Of a DNA stretch of 64,000 nt, positions 1-64,000 are shown in pieces (position 1 is the stretch's first letter; each line of letters opens with the position of its first letter). The notes below the pieces were generated by a model. That model saw nothing but the letters and a program-made list of their open reading frames with translations, ran no database searches and was not told the origin of the DNA. Position numbers and translations under genes: made by a program. Source of the DNA: an uncultured Gammaproteobacteria bacterium (GTDB lineage: Bacteria; Pseudomonadota; Gammaproteobacteria; JACCXJ01); the NCBI GenBank assembly GCA_963764725.1, contig CAVXTM010000004.1:12095-76094 (forward strand), in the 5' to 3' direction.

Positions 1-812
1 TCCCAACCTTCTCCATATGACATGCTCCAGTAATGTGTTGCTGCCGCATAGAGACTGGGCATTTGAGACTCAGTCAAAACTTGGTCATAAAAAACTACAG
101 GGGCAGCTTTCCTTCTCGACTTCCCGATCTCTCTCTCGATTGCGGCGAGGGTTCGCTTGAATCGATCAGGCCACCACCAGCGATATCTATAACCACTCAA
201 TTTCAAGATCAGAATTGTGTCATCATTCGCACTGGTTGTTTTTATCCAGACCCGCAGCAGCCCCCAGATATTTTTTCTGGGCGCGGAAATAAAATCAGAT
301 ACATTTAGAAATCTTGTCTTGTATTCGAGAACGCTGCGCTCCCTTCGGCACGCGAGCTTTAATGGCTCGACGCCCGGATGAAACCGATCCGAGTCAACCC
401 CATGTGGACAGAGCCTGAGATGCTCTTCTGGAATTCCGCTTGCCATCCAAGCTCGCTTAGATGAATCGGTGGGCAGCACGACTAGATCCTGGCTCGAGCT
501 GAGCTTTGCCCAGGTTTCGGGAATTCGCGTCGTTTCGAAGGTTGTGGAATTGACGTTGAGCATCCCTTCAACAATCCTCGCCTGATTCGGCAAACAAATA
601 TGCAGGATAGCGCGAGAGCTGACCGGGCGGTCTAATGTATCGAACCAGGGGTCACGCTTCTCTTCGGGTAATGCGCCGACACTACCTGTGGGAAGATCTA
701 CGAGCTGCACACGAATTCCCAGTTTGTCCAACGCGCGTACGATTTCTCTGATATGGCCCCCATACCCAGAGGGGCGTCTATAGTGTCCAGAGATGATCAG
801 CGATCTACCCAT
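1..812 (-). CDS. Glycosyltransferase family 4 (GT-B), runs off the left window edge
   Basis: Not in the ORF track because it has no stop in the window. Manual translation from ATG at 812 is open to base 1: MGRSLIISGHYRRPSGYGGHIREIVRAL...HGVDSDRFHP...RKNIWGLL...MPSLYAAATHYWSMSYGEGW, with typical GT4 motifs. Confidence 0.85.
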   Translation of the reverse strand, partial: MGRSLIISGHYRRPSGYGGHIREIVRALDKLGIRVQLVDLPTGSVGALPEEKRDPWFDTLDRPVSSRAILHICLPNQARIVEGMLNVNSTTFETTRIPETWAKLSSSQDLVVLPTDSSKRAWMASGIPEEHLRLCPHGVDSDRFHPGVEPLKLACRRERSVLEYKTRFLNVSDFISAPRKNIWGLLRVWIKTTSANDDTILILKLSGYRYRWWWPDRFKRTLAAIEREIGKSRRKAAPVVFYDQVLTESQMPSLYAAATHYWSMSYGEGW

Positions 813-893
813 CGGCGGTCATCGAGTTGTGAGACGTCCCATCCTGAGCAAATTTTCCGCGGTAAAGTGCCAACACAATATAGTCGAAGAGAG

Positions 894-3800
894 TCACTGT
901 TCGCCTTCCGATACACTTAACCCGCGCTCCGCTTCAAGTAACGCTGTTACTTCATCTGGCGAGAGTTGTTTCAATTCCTCCAGTATTCGAGCCACTTCAG
1001 CCGGGTCTTCCTGATCGACCTGCGCCGCGGCGATCGCCGCACTGAGGTCGGTGATCGTCGGCGCATCGAAGAGGATCCGGAGCGGCAGTTGCACGTGAAA
1101 GGCTTGCTGGATCCGAAAGGCAAGCAGGGTGAGTAAAAGGGAGTGCCCACCCAACTCGAAAAAGTTGTCGCGGATCCCGATCCCCTCGAGGCCGAGTAAC
1201 CCGCGCCAGATCTCGGCAAGCTCTTCCTCGACCGGGGTGCGGGGCGCGACAAAGGGGCTCTCTAAATCGGGCCTAGCCTGTTCGGGCGCCGGCAGCGCCC
1301 GCCGATCCACCTTCCCACTCGGTGTCAGCGGCAGCGCCTCGAGTACGACGAAGCTCGCGGGCACCATATACTCGGGTAGCTTTTCCTTGAGGAAGCTCCG
1401 CATCTCATTGGTTGCAGGGGCTGTCTCCGGCGTGACAACCACGTAAGCCACCAGACGCTGGTCGCCGGACCCTTCCTGACGGGCCGCCACTACCTCGCGT
1501 ATCCCCGGATGCTGGCTGAGCACCGCCTCGATCTCGCCCAACTCGATGCGGTAACCACGAATCTTCACTTGATGGTCGCTGCGACCCAGGTAGACGAGCT
1601 CACCATGGGATAAGTAACGGGCCAGATCACCGGTCTTGTACAGCCGAGCCCCGAACTCCTGGCTGAAGGGATTCGGAATGAACCTTTCAGCGCTGAGTTC
1701 TGGGCGGTTCAAATAGCCCCGGCTTAGCCCCTGCCCAGCCACATAGATTTCACCCGGCACCCCGATCGGGACTGGTTGCAGGTGCTCGTCCAGCAGATAA
1801 AGCTGCAAATCAGGGAGCGGCCGGCCAATGGGACTTCCTTTTTCCTGGCTCAGGTCGGCCAGCTTCAGTGGGCGAGAGGTGACATGGACGGTAGTTTCAG
1901 TGATCCCGTACATGTTGACTAACCGAGGTCGCTCATCGCCGTGGCGCTCAAACCAGGGCCGGAGCCGGTTGACTTCAATCGCCTCGCCGCCGAAGATGAC
2001 GAGGCGCAGCGCCAGTTCTCCGACGCGATCCGGCCCGCTTTCCTCCTCGACCCGCATCAGTTGGTAGAAGGCTGAGGGGGTCTGATTGAGGACCGTCACC
2101 TGCTCCTGGCACAACAGTTCATAGAAGGAGTCAGGCGAGCGAGTCATCCAGCCGGGCACCACCACCAACCGCCCGCCGTAGATCAGCGCCCCCCACATCT
2201 CCCAGACCGAGAAGTCGAAGGAGTAGGAGTGAAAGAGGGTCCACACATCTTCCTGGTCGAAATGAAACCAGGGGTCAGTGGCCGCGAACAGACGCGTGAC
2301 ATTGTGGTGGCTGACTAAGACTCCCTTCGGGCTCCCCGTCGAGCCGGAGGTATAGATGACATAGGCGAGGTTTCCAGCCGTCGCACCGCTGGCAGGATTT
2401 TCCTCACTCTGGTTGTCCGTGATTTCCCGGTCTGCGTCCAGACAAACGGTCTTTGCCCGGTGCTGGGGAAGAGAGCAAACCAAGCGCTCCTGGGTTAACA
2501 GCACAGGCGCTTGGGTATCTTCTAACATGAAGGCCAGCCGATCTTTTGGATAGTCCGGATCCAGCGGCACGTAGGCTCCCCCGGCCTTGAGGATACCCAG
2601 CAGCCCGACCACCAGCTCCAACGAGCGCTCCAGGCAAATCCCCACCAGCACCTCGGGACCTACTCCCAGCTTCTGCAGGTGATGCGCCAGTTGATTGGCC
2701 CGGCGGTTTAGGTCCCCATAGGCCAGCCGCTCTCCCTCGAACTCGACTGCCACCCTCTCAGGCGTCCGTTCGACCTGTGTTTCGAACAGTTCGTGGATGC
2801 ACTGGTCCGTCGAGTAATCCGCCTTGGTCTGGTTCCACTCCACAAGCAATCGATGCCGTTCGGCGGCACTCAAGAGCGGTAAGTCAGAGATGCGCTGCTC
2901 GGGATTTGCGGTGATGCCTTCCAGCAGAGTCTGGAAATGTATCAGCATTCGCGTCATCGTCCCTGCATCGAACAGATCCAAGTTGTACGTGAACAGACAA
3001 CACAGCCCTTCCGGTTTCTCGACCACGTCGAGGAACAAATCTACTATGGCCACGCCGTTGTCGGTCTCGACATCTTCAATCCTCAGGCCCTGCACCTCGA
3101 TGGCATGTTTGGGGATATTTCTGAAGTTGAGCATCACCTGAAAGAACGGCGTCTGACTCAGATTCCGCGCTGGCTGGAGCTCTTCCACCAGCTTCTCGAA
3201 CGGCAGGTCCTGGTGGGCATAAGCGCTTAAGGCCGTCTGGCGCACCCGGTCCAGCAGCTCCTGGAACGTGGGATCGCCCGACAGATCGGTGCGCAGCACC
3301 AGCGTATTGATGAAGCACCCGATCAACTCCTCCGTCTCCACTCGCAGGCGACCGTTGGTGGGCGCGCCCACCACGATGTCCTCCTGCCCCGTATAGCGAG
3401 AGAGCAGCGTCTGGAAACCCGCTAGCAGCGTCATAAATAGGGTGACGCCCTCCTCACGGCTCAGCGCCTTGAGTCTCTCGGTCAGGCCTTTGGAGAGGAC
3501 GAGCGATTGCCCTGCGCCCCGATAGGTGCGGCTGGCCGGTCGCGGATGATCAGTGGGCAGCCCCAGCGCCGAGAGGGCGCCGGCCAACTGTTGCTTCCAG
3601 TAAGCGAGCTGCCGCTCGAGGAGCTTGCCCTGGAACCACTGCCGCTGCCAGGCCGCGAAGTCGCCGTACTGGATGGATAATTCTGGGAGGGAAGAGGCGC
3701 GCCCAGTAGTGAAAGCGTCGTAGAGCGTGCCGAGCTCTCGCAGGAGCACGCCCATCGACCAGCCGTCGAAGACGATATGGTGGATCGTCAGCAGCAGCAC

Positions 3801-4319
3801 ATGCTCCTGTTCGCCCAATCGCAGCAGGAGGGCCCGCAAGTGCGGTCCCTGGGCCAAATCAAAGGGTCGCCGGGCCTCTTCGTTCACCAACTGCCACGCC
3901 TGTGCCGTCCGCTCAGACTCCGGTAGATGTTGAAGGTCCACTACGGGAAAGCTGAGCGGGCGCGCCGGGGCAATCACCTGGCACGGGCTGCCATCGACCG
4001 AGACGAAGGTGGTGCGCAACACCTCGTGGCGGCGGATAATTTCAGTCAGACTTCGCTCCAGCGCCTCCACGTCGAGAGCACCTGTCAGGCGAATATGCGA
4101 GGGGCGGTTGTAGACAGAGCTGCCGGGCTCCAACTGGTCGAAGAACCACAGTCGCTGTTGGGCGAAGGAGAGAGGAATACGGCTCTGCTCTGGCCGCCGC
4201 GCAATTCCCTTCGGCCTCCCATCGCCCAGGTTTTTCTGCCGCAGCCGCTTCTCCCAGAGCGCCTGCTTTGCGCTTGAGAGCCTGGACCCGTGCTGTGAGC
4301 TCTCGTCGTTTCTCGACAT
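894..4319 (-). CDS. Single-module NRPS (C-A-PCP), A domain predicted Thr-specific, no TE
   Basis: C domain LSFAQQRLWF and HHIVFDGWS; A domain YTSGSTGSPKG, FDFSVWE, NMYGITETTVHVT, YKTGDL; PCP DNFFELGGHSL. Confidence 0.95.
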   Translation of the reverse strand: MSRNDESSQHGSRLSSAKQALWEKRLRQKNLGDGRPKGIARRPEQSRIPLSFAQQRLWFFDQLEPGSSVYNRPSHIRLTGALDVEALERSLTEIIRRHEVLRTTFVSVDGSPCQVIAPARPLSFPVVDLQHLPESERTAQAWQLVNEEARRPFDLAQGPHLRALLLRLGEQEHVLLLTIHHIVFDGWSMGVLLRELGTLYDAFTTGRASSLPELSIQYGDFAAWQRQWFQGKLLERQLAYWKQQLAGALSALGLPTDHPRPASRTYRGAGQSLVLSKGLTERLKALSREEGVTLFMTLLAGFQTLLSRYTGQEDIVVGAPTNGRLRVETEELIGCFINTLVLRTDLSGDPTFQELLDRVRQTALSAYAHQDLPFEKLVEELQPARNLSQTPFFQVMLNFRNIPKHAIEVQGLRIEDVETDNGVAIVDLFLDVVEKPEGLCCLFTYNLDLFDAGTMTRMLIHFQTLLEGITANPEQRISDLPLLSAAERHRLLVEWNQTKADYSTDQCIHELFETQVERTPERVAVEFEGERLAYGDLNRRANQLAHHLQKLGVGPEVLVGICLERSLELVVGLLGILKAGGAYVPLDPDYPKDRLAFMLEDTQAPVLLTQERLVCSLPQHRAKTVCLDADREITDNQSEENPASGATAGNLAYVIYTSGSTGSPKGVLVSHHNVTRLFAATDPWFHFDQEDVWTLFHSYSFDFSVWEMWGALIYGGRLVVVPGWMTRSPDSFYELLCQEQVTVLNQTPSAFYQLMRVEEESGPDRVGELALRLVIFGGEAIEVNRLRPWFERHGDERPRLVNMYGITETTVHVTSRPLKLADLSQEKGSPIGRPLPDLQLYLLDEHLQPVPIGVPGEIYVAGQGLSRGYLNRPELSAERFIPNPFSQEFGARLYKTGDLARYLSHGELVYLGRSDHQVKIRGYRIELGEIEAVLSQHPGIREVVAARQEGSGDQRLVAYVVVTPETAPATNEMRSFLKEKLPEYMVPASFVVLEALPLTPSGKVDRRALPAPEQARPDLESPFVAPRTPVEEELAEIWRGLLGLEGIGIRDNFFELGGHSLLLTLLAFRIQQAFHVQLPLRILFDAPTITDLSAAIAAAQVDQEDPAEVARILEELKQLSPDEVTALLEAERGLSVSEGEQ

Positions 4320-4460
4320 ACTTGCTACCCCATTAAAAATTCAATAACCGGTTCTCAAAAACCAAAGATGCTCTTAAACAGAGGCATTCCGCGGAGGTAC
4401 CTCGCTCCATGCCAGGCTCGCTCGAAGACCGAGAGATTGAACTTTTCGTGTAAGGCACAA

Positions 4461-4680
4461 CATCCTGGCGAACATCTCGCCGAACAGCTTGAAGAGCTGC
4501 AGATGAGCACGGCTGTATTAAGCCGCCAGCTCAAGGTCCCGACGAATCGTATTACCGAGATCCTGAATGGCCAGAGGTCCATAACAGGCGATACTGCCCT
4601 GCGGCTCGGCCATTTCTTTGCGACCAGCGCCGAGCTCTGGATGAACTTACAGAAGCTCTACGAGCTGCGCCTGCAGATCA
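4461..4680 (+). pseudogene. higA: HigA-family antitoxin HTH fragment
   Basis: HPGEHLAEQLEEL...LKVPTNRITEILNGQRSITGDTALRLGHFFATSAELWMNLQKLYEL; no credible native start and no higB. Confidence 0.8.
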
Positions 4681-4768
4681 GAAGGGCGGCGACAGGATCT
4701 GTAATCCGCTTGCGATCAGAGGTCGAGATCACGCTGATATGCCGCAAAGGCACAACAGGAGCGCCCGA

Positions 4769-5131
4769 TCAGACCTTTCGACGCGCGCCGACGAACGATT
4801 TGACGGCAAGCACGACAAACAGAAGGCAAACCGCGGCCATTGAAATCTGCGCGATCTCGGCGCCCGAAAACGTCAGTTCGCCAAGACGCGGTATCAGACG
4901 ACCGGCCGTCGCGATAAATCCGAGCAGGGCTACAACGACAGCCGCGTGCATCAAGTGTTTTCGCAGATTTTCTTTCCGTTGCGCGATAACCCCCAACAGA
5001 AGCAGGAGCGCACCGAAGATAGCCGGAATAAGCGCCGTATAGCTTGCTCTGTCGGACATCACCCCATTCACGTACCCTAAGATTCCGATCAGAATTAGCA
5101 AAACCCCGCAGCGAATCGATAAAGAAGGCAT
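4769..5131 (-). CDS. Small 4-TM membrane protein (TMEM14-like)
   Basis: 120 aa, four hydrophobic segments, TALIPAIFG motif. Confidence 0.7.
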   Translation of the reverse strand: MPSLSIRCGVLLILIGILGYVNGVMSDRASYTALIPAIFGALLLLLGVIAQRKENLRKHLMHAAVVVALLGFIATAGRLIPRLGELTFSGAEIAQISMAAVCLLFVVLAVKSFVGARRKV

Positions 5132-5549
5132 CTGGTTTCTTCCAAAAAAATGGATTTACAGCCTAAACCTACCAGAGTTTGCCGCGAATGACGAACCCGA
5201 AGCGATACAAGTGCAAGGCATCGCATCCGATCGCCAAATCCGCAGTCGGGCCGAACTATTTCTTCTACGCCCAGAAACATGCCACTTCGGGCCGATGAAG
5301 GGCCCGAAACTCCCCGCTTCTGGGCCGAGACTAGCGTGATTGACAGTTTCCAGGTCGATTAGTACTGTTGCGTTCGACGAAAAATGGCGTTTAAACGTAC
5401 TATTTTCGAACGGAATCAACTTGTGCAGAGTTTACCGAAGTAACGGGCCGGGACAGGACTCACCGCCCGCTGGGCGGTGCAGGCGATCATCTACCACAAC
5501 ATCCTTGGGTATCAATGCCAGACATCGGCAAAGGCCGGGCCTACACTTG

Positions 5550-5993
5550 ACGTCAAGCAACTGGATCCCCAACACTGCTATGAAGCGCTCCGGGCACGCG
5601 ATGCGCGCTTCGACGGAGCCTTTTTCGTGGCGGGTTCATCCACCGGTATCTACTGCCGGCCGGCTTGTACCGCGCGCCTGCCGCGCCGGGATCCTTGTTC
5701 CTTTTACAGCAGCGCCGCCTCCGCGGAAGGTGCAGGCTATCGCCCTTGTCTGCGCTGCCGCCCAGAGCTCGCGGCAACGCGGCGCGTGATCGAGCAGGAA
5801 TCCGGTATCGGAGATTGACGGCGAGCTACATCGCGATGCGCGATCCCGATGCGTTGCGGCAGGGCGATCTGGGCTTGATGAAGGCGCTGAAGCTCACCAA
5901 GCCGAAACAACTCCTCGCGTCGCCGAAGCCTGGCGGCCCTGGCGCGCCTATGCCGCTCTGCACTTGTGGAACCACTCGAATGCCGGAGGATGA
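5550..5993 (+). pseudogene. alkA: ada-alkA fusion gene with a large internal deletion and frameshifts
   Basis: Ada Zn domain (RDARFDG...GIYCRPAC...[10 protein letters not shown]) joined directly to AlkA C-terminal pieces ([21 protein letters not shown]; [16 protein letters not shown]) across frames. Confidence 0.85.
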
Positions 5994-5994
5994 A

Positions 5995-6489
5995 ATGAAG
6001 ACTTTTTTCAGCCTGCTGCCGAGCCCCATCGGTGAGCTCCTGCTGACCTCGGACGGCGTGGCCGTGACCCGGCTCTACATGGATGCCGAACGGCAATCGT
6101 CACGGCCGCAGGAAGGTTGGGTGCGCGACGACGCCCGGTTCAAATCCGCCCGCCAGCAATTGGCAGCCTACTTCGCCGGTGAGCTGACCGGGTTTGACCT
6201 CCCCCTCGTCGCCGAGGGCACGGCCTTTCAGAAACAGGTCTGGAAAGCGCTCTGCGACATTCCCTACGGCGAGACCATCAGTTACGGTGAGCAGGCAAGG
6301 CGCATCGGACAACCCAATGGCGCGCGGGCCGTGGGAACCGCGAACGGCCAGAACCCGATTTCCATCATCGTTCCCTGTCATCGCGTGATTGGTGCGAACG
6401 GTACCTTGACCGGTTACGGCGGCGGCCTGCCCCGCAAGAAATGGCTGCTGGAACATGAGGCGGCGCATCGTAAATTTGCATTGAGCTGA
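5995..6489 (+). CDS. ogt: Methylated-DNA-protein-cysteine methyltransferase
   Basis: [27 protein letters not shown] active-site motif; GGAGG RBS upstream. Confidence 0.95.
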
Positions 6490-6982
6490 GTTTGCGGCGA
6501 CCCGCAGTGCTGAAACCTGCGTTCCGGAGGTCGGCCCGCGAAGGCTTCTGAGGGCAACAGAACTGTTTATATTACGGCTTGTTATTTGCGGTCCACCCTT
6601 CGACTAATGCCGTTAATATGTCGAACTGCAGCCTACTCGAACCTTCGCCCCGACCTGGTTGTTTGCGTCGTCCGATCCACAGATGGGTCGAGCCACCAAT
6701 CCAGCGGGCATATTGATACGAGCGGGTCATGCGCGCGCCTTCACGAGGCTTCCTGATGGGTCACCTCCTGGCTTCCCATGCAACCGGACAGATCATGTGC
6801 TACAAACCCGGACATTATTTGCTCCCAACATACGCTTGACGATTGGAACGTAGTCCGGATATCATCTAGACAGCTGTTGTTCCGTGTGGCTCCAGGCGCT
6901 GGCGCGGCATCGAGTCGCCGCAGCTCGCCCGACGATGGAAGGCCACCGAAGGTTCTGATATCCATCGAAGCCGAAGCCTGAC

Positions 6983-7615
6983 ATGCTACTCGCCAACAGG
7001 CATCCGGCCCTTAGGCCCGGAAAGGAGAGCCCCGTGTTTCAGCGACATGTCTGTCGACGCCTTGTCCTTGGTTTCTCATTGCTCGGTTTTCTCGCGGTCG
7101 CGGGCTGCGCCTCCGGCCCATCGGTGCGCACGAGCTACGACCAAGGCGTCGATTTCACGCGCTTTCGCACTTTTGGCTTCTTTCAACCGCTGGGAACCGA
7201 CAGAGCCGGCTTTCGGTCGCTCGTTTCGCAGCGGCTCATGTCCGCGACGCAGCGGGAGTTGCAGGCGCGAGGACTGCAGCGCGCGGACTCCGACCCGGAC
7301 TTGCTCGTGAACTTCAACGCCAATCTCGATCAACGCCTGCGCGTCACACAGACGCCGGTCAGCACCAGCATCGGCGGCTTCTATGGCCACCGGGGAAGGT
7401 TCTACAGCACCTGGCCCATGTACCAGCAAACACAGATCCACCAGTACACCCAAGGCACGCTGGTGGTCGATGTCGTCGATGCAGCCCAGCGGCAGCTGGT
7501 GTGGGAGGGCCTGGCAGTGGGCCGCGTCACGGAGAGAACGGAGCAGAACCTGGGGCCGGTGCTCGATCAGGTGGTTGCAGAGATGTTCGAGCAGTTCCCG
7601 CTGCGACCGCGCTAG
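6983..7615 (+). CDS. DUF4136-family lipoprotein
   Basis: Lipobox VAGC, DFTRFRTFGF, YTQGTLVVDVVDA-LVWEG; the true start may be GTG near 7033. Confidence 0.8.
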   Translation: MLLANRHPALRPGKESPVFQRHVCRRLVLGFSLLGFLAVAGCASGPSVRTSYDQGVDFTRFRTFGFFQPLGTDRAGFRSLVSQRLMSATQRELQARGLQRADSDPDLLVNFNANLDQRLRVTQTPVSTSIGGFYGHRGRFYSTWPMYQQTQIHQYTQGTLVVDVVDAAQRQLVWEGLAVGRVTERTEQNLGPVLDQVVAEMFEQFPLRPR

Positions 7616-8092
7616 ATTTTCGTTATCCGTCAGGCGGGGCAGTCGCGGCCCGGTTTGTAGTCCAAGGGTAGGGCACGACCAGGGTCGATCATAGGTACTT
7701 CGAGCTGCGTTTCTCGCAACGTCCGATATTGATTACTGCGAGCTTCGTGCGCCGATTGATGGCGCACCGCACCTCGGCATGCAGGCTAAAGCCCTGACAC
7801 AGCGTTGTTCTGTGGGCGGCGCCTGACGTGTAACGTCAGCACCCTCTGGCCCACCCGGGGCCCGAACGCCGCAGGCGTCGGAGCAACAAGGACGTTGCCG
7901 GCCAATCCAGGGATGGATGCTTCAAACGCAATGCGGGAAGTGCAGGCCGCCGCTTGCAGGGGTGCCAGAGCGCTTTCCGGACTGGGGTCGGCCAAGGTAG
8001 TCAAGCCCTGCTCTTCAGGCGCGCCACGCGCGCGGAATACCGGCACTCGGCGGTGCGGTAGATCCCATTGAGCACGAGGCAGGAAAATCCGG

Positions 8093-8584
8093 CTACGCTT
8101 TGGTCGCGGCGATGGCTGCCTGCAGCTTTTTTTCGTCCTCGTGCGAGAGAGTGGACTTGAGGACCTTGCCACCCGTCCCCGCGAGCTCCTCGAGCACCTT
8201 GTCGGGCGCTGCAGTTTTCACGAGCACGAAGAGCATGGAACTGTCAGGCTTCAGGGTCGACGCCAGTTCCTTCATGAAGTTGTCATTGAGGCCCACTTCG
8301 ATGAGAGCGCCGGAAACCCCGCCTGCGGCCGCACCGACCACCATGCCGAGTAGCGGATTGAGGAAGATCAAACCGACGAGTGCCCCCCAAAAACCACCGC
8401 TGACCGCACCCGGGGCCTTCAGCTGGATGGCCTGATGCACGTGGACATCCCCCGCTTTATGCTTCACGGCAAAGGCGGCATCCTCCAGATCGACGAGATA
8501 GTCCTTGTGCATCTTCCGCAATTTGAGATGAACCTCTTCGGCCTTATACGGGTCATCATATCCGACGACGATTAGCGTGTTCAT
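8093..8584 (-). CDS. DUF1269-family membrane protein
   Basis: LVDLEDAA, GAVSGGFWGALVGLIFLNPLLG, PDKVLEEL-GTGGKVLKSTLSHEDE. Confidence 0.85.
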   Translation of the reverse strand: MNTLIVVGYDDPYKAEEVHLKLRKMHKDYLVDLEDAAFAVKHKAGDVHVHQAIQLKAPGAVSGGFWGALVGLIFLNPLLGMVVGAAAGGVSGALIEVGLNDNFMKELASTLKPDSSMLFVLVKTAAPDKVLEELAGTGGKVLKSTLSHEDEKKLQAAIAATKA

Positions 8585-8738
8585 GCAACTCTTCTCCTTT
8601 CGTTCGACGTACTGACTTGATTTGAGCGTGACCGCCAACGGCTTCTACGCGGCGTCGTGGATAAGGCCAACTATCAGACCCCCCCGGGTCCCCCCTTGAA
8701 GCCTCGACCGAATCCAGTGTACGAAGCGAAACAGGGAC

Positions 8739-8790
8739 TGTCAAGGTTCAGTCTTTTCCATATTGTATGAGTCTGAACATATGGGTTGCC
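8739..8790. mobile_element. Orphan IS end (TGTCAAG...TTTTCCA...ATGAGTCTGAA)
   Basis: Same motif family at about 9869-9900, 10401-10420 and 10425-10452, next to transposase fragments. Confidence 0.55.
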
Positions 8791-8849
8791 GCAGTACCCA
8801 TTTCCCTTTCCTCGACTTCCCCGGCAGGTGAGTGAACCCGATCGGGCGA

Positions 8850-9278
8850 CTACTCGATGAACTCGCTGCCGAGGACGTAGGTGTCCCAGAGCTTCCAGCG
8901 TCCGCCTTCCTGGTGAAAGATCGTCATCGTGTCGACGATGTTGTCGTCGAAGCCCTCCGCGCCGGGCGCCGTCACCTTTACCTTGACGCGCGCCACGGCG
9001 AACTCGTCGTCGTGGCCGACGTACTGGAAGGACACCTGCTCGGCCTTGGCGTCGAGAGCGCTGAACTGCGAGCTCAGCTCCGCCTGGGTCTGGGCGTACG
9101 CCGGGGACTTCGTGTGCACGTATCCCATCGCCGCGGCCACATCCTCGCGGTTGAACGCCGCAATATTATCCTTCGAGAGCCGTTCGAGCGTGGTGACGAG
9201 CACCTCGTCGGCGTGGACCGCCGGGGCCAACGTCACTCCGAGCACCGTCGCGGCGAGAAAGAGAAACCTGGCTTTCAT
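8850..9278 (-). CDS. Secreted NTF2-like protein
   Basis: Signal peptide MKARFLFLAATVLG...AVHA, NIAAFNREDV, FHQEGGRWKL. Confidence 0.7.
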   Translation of the reverse strand: MKARFLFLAATVLGVTLAPAVHADEVLVTTLERLSKDNIAAFNREDVAAAMGYVHTKSPAYAQTQAELSSQFSALDAKAEQVSFQYVGHDDEFAVARVKVKVTAPGAEGFDDNIVDTMTIFHQEGGRWKLWDTYVLGSEFIE

Positions 9279-9313
9279 GGAGAACTCCTCGAATGTCCTT
9301 GCGTTGATCGAGC

Positions 9314-9706
9314 TCAGAGCACGTTGTGGCCCCGCGACCGCATGCAGTTGTTGAAGGCCCGCTGGAAGGTGGCCTCGGACGCGGAAGCCTGCTGGACCCC
9401 ACGACCGATACCGCCCACAGCGGCACCGAGCGCAGCCCCTGTGCCGGCGCTGCCGAAGATGGCCCCCACGGCCGCGCCGCCGGCGGCACCGACGAGTCCA
9501 CCCGTGATGGCCCCTCGCGCGGCCTCGCCGCCGGTCGAGCCGGATGCGTGCCCGGCCAGAGCGCGGCACTCCTCCATGTCGCGGCTCGTGTACTGCGCTC
9601 GCGAGTTGCCGAAGGTGTCGACCGTCGGCGACCACGTGCTCTGGGGGGTCGCGCATCCCACGGCGGCCAGAACTGGGAGAGCGAGAATCAAAACGAGTCT
9701 TCGCAT
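9314..9706 (-). CDS. Glycine-zipper lipoprotein
   Basis: Lipobox AVGC, GGLVGAAGGAAVGAI repeats, C-terminal NCMRSRGH. Confidence 0.8.
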   Translation of the reverse strand: MRRLVLILALPVLAAVGCATPQSTWSPTVDTFGNSRAQYTSRDMEECRALAGHASGSTGGEAARGAITGGLVGAAGGAAVGAIFGSAGTGAALGAAVGGIGRGVQQASASEATFQRAFNNCMRSRGHNVL

Positions 9707-9870
9707 GATGGGAACCCTCCTGAAATCGAGTGCCTCGGACGAGGTGCGCCGCCTATGACTGGCCTCGTTCAGAGCCGCCTGCACTTTGGTTTCGTCTTCT
9801 GGCACACGCACCTCAACGATTTTCGCGAACTTCCAACGCGGATCTTTATACGTTCATTACGAAGGGCCTG

Positions 9871-10395
9871 TCAAGAGCCAGTCTCTTCCAATATGAGATG
9901 CTCGGCGGCGTGGTAGAAGTCGATGATCTCCTCACCCGCGGGCAGTTCATCGCTGAGGAAGGTCCAGTTGTCCTTGGCCCCGTCGGCAAGCTTGACCACC
10001 CGCAACGGCGGGCGTTGTCGGAGTGCGGCCGCCACCTCCGCCGCTAGCATCGTCTTCACGGTCGCTTTCTTTGACTCCGGCATCCGCGCCATGCGCACCG
10101 TGCCCAGCCGCTCGCCTTCGACATCGTGAAAGCTCAGCGTCGCACAGCCCACTTCTTGATAGCCGGCCGGTCCTTTCGTGCGCTTGCCTTCGGCAACACC
10201 CTGGTCGCGCTTGGCAGCGCGTGCCCCGTCCTTCATCGGCGTCATCACCCCATCGAGCGACACCGCCACCGTGACCGCCGCTTCGGGAATCGTCATCGCT
10301 CCGTGCAACTGCGCCTCGAAGTGTTCCCGTTGCGCTTCCCACTGCGCCGAGCACTGCTTCGGCAACCGATCCAGACTGCTCTTCGAGGGGCTCAT
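9871..10395 (-). mobile_element. ISKra4-like transposase internal fragment
   Basis: SLDGVMTPMK, YQEVGCATLSF, ADGAKDNW, DFYHAAEHL; truncated at both ends. Confidence 0.8.
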
Positions 10396-10424
10396 GATAT
10401 GGTATGAGTCTGAACATGGGTCCG

Positions 10425-10649
10425 TATTTCCAACGAGGTATGAGTCTGAAGGCTAGGGTTTGGGTCGATCATTGCCGCATGGTGATCGACATGAACGAAA
10501 CGCAGCTCAAGATGGCGGCGCAGTTACGCGCTTTTTTTCAACGGCACGCTGGCTTCGAGTTCCAACCTATAGGCGAGGGCAGCTTGCGCTACGAGCGCAT
10601 CGCAGCGGTACTCAGGCGCTTGGGGTACCCGAGGAAAAAGGTCTTTTAA
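10425..10649 (+). mobile_element. IS end plus N-terminal fragment of an integrase-core (ISNCY-like) transposase
   Basis: MVIDMNETQLK-AQLRAF...RYERIAAVLRRLGYPR, preceded by TTTCCAA-ATGAGTCTGAA. Confidence 0.6.
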
Positions 10650-10764
10650 AATTCTTATTCTCAATCGGCCACCCTCGTGATTGACAACTCATCGGACACA
10701 CCGTATATTCCTGTTTAATAAAAAGGCTGGTTATTTTTCTATTCTTTTCAAGGGGGATTCGAGC

Positions 10765-11172
10765 ATGCAGACGGGATTGGCCAAACGAATCGACGAACTC
10801 GTCGAGTGCGGGTGGGAACCCATGACGACCACGGAGACCAGCGGGAGCCTCGTCGGACGCAGGCCGTTCAGCTTTTGGTTGTTCTTGTTCATGGTGATCT
10901 TCTTTCCGGTCTTCGGAGGCATCCTGTACCTGATCTTCTGGCTGGCGACCTCTCGGGCGACCGTCTTCCTCCACCAGGATGGCGACCAGGTCCACGAAGC
11001 GGGCGATCTGTGGCTGGTCCGGATGCAGGAGGCCCGGAGGGACGCGCACATCCGCGAGATGAAGCAGATCAAGGAGCGGGGCTTCCTGGCCGTGATGTGG
11101 CCGAAGCTCCTGGCTTTCCTCGTGTTGATGGTTCTGTGGATTGTTTTCCTGCGCTGGTACTTCTACTCCTAG
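10765..11172 (+). CDS. Hypothetical membrane protein
   Basis: 135 aa, GGGGA RBS, three hydrophobic segments. Confidence 0.65.
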   Translation: MQTGLAKRIDELVECGWEPMTTTETSGSLVGRRPFSFWLFLFMVIFFPVFGGILYLIFWLATSRATVFLHQDGDQVHEAGDLWLVRMQEARRDAHIREMKQIKERGFLAVMWPKLLAFLVLMVLWIVFLRWYFYS

Positions 11173-11522
11173 CTCCACGTTTCGTCTCTCGCCGGCTACG
11201 GGCTCGAGAGGACCACCTGCCACCTGGCGGGCCGATTACGAGGTTCAACGACGAGTTCGACGCCTCGAATGCGGCCCTAGCCCACGGCTCTGCGCTGCGC
11301 AGAGTGCGCCCATGAGACGCTCGTCGCCCTTTCGTGTAAAAAGCGTGGCTTTTGTCCAGTGCGCGGATTCACGAAGTAAGCGCAACGCGTCTTGAACGAG
11401 GGTGGGGAGCGGTGACACTTGCTGCCTCCTCATCCGGCCAGAAACGTGGTTACACCCATGACGACGTACCACCAGCTCACCCAAGTCGTGGCGTACGGGA
11501 GTCGTCATGACTGTCGGCGAGG

Positions 11523-12605
11523 CTACTTCTTGACGTTCGCGAAGATCGCGCGCTCTTTGTCCGCGCGATGCATGTCGAGCACACCACCTTCGACGCTCCA
11601 GGTGACCGCGGACTCGAGCGCGGCCAGGAACTCGCGCTCCTGGACCATGAGTTCCTCGGCGCACGACTTTCGGGTGGTTATCGCAGGTCCGACCTTGAGG
11701 CTGGTCCCCTGCGTGGAGTAGGGCGCCCGGAAGGTGTTGCAGCCGGCGTTGCCCGACGCCGTCCCTTCTGCGAAGGAGAAGGTGATCCGGGTTCCCGCGA
11801 GGAGGCTGACGACGGCGTGCCGGTTGTTGTTGAAGCCGGTGACGTCCCAGGTGACGCCCTCGATCCGCGGAGCCGGTTCGGGCTCGAACGCGAGCACGTC
11901 GCCCGATGCGGCGGTCAGGCTCAACCGGTCGCCCGTGATCGTGTAGCGGACCGTACCCGAGAACGCCGCCCTGAGAGCGCTCTCGAACGACATCGCCGGC
12001 TCGGGGCAGGCCATCATCGTGCCCGCGAGCTGCCCAAGCGTCACGCGATCCGCGTCGACCGTGTACGAGCCCATGAAGTTGTTGCAGCCCGAGAACCCCG
12101 AGACCCGACCCGCCTCGAATCGCGCGGTCGCGGGACGCGACAACGCAGCGAGGACCTTCGGGTCCTTCCCGGAGAGGCTGGTGAGCCGCCACGAGACGCC
12201 CTCGAGCCTCCTCGCGTTCGCGGCAGAGCCGGCCGGCACCGGGACCCGGCAGCATCCCGCAAGGAATCTCAGGTCGGGCAGCGAGACCCGCGCCGTCACG
12301 GGGTGCTTCGCGTCGGACATGCCGTCGCTGCAGGCGGCGTCCCGCAGGAAGACCACGAGGTCACGGCCCGCGGCTGGCGACCCACGCCAGAGCCCCTCAC
12401 GAAGCACCTCGTTGCGGGTCGCGACACCCCGGAATGTCATGGGCTCTTCACCGGGAATCGTGACACGGGCGATGCCGGGTGCTGTGAGCTCGACGCTCCA
12501 CGAGGGCTCGTTGCCGAAACAAACGAGCGGCGACTCCCCAGCCGCCGCCGCGCAGGAAGAGGCCACCACACACAAGACTGCCACACCGAATCTGAGCATC
12601 GTCAT
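11523..12605 (-). CDS. Exported protein with an N-terminal COG3650-like domain and two META/HslJ domains
   Basis: GNEPSWS...CSDGMSD; two copies of G-(S/A)GCN-F...T-(M/K)-(A/S)C. Confidence 0.85.
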   Translation of the reverse strand: MTMLRFGVAVLCVVASSCAAAAGESPLVCFGNEPSWSVELTAPGIARVTIPGEEPMTFRGVATRNEVLREGLWRGSPAAGRDLVVFLRDAACSDGMSDAKHPVTARVSLPDLRFLAGCCRVPVPAGSAANARRLEGVSWRLTSLSGKDPKVLAALSRPATARFEAGRVSGFSGCNNFMGSYTVDADRVTLGQLAGTMMACPEPAMSFESALRAAFSGTVRYTITGDRLSLTAASGDVLAFEPEPAPRIEGVTWDVTGFNNNRHAVVSLLAGTRITFSFAEGTASGNAGCNTFRAPYSTQGTSLKVGPAITTRKSCAEELMVQEREFLAALESAVTWSVEGGVLDMHRADKERAIFANVKK

Positions 12606-12790
12606 CGTCTCCAGGAACGGCCGCAGCCTAGCACGCTCGCGTCGTCCGTAGAAATGGTGCGCGTTCCCTGTCATCGAGGCTGGACCATCAGCTTAGATCG
12701 TGGAGATAGGGATAAGAAAATCAATCCGGCACCCAAGCCAGGACGGCCCGCTGGTCCGCTGCAATCAGGTGCTTGAGCTGGCAGATGCAG

Positions 12791-13648
12791 TTATGTTAGG
12801 CCCTTGCGCGAACCGAACTTGTGGGAGTACGCCCACGTGAATTCCGCGCCGAACAAAAAAATCTGAGCGGAGTAGTAAACCCACAGCAGCACTATGACGA
12901 GCGACGCGGCTGCCCCGTAGCCTGAGGAGATGGCGCTGCGTCCGATGTAGGCGCCGATCAGAAACCTGCCGGTGACAAACAACAGCGAGGTGACGGCCGC
13001 GCCGATCCAGACATCTTTCCAATCGACCTGCACGCGCGGTATCGTCTTGTAGATCATTGCGAACACCGCGGTCGACAGCACGAAGCCGAGCGCGGGGTCG
13101 ATCGCCTGCGCAATCGTCTCCCATCCACCGAACAGCGGGTCCCACCATCGGCTCAGCGCGGCCAGGGTGGCGCTGAACGCCAGCGACACCATCAACAGGA
13201 AGCCAATACCGAGAATCATCCCGAACGACAACAGCCGGGCACGCACAAATCGCCACACACCGGTGTGCCCGCTCTTTGCTGGCGCCCGCCAGATGCGATC
13301 GAGAGCGTCCTGAAGTTCGGCAAAGACGGATGTCGCGCCAATGTAGAACAGGACAAGGCCGAAGGCTGTGGCGAGCACGTTTTCGACTGGCTTACCGCCG
13401 CTTTCGATGAGGCCCTGCACCGCCAACGCGCCCTGCGGGCCGAGCATACCGTCCAACTGATCGAAAATTTCGCCGCGGGCGGCTTCTTCGCCGAAAACCA
13501 TTCCAGCGATCGAAATCACGATCAGCAACAGCGGGGCGATCGAGAAGATCGTGTAAAAGGCCAATGCTGCACCCATGCTCTGGGCATAGTCCTGCACCCA
13601 GTTGACGGCGGTAGCCTTGAGCAAATCCACGACATCCTTGCGACTCAT
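12791..13648 (-). CDS. YihY/virulence factor BrkB family membrane protein
   Basis: GAALAFYTIFSIAPLL, ELQDALDRIW, YGAAASLVIVLLWVYYSAQIFLFGAEF. Confidence 0.92.
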   Translation of the reverse strand: MSRKDVVDLLKATAVNWVQDYAQSMGAALAFYTIFSIAPLLLIVISIAGMVFGEEAARGEIFDQLDGMLGPQGALAVQGLIESGGKPVENVLATAFGLVLFYIGATSVFAELQDALDRIWRAPAKSGHTGVWRFVRARLLSFGMILGIGFLLMVSLAFSATLAALSRWWDPLFGGWETIAQAIDPALGFVLSTAVFAMIYKTIPRVQVDWKDVWIGAAVTSLLFVTGRFLIGAYIGRSAISSGYGAAASLVIVLLWVYYSAQIFLFGAEFTWAYSHKFGSRKGLT

Positions 13649-13950
13649 GTTGCCGCTCCACGTCGCTCGTGGGGCATCTTTGCCTGGTTCCTCGCGCGGT
13701 TGAAGCACCGCACCGCGATCAGCCGCGTTCCGGCAAATTCGGAAAACACGATGGCCATGATCACAGTGATCAAGACAGCCAAAAAGGCGCCTGGAATGCC
13801 CCACAGTCCTGACCAGACCGTCAGGCTGACCAGAATGGCGAAAGGACTGAGATTGAGCGAATTACCCATCACGCATGGGTCGAGAAAGTTGCCGATGAGA
13901 AGCTGAACGACAGTTAGAAGCAACAACACGGCAAAGACCTCGTTCGGATT
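13645..13950 (-). pseudogene. AI-2E family transporter C-terminal fragment
   Basis: QLLIGNFLDP-VMGNSLNLSPFAILVSL-WSGLWGIPGAFLAV; N-terminal part absent. Confidence 0.75.
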
Positions 13951-14155
13951 TCCGAATCTTCGGTGTACGCGCGTCGCTCCGCTCGAATTTCCCGGCACAA
14001 TTAGCAATGACTGCCATCGGGATCCGTTGCGATAAGCCCGATCCACGCGCCGCAACGCAGCGTGGAATGATCGTCGGCTGATCATACACCGCGTTGCAAT
14101 ACGAAATCCAACCAATAGGATCGAAGGCGGTCAAGCTATAGATCGGGTAGCGGCG

Positions 14156-14947
14156 CTACAGCGGTGCACGGTTCATCGGTGTCCGCAGCTTGAGCATGCG
14201 CAGCAGCCGGAAGACTGCCGCCGCCGCGAGCAGATGCTTTAGTGTATGCCCGCTCACGATCTCGCCGGTAGCGGTGAAGATCGCGCGATCGAAGTGCTCG
14301 GCGATCTTCGCCAGCGCATACAGGATTGCCACCACGAAAAAATCCCCGTCCCGCGTATAGCGGGGAGGGAAGAGCGCAATCATGAGCAGGACAAGGAGCG
14401 CCGAGCCGAACTGCACCGCGCCATAGGGGTTCAGGTTCTCGACGCCTTGCGCGGCGCTCCAGCGCCAATACCACACGCTCGCCGCCCCGAGCAGGCCCAG
14501 CGGAATGAGCAGCCGCCGGCCCGCCTTCACGCTGATGCGCTCGCTCACCGCAGCCGCGACGATCCCCATGAACCCGATGGCCATGGGCAGCCGATCCCAG
14601 GCGAGGCGCGGACTGTCCGGCGCCGCATGGTAATACCACGAACCGCAGCAGGTCAGCGCGGTCGCGGCGAACACCAAGCCCCATGCCCATCGCTCCGACG
14701 AGTCTTGGAACGCCCTGCTGCCGTCCGCCTGCGTCCCCATGAGCACGAAGTGCAGCCCCATCACGCCCGCGACGAAGAAAGCCAGGTTCGACGTCACGTT
14801 GAGGAAGTTGGCGATGCCCAGCATCGGCCGCTGGTCCGCGAAGTAGTGGTAGTCCTCGGGCTGCGCGAACCGCGGTGCAATCCCGGCGGCGAAAGCGATC
14901 GTGGCAGCGCTTGCCCAGACGATGGCAATGCGCGTTTCGCGGCTCAT
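14156..14947 (-). CDS. Alkaline phytoceramidase-like (CREST) membrane hydrolase
   Basis: QPEDYHYFADQR, NVTSN, GSWYYH, WDRLPM, SGHTLKHL. Confidence 0.85.
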   Translation of the reverse strand: MSRETRIAIVWASAATIAFAAGIAPRFAQPEDYHYFADQRPMLGIANFLNVTSNLAFFVAGVMGLHFVLMGTQADGSRAFQDSSERWAWGLVFAATALTCCGSWYYHAAPDSPRLAWDRLPMAIGFMGIVAAAVSERISVKAGRRLLIPLGLLGAASVWYWRWSAAQGVENLNPYGAVQFGSALLVLLMIALFPPRYTRDGDFFVVAILYALAKIAEHFDRAIFTATGEIVSGHTLKHLLAAAAVFRLLRMLKLRTPMNRAPL

Positions 14948-15004
14948 AGAAAAGGTGTGCGTCCCCTTTTCGCTTTCGCCTTTTCGCTTTTCGTCCCGGG
15001 GGCC

Positions 15005-16261
15005 TCAGTTCCCTTCGCGGCGCAATTCGGGCGCGATCTCGTACACCGCAGCTCCGACGCGCTCGGGATAGTCGTCCGGGAAGGTCCACATGCTGCGGTC
15101 CGGCGCGTGCACCAGGCCGCGCCAGGCCGGGTCGAAGGGATAGATCATCGACAGCAGCACGTCGCTGGAGATCTTCTCGTTGGCCACCCAGTAGCCGTGG
15201 CCGCGCATGCCGGCGAGCTCGTGGGCGCCGTACACGTCGGCCACGTCGATGCCCACCAGGCGATCGTTGCTCGAAAGGGTCTCCAGTTCGTCCCGCGTGA
15301 GCTCGTCGAAACGCGGACGCCCCAGGCGCGAAGCGCGGGACAGGAGAGCCGCGAACTGGAGCGCGCCGTCGTTCTCCGAGACGTACACCTCCGTGCGCCT
15401 GGCGATGTCGTTCAGCGCCGGCAGGTGGGAACGCGCGAAGGTCTGGAGGTCGATGTCGGCGGCCACGAAGATCGCGTTGGCGATGCGATAGCGGCGCTGC
15501 AGCGCCGCGTGGTCCTCCGCGGGGTGGCGGTTGCGCAGCTCGACCAGCGCCTCGGCGAGCAGCGGCGAGCCGCAGCTGAAGGCGATCAGATTGATGCGTC
15601 GGGCCTGGCTGCGCTCGGCGACCAGCTCCACCAGCCGCGCGATGTCCGGCACGAAGGCGCGCGCGCGCGGACAGTCGACCAGGTAGTTCCAGACCGAAGT
15701 GCCCGTCGGCCAGCTGAAGGCCACCACCGACGACGAGCGACCGAGGTAGTGCGCCCAGCTGCCCATCAGCACCATCACCTGGTCGAAGGTGACGCGGTAC
15801 CCCGGCACGTAGATCACCGCTTCCCCGGTGCGCGAGGTCTGGACCTGCCGATCGATGCCGTCGATGAAGGCGCGATCGGCGTCGCTCCCCAGCACGCCGA
15901 ACTCCTCGACCGACGTGACGCGGGCCGGGCGCAGCGCGTCGATGCTGCTGTTGCGATCCGATTCCACGAGATCGGCGAAGGACCAGCCGGGCTCGCCGAG
16001 CTGCACGTGCGCGAGGCCGAGGCGCACCGCATCGCCTCTGCTCTGGGAATAGCGTTCGGGATATCCCTCGGGTGCCGGCGCTCGCGTCGTGGCGTAGAAG
16101 ACGCGCACGTCGGTGTCGCGATTCTCGGGCGCCACGAAGCGCGTGAAGTCGAGACGCGGATCCTTCATGAGGATCGGCGCCGGGAACATGGTCCAGTAGC
16201 GTTCGCCGGCTGCACAACCGAACAGCACACCGACGAGTAGGAGGGCGGCGACACGGTCCAT
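15005..16261 (-). CDS. Alpha/beta hydrolase lipoprotein (DUF900-like)
   Basis: Lipobox LFGC, VFYATTR, IYVPGY, FSWP, nucleophile-like AFSCG, AADID. Confidence 0.85.
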   Translation of the reverse strand: MDRVAALLLVGVLFGCAAGERYWTMFPAPILMKDPRLDFTRFVAPENRDTDVRVFYATTRAPAPEGYPERYSQSRGDAVRLGLAHVQLGEPGWSFADLVESDRNSSIDALRPARVTSVEEFGVLGSDADRAFIDGIDRQVQTSRTGEAVIYVPGYRVTFDQVMVLMGSWAHYLGRSSSVVAFSWPTGTSVWNYLVDCPRARAFVPDIARLVELVAERSQARRINLIAFSCGSPLLAEALVELRNRHPAEDHAALQRRYRIANAIFVAADIDLQTFARSHLPALNDIARRTEVYVSENDGALQFAALLSRASRLGRPRFDELTRDELETLSSNDRLVGIDVADVYGAHELAGMRGHGYWVANEKISSDVLLSMIYPFDPAWRGLVHAPDRSMWTFPDDYPERVGAAVYEIAPELRREGN

Positions 16262-16593
16262 AGGGCGAGCGTAGCCGCGTGCGTGGGAATGTTCAAGCAC
16301 ACTGCGCGCCACCGATCGGGAGCGTGCGCCGGTGCAGGAGGAGCCAGGCGAAGACGCAGGCGATGAGACCCCGCCAGCGGGCACGTGCTTCAGATTGTGC
16401 CCGCTCAAGCTGCCCCAGGTCGCAAACCCGATCTGCCAGTGAGCATAGTCAACATGAACGCCCTCTGCCCTCGCTCCCGCTGCTGGGTCCCGTCCCCATG
16501 ACGTCCGGATAGGACGTCCAAGCGGGTGATTCTAGGTCTGAGAAGGCCCATTCTGTCAAATCGCGGTCTAACGATTCCCCCGCTCTCGGGCGA

Positions 16594-17154
16594 TTACGCG
16601 GCGTCGTTTTTGCCCCGGCGTGGCCAGAAGGTGATGGCAAGCCCGATGAGAAGCACAGCGGCCAGGAGCAAAAAGAGTGCGGACTGTTTGAACCACGCGA
16701 TCGCCGGCACCGAAAGTACCATGGCGAGGCCCAGAAAGCAGATTTGCAAGGAAAGGAGATTGACTCCGGCGAGAAAAGTGCCGAGCGCAAGCAACATCAA
16801 AAAAACCAGACTCTGTGCCGGCCTAGGCACCAGACTTTGAACCCCGGGTAACAGCATGATGTTCATCATGACCAAAAAAGTCGTCCAGTGGAGCGCTTGC
16901 GTCCAAACTAGCCGAAGGTGAGCTTCCCTGTTGTCAACCTTAGGCCATTCCGTGAGAACGCAGACAGCTCCGATTGCAAGAGCCAAAAACTCCCAGAAGC
17001 CAGCGAGAGGGCGGTGCGAAATGCTGTTATAGGCCACGCCGAGAATTGCCAGCGTTAGTACGACAACGAAAGGCAACTTCGCCCGTAAAAAGCTCACTTT
17101 CCGGGAATGGCCCGGGGGATCAGCTGTATCTTGTGTCAATCTCGGTTCGCTCAT
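16594..17154 (-). CDS. Hypothetical multi-pass membrane protein
   Basis: 186 aa, about six TM segments, TQALHW and LALGTFLAG. Confidence 0.7.
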   Translation of the reverse strand: MSEPRLTQDTADPPGHSRKVSFLRAKLPFVVVLTLAILGVAYNSISHRPLAGFWEFLALAIGAVCVLTEWPKVDNREAHLRLVWTQALHWTTFLVMMNIMLLPGVQSLVPRPAQSLVFLMLLALGTFLAGVNLLSLQICFLGLAMVLSVPAIAWFKQSALFLLLAAVLLIGLAITFWPRRGKNDAA

Positions 17155-17246
17155 TACTAGTCTCCAATTCCGAACACCCAGTTAGCATCGCGCTCGCATG
17201 TGTCATTCCACTAGAAGCTGCATGACTCTCAAATCCCTGAATATCG

Positions 17247-18299
17247 CTAAGCTTTAGTAGTAGCGCCAGATTTTGACATTAGGTGTGCGATCCAACGGGT
17301 TGACGGATTCTGTTCCCAGACGGTGAAAAGTGCGATTGTCAGGGGGAGGCCGATAAATGCCCCGGGCATGCCCCATAGAAAATCCCAGATTATAAATGCG
17401 AACAGCATCACGAAGGGTGAAATTGCGAGAGCGGTGCCAGCCAGCATCGGCTCCAGGTAGCTGCCGATCACAAATTGGATCAGGTACAAACTCCCGAAAA
17501 TGATCACCGCCATCTGCCACGATTCGAATTGCACGGCCGCGAAAATCACTGGAAGGACGACGGCTATAAGTGTGCCGAGATAAGGGATGTAGTTCAACAC
17601 AAACGATATGATGCCCCATTCGACTGGGAGTTCAAGCCCGACAGAAAGCGCGAAGATAAAGACCGCCAAGCCGGTCACAGCACTCGCCACGGTGCGTATG
17701 AGCATGTATGTCCGGATTTTCTTGGCAATCTGACTGCTCGTTTCCGACAAACTCCAACCACTCAATTTCTTGTCCAGCGCTTCAATTTTCATTTTGAAGT
17801 CGCCGATTTCCGCAAGCCCAAACATCAGAAATAAAAATACGACAAGAGAGAAGCCAACAAAATAATTGACTTGTGCCGCGATATACTGAAAGACGCCAAC
17901 GAACCAGGACTTATCGAAGCCAGTGGACAAGTCCAATGTAAAAATCTCATTTCCCTCAAGCCATTGATTTGCCCGCATGTACAGAGATTGAAAGCGGTCA
18001 ACGTTAGCCACGGCCCAATGACCAACTTCGCCAACACTCCAGATAATTGCCCACACAAGTATTGAGATGACAAGGAGTGTCAAGAGAACGCTGAGGGTGA
18101 GCGCAATAGGCTTCCCCATCCTCGCCTCAGCCGCTTCATGGAAGGGTGCAACAAGAGCCATGATGAAGAGCACGAACGCGATCGGCTCTAACACGATGCG
18201 AGCAAAATGAAGAGCGGCGGCTACGAGAACCACAGCCAAAATGGCGGAAACGATGCGATCTGGTCCGGCGCCAGTCACGACTGCTTCCTCATTGCTCAT
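17247..18299 (-). CDS. AI-2E family transporter
   Basis: FVLNYIPYLGT, GSYLEPML, WDFLWGMPGAFIGLPLT. Confidence 0.9.
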   Translation of the reverse strand: MSNEEAVVTGAGPDRIVSAILAVVLVAAALHFARIVLEPIAFVLFIMALVAPFHEAAEARMGKPIALTLSVLLTLLVISILVWAIIWSVGEVGHWAVANVDRFQSLYMRANQWLEGNEIFTLDLSTGFDKSWFVGVFQYIAAQVNYFVGFSLVVFLFLMFGLAEIGDFKMKIEALDKKLSGWSLSETSSQIAKKIRTYMLIRTVASAVTGLAVFIFALSVGLELPVEWGIISFVLNYIPYLGTLIAVVLPVIFAAVQFESWQMAVIIFGSLYLIQFVIGSYLEPMLAGTALAISPFVMLFAFIIWDFLWGMPGAFIGLPLTIALFTVWEQNPSTRWIAHLMSKSGATTKA

Positions 18300-18390
18300 T
18301 TTCCTGCCCGCCGTCTTTCGGTCTCGAGGTGCTAGCGACGTTGCGCCACAGGATAGCACCTCGGATGACGCACGATAAGCACGTTTGAGA

Positions 18391-18828
18391 TTAAACCACA
18401 ATGCCGTTGCCCTCATCGCTCTCATTGCCATGGAACCGCACGACATACGACGCCGGCGTGTCGATCAGCATTAGAACCGCCGGCGCCCGTCCGTTATCGC
18501 AAAGGCCATCCGTCCCCAGAACACCTTCGAAGCAATCAAGATTAAGTCGCGCACCATGGAAACCGCTTTCCCCAGAATCCGCCGGAAGAGGGGATGATAG
18601 CCCCGAAATCGGCAACGTATCATGGGCTAGCAAATGTTTTTTCACAAGGCCGGCCGTAAACAGCGCTCGAGGCATGGACACTGGCCGCGCAGATACTTCG
18701 ACATTGTCATGATCGGCATTGTGATTGCGGTTATGCTCTGGTGCACGCGGCATAACCGGGGCATACTTGCTGTCGAGCGACGCCGCTAGACGCACGTCCC
18801 GAAAAAGTTGCTCGGCTTTTTCGATCAT
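18391..18828 (-). CDS. Hypothetical protein
   Basis: 145 aa ORF co-oriented with the downstream genes; no recognised motif. Confidence 0.35.
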   Translation of the reverse strand: MIEKAEQLFRDVRLAASLDSKYAPVMPRAPEHNRNHNADHDNVEVSARPVSMPRALFTAGLVKKHLLAHDTLPISGLSSPLPADSGESGFHGARLNLDCFEGVLGTDGLCDNGRAPAVLMLIDTPASYVVRFHGNESDEGNGIVV

Positions 18829-19043
18829 GCTCCGGCTCTTTGATTTTGAGCTGCGTCCTTATCGAGCAAATGATTCCATTTGGTCAGGACACGCTCTAAG
18901 AGAACACGACCCAAGCATCAGCACCAATGGAGCTCTATGAGCGATGCTCGCTTTGCGACTCTGCGTCGCGCGCGGAAAAGCGGTAAAGTGCGTGACGCCT
19001 CGGTCTAGCTGTCTTACAATGTTAAAATTGTGATGGCCGTTAC

Positions 19044-20090
19044 ATGACCAAAAAATCGGCCAAGGCAGCCCCCTCGCGCGATCCCGTCCTTGTCGATTTT
19101 GCGCTGCAGGGAGGAGGCTCGCATGGGGCATTCACCTGGGGCGTGCTCGATCGTCTGCTGGAGGAGCCTTGGCTTGGAATCGACGGCATTTCCGGCACCT
19201 CCGCTGGCGCCATGAATGCCGCAGTGCTTGTCGATGGCTTCGCGGAAGGCGGGGCGGCTGGCGCACGGATGGCCTTAGAGAGTTTCTGGCGCCGCGTCTC
19301 CGAGGCGGCTCGCTTTAGCCCTTTCCGGCGCGGTCCGCTCGATGTGCTTCTCGGCCGCTGGACATTGGATTCCTCACCCATCTATGTCGGCATGGATCTC
19401 CTCTCCCGCCTGGTCTCGCCCTATGATTTGAATCCAATGGGCAACAATCCATTGCGCGCAATTCTGGGCGAACTCATCAATTTCGAACGGCTGGCGCAAG
19501 CGCCCATCAAGCTCTTCATCACCGCCACCAATGTCCGGACTGGGCGCGGTCATGTGTTCAAGAACAACGCTATTACGCCGGACGTTCTGCTCGCCTCGGC
19601 CTGTCTGCCCACCATGTTCCAGGCCATCGAGATTGACGGCGAGCCCTACTGGGACGGAGGTTATTCCGGCAATCCCACGCTTACGCCCCTCATTCGGGAG
19701 TGCAAATCGCAAGACACCATTCTCATTCAGATAAACCCGGTCGAGCGCAAAGGATCACCGCGCTCCGCCTCCGAGATTATGAACCGTCTGAATGAAGTGT
19801 CCTTCAACGCCGTTCTACTGAAGGAGCTGCGCATGATCGCCTTGCTGCGGCAAGTCGCCAATCCGGGCGACAGCGAGGGCGCGCAATGGGCCGGCATGCG
19901 CATCCACCGCGTCGCGAGCGAGATGATGACGGACCTCGGCGCCTCCTCCAAGCTCAACGCGGAATGGGAATTCTTTTCCCTGCTACACGAGGAAGGGCGA
20001 AGGTCTGCGCAAGTCTTTTTGGAGACGCATGCATCGGATATCGGGCGTCGCTCAACCCTGGATCTCGACGTTTTGCTGGAACAGGTCTGA
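19044..20090 (+). CDS. Patatin-like phospholipase/esterase
   Basis: GGGSHG, GTSAG, DGGY motifs. Confidence 0.92.
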   Translation: MTKKSAKAAPSRDPVLVDFALQGGGSHGAFTWGVLDRLLEEPWLGIDGISGTSAGAMNAAVLVDGFAEGGAAGARMALESFWRRVSEAARFSPFRRGPLDVLLGRWTLDSSPIYVGMDLLSRLVSPYDLNPMGNNPLRAILGELINFERLAQAPIKLFITATNVRTGRGHVFKNNAITPDVLLASACLPTMFQAIEIDGEPYWDGGYSGNPTLTPLIRECKSQDTILIQINPVERKGSPRSASEIMNRLNEVSFNAVLLKELRMIALLRQVANPGDSEGAQWAGMRIHRVASEMMTDLGASSKLNAEWEFFSLLHEEGRRSAQVFLETHASDIGRRSTLDLDVLLEQV

Positions 20091-20093
20091 CGC

Positions 20094-21542
20094 ATGGGAC
20101 TTTTCGGCATTCTTCTCGCTCTCGGTCTCTTGGTCTGGCTGGCGTATCGGGGCTGGAGCGTGCTTCTTCTCGCTCCAGCCGCCGCCGTCCTCGCGGCAGG
20201 ATTGGCCGGAGAGCCGCTGCTCGCCCACTGGACGCAAACCTTCATGGGGAGCGCCGCGCGCTTCATCATGCAGTTCTTCCCGATTTTTCTCCTCGGCGCC
20301 CTGTTCGGCAAACTGATGGCGGACAGCGGCTCCGTGTCGGCCATCGCCAGCGTCATGACCGAGCGCCTCGGCGCAAAGCGGGCGGTGCTGGCGGTGGTGC
20401 TCGCTGGTGCTCTCGTCACCTATGGCGGCGTCAGCCTCTTCGTCGCCTTCTTCGTGCTCGCCCCCATGGCGCATGAGCTATTTCGCGCAGCCGCAATCCC
20501 GAAGCGGCTGATGCCGGCGGCGATCGCGCTCGGCACATCGACCTTCACCATGTCGGCGCTGCCCGGAACGCCTGCGATCCAGAACGCGATCCCAATGCCG
20601 TTTTTCGGCACCACGCCGTTCGCGGCGCCGGGCCTTGGCGTCATCGCCTCGATCATCATGCTGGGGTTCGGCCTTTGGTGGCTTGCCCGCGTTGAGGCCA
20701 AGGCTCGCCGCAAGGGCGAAGGCTATGGGACGGAAGCACCCGCCGAAGATGCGGCGGAGGATCCGACCGTCCGCGAGCGCGCAACGACCTCCAGCACGTT
20801 CGATCCTGCGGAGATTCGCCACGGCCATCAAAGCGATGCAGCTCCATCCATTGCCCTGGCCGTTTTGCCGCTCGCCGTTGTGGTCGGCGTCAATCTCTTG
20901 ATGTCGCTGTTTGTATTGCCTCGTCTCGACGCTTCTTATCTCGCCGACGAGGCTTGGGGTTCGACATCGCTGTCCGCCGTCGGAGGCGTGTGGGCGGTTG
21001 TGACCGCGCTCGCGGCCGCCATCATCATCCTGATCGCAGTCAACTATCGGCGTCTGCCCGCGCTGCGCGCGAGCATGGACGCCGGCGCCAACGCATCCGC
21101 CCTGCCCGTGTTGAGCGTCGCCAGCCTCGTCGGCTTTGGCTCGGTCATCGCGGCCCTTCCCGCCTTCGCGATGGTGCGCGATTGGGTGCTGGGAATCGAG
21201 GGCGGTCCGCTGGTTTCGCTGGCGGTGGCGACGAACGTGCTCGCCTCACTCACCGGGTCGGCGTCGGGCGGACTGACGATCGCGCTCACCGCGCTCGGCG
21301 AGACCTATATGCGCCTTGCCGGCCAGATGGGCATCGACCCGGGGCTGATGCACCGCGTCGCCGTCATCGGCGCGGGCACGCTCGACAGTCTGCCGCACAA
21401 CGGAGCGGTGGTTACCCTGCTTGCAGTCTGCAATTCGACCCATCGCGAGAGCTATCTCGACATCGTCATGGTGTCCATCGTCGGCGGCCTGCTCGCGCTC
21501 GCCGCTGTGATTGGGTTGGGAACTGCTTTCGGATCGTTCTAG
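20094..21542 (+). CDS. GntP-family permease (3-hydroxybutyrate permease-like)
   Basis: LLGALFGKLM, YGGVSLFV, PGTPAIQNAIP, TGSASGG, DSLPHNGAV; starts 3 bp after the patatin gene. Confidence 0.9.
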   Translation: MGLFGILLALGLLVWLAYRGWSVLLLAPAAAVLAAGLAGEPLLAHWTQTFMGSAARFIMQFFPIFLLGALFGKLMADSGSVSAIASVMTERLGAKRAVLAVVLAGALVTYGGVSLFVAFFVLAPMAHELFRAAAIPKRLMPAAIALGTSTFTMSALPGTPAIQNAIPMPFFGTTPFAAPGLGVIASIIMLGFGLWWLARVEAKARRKGEGYGTEAPAEDAAEDPTVRERATTSSTFDPAEIRHGHQSDAAPSIALAVLPLAVVVGVNLLMSLFVLPRLDASYLADEAWGSTSLSAVGGVWAVVTALAAAIIILIAVNYRRLPALRASMDAGANASALPVLSVASLVGFGSVIAALPAFAMVRDWVLGIEGGPLVSLAVATNVLASLTGSASGGLTIALTALGETYMRLAGQMGIDPGLMHRVAVIGAGTLDSLPHNGAVVTLLAVCNSTHRESYLDIVMVSIVGGLLALAAVIGLGTAFGSF

Positions 21543-21872
21543 AATTTCGCCCTCAGGCCGCAGCGCGCTCCCGCGCAGGCTCCTTGACGCGGAACCAAGC
21601 GACGTAAAGTGCGGGCAGGACGATCAACCGACGCCATTTTCTGCTAATACTCGTCAATATTTATGCAACTGGAAGGTTAACCAATCCGCTCGCTCCCAGT
21701 CACCGTTGACGTAGAAGAAAAAGTGCGTTAGAAATTCTTATCCGCGTCAGTTTTCAAAAATATCTCAATCCGCGATCTTGTGCTGTATGTTTGTGAGAAC
21801 AGGTATGGCTTCATTTGACGTATCGGGAAGTCGGTTAAAAATTGGCGTTAAATTTCTACTAGAGGCTGGCAT

Positions 21873-24500
21873 ATGAAGCAAGACCTAGGGGAAGCTGTAA
21901 AAGAGGCCAATGACATCTTAGCGGGCAAACGATCCACGCCGGATGAATTGCTGAAACTGGTGAGTAGCCTGCACAAAAATCGGCAGTTTGGGCTGGCGCG
22001 CAAGCTCCTCGACCACTACAGCGGCGATCGCCGAGTGACCAGTGATCCAAAGCTCCGCCTGAAGTTTGCCCAAAAGCGTGCGCTCTCCACATATAAAGAT
22101 CCTGATCTCCAAGCTGATAAAAAGCTGGAACGGGCACTGCAAATCCTGAAAGAGGCAGATGATCTCGGCAAGACGAAAGATCAAGAAACACTTGGGCAAG
22201 CCGGCGCCATCTACAAGCGTCTCTGGGAACTCACCGCGCAAGAGCGGCATCTGAAAACATCTCTTAGCTACTACCTTCGAGGCTACAATGAAGGCGTGAA
22301 GTCGGATTATGGATATACCGCCATCAATGCTGCCTTCGTGCATGATCAGCTAGCAGACCTGGAAGCTCCGGAATTTCAGCTTCCGGATGGCCTTGGCGGA
22401 ACAGTACCGCGGCAACTATGGGAACAGGCGCGGGCTATTCGAGAATCTATCGTGGTGACCCTCCCCAGCCTGCCTGAAGAGCTTGGGCAGACGTGGCTTA
22501 ATGAGACTTGGTGGTTTTTGGCCACAGTCGGCGAGGCCTATTTCGGTCTCGGTAACTACGAAGAAGCCGGAAAATGGTTGATGAGGGCTGCAGCGCTTTC
22601 GGACGTGTCTGACTGGGAGCGTGAAAGTACTGCCCGGCAGCTTGCCACCTTATTGCGGCTCCAGCAACGCGCAGTTGAGCGCAACGGTGGACGGATTGAC
22701 CCGGGTGCTGAGAAAGTGCTCAGAGAGTTCCTCGGCAACAGCTATGCGGCGATGACCTCGGTTATCCAAGGCAAAGTCGGGCTGGCGTTATCAGGGGGAG
22801 GTTTCCGGGCTTCTCTCTACCACATCGGCGTACTGGCCAAGCTCGCGGAGCTCGATCTACTGCGTCATGTGGAGTACCTCTCCTGTGTGTCCGGGGGATC
22901 AATCATCGGGGCACATTATTACTTGGAAGTACGCAAGCTGCTCCAAGAAAAAGCTGACCAGGAGATCAAACGGGAAGACTATATCAATATGGTCATGCGG
23001 ATTTCCGAACAGTTTCTCGAAGGCGTGGAGCGCAATATCCGCACGTGGATCGCCGCCGAGTGGAAGACCAATCTAAAAATGATATATGCGCGAGATTACT
23101 CGCGCACGATGCGCGCGGGCGAGCTGTATGAGACGGAGCTCTATTCGAAAGTAGCGGACGGCGAAGGCGATAAGGAGCGATGGCTCAACGAGCTGAAAAT
23201 CTTTCCGAAAGGCGAACCCGGATTTATGCCAAAGGATCATAACTGGCGCCGCTCGGCCAAAGTCCCGATCCTCATCCTGAATGCTACCACACTCAACACC
23301 GGCCACAACTGGCAGTTCACCGCTACCTGGATGGGCGAGCCGCCCGCCTCCATCAACTCTGAAGTCGATGCCAACTACCGACTGCGGCGTATGTACTATG
23401 AGGATGCTCCGGAACCGCACAAGCGTATGCGCCTTGGCTACGCGGTCGCCGCCTCAGCCTGTGTGCCCGGCATCTTTGAGCCGCTCCCTCTCGTTGACCT
23501 CTATGAACGGATACCCCAGGACGGCAATTCCAGAATTCGGCCTATAGTGAGGCTTGTGGATGGCGGCGTACACGATAATCAGGGTATAGCTGCGCTCTTG
23601 GAACAGAGCTGCTCGGTGATGCTGGTCAGCGACGCCAGTGGTCAGATGGAAGCCCAAGACTTTCCTAAAAATAGCCTGCTTGGTGTGCCCCTGCGGGCAA
23701 ACAACATCTTACAAGCGCGCGTTCGCGTAAGCCAGTTTCAGGATCTGGATGGGCGACAGCGTGGCGGCTTGCTAAAAGGCCTGATGTTCGTACATCTCAA
23801 AAAAGATCTCGAAACCATGCCGGTAGATTGGATCGATTCCCAGGATCCTTCTATCCCCCAGCGGCTATCTCCATTGACCAGCTATGGTGTCCAGCGATCC
23901 GTACAGCGTCGACTCGCAGCGATCCGCACTGATCTGGATTCCTTTTCGGAAGCCGAAGCCTATGCACTCATGACCGACGGTTACCTGATGACTGAACAGG
24001 CGTTGAAAGAGCCTGATGCCCTCGGTTTCCCGGTAAAGCAGGAGAGTCGCGAACCGTGGAAGTTCTTGCAAATCGAGCCTCTGATAAAGCAGCCCGGCGC
24101 CGATAACCCGCTACTTCTGCAGCTTAAGGTTGCCGATAAGCTCTTCTTCAAGGTTTGGCTATTAGTGCGATGGTTGCAGCTAGCGGCAGGCGTGATAGTT
24201 TTGTTGTTGCTGGTAATGCTTGGCTATGCGCTGTGGGGATGGTGGACCAAGCAGATCATCAGCTTGACCGTAGGGGGTGCTGTTCTGGCTGTGGCCACGA
24301 CCGCTCTGACTATGGCCGGCCTTGCCATCATTTTCAGAATCCTCAATTACCGCAAGACCCTCCAGGAGGTGCTGATCGGTTTGGGCATGGTGTCTGTCGG
24401 CACATTAGTGGCCCGTCTTCATCTGCATGTATTTGACCGGCTGTTCCTTTGGCAGGGCAGGCTGGAGAGATTGCTCACGAAGCCAGCCGGTAATGTTTAA
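21873..24500 (+). CDS. Fusion of a TPR (MAP3K TRAF-binding/TPR-S-like) domain, a patatin/cPLA2-like lipase and C-terminal TM helices
   Basis: ETLGQAGAIYKRLWE, YLRGY, YTAINAA, WWFLATVGEAYFGLG; lipase LSGGGFRA, SCVSGGS, DGGVHDNQG; three hydrophobic C-terminal helices. Confidence 0.85.
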   Translation: MKQDLGEAVKEANDILAGKRSTPDELLKLVSSLHKNRQFGLARKLLDHYSGDRRVTSDPKLRLKFAQKRALSTYKDPDLQADKKLERALQILKEADDLGKTKDQETLGQAGAIYKRLWELTAQERHLKTSLSYYLRGYNEGVKSDYGYTAINAAFVHDQLADLEAPEFQLPDGLGGTVPRQLWEQARAIRESIVVTLPSLPEELGQTWLNETWWFLATVGEAYFGLGNYEEAGKWLMRAAALSDVSDWERESTARQLATLLRLQQRAVERNGGRIDPGAEKVLREFLGNSYAAMTSVIQGKVGLALSGGGFRASLYHIGVLAKLAELDLLRHVEYLSCVSGGSIIGAHYYLEVRKLLQEKADQEIKREDYINMVMRISEQFLEGVERNIRTWIAAEWKTNLKMIYARDYSRTMRAGELYETELYSKVADGEGDKERWLNELKIFPKGEPGFMPKDHNWRRSAKVPILILNATTLNTGHNWQFTATWMGEPPASINSEVDANYRLRRMYYEDAPEPHKRMRLGYAVAASACVPGIFEPLPLVDLYERIPQDGNSRIRPIVRLVDGGVHDNQGIAALLEQSCSVMLVSDASGQMEAQDFPKNSLLGVPLRANNILQARVRVSQFQDLDGRQRGGLLKGLMFVHLKKDLETMPVDWIDSQDPSIPQRLSPLTSYGVQRSVQRRLAAIRTDLDSFSEAEAYALMTDGYLMTEQALKEPDALGFPVKQESREPWKFLQIEPLIKQPGADNPLLLQLKVADKLFFKVWLLVRWLQLAAGVIVLLLLVMLGYALWGWWTKQIISLTVGGAVLAVATTALTMAGLAIIFRILNYRKTLQEVLIGLGMVSVGTLVARLHLHVFDRLFLWQGRLERLLTKPAGNV
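24013..24140 (+). repeat. About 127 bp segment of the TPR-patatin gene, repeated at 29895-30021
   Basis: Direct comparison (ctgatgccctcggtttcccggt...gccgataag) shows only a few substitutions and one indel. Confidence 0.95.
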
Positions 24501-24528
24501 ATCTGTTGTTGCAAGATGTATTGGCCGA

Positions 24529-24566
24529 CGTGTTTGACAGCTAATAGGTTCGGTCGTATCTTCCCT
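24529..24566 (+). promoter_or_regulatory. Sigma70-like promoter TTGACA-17-TATCTT, copy 1
   Basis: cgtgtTTGACAgctaataggttcggtcgTATCTTccct; near-identical copy at 31896-31934. Confidence 0.75.
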
Positions 24567-24659
24567 TAATCCAGAGCACTCACTCGGGGAGTATCGGGAC
24601 AGTATGAGATCAACCTTCCGCTTCGGACCCGATCCCGACGATTTTCACGGAGCACGCGG

Positions 24660-27401
24660 GTGAGCACGGCGGTGGACGTCGGATCCGAGGTCGAAGTCAC
24701 GCCTTGGCATGCCCTGCCTGCGGAGGAAGTGGCTCACCGGCTGGACACCAAGGCCGAGTCGGGTCTCGACGCCGGCGAAGTCTCGCGCCGCCTCGAGAAG
24801 TACGGCCGCAACCGCTTGCCGGAAGGGGTGAAGCGGGGCCCCTGCTGCGATTCCTGCTGCAGTTCAACAACATCCTCGTCTACGTCCTGCTCGCCGCCGG
24901 GTTCGTCAAGCTGATGCTCGGCCTGTGGCTCGACGCGTCGGTCATCCTGGGCGTCGTCATCCTCAACGCGCTGCTCGGGTTCATCCAGGAGGGAAGGGCG
25001 GAGAAGGCCCTGGATTCGATCCGCAACATGCTCTCCGCGGAGGCCCGGACCGTGCGCGACGGGGAGACCCGGCTGATCCCGGCCGAGGAGCTGGTGCCGG
25101 GCGACGTCGTGCTCCTCGAATCGGGCGACCGGATCCCGGCGGACCTTCGCCTCGTCGACGTGAAGAACCTGCGGACGGAAGAGGCGGCGCTCACGGGCGA
25201 GTCGGTTCCCGCGGACAAGTCCACGGACGCCGTGGCCGCCAACGCGACGGTCGGCGATCGCGACGGCATGGCCTTTTCCGGAACGCTGGTGGTGTCCGGT
25301 CGCGCGACGGGAGTCGTCGTCGGCACGGGGAGCGACACCGAGCTGGGTCGCATCAACCAGATGCTCGCCGCCGTCAGCCCGCTCGAGACGCCGCTGCTGC
25401 GGCAGATCAAGAAGTTCGGCTACGCGATCACCGCGGTCATCGGCGTGGTGAGCGTTCTGGTGTTCGCCTACGGCAGATGGGTGCAGGGCATGCCGTTCGT
25501 GGAGCTCTTCCAGGCGGTGGTCAGCATCGCGGTGTCGATCATTCCGGAGGGGCTGCCCGCGCTCATCACCATCACGCTCGCGATCGGCGTGCAGCGCATG
25601 GCCCAACGCAACGCCATCATCCGGCGCCTGCCGGCCGTGGAGACGCTGGGCTCGGTCTCGCGGATCTGCTCCGACAAGACGGGCACGCTCACGCTGATGG
25701 AGATGATGGTGGTCTCGGCCGTCACGGCCGATTCGGCGTACACGGTGACCGGCGACGGCTACGCGCCCGAGGGCGAGGTCCTGAAGGATGGAAAGCCCGC
25801 CGGCGAGGATCCCGTGCTGAGGCTCATGGGGCGCGTCTCCATGCTCTGCAACGATGCGGAGCTGCGCCAGGAGGAAGGCGTCTGGAAGGTCGAGGGCGAT
25901 CCGACCGAGGGGGCGCTCTACCCGTTCGCATCCAAGCTCGGGCTCGAACGGCAGGCCGAACAGACGGCGTATCCCCGGATCGACGCCATCCCGTTCGAAT
26001 CGGAGCACCGGTTCATGGCGACGCTGCACAAGGACGGGCGGCGGCAAGCAGATGCTCCTGGTCAAAGGCGCGCCGGAAGTCATCCTCGAGCACTGCGATC
26101 GGCAGGCGACCAGGAGCGGACAGCCGGCGCCGATCGATCGCGACCATTGGATGAAGGCGTCGGACCAGCTCGCGGCGCAGGGCGAGCGCGTGCTGGCCCT
26201 CGCGTGGCTGGAGAATCCGGGCCTCGAGGCGGGCAACCTCGGTCCGGCGGACCTGCCGAAGAACCTGGTCCTGCTCGGCCTGATCGGGCTGCTCGATCCG
26301 CCGCGCAAGGAGGCGATCGAGGCGGTGAAGGAATGCCACGCCGGCGGCATCCGCGTGACGATGATCACCGGCGATCACAAGATCACCGCGGCGGCGATCG
26401 CCAAGATGCTCGGCATCGGCGACGGCAAGACGGCGATCACCGGGGCCGAGATCGAGGAGATGGACACCGCCACGCTGCAGGAGCGGGTCCGCGACGTCGA
26501 CGTGTTCGCGCGCTCGAGCCCCGAGCACAAGCTGCGTCTCGTGAAGGCGATCCAGGCGAACAGGCAGATCGTGGCGATGACCGGCGACGGGGTGAACGAC
26601 GCGCCGGCCCTCAAGAAGGCCGACATCGGCGTCGCGATGGGGATCAAGGGCACCGAGGTCACCAAGGAGGCGGCCGAGATGGTGCTCGCCGACGACAACT
26701 TCGCCTCGATCACGGCGGCCGTCCGCGAAGGGCGCACGGTCTACAACAACATCGAGAAGGCGATCCTCTTCATGCTGCCGACGAACGTCGCCCAGGGGCT
26801 GGTCATCCTGGTGGCGATCTTCGTGGGCTTCACCGCGCCGATCACCGCGCCGCAGATCCTGTGGGTCAACATGGTGACGTCGGTCGCGCTCGGGCTCGTC
26901 ATCTCCTTCGAGCCGCACGAGCTCGACGTCATGCAGCGGCCGCCGCGCGCGGTCGATCGTCCGATCCTGGACGGCTTCGGGATCTGGCGCGTCGTCTTCG
27001 TCGGTCTGGCGCTGCTCGCGCTCACCTTGTGGGCGTTCTTCTGGATGAAGTCCCAGGACGCATCGGACGAGCTCGCCCGGGCGGTCGCGGTGAACGCGCT
27101 GGTGATCGGCCAGATCTTCTATCTGCTCAACAGCCGCTACAAGCTGGACTCGTCGCTGTCCCTCAAGGCGCATCTCGGCAACCAGTACCTGCCGCTGGGC
27201 ATCGGCGCGGTGGTGATCCTGCAGCTCCTGTTCACCTATGCGCCTCCGCTCCAGGCTCTGTTCGACACCGAGGCGGTACCGCTCCGGATCTGGCCGTGGC
27301 TCTTCCTCGGAGGCCTGCTGTTCTTCCTCGTCGTGGAGGTCGAGAAGCTGGTGATTCGCGCCGCCCGCGGTTCCCCGCGCCGCGACCCGGCCCCGGCGTA
27401 G
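24660..27401 (+). CDS. Cation-transporting P-type ATPase (P2A-like), frameshifts near 24840 and 26035
   Basis: TGES, PEGL, DKTGT, KGAPE, TGDGVNDAPALKKADIG spread over three frames. Confidence 0.92.
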
Positions 27402-27425
27402 ACGGAAGGACGCGAGGCGACACCG

Positions 27426-28217
27426 ATGGCGATCGACGAGCCGATGAAGCGAGCGGAATACGAGAAGGCGCTGCGCGAGCTGCAGGTCGAGCTGTGCGCG
27501 CTGCAGGACTGGGTCAAGGAGCACGGTCAGCGGGTGGTCGTGGTCTTCGAGGGGCGCGACGCCGCCGGCAAAGGCGGCACGATCAAGGCCATCACCGAGC
27601 GCGTGAGCCCGCGCGTCTTCCGCGTGGTGGCGCTGCCGGCGCCTTCCGACCGCGAGAGGTCGCAGATCTACATGCAGCGCTTCCTCGAGCACTTCCCGGC
27701 CGCGGGCGAGATCGTGATATTCGACCGCAGCTGGTACAACCGGGCCGGGGTCGAGTACGTGATGGGATTCTGCTCGAAGGCCCAGCACCGTCGCTTCCTC
27801 GTGATCTGCCCCGAGTTCGAGAGGTATGTCGTCGACGACGGCATCCTGCTGATCAAGTACTGGCTCGAGGTGAGCGAGGGGGAGCAGAAGCGCCGCTTCG
27901 AGGCGCGCATCACCGATCCGCTGCGCCAGTGGAAGCTGAGTCCGACGGATCTGTGCTCGCGGAGCCGGTGGTTCGAGTATTCGCGGGCGCGCGACACGAT
28001 GCTCGAGGCCACGGATACGGAGTTCGCGCCTTGGTACATCGTCCCCTCGGACGACAAGCGGCGCGCGCGGCTCAACTGCATCAGTCACCTGCTCGGCCTG
28101 ATCCCTTACAAGAAGGTGCCCCGCAAGAAGGTGAAGCTTCCCGCGCGCTCGAGAAAGGCCGCCTACGACGACCAGGCGACGCTCGAGAGCAGGCGTTTCG
28201 TTCCCGCGAAGTACTAG
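27426..28217 (+). CDS. ppk2: Polyphosphate kinase 2
   Basis: FEGRDAAGKGG, FDRSWYNRAGVE, WKLSP. Confidence 0.95.
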   Translation: MAIDEPMKRAEYEKALRELQVELCALQDWVKEHGQRVVVVFEGRDAAGKGGTIKAITERVSPRVFRVVALPAPSDRERSQIYMQRFLEHFPAAGEIVIFDRSWYNRAGVEYVMGFCSKAQHRRFLVICPEFERYVVDDGILLIKYWLEVSEGEQKRRFEARITDPLRQWKLSPTDLCSRSRWFEYSRARDTMLEATDTEFAPWYIVPSDDKRRARLNCISHLLGLIPYKKVPRKKVKLPARSRKAAYDDQATLESRRFVPAKY

Positions 28218-28228
28218 GAGCGCGCTCG

Positions 28229-29796
28229 GTGGACGCCTCCTCAGCCGTCGTCACGCTCCTGGGTGGGCTCGGCATGTTCCTGCTCGGGATCCATCACCTC
28301 ACCGAGGGCCTGAAGGATCTCGCGGGCGACTCGCTGCGCCGCGCGCTCCAGAGGCTCGTCTCCGGGCCGCTCAGCGCCATCGCGTCGGGCGTGGTCTTCA
28401 CCGTCCTGATCCAGTCCTCGACCGCGGCCATCCTCACCGTCATCGGCTTCGTCAGCGCGGGACTGATGACGTTCGCGCAGGCGATCGGCGTGATCATGGG
28501 CGCGACGCTCGGCACGACCTCGACGCCGTGGATGGTGGCGTTCTTCGGCTTTCGCGTGAGGATCGCGAGCTTCGCCATGCCCATCCTCGGTGTCGGCGCC
28601 CTGCTGTGGCTCGTCGCCAAGGGCCGGACGCGATCGCTCGGCGCGCTGCTCGCGGGCTTCGGGCTGCTCTTCACCGGGATCGACTACATGCAGACGGGGA
28701 TGGAGGGCGTCTCGTGGAACTTCGAGCGTTCACCGGCCCCGGCTCGATGTGGATCCTCGCCGGGATCGGGATCGTCATGACGATCGTCATGCAGAGCTCG
28801 AGCGCAGCCGCTGCGACGACGCTCGTGGCCTTGAATGCGGGCGCGCTGACCTTCGAGCAGGGCTGCGCGCTGATCGTCGGGCAGAGCATCGGAACGACCG
28901 GCGACGACCGCGCTGGTGATGATCGGCGCGGGCCTCGCGGTGCGGCGCGCGGCGCTGGCGCACATCCTCTTCAGCTCGATCGCCGGCGTCCTCGCTATGG
29001 TGTTGCTCGGGCCGCTCACGGCAGCCGCGGACTGGGTGGGCTCCCGGCTCGACGATCCCGATGGCGTGCTGGCTCTCGCGGCATTCAGCAGCATCTTCAA
29101 GCTCGCGGGCGTCGTCGCGTTCTATCCGTGGCTCGATCACTTCGCGCGGTTCATCTCTCGGATCTCCGGGAACAGGCAGCGAGTCGGCCGTCAGCCGCCT
29201 CGAGCCGACCCTCGCCGAAGCAGGAGGAGCGGTCGCGCTCGAGGCCGCCTGGCGGGCGATCCTGGAGGTCGCGCATGGAGCAGTCGATGCAGTCCGCCGC
29301 CGGCTCGCCGGCGCATCCGTCAACGTACGACCCGCCGAGCGAGGCGGTCCAGCAGATCGAGCACTTCCTCGAATCGCTTTCGCTGGAAACCACCGATCTG
29401 GGCACGATCGGGCCCCGCCTGGTCCGGCTCGTCCACGCGCTCGATCACCTGACGCAGCTGCACGACGACCTCACGCGCATTCCGCCGGCCGTGAGTGGCT
29501 GGCAGCCGCCGGCCAGCTTCGAGGCGGGCTCGCGGGCGCTCGCTGCGTGGCTCGACGCCACCCGGGACCCCGAGGCGGTGCCCGCTCCGGCCACCTTCGA
29601 GGCCGTCGAACGCGCCTCGCAACAGATCGGTGTCGAGTGCAAGGCCGCCCGCGAGAAGATGCTGGAGGACGTCGCTTTGCAACGCACGCCGGCGGCGACG
29701 GCCCGCGCGGCTCTCGACACGCTCGCATGGGCCGACGGCGCCTTCTACCACGCATCGGCTCTGGCCGAATCGCTGAGAATCGCCTCGACCGGATAG
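28229..29796 (+). CDS. Na/Pi cotransporter family protein with several frameshifts
   Basis: GGLGMFLLGI, two QSS(T/S)A repeats, G-(T/S)-(L/I)GTT motifs across frames. Confidence 0.85.
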
Positions 29797-29894
29797 CTGC
29801 CGTTGTCGGCGATAGCCGGGACCCGTCGGCCGTTCCAGGACTTACAAGACGAGCGATCGCGCACGGACGAGTCGTGCCCATATCAGCGCGTGAG

Positions 29895-30021
29895 CTGATG
29901 CCCTCGGTTTCCCGGTAAGCAGGAGAGTCGCGAACCGTGGAAGTTCCTGCAAATCGAGCCTCTGATAAAGCAGTCGGGCGCCGATAACCCGCTACTTCTG
30001 CAGCTTAAGGTCGCCGATAAG
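29895..30021 (+). repeat. Decayed copy of TPR-patatin segment 24013-24140
   Basis: Near-identical sequence. Confidence 0.95.
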
Positions 30022-30301
30022 CGACCTCTCTTCTTGTTCATTTTGTTCACAGTCTTAAAAAGCAGGCAGAGAATCTGTCTGAGCACAAAACCCCGTACGG
30101 GTTTTCAGTGGCGAAAACACCAACCGACAAGGCGCAGAAGAACCACTTATTGCTTCCGTGAGGAGGGTATGGGAAGCTAACGCGCGGTCAAAGGCCTACG
30201 GCGCTTGTCGGGTACCAGTCTATGTATGAAGGGACATTTCATACGGCCCTGCGCGTGGTTCTTTCGAGTCTTGTTTTCGTTGCGCATGCCGGAGGTGACA
30301 C

Positions 30302-31528
30302 ATGGCAGCCATCGATGGTCTGACTGAGGTGGCGGGTTGGGCCGCCCAGGCAGAGAGCACGGCGAGATCCGTCATCTGGCAGGACCAGTCGGCGATCGAT
30401 GCTGCAACGACCAAGGTGGCCCGATCCCTGGCACAGGACCGCGTTGCTCTTAGCAGGCCGGGCCTTTCCGCTGTGGAACCTTCAGACATCTGGCGCCGGC
30501 GGCTGGCCGAAATGGTCGACCCGGACCGGGATCAACGGGGCGACCCGCCTCCGGCGGATCCGGTCGTGGCAGCGGCTCAGGCTGAGGCCAACGCGGACGC
30601 AGCGGTCGCGGTGGCGCGGCTGTCCCTGATAGAGGCCCACCGGGCTGTTCTCGCAGCTCGGAGCTCGGCGTTGCGAGCGGGCGATTCAGAGGCCGTAGCC
30701 GCCGCAGTCCACGGGTACCGGGTTCTGCCGCCGGGCAACCCTGCGCTGCGACACGGTCAGGCGCTCGGCGCCGGTGTGAATGCCGAGTTCGCCAATGTCC
30801 TACATCGCCGCCCGCGGTCGATCCTGATCAGATTGGCCGTCGGCCTGGGCATCGGTCTCGCCTACCTCGGGTTCCTTCGGCTCTTCCACTGGGACACCAA
30901 GTCCGAGATGCTACCGTATCTCGCCATATACGCGTTGTCCGGCGTGATCGGCGGCGTGGTCTGCACCAACGCGCTGAGTTGGGACGCCAGCCGGGTCCGG
31001 ACGGAGTTAACCAGCGGAAGGCGTCTGTGGCACCTGTTGATGAGCAAGAACGCGACGATGTTTCTGCTGGTCGGCGCCGTCGGCGTGGTGCTCAGCGTGC
31101 TGCTGGCCTGGCTGGCCGGAGACTTCGCGACACTCGTCAAGGCGCTCGGCGAGCTGGTAACGATGATGCTGGTCTGGCTCGGCGTTGGAAACGTGTTGTC
31201 GGTGCTCTCGCCCTTGCGTGTGGAACCGCTGAAGGAGCGTCTCTACGACGGCACTCTCAAACCGTTCCTGCTCTCGTTCGCGATCTCCTACGTCGTCGGC
31301 CTAGGGGTCAACCTCATGCTGACCTGGAAGGTGTGGGCGAAGCAATCGATGATCGAAGAGCTCGGCGGTACGTGGGTGCCGGTGCTCATGCTCGTAACGA
31401 GCGCGTTCGTGACCTACCTGCTGCTGACAGTTGCGGCCATCAGCCTGGCCCATCAGCCTCAGATACGTCGGGCCCTGCTGCGAGAGATGGTTGAATACAA
31501 GGCAGTCAAGGCAGGCGGAAGCGGCTGA
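30302..31528 (+). CDS. Hypothetical membrane protein (Ala-rich helical N-terminus plus about six TM segments)
   Basis: GGAGG RBS, 408 aa; resembles actinobacterial permease-like proteins (impression only). Confidence 0.7.
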   Translation: MAAIDGLTEVAGWAAQAESTARSVIWQDQSAIDAATTKVARSLAQDRVALSRPGLSAVEPSDIWRRRLAEMVDPDRDQRGDPPPADPVVAAAQAEANADAAVAVARLSLIEAHRAVLAARSSALRAGDSEAVAAAVHGYRVLPPGNPALRHGQALGAGVNAEFANVLHRRPRSILIRLAVGLGIGLAYLGFLRLFHWDTKSEMLPYLAIYALSGVIGGVVCTNALSWDASRVRTELTSGRRLWHLLMSKNATMFLLVGAVGVVLSVLLAWLAGDFATLVKALGELVTMMLVWLGVGNVLSVLSPLRVEPLKERLYDGTLKPFLLSFAISYVVGLGVNLMLTWKVWAKQSMIEELGGTWVPVLMLVTSAFVTYLLLTVAAISLAHQPQIRRALLREMVEYKAVKAGGSG

Positions 31529-31895
31529 GAGGGCACGCGCCGCGCCAGCAATACTAGACGCACGGCCTTGCCCACGAGTCGTCAAACGGCGCGCCGTCGG
31601 AAGGAACAGGCCAAGCAGAAACAACCACAAAATCGCCGACACGGCTTCGAACTCCCGAAGCTACGGCCGGCGCCGCCTACATTACTCGCCCGGCGATTGT
31701 TAACGAGCGGCTCAAGCGCAATCGCGTAGGCCAACTCGTACTGCAACTCAAGACGGCACCACGCATACTCGCGCCCCAGTTGCGTGCCGCAATTGTCCCG
31801 AGCGCGCCGGCCAACGCGAATGCCTCCTCAGCTGAGCACGGTGACGTAGCCGACCTATAACCCCGACAATTCCCCAATTCTGGACCGAGATAGCG

Positions 31896-31934
31896 CGTGT
31901 TTGACAGCTAATAGATTTCGGTCGTATCTTCCCT
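31896..31934 (+). promoter_or_regulatory. Sigma70-like promoter TTGACA-18-TATCTT, copy 2
   Basis: Near-identical to 24529-24566. Confidence 0.7.
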
Positions 31935-31988
31935 CTTGGAGAAAAAAGGCTTTTGAAATTCTTATTCCCATTCCCGAGGACTAGGCCG

Positions 31989-33003
31989 ATGTTCGGAAAC
32001 GCCGTCCCGATCGCCGCCGCGCTGATGGCAGTCTTCATGGTCGCTGTGCCCGCACCGGTCCACGCCAATCCCCGTGCCGCAACGCTGCTGGCCCAGTTTC
32101 CGTTCAGCGACGGCGAACGGAAGCGGATCATGGCAGGCGAGCTGGTGACCACGGCGAGCAGGGAGAAGACCTCGGATCGCGAACTGGCGATCACGATGGC
32201 GTTTCTGATCAGCAAGTCACCCGCCGATCTGGTTGAAAGGTTCGGGAAGGCCTCCGACTACGGCACCGACAAGTCCGCGACCGCACATGGCGAGCTGCGC
32301 GGCGCCGGCAGCCTTGCCGACCTGCAGCGCCTGCGCCTCGAGCCCAACGGCGACGCGGAAGCGCGGCGCTTCGCCGACGCCAAGGCCGGCGACGAGCTCA
32401 ATCTGTCGAGTACGGAGATCACCGCCCTTCGCAGCGCTACCCGACAAGAGCAAGGCCGCGGTCGAGGCAGAGCTGCGTAAGCTGCTCCTGGCCCGGTACC
32501 AGGACTACCGCGCCAAGGGGCTGGCCGGGATCGCCCCTTATGACCGCGGCGGCGGCAAGACGACCAATCCTGCGCAGGATCTGACCCGGGCGACCAAGGC
32601 ATCGCCCATCCTGGCCAGGGAAGCGCCCGAGGTCGTCGCCGCGTTGCTCAACTTCCCGAAGTCGCAGCCGGCGAAGGCGACGGCGAGGTTCTTCTGGGTG
32701 AACTTCGAGGTCGATAAGCGGCCGACCATCGCCCTGACGCATCGGCTCGTCACCCCGCAGGACGACGGGACGTACGTGTTCGCCGATCGCCACTACTACG
32801 TCAGCCGCAGCCACAACGCCGTGCAGGCGGTCGCCGGGATCTTCCCGGTCCAGGAGGGGGCGCTCGTCATCTATGCGAACCGCACCTTCACCGATCAGCT
32901 TGGGGGCTTCGGCGCCAGCGCGAAGCAGGCGATCGGCCGCAGGATCATGAGCGGACAGATCGCGGCGCTCTACGAACAAATCCGCGCGCAGTCCAGGAAG
33001 TGA
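31989..33003 (+). CDS. Hypothetical secreted protein, frameshift near 32440
   Basis: Signal peptide ending PVHA; ORFs 31953-32480 and 32233-33003 join into one coherent protein. Confidence 0.65.
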
Positions 33004-33102
33004 AGGCATCGGAGACAGCGCGGGCCGGCAAGCCAAAGGCAGCCGGAGCGTAACGTGGTAAAGAAATTTCTTATGATCCAACCGTAAATCCCAGGGGACA
33101 GT

Positions 33103-34728
33103 ATGAGAAACATATACGATCTCGTAAGCCCACTCGATTTCCGTTATTACGGAGATGATCCACACGTTTTTCGGCGCGTACAGCCATATTTATCTGAGGC
33201 AGCGTTTATTAAATATCAAGCACGTGCTGAACGAGCGCTTATATCGACATTCTTTGATTTAGGGTGGTGCCCCCCAGCTCACGCAGACGAGATATTAAAA
33301 GCGTGCGACGGAGTGACGGCTGATGAGGTCTATGAGGAAGAGAAGAAAACGGGCCACGTTGTTCGTGCTTTAGTGAACTGCATTGCCAGGATGGTAAGTA
33401 GTGACGCAGCACGTTTGGTACACCTTTTTGCAACGTCTGCTGACATAACAGACACAGCAAATGCGTTACGGTTTCAAGAATTTGTGCGTGACATATTGTT
33501 GCCGGATCTTCTGGAATTTCAAATAACACTAATTAAGCTTGCCCGGCAGCACGCGAGAACACCTCAAATCGGACGAACACATGGTCGTCATGCTGAACCT
33601 ATTACGTTCGGATTTGCTATGGCTTTGTACGTGGACCGTCTGGGTGGGCGTATAAAATTATTAGAAGACACTCGACAGAAACTTCCTGGGCAACTTTCTG
33701 GTGCGGTGGGAGCTTATAACGCGCTTTCCCTCCAACTGCCACGCGGGGCCGTTATGTTCGAGAAACTCTTTCTTTCGCACCTTGGGCTTCAAGCGGCACC
33801 TGGAAGCATATCAAGTCAGGTTGTTCAGCCGGAGTATATAACGGATCTCGGCTATGCAGCGCACTCCTGTTTCTCTGTGCTTGCAAATTTGGCTGATGAT
33901 ATCCGCCATCTTCACAGAAGTGAGATAGGAGAGGTGCAGGAGCAATTTTCTGCGGACACGGTCGGTTCGTCCACCATGCCGCACAAACTAAATCCAAAGA
34001 ACTTTGAAAATGTGAAGGGCATGTGGAAGGCTTTTGCCCCTAGGATAACAACACTCTTGATGGATCAAATCTCTGAACACCAACGCGATCTTACAAATTC
34101 GGCGTCGCAACGGTTTCTCCCTGAACTTTTCGTGGCACTCGATTATTGCACGGTCCGCCTAAATAGAGCGATTAGTGCACTACGCATAAATGAAGAGGAG
34201 ATGCGGAAGAATATAGAAATGAGCAAAGAGCACATTGTCGCCGAGCCACTATATATCTTATTGGCCTTACAGGGCTATTCGAAGGCTTACGAACGAGTAC
34301 GAGCTCTTGCAAGGGAAGCTCGTGAAGGGGGCAAGCGTTTAATCGATTTAGCTCGTGAAGACACGGATATTGGGCCTCGCATTAAGGGTTTGAAACCGGA
34401 GCATCTGGGCATATTGGAGGATCCAACAAAATACATTGGGCAGGCATATGAACGAACTGTTGCTGTCTGTGATCAAAGAGAGCGGGAGATAAATGAATTG
34501 CGCGAATACTTGAAGGAAGAGAAAGAAGTCTTAAGTAGCAGTAAGACGGAACGGTTTTCCGCGATATACGCGCAACTTCGCGCTCTCGAAGAAGGGGAAG
34601 CGCCTCCAGAAGGTTTTTGTCCCGCAGAAGATCGCCAAGAATTGATAAAGGCTTGGATAGAAGACGCTAAACTCAATAAACAATCACAGAATAACATCGT
34701 AGAAATGAAAACCGGGGTAAACGGCTAG
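33103..34728 (+). CDS. purB: Adenylosuccinate lyase-like protein with a C-terminal extension
   Basis: SPLDFRY, HLFATSADI, GRTHGRHAEPITFG, GSSTMPHKLNP signature, EHQRDLTNSAS. Confidence 0.85.
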   Translation: MRNIYDLVSPLDFRYYGDDPHVFRRVQPYLSEAAFIKYQARAERALISTFFDLGWCPPAHADEILKACDGVTADEVYEEEKKTGHVVRALVNCIARMVSSDAARLVHLFATSADITDTANALRFQEFVRDILLPDLLEFQITLIKLARQHARTPQIGRTHGRHAEPITFGFAMALYVDRLGGRIKLLEDTRQKLPGQLSGAVGAYNALSLQLPRGAVMFEKLFLSHLGLQAAPGSISSQVVQPEYITDLGYAAHSCFSVLANLADDIRHLHRSEIGEVQEQFSADTVGSSTMPHKLNPKNFENVKGMWKAFAPRITTLLMDQISEHQRDLTNSASQRFLPELFVALDYCTVRLNRAISALRINEEEMRKNIEMSKEHIVAEPLYILLALQGYSKAYERVRALAREAREGGKRLIDLAREDTDIGPRIKGLKPEHLGILEDPTKYIGQAYERTVAVCDQREREINELREYLKEEKEVLSSSKTERFSAIYAQLRALEEGEAPPEGFCPAEDRQELIKAWIEDAKLNKQSQNNIVEMKTGVNG

Positions 34729-34924
34729 AGAATCTCGTTTCGTATATTCGAAGAGAAAACAAATGCGAGCGGGAACGGGGTCTGCTCTTGAAATATCCGT
34801 TTCTTATATTTCAAGACTCGGCCCATTTATTCGCAGTTGGAGCCCGCGGCAGCTACACGGAAGCTATGTATAACCGGAGCCCTGGGCCGGGCGAGATGTC
34901 CCGACTCGGCATGGCAACGCTGCG

Positions 34925-34962
34925 AAAAAAAGAGGCGGGGTAAGGAGGTGGTACCCCGCCTT
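34925..34962 (-). terminator. Rho-independent terminator
   Basis: Minus strand AGGCGGGGTA-ccacctcct-TACCCCGCCT-C-TTTTTTT. Confidence 0.85.
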
Positions 34963-35041
34963 AAGGGGTGGAGCCGAGCAGTAAAATCAAGAGAAGTTGC
35001 TAACTAAAACTGTTAACGTCGCGTTTCAAGGCTGTTGCAGT
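34925..35041 (-). ncRNA. Candidate sRNA of about 115-120 nt
   Basis: Bounded by a minus-strand TTGAAC-17-TATAGT promoter and an intrinsic terminator whose loop is CCACCUCCU; no ORF between them. Confidence 0.65.
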
Positions 35042-35076
35042 GCAACAACTATAGAGTGGATCCCGCAACCGTTCAA
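35033..35076 (-). promoter_or_regulatory. Sigma70 promoter with a palindromic operator TGTTGCA-C-TGCAACA over the start site
   Basis: -35 at 35076-35071, -10 at 35053-35048, palindrome at 35033-35047. Confidence 0.7.
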
Positions 35077-35174
35077 CAACATTTTGTTAACCATATTGTT
35101 TCCTCTCGTGAAACAATGACCTGCATGGATACTGGGACGCGTTTTTTCCTCGAATACTGGCGCGGATCGCCGCC

Positions 35175-35440
35175 ATGAAACCCCGACCTTGATGGTGCAG
35201 GGCACGACTTCGGACGCGGGAAAGAGCGCGCTGGTCACGGGCTTGTGCCGCCTGCTCGCGGCCTGCGACGCGCTGCTACGCTGGGCGGGCCTGCGCGAGC
35301 CGCAAACGCCCGATTACCACCAGATCCGCGACGCGAACATCGACCGGCTGGCTTATGCTTGCGAAACACACCTCGATCTTGGCGCCATCGAGCGCATCTT
35401 GGGAATCGATGCCGCGAGCAGCAGAGAGCACGCAGTCTAA
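35175..35440 (+). pseudogene. cobQ: Cobyric acid synthase, N- and C-termini fused by internal deletion
   Basis: LMVQGTTSDAGKSALVTGLCRLL joined to ACDALLRWAGL...IDRLA-ACETHLDL. Confidence 0.85.
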
Positions 35441-35510
35441 AACTTTGATCCTGAGCGGGATGCGCTCGGGCAAGAGCCGGCTGGCCCAGCAACGTGCTAG
35501 CGATCATGCT
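35437..35510 (+). pseudogene. cobU: cobU/cobP N-terminal fragment
   Basis: KTLILSGMRSGKSRLAQQRA matches the LILGGARSGKS pattern and follows cobQ. Confidence 0.65.
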
Positions 35511-35513
35511 GGT

Positions 35514-35552
35514 TTGACGGTGCCTGCGATCCGCTTTACTATTTAGTAAAGC
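35514..35552 (+). promoter_or_regulatory. TA promoter TTGACG-17-TACTAT with operator GCTTTACTA-tt-TAGTAAAGC
   Basis: Perfect 9 bp inverted repeat at 35533-35552 overlapping the -10 element. Confidence 0.75.
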
Positions 35553-35567
35553 AATGAGGTGATCCCA

Positions 35568-35795
35568 ATGACCGTGGCAACCCTGAGTTCAAAATCGCAA
35601 ATCGTATTACCGGCAGAGATGCGAAAGCGGCTTGGCATCCAGGCCGGGGATCGCCTGCTAATCGAGGCGGACGCAGACAGAATTGTCATCCGCAAGGCCC
35701 CTCATTCTTTTACGACTGCCCTAGAAAGCTGCAGTGACGAACTCTGGTGTGGTTACGCAGAAGTCCTCAAGAAGGAGCGGGCTGATTGGGACTGA
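35568..35795 (+). CDS. AbrB/MazE-type antitoxin
   Basis: LSSKSQIVLPAEMRKRLGIQAGDRL; overlaps the PIN gene. Confidence 0.9.
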   Translation: MTVATLSSKSQIVLPAEMRKRLGIQAGDRLLIEADADRIVIRKAPHSFTTALESCSDELWCGYAEVLKKERADWD

Positions 35796-36220
35796 AGATC
35801 CCGGCGGGCAGCCGCGTCGCGTTCGATACGCCTGTTCTGATCTATTTCCTGGAGCACCACCCGCGGTTTTACCAGGAGGTACAGCAGCTCTTCGAGCGCA
35901 TGGAGGGAGGCGATATTCACGGCGTGCTTTCCAGTCTGGCACTAACCGAACTTCTGGTGCCTGCCTTCCGTGTGAGTCAAGCCGACAAGGCCCAGGCTGT
36001 GCTCAGCCTGCTATCCGGATTTCCGAACTTGAACATCTTGGATGTCACGACCTCAATCGCTGTTACAGCGGCACGACTGCGCGGCGAATATAAACTCAAT
36101 ACCCCGGATGCGCTGCACGCCGCCACAGCTCTGCACGCCAAGGCGAATGCTCTGATCACCAATGACAGGGATTTGCTGCGCCTTGAGTCGGCTGGCTTGC
36201 GGGTAGCCTTGCTGGAGTAG
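35786..36220 (+). CDS. PIN-domain (VapC-like) toxin
   Basis: [29 protein letters not shown]. Confidence 0.9.
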
Positions 36221-36240
36221 TGACCACTGTTGTATACAGC

Positions 36241-36480
36241 ATGGAAAGCAAGGCAAGAAAGCGATCTCAAGGAATTATCGCCTGGCCTGAAGACGAACGG
36301 CCACGCGAGCGATTGCTTCGGCGTGGTCCGCACGCGGTGACCGACGCAGAGTTGCTTGCCATCCTGTTGCGTGTAGGGTTACAGGGGACCGGCGAACTGA
36401 TCATTCCCTATGGCATGGCCGATCACGCCACCGGTTTCGCTACCGTTCCCCTCGATGAAGTGCTGGCTGTCATGCACTAG
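36241..36480 (+). pseudogene. Chimera of the radC N-terminus and a GH130 glycosidase C-terminus
   Basis: [32 protein letters not shown] followed by [24 protein letters not shown]. Confidence 0.8.
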
Positions 36481-36498
36481 GAAATACCATCGAACAGC

Positions 36499-37538
36499 AT
36501 GACAAAACCATACAAAAGAGTGGCTCTCCTGTCGCCGATAGCCTGGCGAACGCCTCCTCGGCAATACGGCGCCTGGGAAACGGTAGCTAGCAACATCACC
36601 GAAGGACTCGTCGCCCGTGGCTGGGATGTAACGTTGTTCGCCAGCGGGGATTCTGTAACTCGCGCTCATCTGCATGCCGTGGTGGACCAGGGATATGAAG
36701 AGGATCGCGCCGTCGATCCCAAAGTAGCCGAATACCTTCACATCTCCGAAGCGTTCGAGCACGCTGCTGAGTTTGACCTCATCCACAGCCACTACGACTT
36801 CATGGCCTTGACCTACACCCGGTTGGTCAAGACACCGGTCCTCACTACCATCCACGGATTCTCGTCAGCCAAAATCATGCCCGTCTATCAGAAGTATCGT
36901 GACGGATACTTTGTTTCCATCAGCGACTCCGATCGAGCGCCGGGCTGAATTACCTTGCCACGGTCTACAACGGCATCGACCTCTCGTTGTACCCGCTTCA
37001 GGAACCCAGCGGTGATGACCTGATTTTCCTCGGTCGGATCCACCCGGATAAGGGTGTTCATCTGGCCATCGAGGTTGCTCGTCTGAGCGGGTTGCGTTTG
37101 ATCATCGCTGGTATTATTCAGGATGAGGCCTATTTCCGGGAGCAGATCAAACCCCATCTCGATGATCAAAACATCCTTTATATCGGACCGGTGGGCGTGG
37201 CGGGAAAAAACGAATTGTTCGCCCGGGCCCGAGCTCTACTGCACCTGAACACCATCCCGGAGCGATTCGGACTTGTCCTGGTCGAAGCAAATGCCGCCGG
37301 CGTACCCGTCATCGCGATGGACCTCGGATCTTGCCGTGAGGTGATCAAGGACGGGCGGACCGGTTTTCTGGTTGACAACGTCCCTGAAGCAGTGCGGGCC
37401 CTTGGACGAATTTCTGAAATCGATCGTCGTGCCTGCCGCAGCCGTGTCCGGCAATGCTTTTCGATCGATACCATGGTGGAGGGATACGAACGGGTTTACT
37501 CGACGATTTTTGATCTGGAGGCGAAGAGACGACCATGA
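36499..37538 (+). CDS. Glycosyltransferase family 4, frameshift in a G-run near 36943
   Basis: PPRQYGAWE, TLFASGDS, GRIHPDKG, ERFGLVLVEA. Confidence 0.9.
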
Positions 37539-38470
37539 AGCCGGACATTGTCAGACGATACCGCCACAACCCCATCCTCACCAAGGCCAAGATCCCCTAC
37601 CCAGTGGAAACCGTTCACAACGCGGCGGTGGTGAAGCATGAGAACGAATACATCATGCTTTTCCGCTCCCATCTCCGCACGGGACGGTCCATCATTGGTC
37701 TGGCACGCAGTCCCGACGGATTTCACTTCACCGCCGATCCACAGCCCTTTCTGATTCCGGACCGGGACAACCCTTTTGCCGCCTATGAAGAGTTCGGCGT
37801 GGAGGACCCACGCGTGACCCGGCTGGAAGGGGAGTACATCATCACCTACAGCGCCTACTCGCGAAATGGAGTGCGGATCGCCCTGGCCAAGACGAAGGAC
37901 TTCAGTCAGGTGGAAAGAGTTTCTCTAATCACGCAGGCGGATTATCGAAATGTGGTGATCTTTCCCGAGAAGTTTGACGGACTTTATGCCCGGCTTGACC
38001 GTCCTCATTCGGAAATCGCCCCCTGGTCAATCTGGATTTCCTATTCTCCGGATCTATGCTATTGGGGCCAATCTCAGCTCATCATGAAGCCTGAACCATA
38101 TCACTGGGATGAAATGAAGATCGGTCCCGGCGCACCGCCGATCAAAACGGACCAGGGATGGCTTTCCATCTATCACGGAGTTTTCCGAACTATGGATGGA
38201 TCGGTCTATCGTTTGGGGGTTGCTCTTCATGACCTGCAGAACCCAGCAAAGATCATCGGTGTGGGCGACTCGTGGATTTTGCAACCGGAAGATCCTTGGG
38301 AAATAACTGGATATGTCCACAACGTGGTCTTCACCTGTGGTGCCGTTCCGGAGTCCGATGGAACCGTGAAAATCTATTGGGGGGGCGCAGACACGGTCAT
38401 GTGCGTTGGCGAAGCGAATGTCTCGGATCTGGTTGCACTATGCCTGCATCACGGCAGACCGGCAAAGTAA
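37535..38470 (+). CDS. GH130-family glycosidase/phosphorylase
   Basis: NPIL, HNAAV, GVEDPRVT, KIGPGAPP, GYVHNVVF, YWGGAD. Confidence 0.9.
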   Translation: MKPDIVRRYRHNPILTKAKIPYPVETVHNAAVVKHENEYIMLFRSHLRTGRSIIGLARSPDGFHFTADPQPFLIPDRDNPFAAYEEFGVEDPRVTRLEGEYIITYSAYSRNGVRIALAKTKDFSQVERVSLITQADYRNVVIFPEKFDGLYARLDRPHSEIAPWSIWISYSPDLCYWGQSQLIMKPEPYHWDEMKIGPGAPPIKTDQGWLSIYHGVFRTMDGSVYRLGVALHDLQNPAKIIGVGDSWILQPEDPWEITGYVHNVVFTCGAVPESDGTVKIYWGGADTVMCVGEANVSDLVALCLHHGRPAK

Positions 38471-38600
38471 GCATAGAGTTTCAAGAGTCCTAATACGCCG
38501 AGATCTGGATGGTCTGGAGGTACTTCAACGTGAGCGAGCACTTCGGGAAAATGCCTGGTCGAGCGAGGACTGAGGCATTGGTCAAAAGGGCTGGCGTCGG

Positions 38601-38714
38601 CCGTGGCAACCCTGAGTTCCAAATCGCAATCGTATTACCGGCAGAGATGCGGGCCTATTGGGATTGAACATCCCGGCGGGCAACCGCATTGCGTTCGATA
38701 CACTTGTTCTGATC
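38601..38714 (+). repeat. Decayed, internally deleted copy of the AbrB-PIN pair
   Basis: Matches 35572-35622 and then jumps to about 35779-35843. Confidence 0.9.
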
Positions 38715-38720
38715 AATCGC

Positions 38721-39314
38721 TTACTTGCGCTTCTGGTACGTTCCGACCAGCTCCGCCTGCGCGAGGACATGGCCTTTCATGGCTGCCTCGACGTTTGCCT
38801 TGGTGGGCTTACCGGGATCCGGGAGGGTGATGTCAAGCGCGTAGAGCTTGTGGAAGTATCGATGGCGTCCGATCGGCGGGCAGGGACCGCCGTATCCGGT
38901 GCGCTGCCAGTCGTTGAGACCTTGCCGAGTGCCGGCCGGAAGCTGCTTCACCGCTTCCGGAAGTCCAGGCGTACTCGCCGGGATGTTGTAGAGCACCCAG
39001 TGCACCCAGGTGACCTTGGGTGCGGCCGGATCGGGTGCGTCCGGATCGTCCACAATCAGCGCGAGGCCCTTGGCGCCCGCGGGCACACCGGACCACGCGA
39101 GCGGCGGAGAGAGGTCCTTGCCTTCGCAGGTGTACTGAGTGGGGATCTCGCCGTTGTGGGCGAAGGCGCTGGACGTGAGAGTCATCGACATGGCTTTGTT
39201 CTCCTTCTCCTGAGCGAGGCTCGCGGCCGGCAGCGCCAGAAGACAGAGCGTCGCTCCGACGGCCTCGATCCGAACGGCGCATGCGGCAAGCAGGGCCCAG
39301 CCATTGGGATTCAT
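38721..39314 (-). CDS. YbhB/YbcL (PEBP) family protein
   Basis: DDPDAP, WVHWVLYNIP, YGGPCPPIGRHRY. Confidence 0.92.
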   Translation of the reverse strand: MNPNGWALLAACAVRIEAVGATLCLLALPAASLAQEKENKAMSMTLTSSAFAHNGEIPTQYTCEGKDLSPPLAWSGVPAGAKGLALIVDDPDAPDPAAPKVTWVHWVLYNIPASTPGLPEAVKQLPAGTRQGLNDWQRTGYGGPCPPIGRHRYFHKLYALDITLPDPGKPTKANVEAAMKGHVLAQAELVGTYQKRK

Positions 39315-39382
39315 TCTAGGGCAATCATGCAGCCTTTCGCAGCGCCTTCACCGGGCCAAGATCCCTCACTGTGCCGGGTTCG

Positions 39383-39760
39383 TCAGCTCACCTTGATTTG
39401 GATCCGGCGCGGTTGGGCGTGCTCGGCCTTGGGGATGCGCAGCTTGAGCACCCCGTCCTTGAACGCCGCGTCGCTCTTCGTGGTATCCAACTCCCGGCTC
39501 AGGGTAAAGGCCCGCCGGTAGCGCGGCGTCTGAACTTCGACGTAGGCTGGGGTCGTACCCTCCGGTGTCTCCAGGACAACCTCGCCTTCGATGAGCAGGC
39601 CGTCACCGTCCGCGCGTACCGTGAGCCTGTCCTTGGGCACGCCGGGGAGATCCGCAAACAGCGTGATCCCGGTCTCGTCTTCGAGCACATCCACCGCCGG
39701 CACCATCGCCGGGCTGTGCCGTTCCTCTGGCTGCTTTGCAACTTCTCGCTTCTCACTCAT
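39383..39760 (-). CDS. Hsp20 small heat-shock protein
   Basis: PAVDVLE, ADLPGV, AAFKDGVLKLRIPK. Confidence 0.92.
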   Translation of the reverse strand: MSEKREVAKQPEERHSPAMVPAVDVLEDETGITLFADLPGVPKDRLTVRADGDGLLIEGEVVLETPEGTTPAYVEVQTPRYRRAFTLSRELDTTKSDAAFKDGVLKLRIPKAEHAQPRRIQIKVS

Positions 39761-39795
39761 GACTCATTCCTCCAAAGAAAATTCGATGACTAGAT

Positions 39796-40248
39796 TCACT
39801 TGACCTCGATACGCCTCGGCTGAGCCGATTCCTGCCGCTGAATGACGATGCGGACGACGCCATCGCGGTAACTCGCCTCGACCCGCGCCGGATCGGCGTC
39901 CTCCGGCAGGCTCACCACCCGTTTGAAGGAGCCGGTGGCACGCTCGTGCGCGTAGAGGCTGAGCTTTTCGCTCTCCTCCGGGACGTCCGAGGCTCGCTCA
40001 CCCGCGATGGTCAGTAGCCCGCGGTCGATGCTGACCGAAAGCTTCGCGGGATCGATGCCGGGCGCGAACGCATAGACTTGGATGGACGTCGGCGTGCTCC
40101 CGATATTGATCGCCGGAAACGCACCGCGGCCGAGCGCACGTATGCTCGATGGCAGACCCACGCCCCCGAAACCGTGCTGCATCTCACGTTGCAGCCGCTC
40201 TAGCTCGGCGAACAGATCGGTCGGAAACCGCAATAATGACTCGTACAT
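39796..40248 (-). CDS. Hsp20 small heat-shock protein
   Basis: FPAINI, ERATGSFKRVVSLP, ASYRDGV. Confidence 0.92.
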   Translation of the reverse strand: MYESLLRFPTDLFAELERLQREMQHGFGGVGLPSSIRALGRGAFPAINIGSTPTSIQVYAFAPGIDPAKLSVSIDRGLLTIAGERASDVPEESEKLSLYAHERATGSFKRVVSLPEDADPARVEASYRDGVVRIVIQRQESAQPRRIEVK

Positions 40249-40480
40249 GGTTGTACCTCCATAGTGAAGAAATTTATCGCCGCGGCCGCTTCGGCGCGGC
40301 GCGGTCATGGCTAGGATACAATATGGGGCCGGCAAACCATTGATCAAGATCAAGGCCCCTTTGCAATGGCTACCGAAGGACGAGTGGCATTCCGGTATAG
40401 AATATCGAGGTGCGACCAAAAGGAGTTGTTCTGGGCGCTAAGATGAGGGTCGGCTCGGCCGGCGATGGACAAGAAAGCAC

Positions 40481-41419
40481 GTGGAGTTTAAAGACTATTA
40501 CCAGACCTTGGGCGTCGCGCGCTCGGCCGCCGAGGGCGAGATCAAGCGTGCTTACCGCAAGCTCGCGCGCAAGTATCATCCCGACGTCAGCAAGGAACGG
40601 GATGCATCGGAGCGCATGAAGGAGATCAACGAGGCCTACGAGGTGTTACAGGACCCCGAGAAACGCGCCGCCTACGATCGGCTGGGGACGGGCTGGCAGC
40701 CCGGTCAGGACTTTCGCCCGCCGCCCGACTGGGACGCGGGCTTCGAGTTTCGTGGGAGCCCGGCCGGCGAGGCCTTCGGTGGAGACTTCAGCGATTTCTT
40801 CGCCACGCTCTTCGGGGGCGCGGTTGGGGCGAGGCACGGGGCGGGTTTACACCGCCGCGGCGAAGATCATCATGCCAAGGTCCTCATCGACCTCGAGGAC
40901 GCCTTCCGCGGAGCCACGCGGACCGTGACACTGCGGGTGCCCGAGCTCGACGCTAAAGGGCGGCTTGCGGTACGCGAGCGCACGCTGAACGTGCAGATCC
41001 CCAAGGGGATCCGCGAAGGGCAGCTCATCCGCTTGGCCGGCCAAGGATCCGCCGGGGCGAAGGACGGGAAGGCCGGTGATCTCTACATTGAAGTCGGGTT
41101 CAAGCCCCACGCCTTCTACCGGGTTGACGGTCGCGATCTGTACGTGAGTCTGCCGGTGGCGCCCTGGGAGGCGGCGCTCGGCGCCACGGTCAAGGCACCC
41201 ACACCGGGGGGCACGGTGGAGGTCAAGGTCCCTCCCCACTCCCAGAGCGGGCGCAAGCTGCGCTTGCGGGGCCGCGGCATCCCCGGGGATCCGCCCGGCG
41301 ACCTCTATCTCGTATTGGAGGTGGTCTTGCCCATTCCCGAGACGGAGCGTGCGAAAGAACTTTATCGGGCCATGGCGCGGGAGCTGGCCTTCAACCCTCG
41401 CCGCGGCTTGGGCGTGTGA
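40481..41419 (+). CDS. cbpA: Curved DNA-binding protein, DnaJ class
   Basis: KDYYQTLGV, HPD motif, no Zn finger, PVAPWEAALG. Confidence 0.92.
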   Translation: MEFKDYYQTLGVARSAAEGEIKRAYRKLARKYHPDVSKERDASERMKEINEAYEVLQDPEKRAAYDRLGTGWQPGQDFRPPPDWDAGFEFRGSPAGEAFGGDFSDFFATLFGGAVGARHGAGLHRRGEDHHAKVLIDLEDAFRGATRTVTLRVPELDAKGRLAVRERTLNVQIPKGIREGQLIRLAGQGSAGAKDGKAGDLYIEVGFKPHAFYRVDGRDLYVSLPVAPWEAALGATVKAPTPGGTVEVKVPPHSQSGRKLRLRGRGIPGDPPGDLYLVLEVVLPIPETERAKELYRAMARELAFNPRRGLGV

Positions 41420-41425
41420 AACGAG

Positions 41426-41740
41426 ATGGACGCGGACATCGTCACAGGTATTCTCGTCAGCGAGCAAGGTGCCTTGTCGCTAGAGGAGATGGTCGAGGCC
41501 TGCGGGGCCGAGGTAGAGTGGATCGTGGAGCTGGTCGAGGTCGGCGTCTTGTCGCCCGAGGGCCCGGATGAGACGGCGTGGCGCTTCGGCGCTCTGGATC
41601 TCTTGCGTGCCCGCCGGCTCGCGCGGCTAGAGCGCGACTTCGCGGCGAGCGCCGAGGCCGCCGCCGTGATCCTCGACCTCCTCGACGAGATCGAACGTTT
41701 ACGCGCCTGCCTCATACGCGCAGGCGTGGAGGCGGTGTGA
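41426..41740 (+). CDS. cbpM: Chaperone modulator CbpM
   Basis: ELVEVGVL, RLERDF, LDLLDEIERLR; follows cbpA. Confidence 0.88.
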   Translation: MDADIVTGILVSEQGALSLEEMVEACGAEVEWIVELVEVGVLSPEGPDETAWRFGALDLLRARRLARLERDFAASAEAAAVILDLLDEIERLRACLIRAGVEAV

Positions 41741-41977
41741 ACGACGGCATGCGGAACAAAGCATGTGGGTCGTGATTTATAGTTTGCCCTTTCTACGCAA
41801 ACTATAAATCGTGACCTGATTCCAACCCCGCACCCCGCGGGCAAAAATCCCCAATCCCTGAGAAACCGTTCCCCCAAAGCGTCCCTACCAGCAGCGGTCT
41901 GGCAGGAAAAGTGGGATCTTTGTCATTGCAGATAAATTCGATACAGCACCACTATAGGTAAACCAGGAGGATGAAGT

Positions 41978-43111
41978 ATGTCACAAGAAACGCTCGTGGA
42001 TGATCGGAGTTACCGAGTGGGGGCAGTGCGCAACATCGCGTTCGTCGCCTTTCCCGATTTTACGATGCTCGATGTGTGTGGCCCGTACGAGGTGTTCGCG
42101 GGTGCGGATGTCTGGTTGCGCAAGACCGGCAGGATAGACCGGCCTGTGTACCATCTGGACGTCATCGCGCCGCAAGCCGGACCGCTCCGGACCTCCTCGG
42201 GGCTCCAGATCGTCGCGGATCATGCCTACCCAGAGTTCGATCAGCCGATCGATACGCTGGTCGTGGCGGGCGGCGTGGAAGGCATGGAGCGGGCGTGTGC
42301 CGATGCGGCGTTGATCTCATGGATCAAGGAGGCCGCGGCACGGGCACGTAGGGTCGCATCGGTCTGCTCCGGCGCCTTTCTGCTTGCCGAGAGCGGTCTC
42401 TTAGATGGTCGCCGGGCGACCACGCACTGGGCTTTCAGCAAGCGGCTGGCTAACGCCTACCCGTCGGTCTGCGTCGAGGCGGATCAGATCTTTATCCGGG
42501 ACGGTCATATCTACACCTCGGGCGGGATCACCGCCGGTATCGATCTGGCCTTGGCCTTGGTGGAAGAGGATCACGGCCCCGACGCCGCACTGCTGGTCGC
42601 GCGCCTCCTGGTGATGTTCCTGAGGCGCCCGGGAAGCCAATCGCAATTCAACACCTATCTGGGCTCGGGGCCCGACAGCCGGCACGATAGTCGAGAGTTA
42701 CACGCTGAGATCCCGGGTCAGCTGGCTTCCCGTCTGGGTAGCGAGGCGCTCTCGTACTTGAGCACAAAGACCCACAGCCGGCCTGATATGCGTGAGTTGC
42801 AGGCCTGGATCCTGGCTCATCCGGATGCCGATCTGAGCATCGAGGCGCTCTCGGAGCGGACGGCCATGAGCCCGCGAAACTTCGCCCGGCTTTTCGTGAC
42901 GGAGACGGGCATGACGCCAGCCAAGTTCGTGGAACAGGCGCGCCTCGAGGCAGCACGCTGCAAGTTGGAGCAGACGGCTCTCCCCGTCGAGGCCATCGCC
43001 GAGCGCTGCGGGTTCGGTGATCCCGAACGCATGCGCCGGAGCTTCCGCCGGATGCTCCGGGTCAGCCCGCAGGACTATCGCGCGCGCTTCAAGTCTACGG
43101 TATTGCACTGA
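41978..43111 (+). CDS. GlxA-family (DJ-1/PfpI plus AraC) regulator 1, with an internal 33 aa duplication
   Basis: SVCSGAFLLA, ATTHW, TSGGITAGIDL, MSPRNFARLF, CGFGDPERMRR. Confidence 0.92.
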   Translation: MSQETLVDDRSYRVGAVRNIAFVAFPDFTMLDVCGPYEVFAGADVWLRKTGRIDRPVYHLDVIAPQAGPLRTSSGLQIVADHAYPEFDQPIDTLVVAGGVEGMERACADAALISWIKEAAARARRVASVCSGAFLLAESGLLDGRRATTHWAFSKRLANAYPSVCVEADQIFIRDGHIYTSGGITAGIDLALALVEEDHGPDAALLVARLLVMFLRRPGSQSQFNTYLGSGPDSRHDSRELHAEIPGQLASRLGSEALSYLSTKTHSRPDMRELQAWILAHPDADLSIEALSERTAMSPRNFARLFVTETGMTPAKFVEQARLEAARCKLEQTALPVEAIAERCGFGDPERMRRSFRRMLRVSPQDYRARFKSTVLH

Positions 43112-43382
43112 GGGATTGCTGATGGGCGGCTACTCGCCGGTCCTTCGCCCTGTTTGGAACAGCAGATCGATATGCACAGAGCCATCGCTACCACGCTTTC
43201 CGAGCTTCGCCGTGAGTGGGCTTCATGGATCTCTCTTTGGAGCTTCCTCGTGCACCTCAACGATCTGGACTTCTACAAAGAGCTAGATGAGCAACTCGAG
43301 ATTTGCATTGCGCTATCGGCCTCGCGCCGCGAGGGTGTGCATGGGAAACGATCATGGCCAATTGAATGCGTCGGCGAGAGAT

Positions 43383-43399
43383 CTGTGAACTTTTCACAG
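43383..43399. promoter_or_regulatory. Palindrome CTGTGAA-N3-TTCACAG upstream of the hypX remnant
   Basis: Perfect inverted repeat; a related box at 45040-45056 lies almost the same distance from the intact hypX start. Confidence 0.6.
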
Positions 43400-43460
43400 C
43401 AATCGGGGAAATATAGGGTAACGGTAGTCGCGGCATCATCTACACATTGAGGGGCACATT

Positions 43461-43592
43461 ATGAACATTTTATTTTTTACCTCAGCGCACAATAGCCTAA
43501 GTCAGCGCTTGTTGATCGAGCTTACGGACCGAGGCCATCAAGTTTCGGTCGCTTGGGCCACGAGTGATGAGGCGCTGTTAAACGCGGTCGCA
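43461..43592 (+). pseudogene. hypX: 5' remnant of hypX/hoxX
   Basis: MNILFFTSAHNSLSQRLLIELTDRGHQVSVAWATSD; DNA near-identical to 45117-45247. Confidence 0.9.
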
Positions 43593-43621
43593 CTCTACCA
43601 GTGTCCTTTCGGAGGAAAATC

Positions 43622-43927
43622 ATGAAACCACTTATTACACCATGGCGCCAGCGAATTTATACAAGCGGAAAAGATCCAGTAAGCCTCTCGTGCATAAGCT
43701 TCGAGAGTGCGGTGGATGTTTCGGTAGCTCTTAATGACCACCAGGTTATCACTTTGAAAAAAGCGCAATGTGTCCGAGAACAGATCGGGCAGGCCGTGGA
43801 GAAGCTCGATATCGAAGTCCTGCTTGATCCGAATATGCCTCATCTGGGCAGCATGGAGGTGTTGGCTAGAATCAAGCGGGATCTAAGTCGCAATCTGCAT
43901 TCTATGACGCCCGTGAAAGTGGCGTAA
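43622..43927 (+). pseudogene. Degenerate receiver-domain-like ORF
   Basis: VLLDPNMPHLGSMEVLARIK resembles the REC D-x-x-MP motif; the rest is not recognisable. Confidence 0.4.
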
Positions 43928-43939
43928 AGGAAGGATCGC

Positions 43940-44968
43940 TTGTTGCAAAAACCCCTTATTCCCTATGCGCTGACTCACGACCGGAAAGTGAGACGTATCG
44001 GTATCGTCGCATTCCCCGGGGTTGAGGTCTTGGACATTAGCGGGCCAATGGAAGTGTTTTCTTTCGCCAGCCTAGGTTTACAGCGAGCGGGCGTCACCAG
44101 GGAAGCCGTTTATACGTTCGAAGTGCTGGCGGAAAAGCCGGGGCCCGTTAAGACCTTATCCGGCTTGCAGATCATAGCCGATAGAGCCTACTGCGATATA
44201 ACGAACGGTATCGATACCTTGTTGATTCCCGGCGGTGATATGGCGTCTGTGTTGGGCGATCGCTTATTGGTAGATTGGATACGCGCCATGGCACCGCGGG
44301 TCAGAAGGCTCGCTTCGATCTGCACCGGGGCTTTTCTGCTAGCAGAAAGCGGCCTCCTCGACGGTCGCCAAGCTACCACCCATTGGGACTTTTGTAACCA
44401 GTTAGCCTGCAAATATCCGTCGATTACGGTCGATGCGGACCGGATTTTTGTACAGGACGATTTCATTTTTACGTCGGCAGGTATCACCTCCGGCATCGAT
44501 CTCGCGTTAGCGATGGTGGAAGAAGACTGGGGACGGGAGCTGGCGTTATATGTCGCACGCTTCTTGGTGGTTTTTCTCAAGCGGCCAGGCGGTCAATCTC
44601 AATTCAGTGCCTATCTGACCAGTGAGCCGGCTAGACATCCGGATCTACGCGACATGCAGGCCTGGATCATGGACCATCCCACAGAGGATTTCCGGATCGA
44701 AGCGATCGCTGAGCGCATGGCCATGAGCCCACGCAATTTCGCCAGAGTTTTCTTAACGGAAACCGGCATGACCCCGGCTAAATTCGTGGAAAGGGCGCGT
44801 ATCGATGCTGCGCGCTATTACTTAGAGAGCACCGAGCTGCCGATTGAAACCGTGGCAGACAAATCAGGTTTTCGCGACCCTGAACGCATGCGCCGGACGT
44901 TTCATCGCTTGCTCGGCGTGAGTGCCCAAGATTACCGCGCTCGATTCAAGTCGACGACTAGGCATTGA
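43940..44968 (+). CDS. GlxA-family (DJ-1/PfpI plus AraC) regulator 2
   Basis: SICTGAFLLA, ATTHW, TSAGITSGIDL, RPGGQSQFS; paralogue of 41978-43111. Confidence 0.93.
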   Translation: MLQKPLIPYALTHDRKVRRIGIVAFPGVEVLDISGPMEVFSFASLGLQRAGVTREAVYTFEVLAEKPGPVKTLSGLQIIADRAYCDITNGIDTLLIPGGDMASVLGDRLLVDWIRAMAPRVRRLASICTGAFLLAESGLLDGRQATTHWDFCNQLACKYPSITVDADRIFVQDDFIFTSAGITSGIDLALAMVEEDWGRELALYVARFLVVFLKRPGGQSQFSAYLTSEPARHPDLRDMQAWIMDHPTEDFRIEAIAERMAMSPRNFARVFLTETGMTPAKFVERARIDAARYYLESTELPIETVADKSGFRDPERMRRTFHRLLGVSAQDYRARFKSTTRH

Positions 44969-45039
44969 AATGACGTTACACGGAAATCGAAAGCTACGGC
45001 ACGCTTTCGTCACGGTCACGCGCGCGATCGGATTGGGAA

Positions 45040-45056
45040 ACGTGAATTTGTCACAG
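45040..45056. promoter_or_regulatory. Box aCGTGAA-N3-GTCACAG upstream of hypX
   Basis: Matches the 43383-43399 palindrome with conserved spacing to the ATG. Confidence 0.55.
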
Positions 45057-45116
45057 AAGTTTTGCGAGAAAAGAATTATTTTCAGATGGCGCTAATAAGC
45101 GCTGGAGGGGCTAATT

Positions 45117-46850
45117 ATGAAAATCCTATTTATTACTTCTGCCCACAACAGTCTGAGTCAACGCCTGTTGATCGAGCTTACGGACCGAGGCCATCAAGTT
45201 TCGGTCGCTTTGGCCACGAGTGATGGCGCGATGCTAACCGCGGTCGCGGAGCATGCGCCCGATCTCATCATTGCGCCGATGCTAAAAGTCGCTGTTCCGG
45301 AGGCGATCTGGTCTCGGTATAAATGTCTCATCGTTCATCCCGGCATCAAGGGCGATCGGGGACCTTCCTCGCTCGATTGGGCTATTGCGAGCGGGCAAGA
45401 GAGTTGGGGTGTCACCATCTTGGAGGCGGCGAAGGAGTTCGATGCGGGCCCAATCTGGGCGACCCACGAGTTCCCGATCGAAGGCCAGTCGCTTACCAAG
45501 AGCAGTCTCTACCGTCACCAAGTGACCGAAGCGGCGGTGCGTGGTGTGATCGAGGCCGTGGCTAAGTTCGAGTCGGGTGAGTTCCAACCCGAGCTGCTCG
45601 ATTACAGCAAGCCCGGTGTCCGCGGTTGTTTGCGCCCACCGATGCGCCAGCCGGATCGCAGCATCGACTGGATGCGGGACCCGACAGAGGTCATCGCGCG
45701 AAAGATCCGAGCCGCCGATAGCGCCCCCGGGGTGTTGGACACCTTGTTCGGCAAGGCGTATTACCTCTACGGCGCACACGAGGAAGACCGCATCAAGGGA
45801 GCGCCCGGCGAGATCCTGGCTCAGCGGCATGGGGCCATCTGCCGCGGCACCGTCGATGGAGCCATCTGGATCACCCACCTCAAAGCCAAGGACCACGGAC
45901 CCTTCGCCGGGATCAAATTGCCGGCCATTCAGGTGCTGGGAGAATTCTTCCACACCCCCACCGCGATGCTTTCAATTGGGGCGCCGATAGATTTCTGCAC
46001 CTTCCGCGAGATCCGCTACGCCGAGAAGGACCAGGTCGGGTATCTGTACTTCGATTTTTACAACGGCGCGATGAGCACCGAGCAGTGCTACCGGCTACGC
46101 GACGCGTTCCTGGCGGCGCGGGCCCGCCCCACCAAGGCGATCGTGCTCTTTGGGGGGCGCGACTTCTGGTCCAATGGGATCCACCTCAATGTGATCGAGG
46201 CAGCTCCCGATCCCGCCATGGAGTCCTGGCGCAACATCAACGCCATCGATGACTTTATCTATGAGATCCTCAACACGATGTCACATCTGGTGATCGCGGG
46301 TTTACGCGGCAATGCCGGCGCAGGAGGCGCGATGCTTGCCCTCGCGGCCGATTATGTCTATGCGCGCCGGGGCGTGGTGCTCAACCCTCACTACAAAAAC
46401 ATGGGGGGACTCTATGGCTCGGAATACCATACCTACACCCTACCGCGACGGGTCGGCCCGGCGCAGGCGGCCGAGCTAACCGATTGCTGTCGGCCCATAG
46501 GCACCCAGGCGGCCAAAGCAATTGACTTCCTTGATGGCGCCTTCGGCGACAGCAGCGACGAATTCGAGCAGGAGATGATGCGAAGGGCGACGGGAATGGT
46601 GCAGGATCCGTGCATCTGGCGCCTACTGCGTGAGAAGCACGAGAAGCGGCTCGCGGGCCACTGCATCAAGCCCCTCGCGGCCTACCGCGCCGAAGAGCTC
46701 AAGAAGATGCGCACCAATTTCTTCGGTCCGGACCCCGCGTATCACGAGGCGCGACAGAGGTTTGTGTATAAGGGCGCCCCACTCTCGCGTGTTCCAGAGA
46801 AGACGGCGCGCCAGCCCGTTGCCATCAGGTCGTTGCGGGCGATGGCATAG
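45117..46850 (+). CDS. hypX: HypX/HoxX (formyltransferase plus enoyl-CoA hydratase-like domain, CO-forming)
   Basis: NSLSQRL, HPGIKGDRGPSSLDWA, FDAGPIWA, FYNGAMST, WSNGIHLN, GNAGAGG, NPHYKNMGGLYGSEY. Confidence 0.93.
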   Translation: MKILFITSAHNSLSQRLLIELTDRGHQVSVALATSDGAMLTAVAEHAPDLIIAPMLKVAVPEAIWSRYKCLIVHPGIKGDRGPSSLDWAIASGQESWGVTILEAAKEFDAGPIWATHEFPIEGQSLTKSSLYRHQVTEAAVRGVIEAVAKFESGEFQPELLDYSKPGVRGCLRPPMRQPDRSIDWMRDPTEVIARKIRAADSAPGVLDTLFGKAYYLYGAHEEDRIKGAPGEILAQRHGAICRGTVDGAIWITHLKAKDHGPFAGIKLPAIQVLGEFFHTPTAMLSIGAPIDFCTFREIRYAEKDQVGYLYFDFYNGAMSTEQCYRLRDAFLAARARPTKAIVLFGGRDFWSNGIHLNVIEAAPDPAMESWRNINAIDDFIYEILNTMSHLVIAGLRGNAGAGGAMLALAADYVYARRGVVLNPHYKNMGGLYGSEYHTYTLPRRVGPAQAAELTDCCRPIGTQAAKAIDFLDGAFGDSSDEFEQEMMRRATGMVQDPCIWRLLREKHEKRLAGHCIKPLAAYRAEELKKMRTNFFGPDPAYHEARQRFVYKGAPLSRVPEKTARQPVAIRSLRAMA

Positions 46851-46860
46851 AGCCGAAGAT

Positions 46861-47748
46861 ATGGCTGCCATCGTTATAAACGGCAATGCCATCGCGGCAG
46901 CGGTACGCCGGGAATGGAAGGAGCGGGCAGAGGCACTGAAACGACGCGGCGTCCTGCCGGCTCTGGCGGTGGTCATCGTCGGAGACAATCTAGCGTCCAA
47001 GATCTATGTGCGTAACAAGGTCAAAGCGTGCTACGAAGTGGGGGTGCATTCCGAGGTGCACGAGTTGCCTACCGACGTCGGCGAGGACATGGTCCTGGCC
47101 CAGATACGGCGCCTCAATCACAACCCTGATATTCACGGCATCCTGGTGCAGTTACCACTACCGCCGCAGCTCGACAGGGACAAGGTCCTCGCCACCGTGT
47201 CGGCGGACAAGGACGTCAACGGGTTTCATGTTCACAACCTGGGCACCTTGGTAACCGGGAACGCGCTGGTCCCGCCGTGCACGCCATACGGCATTCAGTG
47301 TCTTCTCGATCACATGCAGATCCCCATAGAGGGCCAGAACGCCGTGGTGGTGGGACGCAGCACGATCGTCGGCAAACCGATGGCCCTGATGCTCCTTCAG
47401 AAGGGAGCCACGGTCAGCATCTGCACCTCGAAGACCAGGGACCTCGCGACGTACACGCGCCTTGCGGACATCCTCGTGGTGGCGGCGGGTAAGCCGAATC
47501 TCATCACCGCGGCCATGGTGAAGGAAGGTGCTGCGGTGATCGATGTCGGGATCAATCGCGCACCGGATGGCCGTCTGGTGGGTGACGTAGATTTCGATGC
47601 GGTCCAAGAGAACGCTGGTTACATCACGCCCGTACCGGGTGGGGTCGGTCCGATGACGATCGCGATGCTCATCGCCAATACGGTGCGTGCGGCCGAGCGG
47701 CTGGCGGACGAAGCGCAGACGCAAAGAGGTCAAGTCTCGACATTTTAA
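46861..47748 (+). CDS. folD: Methylene-THF dehydrogenase/cyclohydrolase
   Basis: YVRNK, HGILVQLPLP, KDVNGFH, PCTP, GRSTIVGKP, TPVPGGVGPMT; starts 10 bp after hypX. Confidence 0.93.
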   Translation: MAAIVINGNAIAAAVRREWKERAEALKRRGVLPALAVVIVGDNLASKIYVRNKVKACYEVGVHSEVHELPTDVGEDMVLAQIRRLNHNPDIHGILVQLPLPPQLDRDKVLATVSADKDVNGFHVHNLGTLVTGNALVPPCTPYGIQCLLDHMQIPIEGQNAVVVGRSTIVGKPMALMLLQKGATVSICTSKTRDLATYTRLADILVVAAGKPNLITAAMVKEGAAVIDVGINRAPDGRLVGDVDFDAVQENAGYITPVPGGVGPMTIAMLIANTVRAAERLADEAQTQRGQVSTF

Positions 47749-47928
47749 TAAACGTATATGTTAAAGACCAAACCCCGTCTGCGTTTTCTGAAGAACAGCG
47801 ACTTCCTTGACGCGGCGGAGCGCCATGGCCGAGGGAATGACGGCCTCGCCGTCCTGGCACGCGCTTGCGCCCTCGCAGGTGTGAGAGCGCTTGTCGACCA
47901 CCCCTGCCGGGCTTACCGTTGAGGAAGC

Positions 47929-48630
47929 CTAGAACCAGAACCGGATCCCGGCGACGAATGCGGAAGTGTCAAATGCTTCTTCCCCGCCTTTCGCTAAATC
48001 GGCTGTTCGGCCGACCTTCCGTTCCCAAACGAAGCCGATGTACGGCGCGAGCTCACGCACAATCTCGTAGCGCAGCCGTAGACCCAGCTCAACCTGGCTC
48101 AGCCCGGGGCCGATCCGGAGTTCCTCCACCTCCTGGACGGCGAAGTCCAATTCGAACGACGGCTGCAGGATCAGTCGCTGCGTAAGAAGAATCTGGTACT
48201 CGACCTCAAGGCGGGCGGACACATCGCCCTCCTCGCTGATGAACATGTCCGCGTCCACTTCATAGAGATAAGGTGCGAGACCATGGAGAGCGAACACGGC
48301 ATAAGCTCGCGAGGGATCGGGTTCCACATCATAGCGGGCCCCGATGGCCAGGTCCCAAAAGGGCGTCACCAAGCGGCTGTATCGGAGCTGCACTTCGCTA
48401 CCGTCGATACCATCATCCCCTTGGGTCTTAAACCATGCGCGGTTGTAGTCCCCGCCGGCCCAGCCCCGCACATCCCAGGCCAGCGTGTCGGACCCGTTGT
48501 TCGCGATTCGGTACTCCAACTGCTCCCCCTGGACGTAGGTGAAGATCTGATCAGCGTGCGGTTGGGCGGGCGGCGCCGCTGCTAGGCTCGTCACCTTAAG
48601 CCAAAGCAGCGATGCCCAGAGCTTCCGCAT
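47929..48630 (-). CDS. copB: Copper resistance outer-membrane protein B
   Basis: GWAGGDYNR, GLAPY-YEVD, LLTQRLILQP, GLRLRYEI, GIRFWF. Confidence 0.9.
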   Translation of the reverse strand: MRKLWASLLWLKVTSLAAAPPAQPHADQIFTYVQGEQLEYRIANNGSDTLAWDVRGWAGGDYNRAWFKTQGDDGIDGSEVQLRYSRLVTPFWDLAIGARYDVEPDPSRAYAVFALHGLAPYLYEVDADMFISEEGDVSARLEVEYQILLTQRLILQPSFELDFAVQEVEELRIGPGLSQVELGLRLRYEIVRELAPYIGFVWERKVGRTADLAKGGEEAFDTSAFVAGIRFWF

Positions 48631-48674
48631 GCTTGGCTCGCCTCCTCGCTCGCCGCCGTCGCAACTCGGCTTGC

Positions 48675-50378
48675 TTAGCCGGGAGCCGCGGCATCCCGGG
48701 TGACGACGACCTTCCGAAACATGCCAGCCTCCATGTGGTAGAGCAAATGGCAGTGAAAGGCCCACTCGCCGAGCGCGTCGGCCGTCACCTCGAAGGACAG
48801 CCGCTCAGCCGGCTTCGCGTTGATTACGTGCTTGCGCGGCTTGTAGGCGCCCGCCCCGTTGTCGAGATCGCTCCACATCCCGTGTAGGTGCAAGGGATGA
48901 TTCATCATCGTGTCGTTCACGAAGGTGAAGCGCACGCGCTCCCCGTACCGGAGCCGGATGGGCTCGGCATCGGAGTATTTTTTTCCGTCGAACGACCAGA
49001 TGAAGCGCTGCATGTTGCCGGTAAGATGCAACTCGATCTCCCGGAACGGTTTTCTAAGGTCATAGCCGGGCTTGCTATTTCGCAGATCCGTGTAAACCAG
49101 GACGCGCCTGTCCGTAGTCTCGAGACCGATGCCGGGCTCGCTGAGCCTATTCGTCGGCATCATCGCTATCATCGCATTGCCAGGTCCGTGGTCGTCGGGT
49201 CCGTGCATTAATGCCGTCATCTCGTTCGCCTTATCGGCGGCCGCGTGTCCCATGCCATGCATTCCATCCATGTGCCCGCCGTGGTCCATACCTGCCGCTC
49301 GCGGTCCGCTCATAGGACCGTGTGCCATGCCCATGTCCGCCATCGTCAGCAACGGCCGCGGCCGCATCTCAGGGATAGGCGCGGACAGGCCCTCCCGCGG
49401 CGCAAGCGTGCCGCGCGCATAACCGCTGCGGTCCATCGCCTCGGCAAAGAGGGTATACGCGCGGTCGCTCTCAGGCTCCACGATCACATCGTAGGTCTCG
49501 GCCACCGCGATGCGGATCTCATCCACCGCGACCGGCTGCACATCCTGGCCGTCGGCCTGCACTACGGTCATCTTGAGCCCGGGGATGCGGACATCGAAGT
49601 AGGTCATCGCCGAGCCGTTGATAAACCGCAGCCGCACGCGCTCGCCCGTTTTGTAGAGCGCTGTGTAGTTGGCGGCGGGTGGTTTTCCGTTGATGAGAAA
49701 CGTGTAGGTGTAGCCCGTGACATCGGCGATATCCGTGGGGTCCATGCGCATGCGACCCCACTCGAGCCGATCGGAAATAGTCGCCCCCCAGCCCTTATCC
49801 GCAACGTCGCGGAAAAAATCAGAGGCGGTGCGTTTCTTGAAGTTGTAATACCCGCTTTGCTTCTTGAGCTTGGCGTAGACCGTGTGCGGATCCTCGTCGG
49901 TCCAGTCCGAGAGCATGACGATGTAGTCACGATCATAGCGGTAGTTTTCGCGACGGGCCGGCTCTATGATGATGGGCGCGTACATCCCTGCTTGCTCCTG
50001 GAACGCCGAGTGGCTGTGGTACCAGTAGGTGCCGCTCTGCTTGACGGGAAAGCGGTAGGTGAAGGTCGCACCCGGCGCGATCGCATCGAAACTGATCCCC
50101 GGCACCCCGTCCATGCTGGCAGGCAGGATGATCCCGTGCCAGTGGAGGGACGTCGGTTCGTCGAGGCGGTTGGTAACACGGATCGTCGCGTCCTCGCCCT
50201 CGCGCCAGCGGAGCACCGGGCCGGGCACGGATCCGTTGATCGTCGGAACCAATCGATCCCGACCGGTCAGATTAATCACCTTTTTTTCTATGACGAGGCC
50301 GAATTCACCTCCGTACGCAAAACTGGTTAGTCCCCATGCGCCGGCCAGAAATACACCTATCCGTCGCTTCGTCTCCAT
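48675..50378 (-). CDS. copA: CopA-family multicopper oxidase
   Basis: HWHG, WYHSH, HPLHLHG, HCHLLYH; Met/His-rich insert. Confidence 0.95.
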   Translation of the reverse strand: METKRRIGVFLAGAWGLTSFAYGGEFGLVIEKKVINLTGRDRLVPTINGSVPGPVLRWREGEDATIRVTNRLDEPTSLHWHGIILPASMDGVPGISFDAIAPGATFTYRFPVKQSGTYWYHSHSAFQEQAGMYAPIIIEPARRENYRYDRDYIVMLSDWTDEDPHTVYAKLKKQSGYYNFKKRTASDFFRDVADKGWGATISDRLEWGRMRMDPTDIADVTGYTYTFLINGKPPAANYTALYKTGERVRLRFINGSAMTYFDVRIPGLKMTVVQADGQDVQPVAVDEIRIAVAETYDVIVEPESDRAYTLFAEAMDRSGYARGTLAPREGLSAPIPEMRPRPLLTMADMGMAHGPMSGPRAAGMDHGGHMDGMHGMGHAAADKANEMTALMHGPDDHGPGNAMIAMMPTNRLSEPGIGLETTDRRVLVYTDLRNSKPGYDLRKPFREIELHLTGNMQRFIWSFDGKKYSDAEPIRLRYGERVRFTFVNDTMMNHPLHLHGMWSDLDNGAGAYKPRKHVINAKPAERLSFEVTADALGEWAFHCHLLYHMEAGMFRKVVVTRDAAAPG

Positions 50379-50520
50379 CGTTCTCAATCCAGCCGCACCG
50401 GCGCGAGCGAGCGCTGCGCGTAATGTTTTCCATGAAGCGCTCTCATCCCGTTCATCGTTGTCACGGCGTAAGCCAGAAAATCATCGGGCCGTTTCTCGCC
50501 GCAACTGCCCGGATCCCGGA

Positions 50521-51471
50521 CTACTTTTCGCGCTCCACGATGTAGCCGGCGAGACGCTGAAGCAGCTTGCCGGCCGATCCGAGACTGGAAATGGCGGCTG
50601 ATGCTTCGTTAAAGAGTTCCGCAGCGGCTCGCCGGGCGCCGTCCAACCCGAGGAGGTTGGGGTAGGTCGGTTTGTTGCGCGCCATGTCGGACCCTTGGGG
50701 TTTGCCGATGACCGCCGTGTGCCCTTCGACATCCAGGATATCGTCCTGGATCTGAAAGGCGAGTCCCACGCATTTCCCGTAGCGATCGAGCCGCTCCAAG
50801 ATTTCCGGATCCACGTTGGCTTGGGAAAGGGCGCCTAAACGCACGCTCGCGCGTATCAAGGCCCCGGTCTTATGAATATGCATGTTTTCGAGCTCGGCGA
50901 TGTTGAGCGTCTTGCCCACCGCGGCGAGATCGAGCGCCTGTCCGCCCGCCATTCCGCGCGACCCGCTGGCCGTCGCTATGGTGTCGATCATTCGCAGCCT
51001 TTGTTCGGCGCCTACCCGAATGTTCGGGTCGTGTGCGAGCACATGAAAGGCGAGCGCGTGGAGGGCGTCTCCAGCGAGAATGGCCGTGGCTTCATCGTAG
51101 GCCTTGTGGCAGGTCGGACGTCCGCGGCGGAGATCATCGTTGTCCATGGCCGGAAGATCGTCGTGCACCAGGGAATAGGCATGCACCAACTCCACCGCGC
51201 AGGCCGGCCCATCCAAGGCCTCACGGTTGACGCCCAACGCCGTTCCCGCCGCGTAGACGAGGAGCGGGCGGACGCGCTTACCGCCGCCTAAAACGGCGTA
51301 GCGCATGGCGGTGTGCAAGCTGGCCGGGACCTTGTGAGCCGACGGCAGCCACCGCTCCAAGGCTTGATCCACGGCCAGGCGGAATTGTTCGATTGACGCG
51401 CGGGCGGTCACAGGAGATTTAACGGTGCTCACTGACCGACCGGTAGCAACAACGCCATCATGGGTATTCAC
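50521..51471 (-). CDS. ispA: Farnesyl diphosphate synthase
   Basis: GGKRVRP, HDDLPAMD, KTGALI, FQIQDD. Confidence 0.95.
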   Translation of the reverse strand: MNTHDGVVATGRSVSTVKSPVTARASIEQFRLAVDQALERWLPSAHKVPASLHTAMRYAVLGGGKRVRPLLVYAAGTALGVNREALDGPACAVELVHAYSLVHDDLPAMDNDDLRRGRPTCHKAYDEATAILAGDALHALAFHVLAHDPNIRVGAEQRLRMIDTIATASGSRGMAGGQALDLAAVGKTLNIAELENMHIHKTGALIRASVRLGALSQANVDPEILERLDRYGKCVGLAFQIQDDILDVEGHTAVIGKPQGSDMARNKPTYPNLLGLDGARRAAAELFNEASAAISSLGSAGKLLQRLAGYIVEREK

Positions 51472-51722
51472 AGTCCGTCATTGTCCCCGGCACCAGGAGC
51501 AAACGGCGCCAGCGCTTGAGTACCGTTTTTTTCAAGAAGAATTTTAACCCGTTGCTCGGCTTCACTCAGCGCCTTCTGGCAGGCTCTTGTTAACGCCACC
51601 CCCCGCTCGAAGTGCTTTAACGACTCATCGAGGCTAAGCTCGCCAGCCTCCATCTGGTTGACCAAGGACTCTAACTCTCGGAGCGCCTGCTCCAAATCAA
51701 ACCCGGTGTTTTTTCTCGCCAC
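51468..51722 (-). CDS. xseB: Exodeoxyribonuclease VII small subunit
   Basis: LESLVNQMEAGELSLDESLKHFERG; standard xseB-ispA order. Confidence 0.93.
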   Translation of the reverse strand: MARKNTGFDLEQALRELESLVNQMEAGELSLDESLKHFERGVALTRACQKALSEAEQRVKILLEKNGTQALAPFAPGAGDNDGL

Positions 51723-51819
51723 GCCCTATCCTCCCAGCATGTTACGGTAAACTAACGAAAATTCGGGGTCAATGCGCGGCGCTCATAGAAATACAAGCCG
51801 CCCGTCGCGCTCGTTTCGG

Positions 51820-51874
51820 TTGACATTGAGGCGGGAGAATCCTAGACTTTTTGGTGCGCTTAGACTTAGTCTAA
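51820..51874 (+). promoter_or_regulatory. Promoter TTGACA-17-TAGACT plus 7-1-7 box TTAGACT-T-AGTCTAA
   Basis: Read directly; the same layout recurs at 52022-52075. Confidence 0.7.
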
Positions 51875-51924
51875 AACATACGGCAAGCAAATTCGTGGAG
51901 GAGGCGGGCAACGAGACGGCAGTC

Positions 51925-52007
51925 CTGGAGATGCTGCTCGCGAAGAAGAAGGCCCCCGAGCGCCGTCTCTGGCTGGAGACCAAGGGGGACCTCGCGGTGG
52001 CGGAGTA
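51925..52007 (+). pseudogene. parE: 3' remnant of a second parE
   Basis: MLLAKKKAPERRLWLETKGDLA versus [22 protein letters not shown] at the end of 56042-57929. Confidence 0.85.
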
Positions 52008-52021
52008 GCCAGTGGCCCGGG

Positions 52022-54386
<2,365 letters not shown>

Positions 54387-54675
54387 GTTCGTTACCCATA
54401 CCGTTGCAGCAAGCGCGGGCTACCCTCTGCGGTTCGCCCGCGCTTTGCTGTTGACGGGGGTGTGTACCGAGTCACCAGGCCACGAGCACGTTGTGATGGA
54501 GGCGTCGCGGTCGTCCCGAGTACATGGTGATACGCGTCAAACTGGGCCGTATGGGACGAAGAGCTCACCGAAACGGGATCGGCGTGTCGCGCTACATGTC
54601 CTTCGAGCATCCCTACTAGCAGCGCGCTCTAAACTAGACCGACAATGCGATGACCTTCGAATCCGCGGGTGAGGC

Positions 54676-56022
54676 ATGAGCGAGCGGCCTGAGGCCTACC
54701 GCGAGGGCAGCCTCGAAGCGCCTACGCGCCATCCGTTGGCCTGGCGGGAACCGGATTTTTACGGCGAATCCGCGCTTAATGCCGAGCTTGCGCGCGTCTT
54801 CGACGTCTGCCACGGATGCCGCAGATGTGTGAGCCTCTGTAATGCGTTTCCTACGCTTTTTGACCTGGTCGACGGCTCGGCAACCATGGAAGTCGATGGG
54901 GTGGCAAAGGAGGACTATCGGAAGGTGGTGGAGAATTGCTACCTGTGCGATCTCTGTTTCATGACCCAATGCCCCTATGTGCCTCCGCATCCTTGGAACA
55001 TCGACTTCCCGCACTTGATGTTGCGGGCCAAAGCCGCGAGCTATCGATCCGAAGGCGCGAGCGTGCGCGACAGACTCCTGTCATCCCCCGATATCGTGGG
55101 CCGCATCGCCAGCGTGCCGGTGGTGGCCCCGATGGTAAATCGCGCTGCCGCCAACAGGACCGTGCGGCGGGTCACCGAGAAAACCTTGGGCGTGCATGCG
55201 CAAGCGCCCTTACCCAAATATCAGGAGCGCACCTTGAGGCGGCGGATCCGTAGCCGCAAAGCAACGTCGATAGAGCCGCTCGCGACGCCGCACACCAAGG
55301 GCCGCGTGGTATTGTTCACCACCTGTTATGGGGATTATAACGAACCCGAGATCGGCGAGGATCTCATCGCCATCTTCGAGCACAATGGTATTCCGGTGCG
55401 GGTACTCGAGCAAGAGGCGTGTTGCGGGATGCCGAAGCTAGAGCTTGGAGATCTCGGTTCGGTGGAACGCCTCGCCCAACGTAATCTCCCGGCCTTGGCG
55501 CGCTCGGCCAAGGAGGGATGGGACCTCGTCGCCCTGGTGCCGTCGTGTGTCTTGATGTTTAAGAAAGAGATCCCGCTGCTGCTGCCCGAAAATCGGGATG
55601 TTCAGCGCGTCGCCGAGGCCTTTTATGACCCGTTCGAGTATTTAAGCCTGCGCCACAAGGCGCGGCTTCTGCTCACCGATTTTAAGAACCCGCTGGGTAA
55701 AGTGATGTACCATGTCCCTTGTCATCAGCGCGTGCAGAACATCGGCCCCAGGACGCGTGAGCTTTTGAGTCTAGTGCCGCAGACGAAAGTCGAGACCATC
55801 GAGCGCTGTTCGGGGCACGACGGCACCTATGGGATCAAGCGCGAGTATCACGAGATCGCGGTCAAAATCGGGCGCCCCGTCGCCCATAAGGTCGCGCAAG
55901 CGGACGCCGATTATTTCACCAGCGATTGCGCGCTCGCCGGGCACCACATCGAGGCCGGATTGAATAAGAGCGTGAAGACCCTGCACCCCTTGCGGCTTTT
56001 GCGATTGGCTTACGGGATCTAG
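54676..56022 (+). CDS. Fe-S oxidoreductase (GlpC-like; rubrerythrin-associated RFO type)
   Basis: [42 protein letters not shown]. Confidence 0.85.
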
Positions 56023-56041
56023 CGAAGAGCGAACCCGGTAC

Positions 56042-57929
56042 GTGAATCGACGCTACGACGCGGCCGACATCGAAGTCCTCATCGGACTCGATCCGGTGCG
56101 CCGCCGGCCGGGGATGTACACCGACACCTCGCGCCCCAATCATCTGATTCAAGAGGTGGTGGACAACAGCGTCGATGAGGCAATCGCGGGTTACGCCAAG
56201 CGCATCGACGTGGAGTTGCATCGCGACGGATCCGCGACCGTGACCGATGACGGCCGCGGCATGCCGGTGGATATTCACCCGGAGGAAAAAGTGTCGCGGC
56301 GTCGAGGTCATAATGACGCGGCTGCACGCCGGAGGAAAGTTTTCGGGCAAAAACTATCGCTTCTCGGGTGGCTTACACGGGGTGGGGGTCTCGGTCGTCA
56401 ACGCGCTGTCGCGGCGCTTGGAGCTGCGCGTGCGCCGGGAGGGCCGCGAATATCAAATGATCTTCGAAGGCGGCGAAAAAAAGACCGAGCTCGAGGTCAT
56501 CGGCACGGTGGGACGGCAAAATACCGGAACGGCGATCCGTCTCTGGCCCGATGGGCGTTACTTCGACACCATGAAAATCGCCATCCCGCGCTTGCAGCAC
56601 GTGCTGCGCGCGAAGGCGGTGCTCTGTCCGGGATTACTGATCCGGTTCACGGACGAGGACAGCGGCGAGCACCAGGAATGGCAGTACCAAGACGGAATCA
56701 CGGCCTACCTCTCGGAGGCCTTGGCCGGGCGCGATCTCCTGCCGCCGCAGCCGTTTACGGGGAGTCTGGAAGGCACGCACGAGGCCGTCGATTGGGCGTT
56801 GCATTGGGTCGCGGACGAGGGCGACATCATCACCGAGAGCTATGTGAACCTCGTGCCGACGGTGCAGGGCGGCACCCACGTGAATGGTCTGCGGCAAGGG
56901 CTCGCCGATGCCGTGCGGGAATTTTGTGAGTTTCGCAATCTCCTGCCGCGCGGGGTCAAGCTGGCGCCGGAAGACGTTTGGGAACGCTGCGCGTACCTGC
57001 TCTCGGTCAAGCTCGAGGAACCCCAGTTTTCCGGACAAACCAAGGAACGCTTGACCTCGCGCGCCTGCGCGGCCTTCGTTTCCGGGGTGGCGCGCGACTC
57101 TTTCAGCCTATGGTTGCATCAGCACGTCGAAACCGGCGAGCGCATCGCGGGGCTCGCGATCGAGCACGCCCAGCGGCGGCTCAAGGCGGAGCAGAAAGTC
57201 GTCCGCAAGAAGCTGACCGGAGGTCCGGCCTTGCCCGGCAAGCTCGCGGACTGCACTTCCCAAGAACCGGCCCGCAGCGAGTTGTTCCTGGTCGAGGGAG
57301 ATTCCGCCGGCGGCTCGGCCAAGCAGGCGCGGGACAAGGAATTCCAGGCGGTGATGCCGCTCCGCGGTAAGATCTTGAATACCTGGGAAGTGGATCCTGG
57401 CCAGGTCCTCGGTTCCCAGGAAGTACATGATATCGCTGTCGCGATCGGCGTGGACCCGGGATCGCCCCGGATCGAGGGCTTGCGTTACGGGAAGATCTGC
57501 ATCTTGGCGGATGCGGATTCCGACGGCCAGCACATCGCTACCTTGCTCTGCGCTCTCTTTCTACGCCATTTCCGCCCTGTGGTGGCCGCAGGACACGTGC
57601 ATGTCGCGATGCCGCCGCTCTATCGCATCGATATCGGCAAAGAGGTCTTTTACGCCCTTGACGACGAGGAGAAGCAAGGCGTACTCGATCGGATCGCCGC
57701 CGAGAAACTCAAGGGCAAGGTCAACGTGCAGCGTTTCAAGGGGCTCGGGGAGATGAATCCCTTACAGCTTCGCGAAACCACGATGGCGCCCGAGACCCGG
57801 CGTCTGGTGCAGCTCACCCTCGCGCAGGATCACGGGAGCGACGAGCTCATGGACATGCTGCTAGCGAAAAAGCGCGCTGCCGATCGCCGCGTGTGGCTGG
57901 AGCAGAAGGGGGATCTGGCGGCGGTTTGA
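56042..57929 (+). CDS. parE: Topoisomerase IV subunit B, frameshift near 56295
   Basis: [51 protein letters not shown]. Confidence 0.95.
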
Positions 57930-58013
57930 GTGCATGTCCTCGCCGCGTTCCGAGGGTTTGCATGCGGGCCGCTCAGGGCTACAATCCGCGGCGGATCTCA
58001 ACTCAATACGCTT

Positions 58014-58211
58014 ATGCCCGAGTCGCTAGAGCTCAACTTCGACAATGTCGAGCGCCGGCCGCTGCACGAGTTCAGCGAGCGCGCCTACCTCGACTATTCC
58101 ATGTACGTCATTCTGGACCGGGCGCTGCCCCACATCGGGGACGGCTTGAAACCGGTCCAGCGGCGCATTATCTATGCGATGTCGGAGCTTGGGCTGTCGG
58201 CCGGGTCCAAA
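58014..58211 (+). pseudogene. parC: Topoisomerase IV subunit A, first ~66 codons only
   Basis: [43 protein letters not shown], after which similarity stops. Confidence 0.9.
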
Positions 58212-58296
58212 CCTGATCAAGCAGTCGGGGCCGAGGCGCCGGCGATTTGACGGCAACTTGCTCCTCGCTGTCTTTCCAACCGAGAACGATTCCCAT
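58210..58296 (-). pseudogene. intI: 5' stub of an integron integrase
   Basis: AGGA RBS then [29 protein letters not shown]; PRLLDQV is the typical IntI N-terminal motif; divergent from the cassette array. Confidence 0.7.
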
Positions 58297-58499
58297 TTTT
58301 TTGTAATCCTTTGATAGCCATAATGGACCCCCCTGAACCGTCCCGCTCTTGCCGCAGAATACTAGGGCGCGCCCCTGTGTGCGTCAACAGCCGATCGCTA
58401 CCGCCGCCTAGCTCTTCTCACGACTCCCCCATGATCGGACTGCAAGCGATTGACGGCGTGGTATATTGGGTGACGAGTAGAGGGGCCGCGCCGCAAAAC

Positions 58500-58534
58500 A
58501 AGGCGGCAGATGGGCCGCCTATTACATGTTGGGC
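58500..58534 (+). other. Putative attI site (core GTTGGGC at 58528-58534)
   Basis: Core is complementary to R'' GCCCAAC of the first attC; no attC-like hairpin starting with RYYYAAC precedes it. Confidence 0.6.
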
Positions 58535-58585
58535 GGTGCGGAGCGCCTCTCGTTTCCCCGCGAGTCTAAGACAGGAGAAAAGAGC

Positions 58586-58864
58586 ATGAAGAAGTTTTGC
58601 GTAATCGTTGCGTGTGCATTCATGGCCCAGAGCGTCGCGCAGGTCGCAATTGCGGACGACGACTTCTACGGAAACATCAAGAGTCGCCCCGACGGAAAGG
58701 CTGGGACATGGGCCGTGGGAGACCGCTCTGTCGATGTGACCGACAAGACCGAGCTCGACGAAGACCGGGGCCCGCTCAAGGTAGGTGCGTGCGCCGAAGT
58801 CGAGATGGAGGGTGGAGTCGTGGAAGAGATCGAGAGCGAGTCGCCCCACAAGTGCGGAAAGTAG
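58586..58864 (+). CDS. Cassette 1: small secreted DUF5666-like protein
   Basis: AGGAG RBS, signal peptide, GTWAVG...LKVGACAEVE. Confidence 0.75.
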   Translation: MKKFCVIVACAFMAQSVAQVAIADDDFYGNIKSRPDGKAGTWAVGDRSVDVTDKTELDEDRGPLKVGACAEVEMEGGVVEEIESESPHKCGK

Positions 58865-58892
58865 CGGAGCAGGCGTACTGCGTTCGCGAGCC

Positions 58893-58964
58893 GCCCAACG
58901 AGGCGCTGCAGCCGACGGACAACCCGCCACGCGGCTTGTCCGCGGCTGAGCGTTTACGTTAGCC
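58893..58964 (+). repeat. attC site
   Basis: GCCCAAC...GTTAGCC with an imperfect internal palindrome. Confidence 0.9.
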
Positions 58965-59081
58965 GCGCCCGTCCCAGTGGGGTGCTCGCCTCCCTGTAAA
59001 CGAGTACGAGCGGACCGTGCTTTTTGTTTCATTTTCTTCGTGGTCAGGACACTAGCTGCCTACCGGCAGTGGAGGATTACC

Positions 59082-59484
59082 GTGACCAGCAACCCACCGG
59101 CTGAAATCCAGACTCTAATCGACGCCCACATCAACGGCTTCAACACCCAAGACAACGATCTTTTCCTCAGCGTTTTCGGGGACACCGCGATCATCATCGA
59201 CGGCATTGCGCCCTATCGCTGGTTGAACCCAAATGCTCCGGCCAATTGGCTCGCTGACGTAGAGAAATGGCGTGAGAACCTTGGCGTGACCTCACGAGCA
59301 CCTGTCCTACGAGATGGGCTTCTGGAATGTCGAGGGCTCGTCCGCATATGCTGTCATATCAGGGACTCTCACTGTCACGATTAAGGGCCAGTCCGTCGTT
59401 CGGACCGGTACCCTTGCGTACACGTTCGCGAACCGCGATGGCGTCTGGAAGATTGAGGCGCAGGCTTGGGGCCGCACGTCGTAG
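59082..59484 (+). CDS. Cassette 2: SnoaL/NTF2-like protein, frameshift near 59295
   Basis: GGAGG RBS, IDAHINGFN, IIDGIAPYRW, DGVWKIEAQAW. Confidence 0.7.
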
Positions 59485-59632
59485 CCTGCTTTATGTGCAG
59501 TGGACGACCCTCTTGTGCAGCGCCCGGTTAATGTGCAAAGCCGATCGGCAGCGAGGCAACGCTCAGCACGGCTAGGGCGGCCACCCACAAGTTGATCTTG
59601 AATTGCTGAGCAATTCGGCTTCATATGTTCTG

Positions 59633-59718
59633 GGCTAACCAGTCGTTGCACCCGACCGCCGCAACGTCTGGCGTGATGGAGAGTCAATCGGGCGGCGGGT
59701 GAACTCGGTCCGTTAGGC
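59633..59718 (+). repeat. attC site
   Basis: GGCTAAC...GTTAGGC. Confidence 0.9.
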
Positions 59719-59744
59719 AGCGATGGAAACTCGGAGGCACAACT

Positions 59745-60511
59745 GTGGACCCTACTATTGTCAGCCTCATCGTGTTCGCATGTACGTTCGCGGGCGCGCT
59801 GCTCGGAATGTGGTTGCGCAGCGTCTTACCAGAACATCTACTCGACGCTGAGTCGAGAGACACGGTGAAGGTCGGCATCGGCCTCATCGCCACGATGACC
59901 GCCCTCGTTCTTGGCCTCGTCACCGCCTCCGCCAAGAGTTCCTTTGATGCTGTGGACACTGCAGTGAAGCAAAGTGCCACTCAAGTCCTCACTCTCGACC
60001 GTGCACTCGCTCGCTACGGGCCCGAGACCGGCGAGATTCGCGAGGGCTTGCAGCGCGCTGTGGGGGCCCGAATCGACATGATTTGGCCACAGGGCTCATC
60101 CAAGCCCGCCAATCTGGATCCGACGAGCGCCGGAACAATGTCCCGAACTGAGGGAATCGCGGACGCAATCCGGGGTCTGAAGCCGCAGGACGACTCTCGG
60201 CGGGCGCTCCAGGCCCGAGCACTGGACCTAGCGGAAGCGCTGTTACAAGCCAGGTGGCTTGTGATGGCAGCACTGGGACGTCAATTCCTGTGCTCTTCCT
60301 TGCGGTCCTCCTGTTCTGGCTCACAATCACGTTCGCGAGCTTCGGGTTGTTTGCGCCGCGGAACGCCATGGTTGTCACGGTCCTCTTCGTTTGTGCACTG
60401 TCTGTTGGTAGCGCTGTGTTCCTCGTATTGGAGATGGATGGGCCGTTCGACGGCTTGCTGAAGGTCTCCGCGGATCCGTTGCGCTACGCACATGCGCATC
60501 TGAATCAGTAG
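59745..60511 (+). CDS. Cassette 3: DUF4239-like membrane protein, frameshift near 60270
   Basis: GLIATMTALVLGLVTASAKSSFD; LEMDGPFDGLLKVS. Confidence 0.75.
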
Positions 60512-60555
60512 GTGCGTAACGGTCGCATGCGTTCAGCTCGCTGCCCAACCCCGCA

Positions 60556-60867
60556 ATGAAACCAGTACATCAACTTCCGGTCATCCTGTGGGCTCTTTCC
60601 ATGTTTCTTACCGGATGCGAGCGAGAGCATCATCCGTGGGAAGGGCTGGTGTACCCCAAAACCGGACAGATGCCATACGACATAGCTATAGGCCATTTCA
60701 CAACACTTGAAGAATGCAGGGCTTCGGCTTTGGCCATACTTTCCAAGACACGCCCAGAAGAGGGTGCCACACCCGAGTATGAGTGCGGACTCAACTGCAC
60801 GGTTAGCAACATCCCACCACCACCGGGCATGCTTGCTATGCGTATCTGTGAGGAGACATCGAAATAG
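60556..60867 (+). CDS. Cassette 4: small Cys-containing lipoprotein
   Basis: Lipobox LTGC, F-TLEECR, YECGLNC. Confidence 0.7.
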   Translation: MKPVHQLPVILWALSMFLTGCEREHHPWEGLVYPKTGQMPYDIAIGHFTTLEECRASALAILSKTRPEEGATPEYECGLNCTVSNIPPPPGMLAMRICEETSK

Positions 60868-60881
60868 TATGGCTCGCCGCT

Positions 60882-60969
60882 GCCCAACTATGCACTCAAG
60901 CCGACGCCCGGGATCGCCGCGGTTCTTCCAAGCACCTGTGGCGGGCGCGGCTTAGTGTCATCGTTATAC
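60882..60969 (+). repeat. attC site
   Basis: GCCCAAC...GTTATAC. Confidence 0.85.
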
Positions 60970-60994
60970 GGCATGAACGCCACTCGTACGCGCT

Positions 60995-61727
60995 ATGCAA
61001 GTCTACGAGCTGATCCCTGATCCAGATGTACTAGTTCAGTTGGCTCCAGAGGAGCTGGCGTTCAGTCTGTTGTGCGTAGCTACCTCCAATCTCCAGAACG
61101 GACACGTACATAGAGACTCGATCATTTTGATCGACCCGCCAGTCGGTAGGGACCGCCCATATCGGCCACAAGTGGAGCGCGAAGTGCAGCTGGCCTTGAT
61201 TGAGGCGCTGCAATGGCTTGAGGTCAATGCGTTGTTGCTGCCGTCACCAGGCATCAACGGTCAAAACGGATTTAGGGTCATAGGCCGTCGCGGCCGAGAA
61301 CTGATTGATCGCAACCGTTACAACGCATTCCAGAAAGCAGCAGCATTTCCAAAGTCGCTGCTTCACCCGCTTCTTGCAGAGCGAGTATGGATTGCTCTCG
61401 CGAGAGGCGACCTGGCCGACGCCGTCTTCATCGCGTTTAGGACCGTAGAAGAGCAGGTTCGGTTAGCTGGCGGATTCGCAGATACAGATATCGGCGTGCC
61501 ACTAATGCGTCGTGCGTTCGACCCAGCCAATGGCCCGTTGTCTGACCCTAATCAACCTCAGGCCGAGAGGGAAGCACTCGCGCACCTATTCGCTGGGTCG
61601 ATAGGTTCGTACAAGAACCCACACTCACACCGAACAGTAACGACACTGATCATGTCGAAGCACAAGAGATTAAGTAATGCTCGCGTCGCATCTACTCCGC
61701 ATTGTTGATTCGCGTAGACGGATTTAG
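60995..61727 (+). CDS. Cassette 5: TIGR02391-family protein with C-terminal frameshifts
   Basis: LLHP, AVFIAFRTVEEQVR, GVPLMRRAF, LFAGSIGSYKNPHSHR; LASHLLRIVD in another frame. Confidence 0.8.
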
Positions 61728-61748
61728 CATCACAATGAACAACATCCC

Positions 61749-61811
61749 GTATAACTACCCGCTTCACCGCGACGCGGCGTGCGGCCGCGCGGGTGAGCGC
61801 GAGCGTTGGGC
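61749..61811 (+). repeat. attC site
   Basis: GTATAAC...GTTGGGC; R'' complements GTTATAC at 60963. Confidence 0.88.
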
Positions 61812-61826
61812 CGCTTGGGAAAAAGT

Positions 61827-62156
61827 ATGCGTAAATTGCTTTGCATTGTCCTTTCAGTTATCGCCACCTCAGCACTTGCCGGCCCCATAAAGGGGGCCGG
61901 GGGCACCACCTGCGGGAAGTGGGTTGAGGATCGAAAGACTAGCGTCTATTACACTCAGTTGAGTTGGGTTCAAGGATTTATCAGTTCGTATAACCATTAC
62001 GTCGATTCACACGAGGACCAAAATGGCGTATTCGGCACCGCTGACTCCAATTCCATCACCGTATGGATGGATAACTATTGCCAAAAGAATCCCTTGGAAA
62101 CTGTCTATACAGGCACATTGGAACTGATAGAAGAGCTGAAGAATCGTACGAGATGA
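61827..62156 (+). CDS. Cassette 6: small secreted two-Cys protein
   Basis: Signal peptide, GAGGTTCGKW, WVQGFISSYN, WMDNYCQKNP. Confidence 0.75.
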   Translation: MRKLLCIVLSVIATSALAGPIKGAGGTTCGKWVEDRKTSVYYTQLSWVQGFISSYNHYVDSHEDQNGVFGTADSNSITVWMDNYCQKNPLETVYTGTLELIEELKNRTR

Positions 62157-62159
62157 GCT

Positions 62160-62217
62160 GCCCAACCCATCATTCCAGCGGAGTGCCTTCGGCACCCGCT
62201 GAATTCAAACGTTAGCC
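62160..62217 (+). repeat. attC site
   Basis: GCCCAAC...GTTAGCC, 58 bp. Confidence 0.9.
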
Positions 62218-62226
62218 GGCCGATCC

Positions 62227-63418
62227 ATGCAGGCTCGTAAACCACGCGCTGCAGTATTGCTGGGGGCAGGCTCGTCGATTCCGGCCGGCTTCCCCGGCGC
62301 ACAGAGGACCTGACACGCCAGATTCTCTGTGGTATAGGGACTTCGCGTCACAGCGACGGCACGTTTTACGTCAACTCCTGCACCCGTGCTACGCCTTCCA
62401 GCATGTCAAGCTAGTCGCTACAGCCTCTGATATGTACCGGACTGAGATCGAAGGGTCTTCGGACCCGGTATGCTCGACCCGCCAACTACGAAGATCTCTA
62501 CTACTTGGCGAGTCAAATCGCGGATCATGAAGCGGGAGAACTTGATAATCCCGGCCTCTGTCAACTCATCGACGATCTGCGCCCTAAGTTTATAGAGCTG
62601 ATCCACCACGCAGAGATCACGGATGTGACGACCTTTCGTGAGCTGGCGAGAGAGACGGCAAACTATATGTTTGATACGGTCTGGAGGAGTCTGGTGATCT
62701 CCCCCTCTCAAACCACCCACCTGAAACCCCTGGAGGTGCTGTGCCGCTCGATGCGCTTTGAACGCGTCGCAATCGCAACCCTGTGCCACGATACGCACGT
62801 AGACCACTTTCTGAAAGGCCGTGGAATCCTCGCCGTCGATGGCTTCTCCTTGCCGGAAGCTGGGGTCCGATACTCAGTGCCTACAATCCTTTCCCGAGAA
62901 CTCAACTCATCCTTTGCTCTTGAAGCTTCATGGCTCGACCAACTGGTTTCGCCTAAGACCTGACGACGGTACGTGGTATGACGAGCGGATCGGCATCGCA
63001 GTTGATGGTGACTACGAGCACACCCGAGATTCTCATGGTCGGCTGCAGACACCCGTGCCCCATCGGCCACTTTTCCTGGTAGGCACGTTCAACAAGATCG
63101 CGGACTACTCCCAGGAGCTTTTCGCCGCACTCCTAAGTTGTTTTACGCGCGTTTCTTTCGTCCGTTGATAGAGTCGCCGTGTGTGGCTATAGCTTCGGCG
63201 ACAAGGGAGTTAACGCCGTGCTTGTCAACTGGCTGTATGCCAGCCAAAACCGGCGACTTGTTGTCATTCACCGGAATCCGGACACTGTACGGACAACTGC
63301 GCGGGGTGCTATAGCCAACAAATGGGACGATTGGAGGCGGTCCGGCTCCTTGCACGTCATCCAGAAGTGGATTCAGGACCTCGATGAGGACGCCCTCGAA
63401 GCGTGCCTGGCCCCCTGA
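62227..63418 (+). CDS. Cassette 7: SIR2-family protein with multiple frameshifts (possible pseudogene)
   Basis: MQARKPRAAVLLGAGSSIPAGFP, ATLCHD, LLKLHGSTNW, GYSFGDKGVN across frames. Confidence 0.8.
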
Positions 63419-63446
63419 ACGCGGGCGTTAGAAGGCGCTGAAACCG

Positions 63447-63908
63447 ATGGCAGGCGCATTCGGCCGGACCACACCAGCGGACGCTCTTGCGAAACTTGAG
63501 CGCGAGCTTGTCCAGTTGCGCTCCTCGCCCAATGACGCTGACTGCGCGATGAACTTCTTCATTACCGCCGAGCACATGCTGGACTGGCGCCACCCCGGGC
63601 AAGGCGAATCGAGGCAAGAGGGAGACGCTCCGAAATGGCGAGCCTCTACTTCAGGTCGTTTCCCACCTTGCCAATGGTGCCAAGCACTACGACCAACTTT
63701 CGCCACACCACAACTCAGTCGAAGCTTCTGGCCAAAGCGGGGGTTACTTCGCAGCGTCATACTTCGCGCCACGCTACTTCGGCAGCGGCTATTTTGGTGG
63801 CAGGCGGCTTACGGTCAGGCTGAAGGGTGCTGCGGCCAACTATCTCGGCGACTCGTTGTCTGCCGTGGAACTCGCCGAAAGGGTCTTCGCGTTTTGGCAA
63901 GCGAATAG
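63447..63908 (+). CDS. Cassette 8: hypothetical HEPN-like protein, frameshifted
   Basis: AKLERE, MNFFITAEHMLDW; in another frame PLLQVVSHLANGAKHY. Confidence 0.55.
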   Translation: MAGAFGRTTPADALAKLERELVQLRSSPNDADCAMNFFITAEHMLDWRHPGQGESRQEGDAPKWRASTSGRFPPCQWCQALRPTFATPQLSRSFWPKRGLLRSVILRATLLRQRLFWWQAAYGQAEGCCGQLSRRLVVCRGTRRKGLRVLASE

Positions 63909-63928
63909 CGATATCAAGTGAAAGCGCC

Positions 63929-64000
63929 TTCTAACAGCGCGATCGACCGCGACGCCAGAAAGCGCTTCGCGCTTCCGGGCGCGCGTCATCGCGGACGTTA
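63929..64000 (+). repeat. attC site, R' cut by the window end
   Basis: TTCTAAC...GTTA; gcgccttctaac is the exact complement of gttagaaggcgc at 63427. Confidence 0.88.

Follow-up and report, generated by a model that had tools for sequence, protein, structure and literature searches.

The question raised by this locus is why an intact hypX gene, preceded by regulators and followed by folD, is kept in a genome in which the hydrogenase-building genes cannot be detected. CO synthesis from 10-formyl-THF via formyl-CoA has been demonstrated for HypX homologs and, to our knowledge, the only role of HypX is to provide [NiFe]-hydrogenases with their CO ligand under aerobic conditions. The window, i.e. 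the whole stretch of 64,000 nucleotides analysed, belongs to genome G000 (completeness 96.9%); genomes carry G labels (15 of them form the family set), and HypX loci, or the genomes that hold them, carry L labels. The initial annotation described two DJ-1/AraC regulators, a full-length hypX with an intact catalytic region and, 10 bp after it, folD, with no hyp, hox or hup genes in the 64 kb. All of this is confirmed (Table 1): the Pfam matches of the four genes are far beyond chance, and Pfam scans of window ORFs (8 in one, 46 in another) found no hyp, hox or hup family. Its overall interpretation, an enzyme paired with its substrate supply under ligand-responsive control, is partly supported.

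Table 1. Features of the hypX-folD locus, in window positions.
Feature	Position	Strand	Description
reg1 (DJ-1/AraC regulator, family-native)	41978..43111	+	377 aa; DJ-1_PfpI 7.5e-27, HTH_18 1.4e-23 (Pfam)
Ancestral reg1-hypX intergenic region	43112..43448	+	Collinear with the G003 spacer
Duplicated hypX 5' end (relic of the original start)	43449..43591	+	12 nt leader and codons 1-44
Spacer of the inserted cassette	43592..43939	+	Homolog-free in searches
reg2 (inserted DJ-1/AraC regulator)	43940..44968	+	342 aa; DJ-1_PfpI 1.2e-24, HTH_18 5.9e-21 (Pfam)
reg2-hypX intergenic region	44969..45116	+	One sigma-70-like site, 45048-45076
hypX	45117..46850	+	577 aa; formyltransferase fused to formyl-CoA decarbonylase (predicted); stop 46848-46850
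folD	46861..47748	+	295 aa; methylene-THF dehydrogenase / methenyl-THF cyclohydrolase; ATG at 46861

The window protein has the HypX/HoxX architecture, in which formyltransferase N and C domains are fused to an enoyl-CoA hydratase-like domain over approximately 560-620 aa, with Pfam matches to Formyl_trans_N (2.7e-10), Formyl_trans_C (1.1e-11) and ECH_1 (4.1e-16). Residues 1-560 align with residues 21-569 of the solved Aquifex aeolicus HypX (6j0p_A, E 9.1e-169), and the two-domain architecture is shared with the A. aeolicus and Cupriavidus necator proteins at 50-55% full-length identity. The catalytic residues of A. aeolicus HypX given in the excerpt consulted of Muraki et al. 2019 (PMC6802093) are His74, Asp80, Asp109, Tyr416 and Glu426; their counterparts in the window, H74, D80, D109, Y426 and E436, are alike, and all five are invariant in the 76 aligned HypX proteins. 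The window HypX is accordingly annotated here as a predicted enzyme that makes CO from N10-formyl-THF through formyl-CoA.

FolD contains both expected domains (PF00763, 6.9e-38; PF02882, 1.1e-67; Pfam), scores 428.4 on NCBIfam NF010786 (cut-off 421) and is 74% identical to the FolD of Methylohalomonas lacus. No terminator-like site was found in the 10 nt between the hypX stop and the folD start, and the promoter-like sites in the scanned region (3, with 2.3 expected) are at chance level. Unlike a housekeeping FolD, the protein is not universal in the family: it exceeds the Pfam cut-off in three of the 15 genomes (G000, G003 and G009), directly after hypX, with a fragment in G007, and all four genomes carry the window's hypX type (86-90%). 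FolD is thus an accessory gene in the family that follows the window hypX type. The worry that the linkage might be unique to this genome is dispelled, since it occurs in four family genomes of two genera and, independently, a divergent folD-family gene follows hypX in one alphaproteobacterial MAG (L064). In G007 the module is eroded, with the regulator deleted and folD cut after codon 89. The window folD is the single above-cut-off FolD of its genome and Fch was not found there, so FolD is not a spare dedicated copy. The presence of FolD may be explained by ordinary C1 metabolism. The window genome, that of a methane oxidiser, also encodes FtfL, Mch and a gene of the MtdA/B type, and it has three loci of the pmoA family.

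These features also bear on a reading in which the module handles formyl-CoA instead of producing CO: the N-terminal domain would swap formyl groups between CoA and THF and, together with FolD, would shuttle them between a source or sink of formyl-CoA and the methylene-THF pool, decarbonylation being a side reaction. The half-reactions of HypX lie in separate domains connected by a CoA cavity, according to the same excerpt of PMC6802093, the gap to folD is short and the host is a C1 specialist. Nevertheless, we regard this reading as very improbable: Y426 and E436, which belong to the decarbonylase, never vary in the 76 aligned sequences and, in the part consulted of a 2025 review, formyl-CoA remains bound to HypX. 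Nor did a gene that makes or uses formyl-CoA come up incidentally beside any locus.

Both regulators belong to the DJ-1/PfpI-AraC class, with a DJ-1_PfpI domain followed by an HTH_18/HTH_AraC domain. They share with FtrA and GbdR the N-terminal DJ-1 domain and the C-terminal AraC double helix-turn-helix, but the FtrA (233.9 and 242.4, cut-off 425) and GbdR (125.6 and 118.9, cut-off 480) NCBIfam equivalog cut-offs are not reached, and both identities were rejected for reg1 and reg2. In contrast to FtrA and GbdR, the hypX-linked regulators form a group with an invariant nucleophile-elbow cysteine (29/29; Cys128, the DJ-1 nucleophile, in reg2), and among PDB entries their DJ-1 domain most resembles isonitrile hydratase (InhA, the best match of reg2, 1.6e-23). 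The first regulator shares 70% identity with the lone regulator that precedes hypX in the nearest relative, G003, and the reg1-hypX intergenic region together with the next fragment is 88% identical over 485 nt to the G003 regulator-hypX spacer. An in-frame 99-nt tandem duplication is present in reg1 (42672-42754 and 42771-42853, repeat family D3).

The second regulator has a different history. It is 54% identical to reg1; at the nucleotide level it matches the regulator beside hypX in a Methylococcales MAG (L115) with 74% identity. Upstream of it, the 143 nt at 43449-43591 form a direct repeat (D2) that is 86% identical to 45105-45247, and HypX residues 1-44 are matched at 86% by this duplicate in tblastn (genome position C4:55555-55689). 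The spacer that follows gave no blastn or tblastn match, either in the 80 loci or in the rest of the genome, and no similarity to relatives was found for the reg2-hypX spacer 5' of 45105. On this evidence reg2 is a xenologous insertion, peculiar to the window genome, that came in together with a 143-nt copy of the start of hypX; it is probably a later event and of Methylococcales type. Two regulators do precede hypX, as first described, but their pairing is a local accident.

What the CO could serve depends on the hydrogenase machinery. HypC and HypD have no matches in the window genome, and HypE and HypF only paralog matches below cut-off; the CO would thus not be passed to a HypCD scaffold. 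Unlike the genes of A. aeolicus and C. necator, the window hypX lies outside a hyp cluster, and the combination of hypCDEF with a [NiFe]-hydrogenase was found neither beside the gene nor elsewhere in the genome, an absence that is not proven at this completeness. The sole [NiFe] genes (large and small subunit) are multiply frameshifted: the large subunit by itself would need three or more changes of frame. They are located in the terminal 8 kb of contig C16, where G+C content is 71-75% versus 50-65% in the preceding 10 kb; this contig end is compositionally foreign. Because motifs are kept and the conserved segments have no in-frame stops, the frameshifts are possibly sequencing errors. The genome also has a hydrogenase maturation protease. 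The initial interpretation is to be amended in that structural genes of a [NiFe]-hydrogenase do exist in this genome, outside the window.

These structural genes and the protease agree with a reading in which this is an ordinary HypX whose [NiFe]-hydrogenase genes lie in another part of the genome. Missing hyp genes would then be due to gaps in the assembly or to very recent hydrogenase loss, hypX would be either canonical or a relic yet to decay, the regulator would merely time the CO supply to aerobic conditions and folD would be a chance neighbour. Most of the genomes are fragmented MAGs, and G003, which has HypD and the large subunit, has its HypD spread over two tiny contig ends, so a hyp cluster of G000 could likewise be unassembled. 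Against a chance neighbour stand the tracking of the hypX type by folD and its independent counterpart in L064. Within the family, moreover, HypX does not co-vary with hydrogenase: true HypX occurs in G000, G001, G003, G007 and G009, whereas HypD is confined to G003 and G011 (G006 has a fragment), and these two genomes alone have the NiFe large subunit, apart from the broken G000 copy. HypF is also missing from G001 and G009. Three independent markers are absent from G000, G001 and G009, which are 97-98% complete.

In a tree of 76 HypX proteins, the hypD-linked and the regulator-linked rows require one change each (SH-aLRT 98). A same-strand regulator lies 5' of hypX in 34 of 52 loci (median gap 153 nt), and what is conserved is the pair of a single regulator and hypX. 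This pair is spread through methanotrophs and marks a HypX clade apart from the hypD-linked one; only the two-regulator form of the initial description is local. Genes of the pmoA family are found in 41 of the 52 genomes with stand-alone HypX and in none of the 30 with hypD-linked HypX. The window's HypX group is nested (support 100) in a 33-row, otherwise mostly alphaproteobacterial group, from which hypX appears to have come to the window's gammaproteobacterial family via an alphaproteobacterial methanotroph lineage.

Among 50 genomes whose hypX has no nearby hypD, HypD is present in 30, and the ordinary hydrogenase role therefore fits most carriers of the clade well. HypD and the large subunit are missing from 15, of which G063 nonetheless has HypF, indicating that marker absence can be an assembly artefact; 14 remain without HypD, HypF and a strong NiFe large-subunit match. 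As a baseline, among 400 genomes sampled evenly across the phylum 21 have HypX, and 20 of these also have HypD. The 14 include the isolate Methylocapsa palsarum NE2, which 'did not oxidize H2' according to the part consulted of PMC11519548; its hoxX gene appears in the supplement of that paper.

Signs of decay exist: a frameshift splits hypX in two of the 14 hydrogenase-free genomes (L066 and L073), to which the erosion in G007 can be added. The dN/dS of hypX on the M. palsarum branch is not raised (0.13, versus 0.12 and 0.18 in its sisters; three-point estimates from pairwise values). In these lineages overall dN/dS is 0.08-0.27: comparisons of the window, G007 and G009 with one another give 0.19-0.27, the three hydrogenase-free loci L065, L070 and L072 give 0.22-0.27, L048-L049 gives 0.11 and hydrogenase-carrying pairs give 0.12-0.19; the argument is weak, because after a recent hydrogenase loss pairwise values mostly reflect the earlier period. 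The two HypX clades have the same catalytic residues and are set apart by just two clade-specific substitutions, which gives no sign of a new function. Taken with the markers absent from 14 carriers and the three family genomes, the ordinary hydrogenase role for the window locus is possible but on balance doubtful.

Another use for the CO is possible because HypX is intact and the hydrogenase-building genes are missing from the genome. A regulated conversion of formyl-THF to CO that does not depend on hydrogenase is likely though unproven; the fuller reading we prefer, and hold about equally liable to be right or wrong, is a regulated HypX-FolD unit in a methanotroph-associated, non-hyp-linked clade, whose CO serves another purpose. 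Judging from adjacency, a DJ-1/AraC regulator (here reg2, with its reactive-type Cys128) would control hypX-folD transcription. The substrate 10-formyl-THF could come from formate via FtfL or from methylene-THF via FolD, enzymes that are present and whose flux direction is presumed. HypX, given its identity to characterised homologs and its catalytic residues, would shift the formyl group onto bound CoA and decarbonylate formyl-CoA, and the CO would be released for another use, most plausibly as a signal or a metal-site ligand.

A more specific version, which we consider unlikely, is that in aerobic methanotrophs HypX is a regulated, hydrogenase-independent source of free intracellular CO, switched by the DJ-1/AraC protein, with the CO read by copper-dependent MHYT sensors or ligating copper or haem. 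Nine Methylococcales loci in the window's HypX clade encode an MHYT-PAS histidine kinase two genes downstream of hypX (confirmed by Pfam in L099 and L106 and assigned by cluster membership in the remaining seven), and G000 encodes one MHYT protein on a different contig from hypX. According to the abstract of PMC11347149, CoxC of Afipia carboxidovorans is an MHYT-domain, copper-dependent, CO-responsive regulator. The MHYT domain is what these proteins share with it; the hypX-locus proteins differ from CoxC in being kinases rather than LytTR repressors and in not lying beside cox genes, and their CO sensing is putative. If true, the one-carbon pool would feed a CO-signalling circuit in bacteria. 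A few loci have nirK behind hypX, with copper-related genes in the vicinity as well.

Overall, the evidence points to a HypX clade that has its own regulator, is largely limited to methane oxidisers and is often kept under purifying selection without hydrogenase machinery. These three traits suggest a second physiological use of enzymatic CO, or of formyl-CoA, in aerobic bacteria, and in M. palsarum NE2 a cultured carrier without hydrogenase markers or H2 oxidation exists. The annotation 'hydrogenase maturation protein' in methanotroph MAGs, including those of atmospheric-methane oxidisers, is consequently unsafe evidence of H2 metabolism.

The initial annotation had read four genes of the window as a hydrogenase-free module that might, under regulation, turn one-carbon units into CO, and their layout was confirmed by ORF listing, Pfam/NCBIfam searches and alignment: two DJ-1/AraC regulators (reg1 and reg2), a full-length hypX with its catalytic residues, and folD, which starts 10 nt after the hypX stop codon (table). 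The promoter and terminator scan found no terminator-like site between hypX and folD, and its counts over the locus were at chance level. The 5' neighbours of the module are hsp20 and a cbpA-type dnaJ, and copB and copA lie convergent on its 3' side. Residues 1-560 of HypX align with the solved HypX of Aquifex aeolicus (E 9e-169). The catalytic residues proposed by Muraki et al. (2019, PMC6802093), His74, Asp80, Asp109, Tyr416 and Glu426, have the counterparts H74, D80, D109, Y426 and E436 in the window protein, and all five are invariant in the aligned HypX sequences (76/76). Elsewhere in the window, a P-type ATPase is joined to a Na/Pi-cotransporter repeat in one long ORF, and a second such repeat follows in the next ORF in another frame, apparently the result of a frameshift or read-through in a further patch of high GC. 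The HypX finding is unrelated to two other features, a single NRPS module in the left part of the window and a gene for a PIN-domain toxin.

Features of the hypX locus, of its source genome (G000) and of compared loci (L-numbers)
Feature	Sequence	Position	Strand	Remarks
reg1	window	41978-43111	+	DJ-1_PfpI and AraC helix-turn-helix
reg1 tandem duplication	window	42672-42853		in frame, 99 nt; 83-nt copies, 73% alike
hypX 5' relic	window	43449-43591		repeat of hypX leader and first 44 codons, 86% identity
reg2	window	43940-44968	+	DJ-1_PfpI and AraC helix-turn-helix; 54% identity to reg1
hypX	window	45117-46850	+	577 aa; Formyl_trans_N, Formyl_trans_C, ECH_1; stop codon 46848-46850
folD	window	46861-47748	+	ATG at 46861, stop at 47748
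NRPS module	window	897-4319		C-A-T
ATPase-cotransporter ORF	window	24704-29793		1358 aa; GC 0.68
PIN-domain toxin gene	window	35786-36217
PF00374 matches	G000:C16	508-509 kb
GC-rich contig end	G000:C16	505000-513185		= L006:11000-19186
Partial hypX	G000:C18	531970-532116		49 residues, 51% identity
AmoA/PmoA family	G000:C18	234387-235094
AmoA/PmoA family	G000:C16	488849-489547
AmoA/PmoA family	G000:C3	34673-35361
MHYT-domain protein	G000:C12	274590-275300		978-aa open frame
Sensor genes	L099	11822-16653	as hypX	downstream of hypX
Sensor genes	L106	11748-16446	as hypX	downstream of hypX
nirK	L066	12581-13900		Beijerinckiaceae
nirK	L068	5348-6526		Beijerinckiaceae
nirK	L074	12161-13279		Beijerinckiaceae
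Cupredoxin-NirK-like gene	L023 (G009)	7533-9272		after folD
DUF2189 gene	L051	8909-9730		between regulator and hypX
regulator-hypX surroundings	L060	4404-7434, 11956-12777		Methylocystis parvus

Two kinds of context were found among the best 80 of 418 confirmed candidate loci. One kind, seen in 29 of these 80 (Burkholderiales, Chromatiales, Thiodiazotropha and others), has hypD at 1-2.5 kb upstream of a hypX whose product is 50-56% identical to that of the window. In 34, a DJ-1/AraC regulator stands directly upstream with no hypD in the flank, the carriers being Methylocella, Methylocapsa, Methylocystis, Methylomicrobium and other Methylococcales. According to the ORF clusters, the regulator is present in 34 of the 52 non-hypD loci listed, window included, on the same strand and with a median gap of 153 nt. 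A quick IQ-TREE analysis (LG+G4, 76 rows, with the Aquifex row as an arbitrary root; L059, L066, L067, L073, L076, L093 and L100 left out for split or short alignments) has one branch, with an SH-aLRT of 98, that parts hypD-linked from regulator-linked rows. The window HypX and those of three genomes of its family (G003, G007 and G009) nest with support of 100 in a group of 33 rows, the others mostly alphaproteobacterial, that excludes the Methylococcales; this points to transfer of hypX among methanotrophs. Only two positions in the alignment are fixed differently between the two clades, and nothing suggests different chemistry. For a baseline, 21 genomes in an even sample of 400 from the phylum encode HypX (E <= 1e-60), and HypD is present in 20 of them, usually a few kb from hypX.

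Genes of the pmoA family occur in 41 of the 52 listed genomes with stand-alone HypX against none of the 30 with hypD-linked HypX, these carriers being kin that represent about four lineages and not independent cases. HypD was found somewhere in 30 of the 50 listed genomes whose hypX locus is without hypD. Twelve of the 50 have no match to PF00374, and three more have a match of 26-34 bits only, over the first 66-74 model positions, which we take to be NuoD of complex I. Among these 15 carriers HypF was present in one, G063, so this MAG is merely incomplete. HypD, HypF and a strong large-subunit match are thus all missing from 14 of the 50 listed carriers, 12 of which have pmoA. Two pairs of genomes with identical matches at identical contig coordinates (G061/G007 and G062/G003) were each counted once. 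The 14 include an isolate, Methylocapsa palsarum NE2 (L051), which 'did not oxidize H2' according to Schmider et al. (2024, PMC11519548). In the supplement of that paper, hoxX of M. palsarum appears in a BLAST table, and HoxX of M. gorgona is listed with 'Low' confidence, from which nothing follows about expression. None of the sequencing runs listed as containing the locus is recorded as RNA.

With moderate confidence, we interpret the module as a regulated enzyme converting 10-formyl-THF to CO that has been uncoupled from the hyp genes in methanotrophs and is without a hydrogenase client in the source genome. HypX would do so under control of the regulator, and its CO would not be destined for a hydrogenase in this genome. 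A reverse reaction serving atmospheric CO uptake in M. palsarum was rejected on a rough free-energy estimate: conversion of formyl-CoA to CO yields roughly -15 kJ/mol at 1 atm CO and is far more favourable at 0.1 ppm.

Within the family of 15 genomes, statements on which rest largely on unpublished genomes (G001, G002, G005, G007, G008, G009, G010, G012 and G014), full-length HypX is encoded by the source genome, G003 (90% identity), G007 (87%), G009 (86%, another genus) and G001 (70%), the last at a different locus, where neither a regulator nor folD lies within 17 kb. HypD was found in G003 and G011, with a fragment in G006; the NiFe large subunit in G003 and G011, with a broken copy in the source genome; and HypF is absent from G001 and G009. 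Only G003 among the five HypX carriers thus shows hydrogenase machinery, and G011 is the reverse case, with machinery and no HypX, so that HypX does not co-vary with hydrogenase in this family. Nor is the hypX-folD linkage confined to the source genome: it recurs in G003 and G009, and in G007 only the first 89 codons of folD remain beside hypX. FolD exceeds the Pfam cut-off in three of the 15 genomes (source genome, G003 and G009), which, with the G007 fragment, makes folD an accessory gene of the family, found only beside the 86-90% type of hypX. In G003 it lies in two overlapping pieces, indicating a frameshift. The nearest named relative of the window FolD is gammaproteobacterial (Methylohalomonas lacus, 74%); given the alphaproteobacterial affinity of hypX, the two genes came together in this lineage and were not imported as a pair. 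Outside the family, in an alphaproteobacterial MAG with hydrogenase (L064), 219 nt separate hypX from a divergent FolD-family gene that follows it. Extra partial hypX copies were seen in G003 (contigs C314 and C185, loci L027 and L028; 74-94% identity, with stops) and in the source genome, and suggest that the gene was rearranged repeatedly or that the MAG mixes strains.

The absence of hydrogenase genes from the window holds only in part for the genome, an assembly of 4.21 Mb in 19 contigs (96.9% complete) in which the window lies on contig C4. Profile searches of this genome gave no match to HypD or HypC, and only weak, sub-cut-off matches to HypE and HypF, similar to those in hydrogenase-free control genomes. 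PF00374 does match near the end of contig C16, in a sulfhydrogenase-like operon that by translation and Pfam encodes an Fe-S subunit, an NAD-binding/2Fe-2S subunit, small and large subunits and a protease, and that we take to be 'Group 3b'. The large subunit carries the motifs RICGIC and DPCISCAAH and needs three frame changes, with several more in the small subunit; the segments between frameshifts look conserved and have no internal stops. No maturation machinery for this hydrogenase was found in the genome. GC content is 71-75% over the final 8 kb of this contig, versus 50-65% in the preceding 10 kb. Candidate explanations are a foreign island undergoing decay, a stretch of poor sequence quality or a chimeric contig end, and the broken genes could be pseudogenes, sequencing errors or part of such a chimera. 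An N-terminal fragment of PhoX and a GAPDH fragment lie in the same 8 kb.

The main rival reading, possible though we lean against it, is that the window encodes a canonical HypX or its relic, the missing hyp genes being due to assembly gaps or recent loss. Since G003 still has its hydrogenase, loss in the window's family is recent. Against the uncoupled enzyme also count the frameshift-split hypX of two hydrogenase-free genomes (loci L066 and L073) and the eroded module of G007, where hypX is whole but the regulator retains just its first 23 and last 26 codons and folD is cut short; hypX is likewise split in L059, L076, L100 and L093, from genomes with hydrogenase. On the other side, hypX is under purifying selection. 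Pairwise dN/dS (Nei-Gojobori) is 0.19-0.27 among the window, G007 and G009, 0.22-0.27 in a hydrogenase-free trio (L065, L070 and L072; dS up to 0.26), 0.11 between L048 and L049, and 0.12-0.19 in four pairs from hydrogenase-carrying genomes. The M. palsarum branch has about 0.13, versus 0.12 and 0.18 for its sisters (hand arithmetic from three pairwise values). Where hydrogenase loss is recent, these ratios mostly reflect earlier history.

Both regulators described in the initial annotation are present, but they are not a conserved pair; what is conserved is a single regulator with hypX. The stretch from reg1 through its spacer to 43591, the last part of which is the hypX 5' relic, is collinear with the regulator-hypX layout of G003 (88% over 485 nt). 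This relic is separated from the intact hypX by 348 nt for which no homologs were found, by reg2, and by a spacer unlike that of any relative, so a recent replacement event is indicated. The closest relative of reg2 is a regulator linked to hypX in a Methylococcales MAG (74% nucleotide identity). The duplication in reg1 adds 33 residues that the 342-aa G003 regulator does not have. In contigs from four metagenome runs, joints linking 43347 with 45220/45228 and a reduced summed depth between 43476 and 45051 hint at related populations without the reg2 insert, weakly because likeness was set at 85%. A common operator did not emerge: no 7-mer was shared by more than six of 21 regulator-hypX spacers (13-1155 nt). 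The best solved relative of the DJ-1 domain is isonitrile hydratase (1.6e-23), and all 29 hypX-linked regulators compared share the aligned nucleophile cysteine (Cys128 in reg2), a pattern that would fit sensing through a reactive cysteine.

Stand-alone hypX has further recurrent neighbours. In Methylococcales three genes come after it on the same strand: one for a receiver-like protein of 288 aa (10 loci), one for an MHYT-PAS histidine kinase (nine, Pfam-confirmed in L099 and L106 only) and one for a hybrid kinase (eight). The MHYT domain of CoxC mediates a copper-dependent response to CO (PMC11347149). The source genome differs in having its one MHYT protein on a contig other than the window's, about 40 kb from mch/mtd C1 genes. 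Just downstream of hypX, nirK scores above the TIGR02376 cut-off in three Beijerinckiaceae loci, and the cupredoxin-NirK-like protein after folD in G009 scores 182.7, below the cut-off of 296.3; the convergent copA and copB occupy this position in the window. A DUF2189 integral membrane protein is encoded between regulator and hypX in five Methylocapsa-type loci (L051, L054, L057, L076 and L100). The regulator-hypX pair of Methylocystis parvus has H4MPT-pathway neighbours: mch and genes for a RimK-like ligase and a CitG-like protein lie upstream of it within 3 kb, and a gene for a YgfZ/GcvT-like folate-binding protein comes after it.

The host is an oxidiser of methane or a related substrate: its genome has three AmoA/PmoA-family loci, one split in two pieces, as in copper-monooxygenase oxidisers of methane or ammonia/alkane. 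It also encodes methenyl-H4MPT cyclohydrolase, one MtdA/B-type gene and formate-THF ligase (FtfL), so 10-formyl-THF can be made from formate. No Fch-type cyclohydrolase was found in the genome and the window folD is its sole FolD above cut-off, so that no connection of 10-formyl-THF with methylene-THF other than FolD was detected. A minor rival, that the module serves a formyl-CoA or C1 shuttle, seems improbable to us. Our literature search, with most subscription journals, the primary Lenz-group HypX papers among them, outside its reach, returned nothing on HypX without hydrogenase or in methanotrophs. The chemistry of HypX is known; what is new is its context, its regulation and its likely independence from hydrogenase.
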